From Candidatus Jordarchaeales archaeon (lineage in GTDB: Archaea > Asgardarchaeota > Jordiarchaeia > Jordiarchaeales > Freyrarchaeaceae), in the NCBI GenBank assembly GCA_038889235.1, contig JAWAHN010000003.1, forward strand, positions 323,703 to 355,702: a DNA stretch of 32,000 bases. Direction: 5' to 3'. Shown here in pieces: positions 1 to 32,000 of the stretch (positions are counted from its first letter, which is position 1; each line of letters starts with the position of its first letter). A program made the position numbers and the translations under genes. The notes under the pieces are model-generated. The model was not told the origin of the DNA. It made no database searches and saw only the letters and a program-made list of their open reading frames with translations.

Positions 1-820
1 TCTCTATGTTCTCTGCAAGCTTCTCCAGGTCGAACCTGCCCATTATGACGTAGGTGCCGCCGACGCCAAGCAGAATGTTGAAGAAGCCGAACTCAGCCAT
101 GTGGAACATGGGCATGCTCCCCACATGGGTATCCATGTGGCTGATCCCAAGCGCTGTAGCCAGCTGAATAGCGTTCACGACAAGGTTATAATGTGTGAGC
201 ATTGCCCCCTTCGGCGGCCCAGTTGTCCCGCCAGTGTAACATATCGTGGCTACATCTTCCACCGGGTCGATACTAACAGATACGGGTTTTGCCTCCCCGC
301 CTTCAATAAGCTCCTTGAGCCTGTACGTCCCCTCAACGTTGCCCCCAGTCACGATAACCCTCTCAACCTGCACTCTACTTCTAACATTCTGGAATACCGG
401 GTAGAGGTCGCTATGAATGACAAGGGTTGAAGCCTCTGCGTCACTCATAACTTGCTCGAGCTCGTACTCCCGATACATAGGGTTGATCGGAACCTGTATC
501 GCTCCAAGCTTCCAGTTCGCATACGTGACTAAAACGTAGTCGGGGGAGTTTGGAAGCATAACGCCAACCCTACTTCCCTTACGAACCCCAACACGAAGCA
601 AAGAGTTGGCAAGCCTATTAGTTAGCTCACCCAACATGTTGAACGTCATCACTTCAGGTGAATCAAACGTAAACCTCGGCTCAGCATATATCAAGGCAGT
701 CTTCTCACCATACTTTCTGACGGCGTTATCCAAGTACTCCCCCAGAGAAATTTTTGGATAATAGAGCGAGGGAAAACCAATTCTATAAGAAAGCTTCCTA
801 ACATCCACCAAACCAACCAC
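1..820 (-). CDS. AMP-binding long-chain fatty acid--CoA ligase, N-terminal part (runs off the window start)
   Basis: Not in the ORF track. Manual translation of the minus strand from GTG at 820 (or 808) is open to base 2: MDVRKLSYRIGFPSLYYP...VGVMLPNSP...VPINPMYREYELE...YTGGTTGPPKGAMLTHYN...SMPMFH. The AMP-binding signature YTGGTTGxPKG is present. Confidence 0.93.
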   Translation of the reverse strand, partial: MVGLVDVRKLSYRIGFPSLYYPKISLGEYLDNAVRKYGEKTALIYAEPRFTFDSPEVMTFNMLGELTNRLANSLLRVGVRKGSRVGVMLPNSPDYVLVTYANWKLGAIQVPINPMYREYELEQVMSDAEASTLVIHSDLYPVFQNVRSRVQVERVIVTGGNVEGTYRLKELIEGGEAKPVSVSIDPVEDVATICYTGGTTGPPKGAMLTHYNLVVNAIQLATALGISHMDTHVGSMPMFHMAEFGFFNILLGVGGTYVIMGRFDLEKLAENIE

Positions 821-840
821 CCAAGCCACCGCTACACAAC

Positions 841-859
841 TACTTTAAGCTTTAAAGTA
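841..859. promoter_or_regulatory. Perfect inverted repeat TACTTTAA-GCT-TTAAAGTA next to a TATA-like box (858-865, TTTAAATA on minus) upstream of the acyl-CoA ligase; candidate operator
   Basis: 8-bp arms at 841-848 and 852-859, lying 21-39 bp upstream of GTG 820. Confidence 0.45.
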
Positions 860-1993
860 TTTAAAAAATATAGATTTTTTAAACGCAAGGCAATAACGTA
901 ACCGTATTAAAAACTACACCTTAAAAATCCAAGGGAGCCTTTAACGAAGACGCCTGAGGAAGGATATCATAAAGGAGGACTGCGTGAGTTTTAAGCGGGA
1001 AAAACAACCTAATGTGGAAAATCGGACCCGGTATGTTTCAATAGGTAAATTTCTCCCTTCTAACACATTTAGAAATTTTCCTTGTCCATGGATGCTGGGA
1101 TCGCGCCGGCCGTCTAACTCCACTTTAAAATGCAACGCGTCTATGGCTATGCCTTATAGGGCACGGAGACGGTGTGCTGACGCAAAAATTCCTGTTGCAG
1201 TCAACCAGCATCTCTGGGTGAATAACTAGGTCAGGAAGTTCTCGCCTCACCAGCCACATCGACCCTGACCCTCCTTGCCAGGGTTCCGCAAACTCCCCAG
1301 CAAACGACGCTAGGCTCAAGAAGGATAAATCGACATTTGGCGTCTGAAAGCCTCTAAAAGAAGCGCCGGGAGATAAGTTTACAGCGTATCCTTCAACTTT
1401 GACAGAACCTAAGCATTAATTGCCAAGATGCAATTTTCCAAAGGAAAAATATTCTCGCTTTCTTTAAGGTCGTAGGGACAACGAACCCACAACAAGTGCT
1501 CATCCAGCAAAAGTTAAGGCATCCAGACTGACAATTACCACCGCACCTCCAAACACCCATCAAACTACTAGAAGGTTACACGTGCAACAATAATGCTGGT
1601 GCCTTCCAAAACATCATACACGGAAACAAGAAGCCAACAAAACGCATGACACCGATTTTTCGAGAACTTCCTTCAAACCCGGAGTAATAACAACCACAAG
1701 TCTAACGAGCAATACTTTCAGACTCATTGAATCTAGAACTAGCTCTTTTCAACGTGAAATACATCCAGAAATCTTTGGCAATAGTCCGGCAAGCGATCCG
1801 CAAACCAGTCCAGAAGTGCTTTTACTTGAATGGTTGATGCGCGCTTCTCATGGAAACCTCTTATAGGAGGCTGGATCGGCCCTTTGGAGGGCGCCCATTA
1901 CGGTCTCCTTTCAAGCCTGGCGAAGCCGTGTGCTGAAAACAGGCTTACGCGAAAACAGTTAATTTATATTTTCACCTACTCATATTAAATTAC

Positions 1994-3247
1994 ATGAAGG
2001 GTGATCTCGGATATATTGTTGAAGTTTTGGATGAAGCTTATGAGCGCTTGAAAGGTTCTTATTTGGAGTCATCTGTTCTCGGCCCTGCTAGGATTTACTC
2101 TGCCAGGAACGAGGTTGATAGGGAATTTTGGGTGTTGTTTTGTGCATTAGTGGATTTTCAAGTGCCTGTGATGAGTGTCTTGAAACCTATGTTGATGGGG
2201 CTTATTGAGTTCATGGAAAAGGAGAGGTTAAGGTTCATCGAGCTTATTCATGATGATGAATCGGCTAGAAGGGTGCTCAGCGAATTTAGCTGGGTTAGTG
2301 GTGGGGGCACCAGGAATATAGGTTTCAAGCACAGGTTTGTCAAAATTGACGACATAATCTCTCTTTTCAGAGTTTTTAGGAAGATCATTGAAGAGAAAGG
2401 CTCGCTTGGCTCCTTTGTAAAAGAAGTTTACGAGAAATCATTGAGCAGAGAAGAGCCTGTCGAGGGAGTTGTCTTCGGACTTGTAAAACTACTCAGCGGT
2501 TATGGTGGTAGGCCACCGCTAGTCCCCGTTGAGTGCACGTCTGCCCTTAAACGCTTAAACCTTTTTATGAGGTGGATGGTTAGACCTTACCCCGACCTTA
2601 ACCTGTGGAACTTCATCGATAAAAGACACCTTCTCGTTTCCCTAGATGACGGCTTGAGGAGGGTGTTGTCGAGGGCTTTCTCGGTTAACGTTAGGCCCAA
2701 CTGGCGTGGCGTCATCGACGCGACAAGGTTCCTAAGAAAGTTAAACCCGGACGACCCAGTGAAGTATGATTACCTGCTCTCCAGAGTCTCAATAATGGGG
2801 TACTGCGCTAAGGAGCTGGAGAAGTCAAGGTGCTACCTTTGCCCACTTGTGAACCTCTGCGAAGCGTCAAGGTTCAAGCCTGAGCCACACCACGTTCCCC
2901 TAAAGGGGAAAGAGCGGGAGATATTCGAAAAATTTCTTTCTGTTTACGGGGAAGAGTTCGACTCAGTTACAACGGAGTACCCATTGGAAGGTTATAGAGC
3001 TGACGCGGTTTTACACAGGAGGAGCTGCGAAACTTGGATTGTAGAGGTTGAGGAGAAGCTTAATTATAACGCGATAGGGCAAGTGGTGACGTACCGCTAC
3101 TTATTTTTTAAGACCCGTGGAGTGAAAGCTAAGCCAGTGATAGTGTGTTTGAGGAGCGACAAGAGACTGAGGGAAGCCTGTGAGGTGGAACAAGGAGTGG
3201 AGGTGGTCGAGGTGGGGGTTGAGCAGCATGGCTTTCGCATTGTTTAG
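1994..3247 (+). CDS. DUF2400/TIGR02757-like (endonuclease III HhH-related) protein with 4Cys Fe-S-like motif, fused to a C-terminal PD-(D/E)XK-like nuclease domain
   Basis: SALKRLNLFMRWMVR...DLNLW...VSLD...DPVKYDY are DUF2400 hallmarks. CAKELEKSRCYLCPLVNLC is C-x8-C-x2-C-x5-C. The C-terminal EYPLEGYRADAV...WIVEVEEKLNYNAIGQVVTY is restriction-endonuclease-like. Confidence 0.8.
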   Translation: MKGDLGYIVEVLDEAYERLKGSYLESSVLGPARIYSARNEVDREFWVLFCALVDFQVPVMSVLKPMLMGLIEFMEKERLRFIELIHDDESARRVLSEFSWVSGGGTRNIGFKHRFVKIDDIISLFRVFRKIIEEKGSLGSFVKEVYEKSLSREEPVEGVVFGLVKLLSGYGGRPPLVPVECTSALKRLNLFMRWMVRPYPDLNLWNFIDKRHLLVSLDDGLRRVLSRAFSVNVRPNWRGVIDATRFLRKLNPDDPVKYDYLLSRVSIMGYCAKELEKSRCYLCPLVNLCEASRFKPEPHHVPLKGKEREIFEKFLSVYGEEFDSVTTEYPLEGYRADAVLHRRSCETWIVEVEEKLNYNAIGQVVTYRYLFFKTRGVKAKPVIVCLRSDKRLREACEVEQGVEVVEVGVEQHGFRIV

Positions 3248-3371
3248 GTTTAGCTTGAATTTTTAGCGTTTTTCCAGGCGAGTTACGCCTGTTTTGCTTG
3301 TTGAGCGCTGTTTTTCTCGTTTTGGTAATTCTAAGTGAAATTTTTATTTTTACTTTGTTCCTTATTCTTGG

Positions 3372-4649
3372 TTGGGGGGTATTGTCGTGATAGTTCAAGT
3401 TTCTGGTGACCCGGATAGGTATAGTAGTGTGAGGTATGTGTTGGGGGATCGTTTTGAGGAGGCTTGTTATAGTTCTGAGGCTTTGAGGAGGTTTTTGGGT
3501 GACGATGTTTTGCTCTTAGTTCCAGAAAGCCTGGCGGCTAATATTGATGATTTTAGGGAAAAGGTCAGGAAGAAGGGGTTGAACGAGTTTAAGTTGCACG
3601 TGATTCCGGCTGTGGGGGAGTATCTTGTCGATGGTTCTAGGAAGAGGTTTTTGACGAATTTCGATGATGTTGCCGTCGCAATTTTTCTTCACTTTTTGAT
3701 GGAAAAACCTGATAGACTTATTGTGGATATATCGACTGGACACAACGTATATACTGTTGCCATGGTTGAGGCGGCTAGGGGTTATGCCACTTACAGGAAG
3801 CTGGAGGACATATTGCAGGGTTCAGAGGGCGAGCCAGAGTTCAACGTGGAGATTGCGTCGTCTCCTCCAATAATGAAGGATGTTTCAGAAGTTGGCATTG
3901 AGTTGCATCCTTTGTCCGTGAAGGCTTTCTTTTCGCTCCCTGTAGCTGACCCCGACAAGCTACTTGGTAAAGGTGCTGGCAATGAACTCAAGAAAGTGGC
4001 TGGGGAGATAGGTAAGAAGTATACTGACCTCAAGAAGGGTTTTAGGAGCTTGTATGATGAGCTTCAAGTGGCTTTCAACGCTGTGAGGTACAATGTTCCA
4101 CTCGCCTTTTACACTCCTGAGGTTCTGGTGCTGAACCTGGACGCAGATGAAGTTGAGGTGGGTATGATTGAGTTTGTGAAGGAGCTTTTGAAGCCGCTCG
4201 ACGAAAACGAGGTCGTGAAAAGAATCCCCTTAAGCTTTAGGGCAATTTTAAACGTTTTTTACGCGATAGCGCTCTACAGGGGGTTCCAAAAGTTTATGAG
4301 AAGTCTCAGTGAGCCGAGCATCGAGGAGATCCGTAGAGTGTTCCTGCAACTGTACAAGAAGGAGAGCGTCGGAGCAGCGGTTAACGAGTACTTCCTGGAC
4401 AACGAGCTACGCAAGATAGAGGAGCTAAAGGAGAAGATAAGTGGGAAGGTGCGCCTTCTAGACCTCTATAGTGCCGGATGCACAGCGGAGGGAGTGCTTA
4501 GCGGCAGCTCGGATATTAAGAGGAACTTTTTCGCCCACAGTGGATTGCTAAAGGAGTGTACTGAGGTTGAACTTAAAAACGGCAAGATATACTTGAGCTG
4601 GACGAAGGATAGAGTTGGAGAGATAAAGAAGTGGCTGAAGAAACCGTAG
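3372..4649 (+). CDS. csx1: CRISPR-associated CARF-HEPN ribonuclease Csx1 (start may be GTG 3387)
   Basis: The N-terminal Rossmann/CARF region has DISTGHN (a DxTHG-family variant). The C-terminal HEPN motif is RNFFAHSG. The length of about 425 aa is typical. Confidence 0.9.
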   Translation: MGGIVVIVQVSGDPDRYSSVRYVLGDRFEEACYSSEALRRFLGDDVLLLVPESLAANIDDFREKVRKKGLNEFKLHVIPAVGEYLVDGSRKRFLTNFDDVAVAIFLHFLMEKPDRLIVDISTGHNVYTVAMVEAARGYATYRKLEDILQGSEGEPEFNVEIASSPPIMKDVSEVGIELHPLSVKAFFSLPVADPDKLLGKGAGNELKKVAGEIGKKYTDLKKGFRSLYDELQVAFNAVRYNVPLAFYTPEVLVLNLDADEVEVGMIEFVKELLKPLDENEVVKRIPLSFRAILNVFYAIALYRGFQKFMRSLSEPSIEEIRRVFLQLYKKESVGAAVNEYFLDNELRKIEELKEKISGKVRLLDLYSAGCTAEGVLSGSSDIKRNFFAHSGLLKECTEVELKNGKIYLSWTKDRVGEIKKWLKKP

Positions 4650-4816
4650 GTTGGTTTGTAAAGCTAAGGCTGGCGATGACTAAACATGAGGCTTGTGGTT
4701 GGCGAAGTGGGCCTTAGTTGAAATCCCACGAGCTCTGGTGGAAGATGGTTTCCTCCTGAGGGACGCCGATGCGTGTTTAAGAGGGACATTTAAAAAAGGG
4801 TTTCCGTTCCCCCTCC

Positions 4817-5238
4817 TCAGGTACAGCTTTATGTTTCGTTTCGATGCCAGCTTTTTCAGTTTCCTATCAAAGGTTGCCGGGGGTAGCTTGCCTAAGGAGG
4901 CGGTATTAAAGGATCGATGCATCGTTGAAGTGTGATGTGGGAGGCCCACGGTGTGCTTCGCCTCGTCATGAAGGTCGAGGTCTTCAAAGATGTCATATTG
5001 GGATGCTTGCGACTATTACCACGCGCATCCGCTCATTCCCTTCCTCTACCGACCGCTCTATTTCTTCAGGACTTAGCTTCCTTCTGAGCCTTAGCGTCCT
5101 CCTTTTCTCGTTCAGCTTCCTTATCAAGATCCCGTCCACCTCGACCTCGAGCATTCCACCCTCTTTTATCTCGAGGGATTTCGTGACGGAAGCCGGAACC
5201 GCAATCTAATAGTTGCAAGCAACCTTCGTCACCAGCAC
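4817..5238 (-). pseudogene. Degraded vapBC pair: AbrB/MazE-type antitoxin (5238 to about 5030, in-frame TAG at codon 11) and PIN toxin remnant (5028 to about 4817, frameshifted, probably internally deleted)
   Basis: The antitoxin reads MLVTKVACNY*IAVPASVTKSLEIKEGGMLEVEVDG (AbrB pattern). PIN pieces MRVVIVASIP / DIFEDLDLHDEAK / ATFDRKLKKLA fall in different frames. Confidence 0.75.
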
Positions 5239-5638
5239 AATATTTACTTCCCTCACACTATTGAAGAAACCTTTAGAATAAAGTTCGACGTAGGATCTTC
5301 TTTTTCCTTGATTTTTCTTATTTCTCCAGAGATGATGTAGAGGGAGCTGGTTAGAGAAGCTCCACAGCAATTTAACATGCTGGGCTGACGATGACCGAGT
5401 TCGTCCTCGCCAGCAAGCTTCATGAAGGCAGGTTCGCAAGCCTCTGCAGAAGCTCAGGGAAGCAAAGCGACTAATGGAAACACTTCAAAGAGACAATTTA
5501 GATAAGGAACATGTCCAAGTGAAAGAAGACGAAAGATTATTTCACGTCAGCGTCAAAGGTCTTTTGAGGGGGACGATAGACTCCTTTACTGACAGCACTC
5601 GGGGACCGTTGAAAGACGCATTAAAAATAACGGCGGGT

Positions 5639-6688
5639 TTATGTCAGGTCTCCCTCTAGCCAATCACTAGAAGGCGGCTTACCGGGCGGCCACCGTACCA
5701 CCTTTTCGAGAGCCATCTTAATATCATAACCAATCTTATTAATTTCATCACGAAAGTAACGGTGGTAACGAGAGTAACGATGCATCCTGCCTGCTCCGAA
5801 GGCCATGAAAGAAAAAACTTTTATGGTTATCTGCGTCCTGTCATTCTCCTTCCTCACAAGCGTGATTGTGAATGTGGGACGCGTTAGAAGGCTGAATGAG
5901 GGTATTGGAAGGGGAGTGATTATTATCTCTGGAATGATTTTTATCTTTGTAAGGGTGAGGGATGTTTTGTACTTATCGTGTCCTCCTCTTTCGTGTTTTT
6001 CTATTGCGTTTGATATCCTTTCGGTTCCCGCGTGGAGAAGCATTAGTCCGGCGGATAGCGGAATAAAGGAGGATAAGGTGAATCTCATTGCGGAAGCAAA
6101 AAGTTCATTGGAAAAATTGACCAACATGAATAATTGGAGCTGGAAAGCTGTGAATTCGGACCTAAGAACCGAAATGTACGAAAAGAGAAATAAGTAATTG
6201 AGTGTGGGTATGCCGCCGGTTACACCCCCTACCTGTGAAAGTCCGGACAGAAATGCTGGTAAAAGAAGGGTGAGACTGATGTATGAGAACTTATACTGGA
6301 AAATTTTTCTTGTAAGATACCAAGCCACCATTTGTGTGGCAATAAAAATTGCGATCGCTCCTTTAAAGCAGAATGTAAAAGTTACTTCATTGCTGAGCGT
6401 CATGGGGATTACGAAGACAAGGCATAAGAAAAAGAATACAGTATCATATGGGGGTGTCATGTTAAAAGCTATGGAATGGGCCAAGAATACTAGAAAAGAC
6501 CATAATGTTATGGAGTAACTGAGAACCATTGGTGACCAGAACAGTATGCCGAAGATGTAGAGAAGGAATGCGCCCACAATTACTTCGGCGTAACCTTTAT
6601 CTTCGCTGGGCCTAAACTTGAATTTGAATTTCTTGGACAAAATATCGACACATTCTTCTATACTAAGGGGAACAGTGAAAGTTAACAA
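5639..6688 (-). CDS. Hypothetical polytopic membrane protein (about 6-7 TM) with a soluble C-terminal region
   Basis: 349-aa ORF with a hydrophobic core and visibly AT-rich sequence. No family motif recognised. Confidence 0.7.
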   Translation of the reverse strand: MLTFTVPLSIEECVDILSKKFKFKFRPSEDKGYAEVIVGAFLLYIFGILFWSPMVLSYSITLWSFLVFLAHSIAFNMTPPYDTVFFFLCLVFVIPMTLSNEVTFTFCFKGAIAIFIATQMVAWYLTRKIFQYKFSYISLTLLLPAFLSGLSQVGGVTGGIPTLNYLFLFSYISVLRSEFTAFQLQLFMLVNFSNELFASAMRFTLSSFIPLSAGLMLLHAGTERISNAIEKHERGGHDKYKTSLTLTKIKIIPEIIITPLPIPSFSLLTRPTFTITLVRKENDRTQITIKVFSFMAFGAGRMHRYSRYHRYFRDEINKIGYDIKMALEKVVRWPPGKPPSSDWLEGDLT

Positions 6689-7270
6689 TCCTTACATTTC
6701 CCCCCACGTAGCAGCATCTTCGAAAAAATACAATACTTTGTTTTTTTCTTATATTCATTGTGGTTTTTGGTATACGTTACGTCAGCTATATGGTGTCAAC
6801 CTACTTTTCTTTGCCTGCTTCATGGATTAATTGTTGGAGCGCGTTCGGGGTCACGTAACATGATTGGCGGATTTCGGGTGCGGTATTATAATTTGGCAGT
6901 TGCAAGTGACCTTTGCTAGACGGGCACAAACTTTTTGCTCTAGGTTAAGGTGTATCTCTTTCTTCGCTTCTAGCGTTCTATTCAGTGTTTTTCCTTGTTT
7001 TTAATTGTATGGATCGCTGGTGCTGAGTCTTAGCTTTTCCGGTGCAACCTTGATGTCTTTCTGCTTGAGTGGTTCTTCGCTGCTGGTTTTTACGTCTAGA
7101 GTTTGGTAGAGGACGCGCTTCTAACTGCATCTACCAGATAGAGGACGACCAAGAAAACGAAGAATAGTTACTAAGGGGCAAGCTGGTTTATTTTTTTAAG
7201 CCAAAGTTTTTATTCTTGATTCAAATGTTCAGTGAGTTTTAGCGAAAATTGGTGGGGTATTGTGAATAAA

Positions 7271-7765
7271 TGGGTAAAAGTATGTGGAGGACGTCGTAAT
7301 GCTCCTGTAGATTTTGCTGGTAGTGTTGCCTTTGACGAAGAAGGGAACATTATTGTGGCTGAAAGCACGGGCTCCTTTGGTGCTGGAAAAGTGACGTTTG
7401 GGTTTTGAAGCTTAATGAGTATGGGGATGCGATGGCAGAGGACGTATGGAGGAGAAGGTGACGACTTTGCTGAGGACGTTACTGTCGATGATAACGGGAA
7501 CATTGTTGTGGTTGGAAGCACCGAGACGTTTTCGGCGGGAGATTACCCTGCGACCATGGTTTTGTGTCTGGGTCCTGACGGTGAGGTTTACAGCTCCCTC
7601 AAAAGATTCACAGTTACGAGTACAAACACGTTCCCAATCGTGACCAAAGCGTATTCCTCACTCACGCCAGCCAAAGTATCGTATGCGCGCTTGGAGCTAC
7701 TAAATACATGGAAAACAACGACGGACACCAAAGCCACGGTAACTGTATTGGCGCCGCCACAATAA
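7271..7765 (+). pseudogene. Remnant of a beta-propeller repeat (SBBP/WxxTYGG-type) surface protein
   Basis: Two repeats are visible: WVKVCGG...DFAGSVAFDEEGNIIVAESTGSFGAG[fs]DVWVLKLNEYGD[fs]WQRTYGGEGDDFAEDVTVDDNGNIVVVGSTETFSAG. Frameshifts lie near 7392 and 7430, and there is no N-terminus or signal peptide. Confidence 0.7.
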
Positions 7766-7857
7766 GATAAAACAAAAGAACCTCTAAGCGGCAAACCAAT
7801 TGCTTTTGTATGATTATTTTTGCCTTCCATGAGAGTTGAGGTCCTTTAGTGGTGTTG

Positions 7858-8170
7858 CTAGTCGATTTTTATTTCGGATATGTTCTCCAGAACTAGCTGG
7901 TCGCCGTATGCTCCTGTGCTTACTGCTCCGCTATTATTGATTTGTGGGTCTGGGATTATTTTCTTCACTAAAAGGAGCCCTGTCACGTAAATGGTTTTCC
8001 CCCACGAGTTCTTCATGATTTTCCAATTCTGGAATGTAAACGATGTCGTTCTTCAACTTTAGGCAGGGGCCCGATTTGCAGTTGACAACTAGGCCACTCA
8101 GGGTAACCCGTCTACCAAACATTCCTTCCGAAATGGAGTCAAGGGCTTTTCCGTCATCCGCGTTCACCAA
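7858..8170 (-). pseudogene. Small beta-rich hypothetical protein split by one extra G in a G5 run (about 8000)
   Basis: ORF 8170 (..VYIPELENHEELVG) continues in another frame as KTIYVTGLLLVKKIIPDPQINNSGAVSTGAYGDQLVLENISEIKID*, with TAG at 7858-7860. Confidence 0.55.
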
Positions 8171-8283
8171 CTTGGATTAAGAAACCAACGTTGTTTTATT
8201 TAACAGCGGCTCACCTAATTAGATTATTGGCTGTTGCCAGGCTTCATGATCATTTTTGTCTATGTTAGATAGTTTATCTCTAA

Positions 8284-8724
8284 TTAGGAAGCTTCCTTTT
8301 TTGCTACTCGCATTCTTTCGGCTGCCTCGTCGAACATCCTCCTAACCCCATCCAGGTATTGTTTGTCTGCGTGTATTATTATTCCTTCATTGAAGAGGTC
8401 GTATGCGGTCATTCTCGCTTCTTCACATAGAAGCTTGAACTCTTCAAGTGATAACACGTGGTACTCAACGCTGTGCCTCCTTATGATCACCGGTGGGAGG
8501 TCAAGCCTTTTCCAGTGCGGCCCCGAAACGCCCTCACATACTAGGATTACGTCTATGTCGCTTCCAGGATGCCAGTCACCTCTAGCGAATCTTCCAACAA
8601 CTCCGATAAGCTTGACCTTCTCGCCCGACGGGTCTATGATGGCCCTAACTTCGTGCATCTTTTTCTTCAGCTCTTCGATAATCTCCTCACGAAGTCTATC
8701 ACGCTCCTCGCTGCCTCCAGACAT
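8284..8724 (-). CDS. Minimal nucleotidyltransferase (MNT) antitoxin
   Basis: LIGVVGRFARGDWHPGSDIDVILV fits the G[S]xARG...SDxD motif. It overlaps the 3' end of an upstream HEPN gene. Confidence 0.85.
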   Translation of the reverse strand: MSGGSEERDRLREEIIEELKKKMHEVRAIIDPSGEKVKLIGVVGRFARGDWHPGSDIDVILVCEGVSGPHWKRLDLPPVIIRRHSVEYHVLSLEEFKLLCEEARMTAYDLFNEGIIIHADKQYLDGVRRMFDEAAERMRVAKKEAS

Positions 8725-9084
8725 TTCTCAGCATCCTTCTTTCCATACAGCTCGTAGGCGGCTAACTCCATTCCCGGGGGAAGATTTGGGTATTCTCGGT
8801 GGGGTGTAGTGTTTGTAAGCAGTTTAGCCTGCCATTCGAGGAAGCCTACCTGCACCCCGTAAATCTTCCCCGTCTCTAAGAGGAGGACGTAAACTGAATG
8901 GCCTCGCGTCTCGACGCCCTTCCTATATAGGGCGGATTTGAGGGCTTTCTCCGCCGCCTGCTGCGAGTGAAAGCATGAAGCGGCGTAGTGTAAGGTTTTC
9001 AGGAGCCTCAGCTACGGCCAAGTCCTCCACAGCGTCTTTAAGCCACCTTTCAGCTTCAGCATCCCATCGGGACAGTGCAACCAC
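8667..9084 (-). pseudogene. HEPN-domain toxin, frameshifted
   Basis: Reads AEAERWLKDAVEDLAVAE[fs near 9004]LLKTLHYAASCFHSQQAAEKALKSAL...GHSV...YPN...DAEKCLEAARSVIDFV. A further compensating indel pair at about 8792-8820 scrambles L-D-K-H-Y-x-P-x-R-Y. Confidence 0.85.
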
Positions 9085-9214
9085 CAACTAGCAGGACGAC
9101 TGTGGTTAATTCAGGCGTTTCAGGGTATTTAGGTTGCCGTGGCTTTCCGGTTATACGTGTTGCTTCTTTCATGGCGCGAACTTCTTTTATAGATTGCAGT
9201 TCAGGTTTTTCTTG

Positions 9215-9445
9215 GTGGTGGCTTTTGGTGATGTTGATGTTGTTTCTGAGTGCTTGAGGAGTATTGATGGGGTTGAGTTCGCCATATGGTTTGGCTCCAG
9301 CTGCAGGGGGAGGGTGCGCAAGTTTAGTGACTTGGATATTGGGATTTACGTTTCAAGGGACCTGAGCGTCCGGGAGCTGATGAACAAGATTCCCTTTCTT
9401 GAGAGGCTTGTTGATTTGAAGATCCTGAACGACGCTCCGCCTCCT
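9215..9445 (+). pseudogene. Truncated MNT nucleotidyltransferase
   Basis: FAIWFGSSCRGRVRKFSDLDIGIYV...VDLKILNDAPP is followed by unrelated sequence. No cognate HEPN/DUF86 gene follows. Confidence 0.7.
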
Positions 9446-9724
9446 TCAACTTCTCATAAATTGTACCTTTCAGCCTTTTTCAGCTGGCGGCGTCCCCGCC
9501 CTCATATAACCGAAACCACATAAATCTTTCACAACTTGGTATAATTCTTCGCCAGATACGCCCAACACAAACACCTCTAACGGACGGCTACTCTTTCCGC
9601 ACAAATACCGTTAACATCAATAGAAAGGGGCGGCGATAGGAAAATCCTGAAAAACGAACTCAAGAAAAGTGCTTCCAGTTTGCTGAAAGTAGGTGTGTTG
9701 AGGGTGGAGGCTACTCATTTGTGG

Positions 9725-10204
9725 TTAGATTTCGAGCCATTCTTCAGCGGGATTTACGACCTTAACATTGTATTTTTTCCCGATAGTCAAGAAGTGTTTG
9801 TCCAGTGAGTAAACCACGTTAACGTAGTTTTTCACCGGGATAAAGCACAGGAAGTCCCACACGTGGATGCCAGTCTCCTTGCAGGCTTCAACAGACTCCT
9901 TTACGTGTCCTAGGCTCGTCGGGATTTTTACTATTCCGTCGTCTTCCATTATTCCCACAACGATTCTTAGGGCTTCATCTAGGGGAACCCTGTAGCCTCT
10001 AAAGGCGAGAACATGGAAGATCTCCGCAACCTGGTGCAAAGTCATATATATTCTGAGTTTTTCAAACTCGTCCTCGAAAAACCTTCTGCAAGACTCGTGA
10101 AGCCTGAAGGCCCTCTCGTAATCCTCCTTCGATCTAAACTTTTCCATGGCGGGTCTTTTCTTCGCTATGCTCCAGACCTCCGTATCGACGAAGGCCCTAA
10201 TCAA
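9725..10204 (-). CDS. vapC: PIN-domain ribonuclease toxin (VapC-like)
   Basis: Likely start is TTG 10204, overlapping the antitoxin stop (TTGATTAG). Acidic PIN residues occur in RAFVDTEVW, QVAEIF, HVWDFL and SLDKHF. Confidence 0.88.
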   Translation of the reverse strand: MIRAFVDTEVWSIAKKRPAMEKFRSKEDYERAFRLHESCRRFFEDEFEKLRIYMTLHQVAEIFHVLAFRGYRVPLDEALRIVVGIMEDDGIVKIPTSLGHVKESVEACKETGIHVWDFLCFIPVKNYVNVVYSLDKHFLTIGKKYNVKVVNPAEEWLEI

Positions 10205-10418
10205 TATCTTCTCCCTCATACTCTCTAAGGTCTTCAGGCTCCATGCCATCGACAGGCTTCAAAATAAGATCCTTAACACTTAACCCTCTCCGTCTTGACA
10301 GGTAATTCAGGAGAGCGTCGACGATCAGGTCCCTCATCGGTCTCCCCTCCTCAACAGCCCTCCTTTTAAGTTCCCTGTAAAGATCGTCCGGTAGAACAAT
10401 GGTTGTCTTCACACCCAT
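10197..10418 (-). CDS. vapB: Ribbon-helix-helix (CopG-like) antitoxin
   Basis: KTTIVLPDDLYRELKRRAVEEGRPMRDLIVDALLNYL is an RHH pattern, and the gene lies directly upstream of the PIN gene. Confidence 0.85.
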   Translation of the reverse strand: MGVKTTIVLPDDLYRELKRRAVEEGRPMRDLIVDALLNYLSRRRGLSVKDLILKPVDGMEPEDLREYEGEDID

Positions 10419-10436
10419 AGACCCACCACGTAAGCA

Positions 10437-10469
10437 TTACCGTAAAGACATATTTAAGGCTTACCGTAT
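10437..10469 (-). promoter_or_regulatory. Promoter/operator of the RHH-PIN operon: TTACCGTA repeats flanking a TATA-like box
   Basis: TTACCGTAA at 10437-10445 and TTACCGTAT at 10461-10469 flank 10451-10458, which reads CTTAAATA on minus. Confidence 0.5.
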
Positions 10470-10574
10470 TTATGGAAAATATGTGAACAAGGGCGCAGTG
10501 AGAATTTTCAACAGTCATGCAGGTCATACCCGTTTTTGAAGTCGGCTTTGAAAAAGTCCATTCCGGGCCTGATA

Positions 10575-10620
10575 GTAGTTTCTGTGCTTCCTTGCGTCGC
10601 CCACGAGAACCGTGCAGAAC
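10575..10620 (-). pseudogene. Short remnant of a second copy of the DNA methyltransferase
   Basis: FCTVLVGDARKHRNY matches FCVVFVDDTRKHKHY at 12362-12407, with 37 of 46 nt identical by manual alignment. Confidence 0.6.
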
Positions 10621-10837
10621 ATGCAACCCCTCGTTAGAGTCTTTTTGCTTGTGTAAGTGTCGGTGTGTTTGTGGGCCACCTTAGCGTAAATTTTTACAAT
10701 GATGGATTGGGTGCAGGTTGCCAGACAGGTGTCTGCCAACGTGGTGATATGAGCTCGCCAGCAGGGTTACAGGTTTATCTTCTCAGCAGGCTGGTGGTTA
10801 TAGCTTAGTGCTGGTTGGAAAGTTGGCTAAGTGCGCG

Positions 10838-11293
10838 CTATTCCAGTATTTCGTCTAGTTCGGATACGCGTATGATTGATACCTCTTTAATGTCTTCGAA
10901 GTGTTTTTCGTTGTCGAGTACTACTACGGGGGTTGGGCTTTCCTCTGAGAGACGTAGTGAGAGGGCTGCTGAGGAGAGGTCCCCCCACGGTTTTTCACCA
11001 TATTTGAGCTTTAGCATTCCGAGCTTAATTGTCGTTTCGGCGTCGTAGACCACGCTGAATGTGGCGTAGGCAGACCTGACCACCTGTTCCGGCTTCACGT
11101 TCCTGGCGGTGCCTTGCTTCTCCTTTATGATCCTGCTCATTACTTTATATGCTTCTGCAAGGTTGTTTGGGTGCATGTATATTCTAATTTCACCGTTCTC
11201 ATGCTTTAGGACGGCTTTCCTAACTTTATCGGAGCCGGCCTCGCTGGTGAATAGGAGTAGGAATGGTCCCGTATCGAAGACGAGCCTTTTCAC
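10838..11293 (-). CDS. vapC: PIN-domain toxin (VapC-like)
   Basis: RLVFDTGPF, NNLAEAY, WGDLSSAALS and VLDNEKHF are PIN motifs. The GTG start overlaps the antitoxin TGA (GTGA). Confidence 0.85.
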   Translation of the reverse strand: MKRLVFDTGPFLLLFTSEAGSDKVRKAVLKHENGEIRIYMHPNNLAEAYKVMSRIIKEKQGTARNVKPEQVVRSAYATFSVVYDAETTIKLGMLKLKYGEKPWGDLSSAALSLRLSEESPTPVVVLDNEKHFEDIKEVSIIRVSELDEILE

Positions 11294-11565
11294 CCAGAAC
11301 CCCGCCGAAGAAGCTCTTTCTCTCTTTGATCCTCGCCTCCTCCCTTCAACTCTTTTTCTCGCTCCTCAAGCAGGACTTTAGTGGCTTCCGCTCCTTCAAG
11401 GAAGCCGAAGAGCTCAGAGATTCGGGGGGTCCGCTCGATCAATAACCTAGTTTCATCGATGGGTCTAAAGGTGACCTCAACTCCCTCCCTGTAACCGTAC
11501 TTCTCCCTTATCTCCTTCGGTATAACCACTTGGCCCTTACGGGAGATCTTCGCCTTATACTCCAT
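11290..11565 (-). CDS. vapB: AbrB/MazE/SpoVT-family antitoxin
   Basis: MEYKAKISRKGQVVIPKEIREKYGYREG is a classic AbrB motif. ATG is at 11565 (ORF track start GTG 11574). Confidence 0.9.
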   Translation of the reverse strand: MEYKAKISRKGQVVIPKEIREKYGYREGVEVTFRPIDETRLLIERTPRISELFGFLEGAEATKVLLEEREKELKGGGEDQREKELLRRGSG

Positions 11566-11598
11566 AAACTTCACCCAGAAAACAATCAGTAAGGAGCC

Positions 11599-11633
11599 TC
11601 TAAAAATCTTACGTCTTACTTCTTACGGTAAGA
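11599..11633 (-). promoter_or_regulatory. Promoter/operator of the AbrB-PIN operon: three TCTTAC repeats at 7-bp period plus an inverted copy
   Basis: TCTTAC occurs at 11607, 11614 and 11621, and GTAAGA at 11628-11633 (palindrome TCTTAC-G-GTAAGA). A TATA-like TTTTTAGA lies on minus at 11599-11606. Confidence 0.55.
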
Positions 11634-12090
11634 CCATCTCTAACTAGTTTTACCATTAGAGGACTCGCCTGCTTAGGAAGCCTAACGTGTTTAACGCCTC
11701 TTAAGCAACCTCTCCGAGGCCTTCAGCGCAGAGGGCCACCGCTGAACGCAAGTAGGGCGATTACTACCTTTCCACCCCCTCGGCTTTTTCACACACTCTC
11801 CCGCCTACTCTAAAAGAGACCACTTAAGCAGCACCCTTTCCCAATGCCATACATTTCCAGATGATCAGATGTGCTCATCGGGCGAGCAGCCACATCGACG
11901 TGGTTTTTCACTGGAGTGATGCGGATAAGCCCATACGTGGGTGAGGTCTCCCTAAATGCCTGAACTATTTTTGGTTTGGCTCAGCTGTGCTTCTGCTTGC
12001 GTTTCATGGCTACGTGAGCCGTATTTAGGTTGTAGCTCTTGACGTATTTGAGCCAAAATAATGGCGACGCGACAGGCTGCAACAATCATC

Positions 12091-12920
12091 CACCACCACT
12101 TCATGCTTAACTTGTAGTTATGAGGGTTTTCGTCTTTTCCTAGCTTCCGGAAGACGAAGAGGTATTCGTGGTGTATTTAGGAGGAAGTCCGGTGGCGTTC
12201 CCCCTCTGGCCTTTCAGTCCAATACTCGTTGGCGGTCTTAGCTGGACCAAACCCACTTCTCCCTACTCTTCTTGACGTTCCACTAGCACTTTATGATGTC
12301 TTCTTGGAGGATGAAGCCTGCGTCTAGGAACTGTTGCATCACACTGAATTATACCCGGGACGTAGTGTTTGTGCTTCCTCGTGTCGTCCACGAAGACCAC
12401 GCAGAACCTTCCAGGTTTGAGGACTCTGAAGCTCCTCAGCTGCCTCCCGCACCCCCTTAAGATACTCCTCTAGGTTGTAAACTTGGGAGAGGGCACCTCA
12501 ATCTCCTTCTGCTTGGAGTATGGAATTATGTTTGCGTAGGGAGGATGTGTGGCTATTAAGTCGACGGATTCATCCTCTACTAGGTTGAGGTTTCGTGCGT
12601 CACCATGGTTAAACACTGAATTTGGCTCCTCCCAGTCTGAGCCGATGAGACTACGGTTAAGGTTCAACACGTCAGATGCCAGGGTGCACGCCTCGTAGCT
12701 TATGTCTACGCCGATCGCGTTTCTGCCCAAGAGCTTACACTCGACCAGAGTTGTTCCTCCACCACCATCTACAAGGACAAGCTCGCTGGACTTACTGTAG
12801 CGGAGTATAAGGCAACTTCGGTGGACCAGTTCCCACGGTAATCTCCCTTTTATATGTGGCCCAGTCCCCCTTTATCCGGAAAGCTCCAACATGGGTTTCA
12901 AAGCTGAAATTTTCGGGCCG
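12091..12920 (-). pseudogene. Site-specific DNA (N4-C/N6-A) methyltransferase / TRM11-like SAM-dependent methyltransferase, multiply frameshifted
   Basis: Fragments lie across frames: WSFPDKGDWAT, DYRGNWS, GGGTTLVECKLLGRNAIGVDI, HGDARNL...DLIATHPPYANII, RVLKPGRFC...DTRKHKHY, FLDAGFILQEDIIK, HEYLFVFRK. Confidence 0.88.
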
Positions 12921-13211
12921 ACACCCTGAAAATCATGATTTTAATTAGCACAGGCATGAATACTCGACGGACATTAATGGCGTGTTCGAAGTGTATTCCT
13001 TAGAGGTTGGCTGCACCTTCACACCCCCTGTTGAAGCTTAAAATCTCGATAAGAGATGTTCCGCAAGGGCTTCTGCCGCTTCCAAATCTCGTCGGCGGTT
13101 TCCGAAAGTAGCGAGAAACTTAGAGTAAAAACTTGGGAAAAGGTAATTTCTAAGTGCCGACAATAAGTTTTTGATAACTTGTCTCGGGAGGGAAAGGGTA
13201 TAGCTTTGTCT

Positions 13212-14384
13212 ATGAATGATATTGAGAGGTTGAGGGACGACATTGGCCCCGAGTACGTTATTCAGATGTATGATCCTGTTTCGCGCATGCGTGCGGTCGT
13301 GGTCATTGATACCGCTGTTTTTGGAGTCGCTGCCGGCGGCATCAGGATGCTCCCAGACATAACTACCGAGGAGATCATCCACCTGGCTAGGGCGATGACC
13401 TACAAGTTCGCTATTCTTGATATCCCCGTTGGAGGCGCTAAATCCGGGATATTTGCTGACCCATCCTCTCCTGACAGAGACAGAATAATTGACTCATACG
13501 GGCGCCACATCACACCCTTCCTTAAGCAGTTGATGTATATCCCCGGCGCCGACATGGGAACCTCTGACAGGGATGTTGCAAGGATATACGAGGTTGCAGG
13601 GGTAAAGGAGTTGGCCCCCAGCGGGCTGACGCTCAGGGAGAAGGAGGGTATGCCGCTTGAAGACCACTTGACAGGCTACGGAGTGGTGGTAGCTGCTAAA
13701 ACAGCGTGCGAGCTTATTAGCCTAAGCATTAATGGGGCAACAGTGGCCATCGAGGGGTTCGGCAAAGTTGGAGGGGGAGTGGCACGCTACATGGCTAGGT
13801 CGGGGGCAAAAGTTGTCGCGGTATCCACAATTGAGGGCGCCGTGTACAACCCTGACGGCTTAGACGTCGAGAAAATGCTCGAGATGAGGAAGAAGCTGGG
13901 AGACAAAGTCGTCCTCGAATATGAGAATGGAGAGCACATAGGGAGGGAGGAGCTTTTCACCCTTCCAGTCGACATCCTCGTTCCTGGAGCTAGGCCTTAC
14001 GTTATCAACAAGGGCAACGCGGACAAAATCCAAGCGAAGCTAATAGCTCCTGGGGCAAATATCCCGGTAACAGACGAAGCCGATGAAATTCTGTTGCAGA
14101 GGGGTGTGGTCGTCTTGCCGGACTTCGTCGCAAACTCTGGAGGCGTAATCGCCGCTACACTGGACAGGATGAGCGCCACAGAGGAGAAGGCGTTCAAGGT
14201 CGTTGAAGAGAAAATATCCTCCCTAACCAGGGAGGTCCTATCCAAAGCCCTGAAGGAAAATATGTCGCCCACAAAGTTGGCCAAGGAAATGGCGTTAGAA
14301 AAAGTCAGGAGAGCCATAAAAGATAGGAGACAGCTTCAGGCAGAAGAACTCGAGAGGATAGTTAGAAAGAAAATCGAAGTGTAA
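13212..14384 (+). CDS. Glu/Leu/Phe/Val amino-acid dehydrogenase family protein
   Basis: GGIRM, MTYKFA, VGGAKSGI, DMGT, EGFGKVG and PDFVANSGGV are family motifs. Likely start is ATG 13212 (track start 13179). Confidence 0.92.
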   Translation: MNDIERLRDDIGPEYVIQMYDPVSRMRAVVVIDTAVFGVAAGGIRMLPDITTEEIIHLARAMTYKFAILDIPVGGAKSGIFADPSSPDRDRIIDSYGRHITPFLKQLMYIPGADMGTSDRDVARIYEVAGVKELAPSGLTLREKEGMPLEDHLTGYGVVVAAKTACELISLSINGATVAIEGFGKVGGGVARYMARSGAKVVAVSTIEGAVYNPDGLDVEKMLEMRKKLGDKVVLEYENGEHIGREELFTLPVDILVPGARPYVINKGNADKIQAKLIAPGANIPVTDEADEILLQRGVVVLPDFVANSGGVIAATLDRMSATEEKAFKVVEEKISSLTREVLSKALKENMSPTKLAKEMALEKVRRAIKDRRQLQAEELERIVRKKIEV

Positions 14385-14850
14385 ACGCGTCCTAACACCC
14401 CTAAACCCCGTTCCACACGCAAGTAGCCACGGTCTACGTCCCCGACGGCTCCTCGACGGAAGGCGATTCAACCAAGAACTGCTCCGTCAAATTAATACTT
14501 CCGATAGTGGGGTGTTCGCGCTCAGAAGTATCTTGAGAACCCCGTTTGCGGTATTAACTGCTCCAGTTAGCTTTTCTTTGAAGTGCTCCGAGTTCACCGT
14601 TAACGGCATAAGCAACCTTTCCCGGACACAGACCTACTAGTCACACTAAGCGCGGGCTGAAGGAGGGCAACGCCTCTTTAAATGGTAGGCACTTGGAGTA
14701 CGGTTGTTTGTCCGGGCCTCACACGCTAGGCGCGTTTTAAGCAGTAAAAGTCTCGTAGAAGCTGCATCGAAACATGCAAAGAATAGGCGGCGCTATACAG
14801 ATGTGCGCCGCCGTCCTTTCAGGTATGCGTTTCCCCCCGGGGTCGCTGAG

Positions 14851-15813
14851 CTAACCCCTGCCGGCTTTAACTACCCTTCTTTGGAGCCACGAAGTGTACC
14901 TTCCGGGGGCTACCGCACCTAAGTACAACAGCACTACTGCTGTTACCATGAACACGAAGCCGGCTAACAGAAGCACGGTTAAGCCGCCCAGCAAGGTGTC
15001 AAGGACGTTGAAGAGGAAGAATACCAGCAGCATAACGAAACCTAGAGCAATAGTTTTGAGCCTAGCTGCCTTAATGCGGTCTTTCTCGTCTGAAGCCTTA
15101 CCACGCAGGAAGACTATCACCTGGATTATCGCGACCAGGTTGACGAGCAGCAGTAAGCCGTCCGAAATAAGCCCTATGTCTGGGTGTAGTTGTATGCTGA
15201 GTTCTGGGAGGGGGTCTAGTGCTCCGAGCACTCCTGCCTTCAGCTGCATGTCCAGCAAGCTAAACCTCGGAGCGTACGCTCCAAACCAGTTCATGGGGGA
15301 TACCGTTACGAGTAGGAGTATTGATAGTGGTGTGAGTACTGTTGCTTCTCTTTTGATTCCTGGGTCTTTTTGCTCAGCCATCCAGTGGCCGAACTTGAGC
15401 ATGAAGTAAGGAGCTATGCCTGCAAAAGCCACAGCCAAAGGGGCCCAGTGGGAGAAGGCGGGCGAGTGCCAGGAAAACGGGTTAAACGACATTCCTGTGG
15501 CTATGAAGGATCCTAGCCCGATAGAGGTGGCTGCGGCTCCCAGCGCGTAGAATGCTAGTGCTAGGGCGAAGTACTCTATTACGCGTCTCCCCACCCCAAC
15601 AAGCGGCCTTGAAGCCCTGTAGGCAGAAAGTGCAAGGACAGCTGCCACTGCAGCTGTTGCGCCATAGGTGATACAGAAAATCCATAACTTTGGATCGGCA
15701 ATAGATGGTATGGCTCCGAGAGCAATCTCTGTGGGAACAGTGTAGGCAGTGTAGGCGACCGCGAGAGCGAGGACGACTGCTGTGAACAGTACAGTGTAAC
15801 CTTTCGGCGTCAC
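14851..15813 (-). CDS. 8-TM receptor-like membrane protein, paralogue A
   Basis: 320 aa with eight hydrophobic helices, basic cytoplasmic loops and the tail LYLGAVAPGRYTSWLQRR. It aligns end to end with 18110..19063. Confidence 0.85.
   Translation of the reverse strand: MTPKGYTVLFTAVVLALAVAYTAYTVPTEIALGAIPSIADPKLWIFCITYGATAAVAAVLALSAYRASRPLVGVGRRVIEYFALALAFYALGAAATSIGLGSFIATGMSFNPFSWHSPAFSHWAPLAVAFAGIAPYFMLKFGHWMAEQKDPGIKREATVLTPLSILLLVTVSPMNWFGAYAPRFSLLDMQLKAGVLGALDPLPELSIQLHPDIGLISDGLLLLVNLVAIIQVIVFLRGKASDEKDRIKAARLKTIALGFVMLLVFFLFNVLDTLLGGLTVLLLAGFVFMVTAVVLLYLGAVAPGRYTSWLQRRVVKAGRG
15178..15292 (-). repeat. Inverted repeat block 3, 115 bp, identical to 18631..18745
   Basis: Direct base-by-base comparison: gaactggttt...cacccagac. 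Confidence 0.95.
15313..15422 (-). repeat. Inverted repeat block 2, 110 bp, identical to 18501..18610
   Basis: Direct comparison: caggcatagc...aatactccta. Confidence 0.95.
15526..15592 (-). repeat. Inverted repeat block 1, 67 bp, identical to 18331..18397
   Basis: Direct comparison: ggggagacgc...gcagccacc. Confidence 0.95.
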
Positions 15814-16097
15814 AATCTCTCACCTAATAGTTTACGTAAGAGGGGAGGATGCATAAAAAGCCTCCTTTTTCTGATGCGTGTAAACCCCGGGGAGAAGAGG
15901 GCTGTCCCGGGTTTCACGCGAACACAAACTCTATTTGGCACCGGGTACCAGCCAGGACGCTTTAAACCATTCGATATATATTTATCAAGACATTTTCTAG
16001 AGATTTCTATATACAATGCTTCTACGAGATGAGTGTCGAGTCGAGTTAGCGGAGTCCGAGGAAGAATAGAGACTTTAGAAACAGCGTGGTGGTTGCG

Positions 16098-17996
16098 ATG
16101 ATAATAGGGTACATGTTGCTTAGCGCTGGGGGAATACCGGTAGTTACTAGCAGTGCTATGGATATGATGGGGGATATGGAGTCCCTGTTCGCGGGAGCTA
16201 TGACCGCCATAAATAGTATAATAGCGGAGGTCATGAAGACTAGGGTTAGGTATGTGAGGACGGAAAAATACCACCTGTACTTCAGCTACTCTAGTGAGTT
16301 GACACTTGTGCTCATCTCTGAGGTTGAGGAACCCAGGCTGCATCAACTGGCTGACGCCGCGCTGAGCGAGGTGTTAAGGACGATCGATGACCCTTCAAGG
16401 CTCGCGTACGACTCTGACGCACAGAACTTCGTAAGCAAGGTGATCAGGGAGGTCCTCGCTAAGCGTCTACCTCCAATATCGGTCATAAGCAAGGTTGCAG
16501 ATATGCTAGCCGCATTATCAGATAGTATTAGAGGAGGCATGAAGCTAGGTCTGGGCAAAATAATTTTCATTCCAAGGGAGTTGAAAGTGGAAAAGGTGGA
16601 GGTGAAGGCTAAGGGGAAGGGGGACATCAAAAAACTCGTCGAACTGTTCTTGAACGGGGACTTAGAGAGCGTCGTCGAGGAGGCGCCGGCGTTTTTCGAG
16701 TCGGATCTGGCGAGGATCCTCTACGCTAAGGCTGCCTTAAAGATAAACTCTTTTCCGCCAGAGGTGAAGGCCCCGTCTCTAGATAGGGTCTACTCCGTTA
16801 TACTAAGCGTGAAGGACGACTTGGCAAGGTCTCTTCTCGCGGCGGAGCTGAGGAGGTTCCTAGAGGCGGGAACATACTATGAGAGAGAGAAACTGATTGA
16901 GGAAAAACTCTTCGAGCTAAGTGAGAAATTTAAGTTGGACTACGAGGGCGCCGGAGCGGTTTACATAGCCCTAACGTTGCCGGCGGGGAGAAGGGAGCTG
17001 CTAGAACTGGCTGAGCAGCTCATCGGAGAGCAATACCAGTATTTCAGGCAAATTTTGAAGACTACTCCCTCACTTCTGAAGTCATCCATCCTGAGTATAG
17101 GGGAGACAGAGGGGTGGAGCGCCGCTGTCGGTAGAGTGAAGTACGAGTCAAAGAGAGTGACACCGGGGCCGGTGGAGGCATCCTACAACTACCTCCTAGC
17201 CTTTCAGCTCGCCATACTATGTGGCTTAGTTGAGGGGGGCTTGGACTTCGAAGCCGGCCGCGAACTGCTCAGCGACGCCATAAGGGAAGCTGAGAAGAAG
17301 TATGATTCTCTAAGAAAGCTGTCTAAAAACGTTCCCAGCGACGTGCTGGCGGCAAACTACTGGTTCACCTATAACGCTCTCACGGGCATACTGATGTTCA
17401 CTCTTCCCGCCGAAGATATAGAGAAGGAGATGTTAAAGTATGGGGAGAGGATAGCTGAAGTAGTAAGCTGGCTTATGGATGCAGCTAAGAGGAACAGGAT
17501 TTCAGTGGACATGTACATCTTGGCAATGGCTGGGATGCTAGCGGCATACTCGCGACTGATGTTCCTCCTAGGGACCCCGATCCCGGACCTTCCATACTAC
17601 GTTAAGCAGTTAGCCATCCCCGAGCTGGAACGCATATGGGACTACTCCCCCCACCACTACCTACACTTGGTCATGGACTGCCTTGAAGCATTAGGCCACA
17701 CGGCAAGCTTCCTACCCATGGAAACAGCGAGGAAAAACATACTAAAGGAAATAGCAGCAAACCTGGAGGAAATATACAAGACAGCCAGTCACACGCCTGT
17801 AATGTCTATTCTCGCAGCTCTAAGCGCCACAAGGTTTTACGTCCTATGCGGAGACGAAGAGGCAAAAGAGAAAGCAAGAAAGCTTGCGGAAAAAATCTCG
17901 GAGGTAAACGAGTTCTTCGCCTCACTTGTTGAAAAAACCATAAACATAGATAAAGCCCTGAGGAGGAAGCCGTCCCCATACGACGTGTTTGTATAG
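16098..17996 (+). CDS. N-terminal longin/roadblock-like domain protein with a long alpha-helical (solenoid-like) C-terminal region
   Basis: The N-terminus follows the longin beta-beta-alpha-beta-beta-beta-alpha order: IIGYMLLS-AGGIPVV / SLFAGAMTAINSIIAEV / VRYVRT-YHLYFSY-LTLVLIS / RLHQLADAALSEV. The remaining ~520 aa are amphipathic helices. Start is ATG 16098 or GTG 16086. Confidence 0.75.
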   Translation: MIIGYMLLSAGGIPVVTSSAMDMMGDMESLFAGAMTAINSIIAEVMKTRVRYVRTEKYHLYFSYSSELTLVLISEVEEPRLHQLADAALSEVLRTIDDPSRLAYDSDAQNFVSKVIREVLAKRLPPISVISKVADMLAALSDSIRGGMKLGLGKIIFIPRELKVEKVEVKAKGKGDIKKLVELFLNGDLESVVEEAPAFFESDLARILYAKAALKINSFPPEVKAPSLDRVYSVILSVKDDLARSLLAAELRRFLEAGTYYEREKLIEEKLFELSEKFKLDYEGAGAVYIALTLPAGRRELLELAEQLIGEQYQYFRQILKTTPSLLKSSILSIGETEGWSAAVGRVKYESKRVTPGPVEASYNYLLAFQLAILCGLVEGGLDFEAGRELLSDAIREAEKKYDSLRKLSKNVPSDVLAANYWFTYNALTGILMFTLPAEDIEKEMLKYGERIAEVVSWLMDAAKRNRISVDMYILAMAGMLAAYSRLMFLLGTPIPDLPYYVKQLAIPELERIWDYSPHHYLHLVMDCLEALGHTASFLPMETARKNILKEIAANLEEIYKTASHTPVMSILAALSATRFYVLCGDEEAKEKARKLAEKISEVNEFFASLVEKTINIDKALRRKPSPYDVFV

Positions 17997-18109
17997 GCAG
18001 GAAATCCTCTCTTCGAGAGAGCAACGCAGCCGGGTGAAAGAACGTCTCAAATAAAACTATATAGACGCCGGCTTTTTTGTAAAGGTGAGTTGAGTGTGGA
18101 GGAGTTGTT

Positions 18110-19063
18110 GTGGAGCCTAAGGGTTATGTTGCGCTTTTTGCTGTAGTAGCCTTCGCCTTCGCGTTTGTCTACACCACTTACACTATTCCAGCGCAGGCGG
18201 CTCTCGGAGCGATTCCTTACTTTGTTGACGCTAGAGTACGGGTTGCTCATTTTGTTTACGGGGGTATAACTGTAGTTGCGGCGCTTTTGGCACTATTTGC
18301 CTACAAGGCTTCGAGACCCCTGGTTGGGGCGGGGAGACGCGTAATAGAGTACTTCGCCCTAGCACTAGCATTCTACGCGCTGGGAGCCGCAGCCACCACC
18401 ATAGGACTAGCATTTTTCATAATCACGGGAATGTCGTTCAATCTAACCACATGGCATGGACTCGTCTACCCCTGCTGTATTCCCGTGGCAATGATGTTTT
18501 CAGGCATAGCTCCTTACTTCATGCTCAAGTTCGGCCACTGGATGGCTGAGCAAAAAGACCCAGGAATCAAAAGAGAAGCAACAGTACTCACACCACTATC
18601 AATACTCCTAGTAGCAATGACGCTTCCTACGAACTGGTTTGGAGCGTACGCTCCGAGGTTTAGCTTGCTGGACATGCAGCTGAAGGCAGGAGTGCTCGGA
18701 GCACTAGACCCCCTCCCAGAACTCAGCATACAACTACACCCAGACGTAAGGCTCCTCGCAAATGGTCTACTATTATTCGTCAACTTGGTGGCATTAATCC
18801 AGATAATCGTGTTTTTGCGTCGTAGAATTGTGAGTGAGACGGAGCACTTGAAGGCTGCCAGGCTCAGAACGGTACTATTCGGCTTCCTAGCTATGCTAGG
18901 ATTCTTCGCCTGCTACACACTTGACGCGTTGATGGGAGGAGGTTACACTGTCCCATTGTTTGTTGGCTTCGTCTTCGGCATAACAGCTTTAATATTGTTG
19001 TATATTGGAGTGGCGGCTCCCAAGTGGTACACGTCATGGATCCAGAAAAGAGCAAAAAGTTAA
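18110..19063 (+). CDS. 8-TM receptor-like membrane protein, paralogue C
   Basis: 317 aa with the same TM layout as 14851..15813 and the tail LYIGVAAPKWYTSWIQKR. Confidence 0.85.
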   Translation: MEPKGYVALFAVVAFAFAFVYTTYTIPAQAALGAIPYFVDARVRVAHFVYGGITVVAALLALFAYKASRPLVGAGRRVIEYFALALAFYALGAAATTIGLAFFIITGMSFNLTTWHGLVYPCCIPVAMMFSGIAPYFMLKFGHWMAEQKDPGIKREATVLTPLSILLVAMTLPTNWFGAYAPRFSLLDMQLKAGVLGALDPLPELSIQLHPDVRLLANGLLLFVNLVALIQIIVFLRRRIVSETEHLKAARLRTVLFGFLAMLGFFACYTLDALMGGGYTVPLFVGFVFGITALILLYIGVAAPKWYTSWIQKRAKS

Positions 19064-19829
19064 ACAAGCAGAAAAGATGCAGCCCCCGCAATTACTAACT
19101 TTTGCCATTGAACACGTCAACAGGCAGCTAAACTTTCTCAAAAGGCATTCATACATCAAAAAACTCACCACAAATCGTAAGTTCAAATAGAAAGTTGGAA
19201 CGAAAACCAACGTGACCTCACACTAGGAGACTGCTAGCTAAAAAATCCTAGAAAGACTTTAAAGGAGCATTCATTCTGGCTCAAGCCCTCCCAACACCTT
19301 TTAACTCTTTTTTACTTTAAGGCAGAAATCGGCCTTTTAATTTCTAATACGGAAATTTTTAAGGGAGCTATGAAGAGAGCCTAAGTAAATCTCTCAAATT
19401 TTTCAACTACATACAACACCCCTTTACTCCTCGTGAATTGAAAATCTTGGTTTCGGCACGCTTATTGCATCCCTTTTACCCGTACTTTTCCTCTACTGGC
19501 TTACGCTTTCAAACCTCACAAACTGATTTAAGTAAAAAACAAGCCAGAAGCGATGCGAAACACAATCAACTATTGCTTATCTACTATTAAGAGGATTCAC
19601 GGGGGTCTAAATTTAGCTCATCGCACGTAAATTTTACTTAATAAAGCAATCATTCATCCATTTACATAAAATCCAAATCCTAAAAGAAGTTCACCAAATA
19701 GTTGAAAATCTCAACACAGAATACCCCTGCCTCTTTTTAAGTGAAATTTTAAGTAACATAAGTTTTTATTTTTGTGTCAATCATAATTATTTTAGTTATA
19801 ATTATTTTAGTCAGGGTGGTTGGGGAGTA

Positions 19830-21114
19830 ATGGGAGCCGTTCCTTTGTTTGACCGTAGTGTGGTTAAAATAACGTCTATTTTCGTCGCTGTAATGTTAGG
19901 CATTGTTCATCCTGCCTTTTGCTTCTTAACTTGTAAGAACCAATTTATTGAAACAATTTCTTTCTCGGGTTTAACGTTTGCTACTTTATTTGGCATCGGT
20001 ATTCTTTCAGGACTCCTACTGTGGGTCTGGTTAGGTAAGGAGCTGGGGCATAGGGCTTTTGGTGTTTGTGATTTTGAAAGTCCAACTAGAAGAATTGTCT
20101 TTGCGTGGTCCTTGGTTATTCCTGCTTCACTTCTCGTAGCAACGCCAACTCTATCTGTACTGACTATTCTGTATATAATTGGCCTACTCGAACTTTTCCC
20201 TGCAACATTTCTTAGCATCTTTGCAGTTATACTTGGTTTTTTTATCATATGGATCCTGATGAACAATGTCCAGTTCAGAGAATCCATTGAGGTTTATCCA
20301 AAACCAATCATAATGCTCACTATGATTATATTATTTATTACAGCATTAGTCGTAGTCCTCTATTTTATTTATGTTTCAATTAGCAATTGGCAAAACAACC
20401 TTCGGATTCTATTTTTTATCTTACCATCACTATGGCTCCTGCTCACTAAAACGATCCCTATCCTAAATTTGCCTGAAGCCGGATCAATTGTACTTTTCTC
20501 GGGAGTGCTCCTATCTATATATATCATTACGGGCGCTGTGATCTTCATATTCTATGCTTTTAGGTATATTGAAGAAACTAGAAAAGAAGTTACTAGCAAT
20601 CAAGGTTTAATTATTGTTATGAAAGCAGGTGAAAATAAGGATGTTAAGTGGGAAGAATTAAAAAGAGAGTTTTCAAGTCTAAGGGGAGAGGTTTGGGCAA
20701 GTTTACCTTACTTGGATGAAGATTCGGTAGAAATTCTTGAAGAAATTCCCGAAGATACGAAAGTACATATTATCACAGGCGTGGTGAACAGTAAGTTTAA
20801 AGAAAAAAATACAAAATTTAAAACGAAAAAAATTACGAATAGTTAAAATAAGTAAAAAAGAACAAGATAGCCCTGTGATCCATGATAGAATTGTAGTAGC
20901 TACTAATAAAATTCTAATTATAGGAACAGATATTAAAAAGTCAAGCCTTAACAAAGATACATTAATTTTAAGTCTTCAAACCGATAAAATCAAAGACGTA
21001 GAGAAATTGGTTAACCTTTTGAAAGAATACTGGAATAAAAAGGACTACGAATTGGAAGAGCAACACAATGCACGTAGAGAAACAATATATCAATACCGAG
21101 ACGAAAAGGAATAA
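19830..21114 (+). pseudogene. Multi-TM protein with a C-terminal PLD-fold (HDR-type) domain, split by a frameshift in an A7 run
   Basis: ORF 19830..20846 has about 7 TM, then WASLPYLDEDSVEIL...VHIITG. Removing one A from 20803-20809 gives EKIQNLKRKKLRIVKISKKEQDSPVIHDRIVV...LIIGTDIK, which joins ORF 20875..21114 into about 427 aa. Confidence 0.7.
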
Positions 21115-22132
21115 CGTTAACAGAATGTTAGAAGAAATTAGTTAATTTAACTCGATAACTTAATTGTGTTCATAATGAAAATTATTTTTATCTTCGCTTA
21201 AATTCTTGTAAAGAGATTCGTTAATTTTAGGTTTATTGTGCGTGGTGTCTTTGGTTCGTCTTTGAAGTGTTCTTCTGTGTCTTTGTATTTTTGTCTTCGC
21301 AACTTCCCCTTTTTTGTACTTCTTTTCTTGTGACGCAGATGCTTTCTTTATGTTTTTTGCTCTTATTTTTCGATGAGTTGGTTAGATGTGTGATTTTTGG
21401 GTTTGTTTGGCTTAGCGGTGGGATGAAGATAGTTTATCGTGAATGTGTTGTACCGGGGACTTGTTGAGCTCGACTATTGTTCCGATCTCGTGCTCTGCTC
21501 TTTTTCGTATAGTGGGGGACGTTGAATCTTAATATGTTGAGTCTTATTTGGAGGTAGAGTTCATTTTTTTCTGAATTTTCGACCTCACTTGTGAGGCATT
21601 TGTAGAGTCTGTTAATGAATTGTTTTCGTTACGCAGCTCCGTTCGTAGGAGTTTTGAGCTCAATAGAATCTGAAAAACCAGGATCCGCTTCGGCTTATTC
21701 GGGACTGAATGGTTCATGTTCTTCAATTGATTGTTATGCTTGCTGAATGTTAATTTGCTGATGGAGGTAATTAGTTTTCTCGTGACATTAGGATTCATAG
21801 AAGTAAATTTTACTGAAGGAGGTTTAGAAGCGAATTATGAAAGAATTAAGGAAGTTCCTCGGGAAGGCAAGAGAACAAGAGATTTACGGATTCAACCTTT
21901 GGTCGAGAAGGCGATGTTCCGAAAGACCGACATGAAAAGCACAAGGAAAACTTAAAAGACAAATAAAAAGGCCATATAGAGGCGAAAGAGCCGCAAAACA
22001 TGGGGATTGAAGGGAGGGTGGGTGTCTTCTTTTTGTGGCGGTGTCTTTTTGAGGTGAAACGAGTTTCTTGCGTGTTGGGGGTTTGAAGCGTTTTGTGTGG
22101 TGGGGTGAGTTTTATGTGTGATGGAAGGAGGT

Positions 22133-22843
22133 TTAACGGTTTTTTCTTAGTAGGGCTTTTAGTATTCTGACTATTTGTTTAACTGTTTGGCTCCAGAGGA
22201 AGGGTATTGTTCTCCACGTGTGTGAGTATCCGACGGCGGGTATTGAGAGTATGATTCGGGAGAGTATTGTTGCGAGTATTCGGTGTGCTGGGAAGAGTTT
22301 AAGGGTTGTGGCTAAGTACCATGTTTGGATGGTGTCTCTTTCGACGTAGTGGTGGATTACTCCTATGCTTGGCAGCGTTACCCATTTTCCTTTCTTTTTG
22401 ACATGTCTGTAGAGGATGTCGTCTTCGCAGTGGAAGACTTTTGGAGGGTTGTAGTCGAAGAATACTTCTCTTTTTATCAGGGTGTTGCAGATGAAAAGTG
22501 TTTCTCTGGTGTGGACTGGTTTTATCTTGTTGGTGACCTTCTTGTAGGCTTCGACGTGTATGTTGTCGTCTACGCGCACCGTTGAAACTGCTACAACGTT
22601 TGGCTGCCTGGCGAACTTGCTGACGACCTCGAACCAGTTTGGCGGAATTACGACGTCGTCGTCGAACATGGCTATCCATTCGGTTTTACACTTTATCGCT
22701 CCTATCTTTCTCGCTACGGAAAGCGGCCTCGAAGTCTCAAAAACCACGTTGTTAACCCATGGTGCGCTCGCAAGAACTTCTAAGAGGCGAGGGTTCACCC
22801 TCGAGGGGTTCCTAGTCGGAATTAAAACATCAACCTTATCCAT
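22133..22843 (-). CDS. Glycosyltransferase family 2
   Basis: MDKVDVLIPTRN, LSVARKIG, WIAMFDDDV (DxD) and FHCEDD are GT2 motifs. Likely start is ATG 22843. Confidence 0.88.
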   Translation of the reverse strand: MDKVDVLIPTRNPSRVNPRLLEVLASAPWVNNVVFETSRPLSVARKIGAIKCKTEWIAMFDDDVVIPPNWFEVVSKFARQPNVVAVSTVRVDDNIHVEAYKKVTNKIKPVHTRETLFICNTLIKREVFFDYNPPKVFHCEDDILYRHVKKKGKWVTLPSIGVIHHYVERDTIQTWYLATTLKLFPAHRILATILSRIILSIPAVGYSHTWRTIPFLWSQTVKQIVRILKALLRKNR

Positions 22844-23823
22844 AACGTGCACCAACACGCACGTTAGAGCCTTAAAGATTTCGCATGCCACGCATACAAA
22901 AATTTTGTCCCCTTACCTTGAGGAGAGGAAAAGGCATCGCACGTCAAACCACGTGCACATGAACACGCAACCTGCAAATTTCTCCTTTCACACACCCCTT
23001 TATACCAAGAGGCATCTCCATGCGGACTTATAGTAACGCTTAGCATTCAACACTTACATTTCCATTTGAGTCACTTGGAAGCAACGCAGAAACCCTTCGA
23101 AGACACACAAGCTACGCTAGCCGGCTTCGAGCGAGTAATCCTCTTTTTCGTTAAGCCCTTCCTTCAACCTACCCGAAGATTAACGTTCAAGTAATACACC
23201 CTTCAAACTTAGAAGTTCTACGAACTATTTATATGCCGCTCAAGAAGTCGAGGCAGAGGTTGTGTCTGCACTTTTCGTGGTAAGACTTTGTTTCAACGTG
23301 TTTTTGTGCATAATGCATGATGTATATTATTGGTTGGAGGTGGTTTCCTACTGTTAGGATAGGTGGTGAGGCTGGGAGGGGTTATTGTTTGGTTGATTTT
23401 TGGGGTTCGAGGGATTTCGGTCGGCTGTGATATCGCCGCCAGGCGAGGTAGACTTTTCGAGACGAACCTAGAGGATGGTTCGTGATTTGGTTTGGATGGT
23501 TTGTCTTTTGGCAGCCAAGGGGGTTTTATACAGTGGCGTGTCACAATGCCGGGTTAGGTGAGGCTGTGGCCCTAATTGGGAAAGTTCGTCTTGAAAGTTT
23601 TAGGGAGTGGGGTTTTGCTTGCTGACAGGAGTTTTGTCGAGAGATGTGAGCTCGTTGAGAAGTTTGCATGGGACGTGCAACTTCCAGGAGGCTGGACGAG
23701 TGTGCCGTGTCATTTTTCAAGGAGTATTACGTTGGAGGGGTTACTTTTGGTGTTTTAGATTTTGCCTCAATAGGTTTTTAGAGTTGCGCGTTTTTACTAT
23801 CGTGATAGTGGTTTGTTTGGTTT

Positions 23824-24300
23824 TTGGGTCCTTATGGACGCGTTTTGGACAGGCTTGTTGAGCGCTTGAAGGAGCGCTTTGACCTCGTTAGTGTGGTTGT
23901 TTTCGGGTCTGTGGCGAGGGGGATTTCAGGAGTGATAGTGACATAGATGTTTTGATCGTGGCTGACAACCTGCCTGACAGGTATGAGCGTTTTAAGATTT
24001 TCGACGAGGTAGAGAGGTGTCTGGAGGGTGAGCTGAACGAGTTGAGGAGAGCTGGGTTTAGCGCACTCATCAACCCGATAATTAAGTCTGTCGAGGAGGC
24101 TGGTAGGTTTTCCCACTCTACTTAGACATGGTTGAGGACGCCGTCATACTTACGATAGGGACGGCTTCTTTAGGGGGATTCTCGATAGGCTTAGGAGGAG
24201 ACTAAAGGAGCCTGGGGCTAAACGGGTGCGCCTAGGAAAAAAGTGGTACTGGGTTTTGAAGGAGGACTACCGTTTCGGGGAGGTTATAAAGATTGAATAA
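23824..24300 (+). pseudogene. MNT nucleotidyltransferase antitoxin with three 1-nt deletions
   Basis: Reconstructs as VVVFGSVARG[D]FRSDSDIDVLIV...FS[P]LYLDMVEDAVIL[Y]DRDGFF...KWYWVLKED...IKIE*. Confidence 0.88.
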
Positions 24301-24719
24301 CGTGGGAATGGCAGCGTCATACTTGGAGGAAGCTTTGAGGAGGATTAGGTGGCTGAGTGGGCTCTCAACGAGGGGGCTACGCCTATTGCATCAGGCAGTC
24401 GCAGGAAGCCGTAGAGCTGGCGTTAAAGGCAGCGTTGAGAGTGGTGGGAGTTGAGCCTCCAAAGTGGCATGACGTCAGCCCAGTCTTGTTGGAGAGCCGT
24501 GGACGTTTCCCTAAGTGGTTTGACGAGAAAATAGATGAGCTAGCGTCAACGTCGAGGTGGCTTAGGCGTGAGAGGGAGCCCAGCATGTATGGCGACGAGG
24601 AGAGCGGTCTACCTCCGCAAAAGCTTTACACGAAAATCTACGCGGAGAGAGTGCTTAACGAAGCGAGAAACACCGTTAAGCTAGTTCACAGGCTAGTCCG
24701 GGAAGGGCTGAATAAGTGA
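24293..24719 (+). pseudogene. HEPN-domain toxin with two 1-nt deletions near the N-terminus
   Basis: TTG 24293 overlaps the MNT stop. It reads MAASYLEEALRRIR[V]AEWALNEG[G]YAYCIRQSQEAVELALKA...PPKWHDV...REPSMYGDE. Confidence 0.85.
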
Positions 24720-24800
24720 GCTGAGGCACTTTTGCACAGTCTTTAGCCAAAAATAGTTAGCACCATCTTTTTCAAAAGTTGTTTGAACCTGTTCTGCAGG

Positions 24801-25220
24801 TTACCTCTGCTTTTTCTTTGTCACTTTCACGATTCCCTCATCTGCATCCACAACTACGTGGTCTCCCGTTTCTATTACTTCAAGAGGGTTCCTGTCTAGG
24901 TTGTCTATGAAGGGTATCTGTGCGAGTATTGCTCCCGTCAAGAGTATTTCTTCGCTTTTCACGTTGATTATGGCTGCTGGAGCCGTGCCACGCTTCTTCA
25001 TGGCGTAGACGGCGAAGGGGTTGTACGTCGTTCCTTTCCCGTAGGGGAATACGAGGACTTTCCCCTTAACGCTTTTCCCCTCTATTTCGTGCCCTTTCTC
25101 GATCACTATCCCAGTGTTCGGGTCTACGCCTCCAACGAAGGATATCGGCTGCCTTGAGACTAGCGCTTCTCCCTCAGCCTTCCCCCCAACCAGTCCACGT
25201 CCCTTCAAAACCAGGCTCAT
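24801..25220 (-). CDS. Aconitase X swivel-domain (small) subunit, DUF126
   Basis: LKGRGLVGGKAEGEALVS..ISFVGGVDP.TG...GKVLVFPYGKG matches the family. ATG 25220 overlaps the large-subunit stop (TAATG). Confidence 0.92.
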   Translation of the reverse strand: MSLVLKGRGLVGGKAEGEALVSRQPISFVGGVDPNTGIVIEKGHEIEGKSVKGKVLVFPYGKGTTYNPFAVYAMKKRGTAPAAIINVKSEEILLTGAILAQIPFIDNLDRNPLEVIETGDHVVVDADEGIVKVTKKKQR

Positions 25221-26458
25221 TACTTTCCCCTCCACCTCCCGGTTAATGCCGCCTGTATGCATTCACGCGTGCTCCCATAAAGGTGTTCGACTCCTGGAGC
25301 GTAGTAGGCTGACCTCGGAGAGTTTGTTGCTACGACTTTAACGCCTCTCGCAGCGAAGGGCGCGCCGGGCCCCATGCAAATGTTAGTAACGACTAGGCCG
25401 CCTGCTTTCTCAATTGTCTGTGTCCACCCAGCCTTGTCAGCCACGACCTTAACCTGGTAGGATGTCCCAACCCAGAGCTTTACACCGTCATGCACTTTTT
25501 TGCCCTCAAGCATACTGGCTATCTCCCTTATCTCGCTGTACGTCAGATGTGGGCAACCAAAGTTCACCATGTCAACCTTGTCCTCGCCGGTAGTGGAGAT
25601 CTCATCGTACGCCGCCTTTACGTCCGACATGTCAACCTGGACTTTCTCGGGCTTCTCCCCTCCGCACGCTGCCTCGAGCGTTGGGGCCTCCGGGGTCAAA
25701 CCGGGTATGTGGAACATGGGTATAGCTCCGCTGACGTGGAGCGGTGAGGCGATAGCCCTAAGCTGTTCTAAACTGAGCTTTTTCGGGAGGCCAATGAACG
25801 CGGGAATCTCGGTGCCCACAACTTTTCCCACGTGGAACGCCAGCGCCCCCCAGTCGGCGTCGCTAAACTCCTTGAAGTCAAGCCTACTGCAGTCGACCAC
25901 AACACGCGCCCTTCTGTTCTCCTTCAACAATAACCCGTACTCGGGCGCCCTCCCTGTGATCGCAACACAGTAGTTCGTTACTATTCCATCCATGTTTCCG
26001 CGCGCTCCGAGAACGGAGTTAGCGAAAACAACTCCGGCGGAGCCAGTCCACGAGAAGACGTCGCCCGGCATAAGGAAGTCTCCGAGGAGGTACTGGATGC
26101 ATGTGCCCATAGGTATGACGCCCATCTTGAGGGAGTAGCTGAAGATCTGCTCTGCAAGCTGCTTTATCTCCGGCGAGTTCCCGTATATGGTGCCGACCTC
26201 CTCCCAGTGCTCGTAGTCTATGCCCCAGGGATGCCTCGTCGTGAAACACCTGAAGCGTGCACCACCCTGAATAAGCCTCTCATACCACTCAACCTCTTCG
26301 AGAAACAGTCCGGCAGCGACGTGCGCGCTCTTGGCTTCAACCATCCTCTCCGCACCGTAAGCCTCGGCAACTTTTACAAGTATCCTCATAGCTTCCTGGG
26401 TAGCAGCTCCATACTCCCCGTCAAACATCCTTTCTTCTTCCTTCGTGAGGAAGACCAC
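25220..26458 (-). CDS. Aconitase X catalytic (large) subunit, DUF521
   Basis: FLTKEEERMFDGEYG, FANSVLGAR.N, GCPH and three candidate Fe-S cysteines (GTCIQY, GCPH, NICM). Confidence 0.92.
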   Translation of the reverse strand: MVFLTKEEERMFDGEYGAATQEAMRILVKVAEAYGAERMVEAKSAHVAAGLFLEEVEWYERLIQGGARFRCFTTRHPWGIDYEHWEEVGTIYGNSPEIKQLAEQIFSYSLKMGVIPMGTCIQYLLGDFLMPGDVFSWTGSAGVVFANSVLGARGNMDGIVTNYCVAITGRAPEYGLLLKENRRARVVVDCSRLDFKEFSDADWGALAFHVGKVVGTEIPAFIGLPKKLSLEQLRAIASPLHVSGAIPMFHIPGLTPEAPTLEAACGGEKPEKVQVDMSDVKAAYDEISTTGEDKVDMVNFGCPHLTYSEIREIASMLEGKKVHDGVKLWVGTSYQVKVVADKAGWTQTIEKAGGLVVTNICMGPGAPFAARGVKVVATNSPRSAYYAPGVEHLYGSTRECIQAALTGRWRGK

Positions 26459-27337
26459 AACCCTCCCTCCGGTAGGAAGAATACGGAGCAGGCGAAGCTA
26501 TTAAAAGTTTTTAGGGGGAAGTGCGGAAGATGCTCACGTGGCGGAAGAACACAGGCCTCCCGAAAACCGTACTTCAAGCTCAAAGTTAGTTGTCACGTTG
26601 CAGACTCCTTCACCTGTAAAAACCCGCTCTGAAGGTTCGGGCTCCGGCGGCCCCTGTACTTTTCGAGGTTTTAAGTTCCCCCGTACATGTGTTTATGTTT
26701 GAAAACGTGGTGGTGGAAAGCCAATGGGTTTATGAATGAGCTTCAGAGGCTGAAGAGGGATGAAGTACTTTTCACACGTTATTTTTGAGTTCATCTAGGG
26801 GAAGCAAGATGAGAGCCTCGGAGTGCTGGAGGGGCACATATTGGAGACTTGCGGATGAAGAGCTTAAGCGAGCCGTGACTGAGGATAGGGTTAAGGGACA
26901 TGATTTTTGACAAATTCTTTAGCTCTGAGAGATTTACAGAGATTCCCTTTAAAGAGTAAAGGGAGAGGTTGAGCTAACGTAGATTAAGCATTTACGAGCT
27001 CTCACAGGGGAGCGGAGTACGTTAAAACGAAGTGTGAGCGGAGCTACGAGTACAAGCCGGTCAAGATACTCGTGGGGGTTTGAGGTCCTATTCTTCGCCA
27101 AAAAGTCTTTGAGATCCTGGCGGCGATATGGGAGGATGAAGGGAGAGGGGGAGGTGAATGACACGAAAGTAACGATCTCGGTTATCAGGCTTTAGAAGAG
27201 GTCCTAAAACCCTTAGAGGAGGATTTCGGTGTAACAAGGAGGTTGCCGAGGACCTTAAAGTTGAAACGTTAAGGGCACTAAAAGTGTAAGGTCGACTTCC
27301 CCCCGGGATTGAGCGGTTGAAGCAAATAGGGGACGCT

Positions 27338-27994
27338 TTACTCTTGCCGGCTGGAATACAACAGGATTACATGGGTGTTTGGGGCGAGAAATATTTCGGC
27401 TGGGCTGACGCCGAAGTCTGTTAATGGTGACCAGAAGGGGACGCCGTCCACGTCTGGCCCGCACGGTACACCGGCTACTGTGACGGACGCCTTGTAAGCT
27501 GCCCAGACTATTTCACTGCAGTAGTAGCTGTCCCCGTATATTCTCTTCTGGAAACAGTTCCAGTTACATGGCTTCCCCACCTGGTTGAGGGCGAAGAGCG
27601 CCGCTGCGAGCCTAACATTTATGGGGGCGTTGACTCTGAGCACGCAGAACTCCTCACACTCTAATACGTACTGAAGGGGGCTGCAAACCACCCCCCTCAC
27701 GGTTCCCTCCACCACCATCCCCCAGCCAACGTATATCATTGCGTGAGTCCAGTAAGGCGAGTAACGTACACCCACTAGGAGGTCTTCTACTCCGCTCCCC
27801 CTAACGAGTATTATGTCCCCGGGCTGGACTACCTCTTTAAGGCGGCGCTCGGCGGAGTCCTTGTCCGATACGTGTTCGCACGTCGTGAAGGCAACATCCG
27901 TGAGCTGCGCTGGGAAAAGGTTGCAAAAGTTGACCACTAGTGGCAACGTAACTACTAAGGGTAAAGCTAATAGGACAAGGACTCGGCGCTTCAT
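27338..27994 (-). CDS. Permuted papain-like NlpC/P60 (YiiX/YebB-like) protein with an N-terminal signal or anchor
   Basis: QPGDIILV...WTHAMIYVG (His) precedes YYCSEIVWAAY (Cys), the permuted order. The N-terminus is hydrophobic. Confidence 0.85.
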   Translation of the reverse strand: MKRRVLVLLALPLVVTLPLVVNFCNLFPAQLTDVAFTTCEHVSDKDSAERRLKEVVQPGDIILVRGSGVEDLLVGVRYSPYWTHAMIYVGWGMVVEGTVRGVVCSPLQYVLECEEFCVLRVNAPINVRLAAALFALNQVGKPCNWNCFQKRIYGDSYYCSEIVWAAYKASVTVAGVPCGPDVDGVPFWSPLTDFGVSPAEIFLAPNTHVILLYSSRQE

Positions 27995-29148
27995 AGAAAC
28001 CTCGCTCCGCCACTAACCTCGTAGCTGGAGAGCTTATTTAGTTAACGCACAGTGCAATTCACACTTCACTAGTCAAAAAAGACTATTTCGTGGTCTTAGG
28101 GAACGGGAGCAAAATGGAGTGAAAGCTTAGGAGCCGGTGGGACGAAAACGTAAAGCAAGAGTTTTAGAGTTCTAAAAAAAAAAGGTAAAGTTTGTTTCTT
28201 GTCTTTATGAAGCGGTGGCTGGCTGAGCTTCCTCTTTTCGCTGTGACAGTCTTTGAGAACATAACTGCAAAAGTTCTTGAAAGATTTGTTAGAGGTTTGA
28301 GAGGTTGTTAAAGCGAATAAAATCTAACTTAGAATTCCGCCACCACGTTTCCTCTAAAACTATTACCTAGCACTGCTCCACGTCGCTACTAGTTCCACCT
28401 CGACTCAAGGCTGCTCTAGAGACAAAAAACACCGCAAGCAAATTCACAGCCAGCACATCCAACCACCTTTTTAACTAGAAGTTAGCGAGTGGAATATTCT
28501 AGGAGAAGACTTGAAAGCCTTAACTACAACCAGCCTTCAAGTGGGCTAAAAGCAACCTCTGCACGAACGATAAAAAAAACCGAAAAATAGTAGGAATAGA
28601 GAAGCTGGGATCATCTTTCTTTTGCCAACATTCTATCCGGCATTAATGCTTCCCCCTTAGCATAATAGGGGCCGTTAATCCAACCCTGCCGTCATCGTAG
28701 AAAACGAAAAGTGAAAGGGGAGCTTTTCACCCTTCTGGCGGCCAAGTAAAAACACAGGAAACAAGGGAGACATCACCAATACTCACCGGTGGAGTAGGGC
28801 TTAAGCTCAACCAGCACAACGATGGAGGAACTGATACCTAAACTTTCCAGCTTGCCACCTTAGTCGTCAAAATAGACTGAAAGGTATGGTCTCTTGGAGG
28901 AGAAAACGCTTGCCCCTTATCGAGTAGCAGAAATGTTAAAAATCTGATAGCCAAAATGGGGCTTTGCGAACGTTTTTGTCCTCTAATTACTACTATTATT
29001 CCTGTGATGGAGGATGCCACTTAAGTTATGGCTTTTATCATTTAATGCTGTTCTTCCATTGCGCTGGTGTTTATTACGCCACGTGTTTTATCGACATGTT
29101 TGAACATTGAAGAGGTGCGGCTCCCTGCTTTTGTTTTTCGGCATTGTT

Positions 29149-29847
29149 TTACTTTTTCTTAATGTATTTCTTGAGAGCGGTGAAGGCGCATCTCCGCACC
29201 CATTCGTCCTTGTCTCCCATCATGTCTTTGAGCTTCTTTACTACTCCTGGAGCGGTGAGCCCTCTTTCGGCGTACTTTGCGAGTGCGATTGCTGCTAGCC
29301 CGCACACTTTCTTGTCCTCGTCGCTTAGAAGCCTAACAAGTTTTTCAAGCGCACCTCGATCTGTCTTCTTTTTCGTAGCGTAGACTGCAAGTGCTATGGC
29401 TGCGTAGCCTCGTGTGGTGTTCTTCTCGTCATCCAGCAGCTTGACTAGCTTTTCTAGCGCTTTCGAGTCAACTATCCCTTTGTCAGCGTATTTTGCAAGC
29501 GCATAGGCCGCGTAACCTCGAACGAAGCCGTCCTCGTCTTCAAGCAGTTTAACAAGCTTCTTTGTAGCTTTCGGCTCCGTTAAGTTTCTGTCGGCATACT
29601 TTGCGAGGGCGTATGCGGCGTTCCCGCGCGTCACAGCGTTCTCGTCATCCAATAGCTCGACGAGTTTCTTGGGCACGCTGGGCTCAGTTACCCCTCTCAA
29701 GGCGTATTTTGCGAGCGCGTAGGCCGCGTAGCCGCGCATTTCTCCATCGTCAGAGTCCAGCATTTCGATGAGTTTTTCAATAGACTCTGGGATTGCAAAT
29801 CCTCTTTCAACGTACTCTACAAATCTTTCCGCCACATCCTCCCTCAC
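29149..29847 (-). CDS. HEAT-repeat protein
   Basis: Five complete 36-aa repeats plus one partial, consensus LVxLLxDExxxxRGYAAYALAKYA. Confidence 0.9.
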   Translation of the reverse strand: MREDVAERFVEYVERGFAIPESIEKLIEMLDSDDGEMRGYAAYALAKYALRGVTEPSVPKKLVELLDDENAVTRGNAAYALAKYADRNLTEPKATKKLVKLLEDEDGFVRGYAAYALAKYADKGIVDSKALEKLVKLLDDEKNTTRGYAAIALAVYATKKKTDRGALEKLVRLLSDEDKKVCGLAAIALAKYAERGLTAPGVVKKLKDMMGDKDEWVRRCAFTALKKYIKKK

Positions 29848-30429
29848 GCAGCCCCCACCTCAGACAGAAGCCAGAAGCTACCTTCCGAGTCTCTCTGGGA
29901 AGAAAGGGGATCTCGCAGGATTTATTTTTTGTGTTGCATTTAGAATGGATAACGCAAAGACTCGCGGGGGATCTGACCAGGGAAGACAGAGGGCATGAAT
30001 TTCCGCACTAAGTCAGCGAGTGACAACTCTACTAACAGTGAGCAAATAGCTTTACCACTCGGAGGTTTAAGTGGATCCGCACACATGGAGGCGCGGGCGG
30101 AATAGTAGACTAGCAAAGTAGCGTGCCACCGGACTCTTATTCTTCGTAGGGGCTATTTAGGGAAGCGAGTAGGCGAGACAAGAACCTTGGGTTTTTCAGA
30201 GGAGCTCTAAAAATTCTTTGCTGTTTTCTGGCAGTTTAGACGGCTTGGGTCACGTGAAATGTTGCTCGGCGCTCAACAGCGAGGCCTCGGTCTTTCAGCT
30301 TCCCCAGACTATTTGCCTACTTTTGAGTCCTAGTTAGAGAGGCTTCTGTTCACGTTTTTAAGAAGCTATTTATTTATGATGTTTGAATTACAGTATCACT
30401 TATTGTGGAACCTTTTCGGAGGGAGTTTA

Positions 30430-31965
30430 GTGGCTGGGTTTGTTGTTGCCTGGGATTTTGGGACAAGCAGCGTTAAGAGTGTTGTGTGCACGACTGAGGG
30501 CGAGATTGTCGGCTCCGCTGTGGCTGGTTACGAGCTCTACCATCCTCAGCCTGGGTGGGCGGAGCAGAATCCTAAAGAGTGGTGGGCTGCCGTTTCCAAG
30601 TCGACAAGGGAGGCTGTTGAAGCCGCTAAGGTTAGCGTGGGCGATATTGAGGCTGTCTCCATCTCGGCGCAGATGGCTGGACTGGTGCCAGTCGACCGGA
30701 GAGGGGAGCCGCTTAGGCCGGCGATAATATGGCTTGACAACAGGGCTGAGAAGCAGGCTAAGCAGCTGGCGGGCAACATAATTTCTATGCTTCTGACCTT
30801 TGTGAGGATAACTGGCGGGGCCCCGGGACCTAAGGATGTGGTATCGAAGATCGTCTGGCTTAAGGAGAACGAGCCGCAAGTGTTCGAGAAGGCGTACAAG
30901 TTCCTTGACGCGAAGGACTACATCATTTTCAGGCTTACAGGCAAGTACTACACTTCTTGGGACTGTGCAAGCGTAACTTGGATGTTTGACAGTAGGAAGG
31001 GGAAGATGAAATGGTCTGAGACTATATGCAGGAAGGCTGGCATACCAATAGAGAAGCTCTGTGAGCCTGTTCCGTCGCCTACGATAGTCGGTGAGTTGAC
31101 GGCTGACGCAGCTAAAGACCTCGGGCTTAAAGAGGGAACGCCGGTGGTCTGCGGTTGCGGGGACATCACGGCTGCTACCGTTGGGAGCGGGGCTGTGAGG
31201 GAGAAGCAGGTCCACGCGTATATAGGGACTAGCAGCTGGGTTGTGGCCCCTGTGAGGGACAGAAAGCTAAGCATAAGGTACTACATTGGCTCACTCTGCA
31301 GCGCCGACCCAACGAAGTACATTTTGGTTGGTGAACAGGAGTGCTCGGGTGTCTGCTACAGGTGGCTTAGAGACAATCTAGGTTACAAGTATGTGGTTGA
31401 AGGTGAAAGGGAGAGGCTGGAGGCTTACAAGATCATGGATAGGGTGGCGGCGGAGGCTGAACCAGGCTCGAAGAAATTGATCTTTACCCCGTGGATGTAC
31501 GGTGAGCGCTCACCTCTAAACGACCACACTGTTAGAGGCGGATTCATAAATTTGAGTCTGACGCATAGCGAGGCACATGTTTTGAGGGCGGTGCTCGAAG
31601 GGGTAGCATACCACATGCGGTGGATTCTTGAAGGGGTGCAGAAGCTCATAGGCAAAGTTACCTCGATCAACCTTATAGGAGGCGGGGCTCAAAGCGACTT
31701 GTGGTGCCAGATAATAGCAGATGTCACGGGGTCCGTGGTTAGGCAAATGAAGGACCCGCTGGAAGCGGGGTCCCGAGGCGCAGCACTCACAGCCTCCGTG
31801 GCTTTAGGCTACTACAAGAGCTTCGACGAGCTTGAGAAAGTCGTCCCGGTCAGAAAGGAGTTCGAGCCAAACCCGGCAAACAGGGAAATATATGACGAAC
31901 TTTACCAGAAGTTCAAATTGGTGTACAAAAAGCTGAAGAAGATGTACAAGGAGCTCAACAAGTAA
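30430..31965 (+). CDS. FGGY-family carbohydrate kinase (xylulokinase-like)
   Basis: WDFGTSSVK, PAIIWLDNRA, GDITAATVG, YIGTS, GERSP, RAVLEGVA and GGGAQSDLWCQIIADV are family motifs. Likely start is GTG 30430 after a GGAGGGAG RBS (track start 30376). Confidence 0.93.
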   Translation: MAGFVVAWDFGTSSVKSVVCTTEGEIVGSAVAGYELYHPQPGWAEQNPKEWWAAVSKSTREAVEAAKVSVGDIEAVSISAQMAGLVPVDRRGEPLRPAIIWLDNRAEKQAKQLAGNIISMLLTFVRITGGAPGPKDVVSKIVWLKENEPQVFEKAYKFLDAKDYIIFRLTGKYYTSWDCASVTWMFDSRKGKMKWSETICRKAGIPIEKLCEPVPSPTIVGELTADAAKDLGLKEGTPVVCGCGDITAATVGSGAVREKQVHAYIGTSSWVVAPVRDRKLSIRYYIGSLCSADPTKYILVGEQECSGVCYRWLRDNLGYKYVVEGERERLEAYKIMDRVAAEAEPGSKKLIFTPWMYGERSPLNDHTVRGGFINLSLTHSEAHVLRAVLEGVAYHMRWILEGVQKLIGKVTSINLIGGGAQSDLWCQIIADVTGSVVRQMKDPLEAGSRGAALTASVALGYYKSFDELEKVVPVRKEFEPNPANREIYDELYQKFKLVYKKLKKMYKELNK

Positions 31966-32000
31966 CTTACGTCTTAACCTTCAACTATTTTTGATTTTAT

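Follow-up and report, generated by a model that had tools for sequence, protein, structure and literature searches.

A longin-like gene between two paralogous 7TM receptor-like genes in a Jordarchaeales archaeon, and a recurrent longin-7TM gene pair in Asgard archaea

Gene layout and the 7TM proteins

As part of an analysis of a 32,000-nucleotide stretch of DNA from a Candidatus Jordarchaeales archaeon (below, the window), we followed up an earlier note on three adjacent genes. Gene A (positions 14851 to 15813, minus strand) encodes a protein of 320 amino acids, gene B (16098 to 17996, plus strand) one of 632 amino acids and gene C (18110 to 19063, plus strand) one of 317 amino acids. Genes A and B are divergently oriented with a spacer of 285 nt; C is co-directional with B and lies 113 nt downstream of it. 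The start of B was placed at the ATG of position 16098, where its homologues begin, although the frame extends to a GTG at 16086 as well. The earlier note had described A and C as paralogues with eight hydrophobic helices that bracket B, and this description holds: all three open reading frames are present, and an end-to-end alignment of A with C has 207 of 314 positions identical (66%, E 1e-143). They are the only two copies of this 7TM gene in the 2.14-Mb genome.

Hydropathy and an AF2 model indicate eight transmembrane (TM) helices followed by a C-terminal amphipathic helix, that is, a stand-alone protein with an N-terminal helix in front of a 7TM core. Clusters of K and R residues follow helices 2, 4, 6 and 8, with 20 such residues in residues 66-77, 140-155, 237-253 and 305-319, compared with 3 in the opposite loops. 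This distribution predicts an overall N-in/C-in topology, in which helices 2-8 run N-out/C-in, the 7TM layout that had been deduced from the basic loops. No Pfam or NCBIfam domain was found in A or C, in agreement with the claim that neither protein carries a kinase, cyclase or other output domain.

The AF2 model of A has a pLDDT of 90.5 and a pTM of 0.88. When it was compared with solved structures, the best 50 matches were all 7TM receptors, rhodopsins or PAQR proteins, which aligned with residues 35-312 at Z 11-14, with sequence identities of 6-13% and Z values in a range that is common for helical bundles. The sensor modules HisKA_7TM, 7TMR-DISM and GPCR-PIPK have TM scores of 0.54-0.65 to this model. 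A receptor-like fold of helices 2-8, as originally suggested, is thus backed by a high-confidence model whose matches, apart from the PAQR proteins, are HisKA_7TM sensor modules, GPCRs and rhodopsins only, and four fold searches gave no support for reading A and C as transporters or enzymes. Seven TM helices with the N-terminus outside and the C-terminus inside, which characterise the GPCR/rhodopsin type, are what helices 2-8 present according to the model, the charges and the fusion protein described next.

One of 27 profile hits, the protein P0013, carries GAF, HisKA and HATPase_c domains behind the same 8-TM module (E 7e-57); it is the sole kinase fusion among the cluster representatives (1 of 27). 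Since the kinase part of P0013 is cytoplasmic, the C-terminus of the 7TM module is placed in the cytoplasm as well, and because the module here precedes GAF-HisKA-HATPase, the A/C family is a sensor-type input domain. Its most conserved positions, Y297 and P303, are the only nearly invariant ones in the family alignment and lie where the last helix ends on the cytoplasmic side. The HisKA_7TM profile (PF16927, gathering score 28.6 bits) matches neither of the two proteins even at E<=1, nor did it match in a six-frame search of the archaeon's own genome. An hhalign comparison of the alignment A3 with 11 Asgard HisKA_7TM segments gave a probability of only 55% and an E-value of 1.2e-4, over 111 columns.

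Genes A and C also share an inverted repeat, with a left arm in A (15099 to 15666) and a right arm in C (18257 to 18824). The arms contain blocks of exact identity, for example 15178-15292 and approximately 15313-15422 in A, and 18631-18745 and approximately 18501-18610 in C. Between A and C, dS is 0.05 within the identity blocks and 1.63 elsewhere, and this 30-fold reduction indicates gene conversion between the two genes. The shared low-dS parts correspond to cytoplasmic loops 1-2 and the long outer loop, while the divergent parts have a dN/dS of about 0.2 and are therefore under purifying selection. In two contigs from sister metagenome-assembled genomes (L007 and L008), the two arms are joined in the inverted configuration, and the intervening segment is inverted. 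The gene order in a congener is B, 7TM gene, decayed B fragments, 7TM gene, which shows that the longin and 7TM genes were duplicated together; the window itself holds no trace of a second B copy. Concerted evolution of A and C fits two receptors that are served by one B. The locus offers a natural experiment, in which one adaptor goes with two receptors, gene conversion keeps the cytoplasmic loops of these receptors alike, and the arrangement is invertible.

The protein encoded by gene B

The product of gene B, whose orthologues are 55-76% identical, appears to combine a longin/roadblock-like N-domain with a long all-helical body. The N-domain (residues 1-125, positions 16098 to 16472, plus strand) is homologous to proteins of about 150 amino acids whose genes precede 7TM genes in other Asgard lineages: these small proteins match the B N-domain in HMM searches (E 1e-7 to 6e-10), and alignment A6 joins them to B residues 1-150. 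Across this family of small proteins and the B N-domain, Fuz_longin_1 (PF19036) was detected in 7 of 16 members (best E 3.9e-7), Robl_LC7 (PF03259) in 5 of 16 and Sybindin in 3 of 16. Two relatives pass the curated cut-offs, one a neighbour of the 7TM gene at locus L062 (Fuz_longin_1, 30.8 bits) and the other a protein at locus L057 (Robl_LC7, 25.4 bits). B itself scores 13.1-16.5 bits against Fuz_longin_1, under the cut-off of 26.1, and is below every Pfam cut-off; in a ranking of its own genome for this domain it is third (E 0.014). The B N-domain is thus best assigned, through its relatives, to a longin/roadblock-like family. Of the proposal that the N-terminus of B is longin-like, the part that stands is homology to proteins that pass Pfam cut-offs; B alone does not reach them, and its AF2 model is poor. 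That model, built from five sequences, has a mean pLDDT of 46.7, and the N-domain is unfolded in it (pLDDT 20-40, and 21-42 for residues 1-96). With respect to the order of structural elements, the conserved blocks of A6 fit the longin order (beta-beta-alpha-beta-beta-beta-alpha) rather than the roadblock order, as judged by eye only.

The region of B from approximately residue 175 to 612 (16620 to 17933, plus strand) is predicted to be a helical repeat of TPR/solenoid-like type, being all-helical by DSSP in the low-confidence model. No Pfam repeat matches it, and an ESM Atlas model has a TM score of 0.46 to Asgard TPR proteins. A Foldseek search with the low-confidence model of B returned TM scores of 0.1-0.28 only and carries no meaning. 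A profile of the B N-domain found one truncated orthologue and nothing more in a set of 5.8 billion proteins. A longin-Arf fusion protein from the same genome scores above the Fuz_longin_1 cut-off, and an hhalign comparison of this fusion with the B N-domain was weak (E 0.015, probability 3%). A match between the B profile and DENND10 among PDB sequences (E 0.045 over 45 residues) was taken as chance, and a DENN-like C-terminal part of longin proteins of 350-364 amino acids was not borne out by Pfam. A paralogue of B, termed B2, and its homologue in genome G042 adjoin a rubrerythrin gene and have no 7TM neighbour; B-type proteins are therefore not dedicated to 7TM partners.

A longin-7TM gene pair in Asgard archaea

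Members of the 7TM family are present in 106 of the 301 Asgard genomes in the sample and in 33 of 70 genera, mostly as proteins of about 250 amino acids with seven hydrophobic segments. Genes for homologues of B residues 1 to approximately 125, with lengths of 137-164 amino acids, directly adjoin the 7TM gene in 42 pairs from 39 genomes, and in 8 more genomes, so that the pair is present in at least 47 genomes of this sample. The genomes belong to 11 coded families (f1, f5, f9, f13, f14, f17, f21, f25, f27, f28 and f30). In most families the longin gene lies upstream of the 7TM gene on the same strand; in f9 the two genes are divergent. At three loci (L045, L046 and L053) they overlap by 4-14 nt. 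When 17 7TM loci were inspected without prior knowledge, 9 had no detectable longin neighbour. All Jordarchaeales-like contigs seen (L001, L002, L004, L007, L008, L055 and L056) retain the order of B followed by a 7TM gene, as does one member of f17.

A recurrent adjacency of longin and 7TM genes, which the earlier note had raised as a possibility, is thus conserved far beyond this order. The note had also envisaged a small GTPase as part of the arrangement, and this idea fared less well, as none was found beside any cassette examined or within the window. No kinase was found in the window or in the related cassettes either. In one genus, a 200-aa, a 150-aa and a GNAT protein are conserved neighbours; none of them is a GTPase, and their conservation does not extend beyond this genus. 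From these gene neighbourhoods, B and its 7TM gene appear to be the Jordarchaeales version of a widespread Asgard cassette of two genes, a longin-like gene and then a 7TM gene, with a helical extension on the longin protein and an extra helix on the receptor. We did not find this pairing as a described system in the literature searched.

A candidate signalling unit and its alternatives

These results are consistent with the hypothesis that A and C each act as a stand-alone sensor in the membrane, built around a 7TM receptor-type core, and that B is their cytoplasmic partner, with a longin/roadblock domain and a helical scaffold. We consider this hypothesis reasonably probable, and the longin-7TM pair in general is likely a signalling unit. 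A stimulus received within the membrane or from outside would alter the 7TM protein on its cytoplasmic face, formed by loops 1-3 and the C-terminal helix, and this face would then bind or release the longin protein. The longin protein would in turn act on a target encoded elsewhere, possibly one of the approximately 14 Arf/Ras-like GTPases of the genome, with the helical body of B serving as a scaffold. In this sense we infer a GPCR-like signalling logic for A, C and B. A complex prediction for C with full-length B, run without controls, gave a score of 0.00, which is below the mark and counts neither for nor against an interaction. Neither a ligand nor a GTPase partner came to light for the 7TM proteins, nor did a conserved polar pocket.

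The conserved and tightly coupled gene pairing could also mean that the 7TM protein senses no ligand and is a membrane anchor, which tethers the longin protein, and with it a GTPase or another complex, in the manner of LAMTOR1-Ragulator or of SR-beta and the SRX longin domain. Longin and roadblock domains are known modules of membrane platforms (PMC3747258), the location of the most conserved residues, Y297 and P303, on the cytoplasmic side would suit such a role, and so would the lack of an identified conserved polar pocket. However, a bundle of seven helices far exceeds what anchoring needs, the same 8-TM module is the N-terminal input of the GAF-histidine kinase P0013, and in fold this module comes closest to the sensor modules of kinases, cyclases and phosphatases. 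We therefore regard a pure anchor as unlikely.

The 7TM protein might also act as a transporter or as a membrane enzyme, such as a hydrolase resembling PAQR proteins or alkaline ceramidases, with the longin protein as an accessory or regulatory subunit. ACER3 (Z 12.3) and adiponectin receptor 2 (Z 11.8) are indeed among the structural matches, but they make up 2 of the 50, and their scores tie with those of the GPCR and rhodopsin matches. Furthermore, the family alignment lacks a conserved His/Asp/Glu metal triad, and no transporter fold appeared in any fold search, which makes this reading highly improbable. It is also very unlikely that the three genes have no functional link in this genome, being neighbours by descent only, with B now serving other partners. 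The 113-nt spacer between B and C contains a TATA-like box and a T-run, so the two genes may not be co-transcribed; A is divergent from B, and B2 is paired with rubrerythrin. Against this stand the retention of the B-to-7TM order in the Jordarchaeales-like contigs and the f17 member, and of the homologous order of small longin gene and 7TM gene across many families.

Asgard archaea have many small GTPases and longin/roadblock proteins, and published work has remarked that partners are seldom revealed by operons (PMC10933270). A sensor paired with a longin protein would be a concrete candidate signal input to these proteins, and two conserved, often translationally coupled genes define a protein pair that is amenable to biochemistry. 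If the pair works as proposed, it bears on how signalling from receptors to trafficking arose before eukaryotes. A bolder version, which we regard as rather doubtful, is that the cassette is an archaeal receptor-to-GTPase pathway. Here, the 7TM protein would sense a signal and switch a longin regulator of GEF/GAP type for Arf/Rag/Rab-like GTPases encoded elsewhere, the B solenoid would recruit effectors, and recombination between A and C would reshuffle receptor halves. If true, this pathway would be a prokaryotic forerunner of the control that membrane receptors exert over longin-type GTPase regulators in eukaryotes.

The proposed sensor-partner unit of A, B and C resembles several known systems in part. 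Actinobacterial conservons, which have been likened to G-protein-coupled signalling, consist of CvnA (sensor kinase-like), CvnB (roadblock/MglB), CvnC and CvnD (a Ras-like GTPase) (PMC13343842, PMC13621833). As in the cassette, a membrane sensor and a protein of the roadblock/longin superfamily share one operon. However, a conservon has four core genes, whereas the locus has two kinds of gene, one for a membrane sensor and one for a longin/roadblock-like protein; the Asgard cassette lacks a kinase domain, a CvnC-type protein and a GTPase, its sensor is a 7TM bundle, and its lineage is archaeal. Within the same phylum and domain superfamily as B, published longin/roadblock proteins are paired, in fusions or operons, with GTPases, DENN or two-component domains (Liu et al. 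2020, bioRxiv 10.1101/2020.10.19.343400; Tran et al. 2024, PMC10933270). Eukaryotic GPCRs and microbial rhodopsins share with A and C seven N-out/C-in helices and a membrane-parallel helix after the last TM segment, but sequence identity is low, as given above, and shared motifs, a heterotrimeric G protein or a retinal lysine are not in evidence. The HisKA_7TM and 7TMR-DISM modules of bacterial and archaeal histidine kinases, cyclases and phosphatases are likewise seven-helix bundles with a cytoplasmic C-terminus. In contrast to HisKA_7TM, A and C are stand-alone, carry the extra N-terminal helix and have no Pfam HMM match; the kinase-fused architecture is shared by P0013 but absent from A and C. 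Bona fide HisKA_7TM genes do occur in Asgard genomes, at loci separate from those of the 7TM family.

The locus and the fold of its membrane proteins

The three open reading frames reported in the earlier note are present as it described them: gene A (14851-15813, minus strand, 320 aa), gene B (ATG at 16098, 632 aa), which lies between A and C and is co-directional with C, and gene C (18110-19063, plus strand, 317 aa). A and B are divergent, with a spacer of 285 nt. The spacer between the same-strand genes B and C spans 113 nt and contains a TATA-like box, a T-run and a GGAGG ahead of the C start; co-transcription of B and C is uncertain. None of the three proteins has a Pfam or NCBIfam assignment, and the named database relatives are all annotated as "Candidatus Jordarchaeales archaeon", which identifies the window as Asgard archaeal DNA. 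A and C are paralogues from end to end, as had been proposed (66% identity over the whole length, E 1e-143), and are the sole two copies of their family in the 2.14-Mb genome.

A profile search with the A/C family against 1.84 billion representatives yielded 27 relatives. The AlphaFold2 model of A, built with a 25-sequence alignment of the 7TM family (pLDDT 90.5, pTM 0.88), has eight transmembrane (TM) helices and a C-terminal amphipathic helix (residues 304-319). The loops after helices 2, 4, 6 and 8 hold 20 K/R residues versus 3 in the opposite loops, so helices 2-8 should run N-out/C-in, which bears out the predicted layout. When residues 35-312 of A were compared with solved structures, the best 50 matches were all GPCRs, microbial rhodopsins or PAQR-type 7TM proteins with Z of 11-14, a range common for helical bundles, and these matches thus show the fold class of the modelled protein, not its kinship. 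Among predicted structures, the best match overall was an unnamed Asgard cluster of ~250 aa (TM 0.68/0.85), and the best named matches were HisKA_7TM, 7TMR-DISM and GPCR-PIPK sensor modules (TM 0.54-0.65). No transporter or enzyme fold stood out in the structure searches with A, and the return of HisKA_7TM, GPCR and rhodopsin classes agrees with the 7TM receptor-type fold suggested before.

In one homologue, P0013 (703 aa), GAF, HisKA and HATPase_c domains follow this 8-TM module. The fusion shows that the module can provide the membrane-bound input to a histidine kinase, that its C-terminus is cytoplasmic and that the family is of sensor type. A and C are not members of Pfam HisKA_7TM itself, whose HMM matches neither protein; hhalign of the 7TM family against 11 Asgard HisKA_7TM segments gave a probability of only 55%. 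A distant 7TM homologue, P0016 (contig L011, 375-4157), is arranged back to back with a second paralogue of 358 aa; ahead of P0016 are genes for a WD40 propeller protein and for a Cys-rich protein (247 aa) that belongs to no known family.

The longin-like domain and its coupling to 7TM genes

Full-length orthologues of B (55-76% identical) are confined to Jordarchaeales-like genomes, and four other coded families have remoter relatives of full length. AlphaFold2 left the N-domain of B unfolded (mean pLDDT for B, 46.7). However, the B profile matches small proteins of 137-177 aa at B residues 2 to ~120, and the blocks common to these proteins and the B N-terminus are, by eye, consistent with the strand and helix order of longin domains. 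Members of this alignment match Fuz_longin_1 (7/16), Robl_LC7 (5/16) and Sybindin (3/16) in Pfam, and two of the small longin-like proteins score above curated cut-offs. This homology, together with the Pfam matches of the family, places the N-domain of B in the longin/roadblock superfamily at the family level, with longin-versus-roadblock topology unsettled. The description of B as a longin-solenoid protein therefore holds for the family of its N-domain, but B itself matches Fuz_longin_1 only below threshold (residues 9-92, E 0.11). Residues ~175-612 are predicted to be all-helical and weakly resemble Asgard TPR proteins.

Members of the 7TM family are present in 106 of the 301 Asgard genomes that were sampled, representing 33 of 70 genera; most are proteins of ~250 aa with seven hydrophobic segments. 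Crossing 7TM coordinates with longin-profile matches revealed at least 42 longin-7TM pairs less than 1 kb apart in at least 39 genomes, a lower bound that rests on 150 of ~1,480 longin-profile matches. Among 17 further 7TM loci picked without a known longin neighbour, eight have one, and at one more locus, L059, a bona fide Robl_LC7 gene lies upstream of the 7TM gene. By a rough estimate (~10 longin-like genes in ~3,000, related genomes not being independent), chance adjacency is below 1% per locus. The recurrent arrangement that the earlier note proposed to look for is conserved across 11 coded families (f1, f5, f9, f13, f14, f17, f21, f25, f27, f28 and f30). For most of them the longin gene sits immediately ahead of the 7TM gene in the same orientation, and at three loci (L045, L046 and L053) the two overlap by 4-14 nt; in f9 the two genes are divergent. 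At several loci (L047, L085, L096) one longin gene is followed by two 7TM paralogues. The small GTPase envisaged as a possible further member was found beside none of the cassettes examined, and none of the 14 Arf-like and 13 Robl_LC7 matches of the own genome falls within the window.

Other longin-like proteins were also seen. A 648-aa protein of the same genome (L013 5523-7469, G000:C2) has a sub-threshold Fuz_longin_1 N-terminus, a long coiled-coil-like body and no 7TM neighbour. Proteins of 350-364 aa (L100 2082-3134, L101 2265-3326, L102 2283-3377) combine a cassette-type longin domain (E 1e-30) with an unassigned C-terminal domain of ~210 aa, which looks DENN-like by eye and has no Pfam match; each adjoins a small 3-4-TM protein.

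Duplication, gene conversion and inversion

In the Jordarchaeales-like version, the longin protein bears a helical extension of ~480 aa, and the receptor carries one more helix at its N-terminus as well as 26 inserted residues in the outer loop that follows helix 5. The order of B followed by 7TM is kept in all seven Jordarchaeales-like contigs seen (L001, L002, L004, L007, L008, L055 and L056). In a congener (L001), the order is B, 7TM, two stop-ridden B fragments (E 1e-11 and 7e-37) and 7TM. The fragments, two short ORFs at L001 11335-11930 (G006:C15:6020-6509), match B residues ~120-224 and 545-631. The pair was therefore duplicated as a unit, and the second B then decayed. No such remnant is left in the window.

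Together, A and C make up an inverted repeat of 568 nt (82% identity) with blocks of exact identity, the longest being 115 nt (15178-15292 = 18631-18745). The divergent parts have a dN of 0.34 and a dS of 1.63, whereas dS is 0.05 at residues 73-96 and 131-212, which indicates gene conversion rather than constraint on the protein alone. The regions made alike are the first two cytoplasmic loops and the long outer loop, and the congener's two paralogues share their own version of loop 2.

Two other MAGs (contigs L007 and L008, ~99% nucleotide identity) encode P0007, an exact chimera of C residues 1-166 and A residues 167-320. Within the region 15099-18824, both have the segment between the repeats (the 5′ half of A, B and the 5′ half of C) inverted relative to the window. 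This inversion could reflect a switch, driven by recombination, that shuffles receptor halves, or it could be a fixed difference between strains. Repeats of 110-115 nt and the existence of two independent assemblies make an assembly error less likely.

Possible role and genomic surroundings

Through its cytoplasmic face, the 7TM protein might relay a membrane or external stimulus to the longin protein, and the latter would act on a target encoded elsewhere. The best-conserved positions of the 7TM family, Y297 and P303, lie where the last helix reaches the cytoplasm. Longin and roadblock domains are established small-GTPase platforms (PMC3747258); that the target here is a GTPase is conjecture, and a full receptor-to-GTPase pathway is considered unlikely. 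A dedication of B-type proteins to 7TM partners calls for caution because B2, a 633-aa paralogue of B (E 1e-107; G000:C3:320793-322640, L065 5773-7674) which lies some 1-3 kb to the left of the window, has a same-strand rubrerythrin gene after it (L065 5221-5769, Pfam 50.7 bits), and the B2 homologue in genome G042 likewise precedes rubrerythrin and not a 7TM gene. At L067, in an Asgard genome other than this one, the paired genes overlap by 4 nt. B-type proteins may thus be adaptors with interchangeable partners.

The closest published systems are the actinobacterial conservons, which combine a membrane sensor kinase-like protein, a roadblock protein, CvnC and a Ras-like GTPase (PMC13343842, PMC13621833), and an Asgard roadblock-Rab-DENN operon and longin fusions to two-component domains (10.1101/2020.10.19.343400). 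We found no description of the longin-7TM cassette in the literature searched; a 2026 preprint merely lists "7TM proteins" among Asgard ESP families.

Elsewhere in the window are genes for a DUF2400 protein (1994-3247), a Csx1-type CARF-HEPN protein (3372-4649), aconitase X (25220-26458), a 231-aa HEAT-repeat protein (29149-29847) and an FGGY sugar kinase (30376-31965). A congener has the FGGY kinase gene immediately ahead of B, which shows that gene order around the locus has changed. Directly after C is a low-GC stretch (19064-22132; 36-37% versus ~50%) containing a multi-TM gene (19830-20846) whose 338-aa product lacks a family assignment; a congener has a 74%-identical copy of it, just as low in GC, after its last 7TM paralogue (L001 13287-14546).

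Follow-up and report, generated by a model that had tools for sequence, protein, structure and literature searches.

The locus described here lies in a window of 32,000 nucleotides from a Candidatus Jordarchaeales archaeon. It is composed of two oppositely oriented genes, A and C, which stand head to head around a third gene, B, and are 2.3 kb apart (Table 1). The source is described as a hot-spring Asgard archaeon. Each of the outer genes carries three blocks of sequence that recur letter for letter in the other, with the variable segments v12 and v23 between them. B lies in the interior that an exchange between A and C would invert, and the order of B followed by an M gene, the type to which A and C belong, is kept in four species. 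The region between A and B, also within this interior, may contain the promoters of both genes, and the promoter-type signals in the spacer ahead of C are likewise putative.

Table 1. Coordinates of genes and sequence features at the A/B/C locus (window positions)
Feature	Position	Strand	Description
Glutamate dehydrogenase (GDH) gene	13179..14384	+	Left flank marker; Pfam ELFV_dehydrog, E 8e-53
Gene A	14851..15813	-	ORF; 320-aa multi-pass membrane protein; orthologue of M1 of sister species G003
Block 3, A copy	15178..15292	-	115 bp; aa 174-212, inferred outer loop TM5-TM6
Variable segment v23 of A	15293..15312	-	20 bp; TM5 outer end, LVTVSPM vs VAMTLPT in C
Block 2, A copy	15313..15422	-	110 bp; aa 131-167, TM4 inner half, charged cytoplasmic loop, TM5; crossover site observed in chimeric contigs
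Variable segment v12 of A	15423..15525	-	103 bp; TM3 outer end, outer loop, TM4 outer half
Block 1, A copy	15526..15592	-	67 bp; aa 74-96, cytoplasmic loop end and TM3
A-B divergent intergenic region	15814..16097		A+T-rich TATA-like stretches (sequence reading)
Gene B	16098..17996	+	632 aa (636 aa from GTG at 16086); predicted longin-like N-domain and helical solenoid
B-C spacer	17997..18109	+	TATA-like box, T-run and GGAGG ahead of the GTG start of C
Gene C	18110..19063	+	ORF; 317-aa paralogue of A, M2-type, 3' of B
Block 1, C copy	18331..18397	+	Own Logan contig at 2x depth
Block 2, C copy	18501..18610	+	Exact reverse complement of 15313-15422
Block 3, C copy	18631..18745	+	Exact reverse complement of 15178-15292

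The A and C proteins appear to be sensor-type membrane proteins of eight helices. In a Pfam search, A had no family match and C had only a sub-threshold match to DUF4389. The structures nearest to an ESM Atlas model of A are HisKA_7TM (PF16927) and 7TMR-DISM_7TM (PF07695), with TM scores of 0.5-0.6. A relative of A, the 703-residue protein P0008, combines a match to the M profile (E 2e-58) with GAF, HisKA and HATPase_c domains, and so fuses an A-type membrane domain to signalling domains. Unlike these families, A and C have no output domain; their helices seem to number eight, and their partner is the predicted longin-solenoid protein B. Distant homologues align to the M protein as two modules, residues 6-185 and 207-318. 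The N-domain of B, in an AF2 model with a pLDDT of 74, has the order beta-beta-alpha-beta-beta-beta-alpha. Its top Foldseek matches are all longin domains (AP sigma/mu, MON1, Fuzzy and zeta-COP), with a probability of 1.0 and weak E values of 2e-3 to 5e-2. No Pfam or PDB sequence match was obtained for B, and the models suggest a longin-like N-domain followed by a helical solenoid.

An earlier sequence-only reading of this DNA had claimed three inverted, identical blocks, and the copies are indeed exact reverse complements without a single mismatch. They are enclosed by inverted arms at 15099-15666 and 18257-18824, which a repeat search placed at 82% identity. Over 948 aligned nucleotides A and C are 73% identical (66% at the amino acid level), and outside the blocks the nucleotide identity is about 60-63%. 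Segment v12 of A is 60% identical to its counterpart in C (18398-18500) and v23 is 40% identical to its own (18611-18630); the divergent peptides that had been quoted from between and around the blocks were correct on re-reading. When the A/C differences were permuted 20,000 times, codon-position-aware versions included, the longest exact run had a mean of 19 and never exceeded 49, as against the observed runs of 115, 110 and 67. The claimed absence of synonymous differences also holds. There were zero differences at approximately 73 synonymous sites within the blocks, against a dS of 1.4-1.7 outside them. The same reading had placed the homogenisation in the scaffold and two cytoplasmic loops. 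This needs correction for block 3, which the positive-inside topology puts in an extracytoplasmic loop.

Such identity could be an artefact of assembly or consensus, as assemblers can collapse near-identical repeats, or selection could be acting directly on the sequence, as DNA or as RNA. Assembler collapse had been named in advance as an outcome that would undo the claim. In three sequencing runs from two studies, Logan contigs (k=31) end precisely where the blocks do, and the repeats are covered at about double the depth of their flanks (in X1, 207 and 217 with flanks at about 100; in X2, 49 with flanks at about 28). Logan contigs have their bubbles popped, as happened with the 20-bp v23 segment, and rare variants within the blocks could escape this measure when it is taken alone. 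Ten separate assemblies agree, with the identical A protein present in seven other conspecific assemblies (8 contigs in all) and the identical C protein in five others (6 contigs in all). As to selection on the nucleotide sequence, the region 14000-19600 had no match in an Rfam search. The block regions of A and of its orthologue M1, in this genome (G000) and in the sister species G003, are separated by a dS of 0.8-1.2, so a nucleotide-level constraint cannot explain the identity. Both versions of this explanation are already contradicted and can be given scarcely any credence.

The history of the two genes has been read from trees and from segment-by-segment comparison, which agree. Outside the blocks A groups with M1 of G003 with 100/100 support, and C falls with the M2-type genes; inside the blocks A and C are the same, and the trees are incongruent. 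The A protein is 74% identical to M1, and C has residue signatures in common with M2 of G003 as well as with the lone M gene of G002 and that of G004. Orthology is also retained in v12, with identities of 0.81 between A and M1 and 0.71 between C and M2. Since A is the orthologue of M1 and C that of M2, the blocks arose by later gene conversion. The sequence comparisons thus show A and C to be old paralogues in which the exact blocks were made afterwards.

The direction of transfer can be read from the residues. Blocks 1 and 3 of C carry residues of the A/M1 type, and block 3 also has the A/M1 indel state, free of the "GV" insert of M2, G002 and G004. By these characters, at least blocks 1 and 3 have been copied from A into C in a non-reciprocal transfer. 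A comparison of orthologous loci had also been proposed, and the M1/M2 pair of G003 has its own near-exact converted tract, with 83 exact nucleotides, at the position of block 2 and with the same 3' boundary. Together, the contrast in dS, the incongruent trees and the donor-type residues bear out the gene conversion that had been suggested from the sequence. The three tracts could be the result of one patchy event or of several. Other paralogue pairs in this genome likewise share exact blocks.

The hybrid gene that an inversion between the two copies would be expected to leave is present in public assemblies. The protein P0002 is a perfect chimera of residues 1-167 of C and residues 168-320 of A, and it is encoded on two conspecific MAG contigs, L014 (GCA_038837545.1) and L015 (GCA_038894675.1). 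In these, window positions 15958-18610 are joined to the reverse complement of the window from 15312 down to 9783. The crossover falls within block 2, and B and the 5' part of C thereby lead into the 3' part of A and on to the GDH flank; in the gene order of L014, GDH is joined to the chimeric gene. All diagnostic sites across block 2 switch from the C type to the A type, with no other mismatch. The two contigs have different SNP haplotypes in the interior, each of which is also present in the reference orientation. Among ten conspecific assemblies, the flipped form was present in two and the orientation of the window in eight. Orientation lies beyond the resolving power of the k=31 Logan contigs.

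These contigs could instead be misassembled. The locus would then have undergone gene conversion only and be fixed in the orientation of the window, and the chimeras would be low-coverage joins through the 110-bp block. All six long-contig assemblies, the window's own included, have the reference orientation, and the flipped form is found in two of the four fragmented ones. There it lies on contigs of 3.8 and 8.2 kb that stop at window positions 15666 and 15958, respectively, before block 1 on the 5' side of A. The reciprocal chimera, with the 5' part of A and the 3' part of C, was absent from both the full-length and the shorter proteins of a collection that mostly leaves out partial genes at contig ends. 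The presence of both SNP haplotypes in reference-orientation assemblies also fits a false join, and at low coverage two gaps beside block 2 could let a lower-k graph connect the copies through its 110 bp. Such hidden gaps would, however, be needed right beside block 2 in each assembly. The same junction, out of six chimeric joints that could be formed, emerged from separate assemblies of two samples and sits on two different interior haplotypes. The study that is probably behind these MAGs used SPAdes with k up to 127 (PMC11094006); if they do stem from it, this k exceeds the length of every block. Moreover, conversion between inverted copies normally comes with crossovers (PMC6735719). Misassembly is on balance unlikely, though a serious contender.

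The preferred reading is that the inversion of the interior between A and C is real, which the junction sequences make probable rather than proven. The earlier proposal of an invertible, chimera-making segment is upheld as regards the C/A chimera, seen on two contigs; its reciprocal junction is missing from the protein collection, and the contigs that carry the chimera are short.

Conversion together with inversion by host recombination is probably the best explanation of the A/B/C locus. Under this proposal, RadA-based homologous recombination would repeatedly pair the A and C copies. Non-crossover outcomes would copy short tracts from one to the other, at least for blocks 1 and 3 from A into C, and would leave three letter-perfect blocks between segments that were never converted. 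A crossover within a block would invert the interior of approximately 2.9 kb, comprising the 5' part of A, both putative promoters, B and the 5' part of C, and would swap the C-terminal halves of the A and C proteins. After such a flip the C(1-167)/A(168-320) hybrid would lie downstream of B, and the reciprocal A/C hybrid would stand alone. The genome encodes RadA (C1:818133-818852, E 3e-105) as well as paralogues of it, and also NucS.

A dedicated invertase or tyrosine recombinase acting at sites within the blocks would be another route to the same product. Archaeal invertons have been reported, though they are little studied (bioRxiv 10.1101/2023.03.11.532203), and in this genome C1 and C2 carry resolvase-like fragments, along with one tyrosine recombinase gene (C2:476122-476586). 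Contig C3, and with it the neighbourhood of the locus, has none of them. The sequence-only reading had seen no recombinase in the window; on the whole of C3 no match to PF00589 or PF00239 was obtained, with matches on C1 and C2 only. The repeats are coding blocks of 67-115 bp with a history of conversion, as opposed to short core sites, and their sequences differ between species. Site-specific inversion of this kind is very improbable.

The arrangement could also be a selected, shufflon-like switch that works independently of such an enzyme, in which the blocks serve as crossover sites and are maintained identical for that role. A flip mediated by RadA could then take place at any block and would recombine an N-terminal module, two outward variable segments and a C-terminal module in up to eight configurations. 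Such flips would decide which of the hybrids is expressed alongside B, the longin-solenoid partner, and cells of one population would come to differ in what they sense or in how their surface is exposed, to viruses for instance. It is in keeping with a switch that the segments lying between the blocks are the most divergent and face outward in the predicted topology, that in P0008 the M domain provides a GAF-histidine kinase with its membrane input, and that the crossover falls between the two modules matched by distant homologues. The flipped form is also found on two haplotype backgrounds, and the same block has been homogenised in G003. The pair in G003, however, is in direct orientation; a crossover there would delete the intervening DNA, and homogenisation in that species therefore does not serve inversion. 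A single recombinant type has been seen, with no crossover found in block 1 or block 3. The identity of the blocks follows from conversion where protein conservation is highest, and exact blocks are also shared by other paralogue pairs of this genome. A selected switch is doubtful, and it is our view that flipping is a by-product tolerated by the cell.

Few chromosomal inversions or phase-variable loci have been documented in Archaea, and to our knowledge none in Asgard archaea. The locus offers a mosaic history of conversion, a sister species with a parallel case of its own, and the predicted recombinant allele in public assemblies. If the flip is real, host recombination alone would make hybrid sensor proteins in natural, uncultivated Asgard populations, and the locus could serve as a gauge of ectopic recombination in organisms of this kind. 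A rare eight-helix sensor family is also paired here with a putative longin-solenoid protein, which is of interest for how eukaryote-like components of trafficking and signalling arose. Should the flip prove an artefact, the case would be one of ordinary concerted evolution, and a warning that a repeat of 110 bp can give rise to chimeric MAG contigs.

Recombination in hyperthermophilic archaea has been described as moving multiple short, discontinuous tracts (PMC3367456). In the short-patch recombination of Sulfolobus acidocaldarius, several short tracts lie between unconverted markers, which resembles the three-block mosaic. The comparison is an analogy only, as the DNA in that crenarchaeon arrives by transformation or conjugation, whereas here the exchange would be ectopic, between chromosomal paralogues of an Asgard archaeon (PMC3367456). 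Shufflons, invertible hsdS and tail-fibre segments and intragenic invertons (bioRxiv 10.1101/2023.03.11.532203) resemble the probable inversion between A and C in that inverted repeats in coding sequence swap C-terminal parts, with alternative proteins from a single locus. These systems use a dedicated site-specific recombinase (Rci, Hin/Gin/Cin or the tyrosine recombinases of the hsdS switches) and short core sites. At the A/C locus there are instead converted coding blocks of 67-115 bp and no recombinase on the contig.

The closest counterpart is the tufA/tufB pair of Salmonella enterica. These genes are described as evolving in concert by RecA-dependent gene conversion that is tied to chromosomal inversion (Abdulkarim & Hughes 1996 and Hughes 2000, cited in PMC6735719; PMC5485169). 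As is proposed for A and C, they are inverted paralogues acted on by host recombination without a dedicated recombinase, with non-crossover events that homogenise tracts and crossovers that invert the DNA between the copies. The tuf genes are near-identical from end to end, with 761 kb between them, and since both code for one and the same protein, inversion gives no new one. A and C are approximately 62% identical outside three short blocks, lie 2.3 kb apart and would give hybrid proteins on crossover, with a different C-terminal half after B. The host is an Asgard archaeon, and the recombinase would be RadA and not RecA. The locus would thus represent conversion plus inversion of the tufA/tufB type, acting on a sensor-like membrane protein.

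The three exact inverted tracts shared by the paralogous membrane-protein genes A and C are 67, 110 and 115 bp long and free of mismatches, just as the sequence-only reading had described them. They are enclosed within a 568-nt inverted repeat, 82% complementary, that joins the two genes. The nucleotide identity of A and C is 73% overall and 60-63% outside the blocks, and the longest exact run was 49 bp or less in all 20,000 permutations of the A/C differences. Approximately 73 synonymous sites inside the blocks show no difference; in the remainder of the genes, dS is 1.4-1.7. The collapse of near-identical repeats by an assembler, named in the same reading as an alternative, does not account for the blocks. 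Contig breaks coincide exactly with block ends in Logan k=31 contigs from three hot-spring runs of two studies, and depth in the repeat contigs is double that of their flanks; the k=31 contigs, which cover four hot-spring runs in all, carry no joints, show no orientation and are neutral on inversion. Furthermore, the exact A protein is present in seven further conspecific assemblies and the exact C protein in five. The 49-nt core of block 2 had no matches in a JGI metagenome scan, and Rfam gave no match in window 14000-19600.

Features of the A/C locus, contigs with the flipped locus, and exact inverted blocks elsewhere in the genome (G000)
Feature	Location or accession	Strand	Length	Remark
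Gene A	14851-15813	minus	320 aa	
Gene B	16098-17996	plus		flanked by A and C
Gene C	18110-19063	plus	317 aa	
Block 1				cytoplasmic loop end and TM3 (predicted topology)
v12				unconverted; outer loop 3-4 (predicted topology)
Block 2				TM4 inner half, charged cytoplasmic loop, TM5 (predicted topology)
v23				unconverted; TM5 outer end (predicted topology)
Block 3				outer loop TM5-TM6 (predicted topology)
L014	GCA_038837545.1		8,180 bp	MAG contig encoding P0002
L015	GCA_038894675.1		3,832 bp	MAG contig encoding P0002
Exact inverted blocks, G000	C1:16783-16924 / C3:57475-57616			
Exact inverted blocks, G000	C1:151976-152128 / C1:272317-272469			
Exact inverted blocks, G000	C3:261550-261844 / C3:418644-418937			
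Exact inverted blocks, G000	C3:284625-284981 / C3:406437-406793			

The sister species G003 carries B1, M1 (the orthologue of A), a B pseudogene and M2 (a C-type gene) on one strand, and the family species G002 and G004 have one B-M pair each. Outside the blocks, the tree unites A with M1 (100/100 support) and places C with M2 and the single-copy M genes. The duplication is therefore older than the separation of G000 from G003, and homogenisation of the blocks came afterwards; this tree, set against the A/C identity inside the blocks, bears out the proposed gene conversion. Constraint on the nucleotide sequence is ruled out because the orthologous blocks diverge between species, with an A/M1 dS of 0.8-1.2 within the same regions. 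In blocks 1 and 3, C has residues of the A/M1 type as well as the A/M1 indel state, which identifies A as the donor. M1 and M2 of G003 have a converted tract of their own at the position of block 2 (83 exact nucleotides, with one mismatch just before), the 3′ boundary of which is that of block 2. This tract arose independently, and dS is also lowered in the 5′ halves of M1 and M2; concerted evolution is therefore recurrent at the A/C locus. Block 2 is the most conserved protein segment and, for this reason, the likeliest site for recombination to start and be tolerated. By analogy, the patchy pattern of the blocks resembles the short and discontinuous tracts of Sulfolobus recombination (PMC3367456).

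A decayed second copy of B, psiB2, lies between M1 and M2 of G003 (L010:5713-6509). Its middle fragment is nearer to the B of G000. At the C-terminus, the fragment shares 79% identity with the species’ own B1 and only 50% with the B of G000, which suggests that the B copies of G003 may have undergone conversion too. For a derivation of the inverted A from a G003-type tandem (B1-M1-psiB2-M2), the pseudogene fragments give mixed signals, and none of the intergenic regions of the window showed a remnant of B.

A search with protein A found P0002, which is 83% identical to A and, as a perfect chimera, joins residues 1-167 of C to residues 168-320 of A. In both conspecific contigs that encode it (L014 and L015), the gene order is B, the chimera and then, on the opposite strand, the glutamate dehydrogenase gene (GDH) of the left flank. 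BLAST shows L014 1-2796 to be equal to window 15958-18753, and L014 2333-8180 to be equal, in reverse complement, to window 15633-9783. At every diagnostic site as far as gene column 391 the base is that of C, and from column 502 onwards it is that of A; no other position mismatches. This configuration matches exactly the product that a crossover in block 2 would yield by flipping the interior. Eight assemblies, G000 among them, had the reference orientation; in five of the other seven it was on contigs of 21-187 kb.

The crossover product predicted by the sequence-only reading has thus been recovered in part. The reciprocal A5′/C3′ chimera was not found: a near-length search with A gave only 5 proteins, a search for shorter proteins with C returned no fragments, and a look-up via the downstream glycosyltransferase yielded no contigs of the two flipped assemblies. 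This one-sided recovery, together with the origin of both flipped contigs in fragmented MAGs, would fit an artefact in which low coverage leaves gaps beside block 2 and the lower-k stages of assembly join the two copies. The probable source of the conspecific MAGs is Qi et al. 2024, where every sample was assembled on its own by SPAdes with k up to 127 (PMC11094006). The contig ends of G000 overlap by exactly 127 nt (C2:1-127, C3:1-127, C4:1-127, C2:501578-501704 / C4:22615-22741), the signature of a SPAdes k=127 graph, which points to assembly by this method; some of its 8 contigs are probably joinable. At this k, single k-mers span each of the three blocks. Against the artefact speaks the appearance of one and the same joint in both flipped contigs on separate backgrounds: their interior SNP haplotypes differ, and each also occurs in the reference orientation. 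A real flip needs no additional hidden coverage gaps for either short contig, and crossovers are expected alongside conversion between inverted copies (PMC6735719). On balance, the inversion polymorphism at the A/C locus is rather probably real.

Names given to homologues assign the genome to Candidatus Jordarchaeales, an Asgard order, with a hot-spring origin. A and C match no Pfam family, and in a library of 1.8 billion proteins the matches to a profile built from six family members are confined to 28 representative clusters. In P0008 (703 aa, representative library), an A/C-type membrane domain is followed by GAF, HisKA and HATPase_c domains; this fusion is the only functional handle on the otherwise unannotated family. 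The nearest structures to the ESM Atlas model of A are 7TM sensor modules (TM 0.5-0.6). Given the fusion and these modelled neighbours, the family is best read as a putative membrane sensor module. Profile searches of PDB sequences with M and B gave nothing significant. The AF2 model of A (mean pLDDT 52) is too poor for a fold search, so its topology rests on hydropathy and the positive-inside rule; these, with helix prediction, lead us to infer eight helices in A and C with both termini inside. The dN/dS of v23 covers 7 codons, too small a base for a claim of diversifying selection. In distant homologues, the match to the family profile falls into two modules (residues 6-185 and 207-318), which places the crossover at the module boundary.

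The order B then M is kept in four species of the family. The AF2 model of B (pLDDT 74) has top Foldseek matches that are all longin domains, with weak E-values, and would comprise a longin-like N-terminal domain and a helical solenoid. A complex prediction for B and A scored 0.00, which gives no verdict either way. A paralogue of B (633 aa, 34% identity) lies approximately 1 kb before the window start (G000:C3:320790-322649; L013:5773-7674); it has no adjoining M-type gene, and a rubrerythrin-like ORF comes next.

As judged from gene order, the A/C locus sits at a rearrangement breakpoint. In a comparison of G003:C15 (L010, L045, L046) with window 10818-31965, the segment from B to a 232-aa gene (window ~16090-29851) is inverted between these congeneric species relative to its flanks, which are GDH/methyltransferase on one side and an FGGY kinase on the other. 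In G003, 39 aa of the GDH C-terminus survive as a remnant immediately before B1, the intact GDH is ~33 kb away, and ~21 kb of sequence separating the D homologue from the AcnX region lack a counterpart in the window. Upstream of GDH, methyltransferase-like pieces (window 12433-12766 and ORF fragments in 11300-13180) and several intervals devoid of long ORFs hint at pseudogenes or frameshifts, and differences between strains, both SNPs and indels, are concentrated there (12065-12092, 12360-12370). Downstream of C, a membrane-protein gene (window 19830-21170; also L016-L020, L026) lies in a low-GC island, with a GC of 0.35-0.37 across window 19001-22000. Single-base indels (e.g., 19209, 19774, 20236, 20803) cause it to be called as 338, 214+103, 191+153 or 427 aa in conspecific assemblies; these indels are either polymorphic frameshifts or assembly errors in homopolymers. 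The G003 homologue has 419 aa.

An exact 50-mer scan of G000 found further exact inverted blocks, of 56-155 bp (see table), in two pairs of distant paralogues (a GH1-like glycosidase pair and a ~1270-aa protein pair) and in non-coding repeats. As distant paralogues share such blocks, conversion-like homogenisation is not unique to A/C. The midpoints of the two C3 repeat pairs (~340.2 and ~345.7 kb) are near the A/C locus (340.7 kb), which may be coincidence.

Neither a tyrosine nor a serine recombinase is encoded on contig C3, which extends the absence reported for the window; RadA and NucS are present in the genome. The interior of the locus holds the 5′ parts of A and C and A+T-rich intergenic regions that probably contain their promoters. 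Since it carries both, each N-terminal half would keep its own promoter upon a flip, and the C-terminal halves would be swapped. Homogenisation of the same kind occurs between direct repeats in G003, where it cannot serve inversion, and other G000 paralogue pairs likewise share exact blocks. Of the shufflon-like receptor shuffling once proposed, the inversion is supported as probable; the locus would work like a shufflon but lacks the adjacent recombinase that defines one, and a selected switch is an unlikely reading of it. The closest known case is tufA/tufB of Salmonella, in which gene conversion and inversion are coupled between inverted paralogues. Unlike that pair, the A/C locus is archaeal, its two copies have diverged strongly except in short blocks, and hybrid proteins would result from a crossover.
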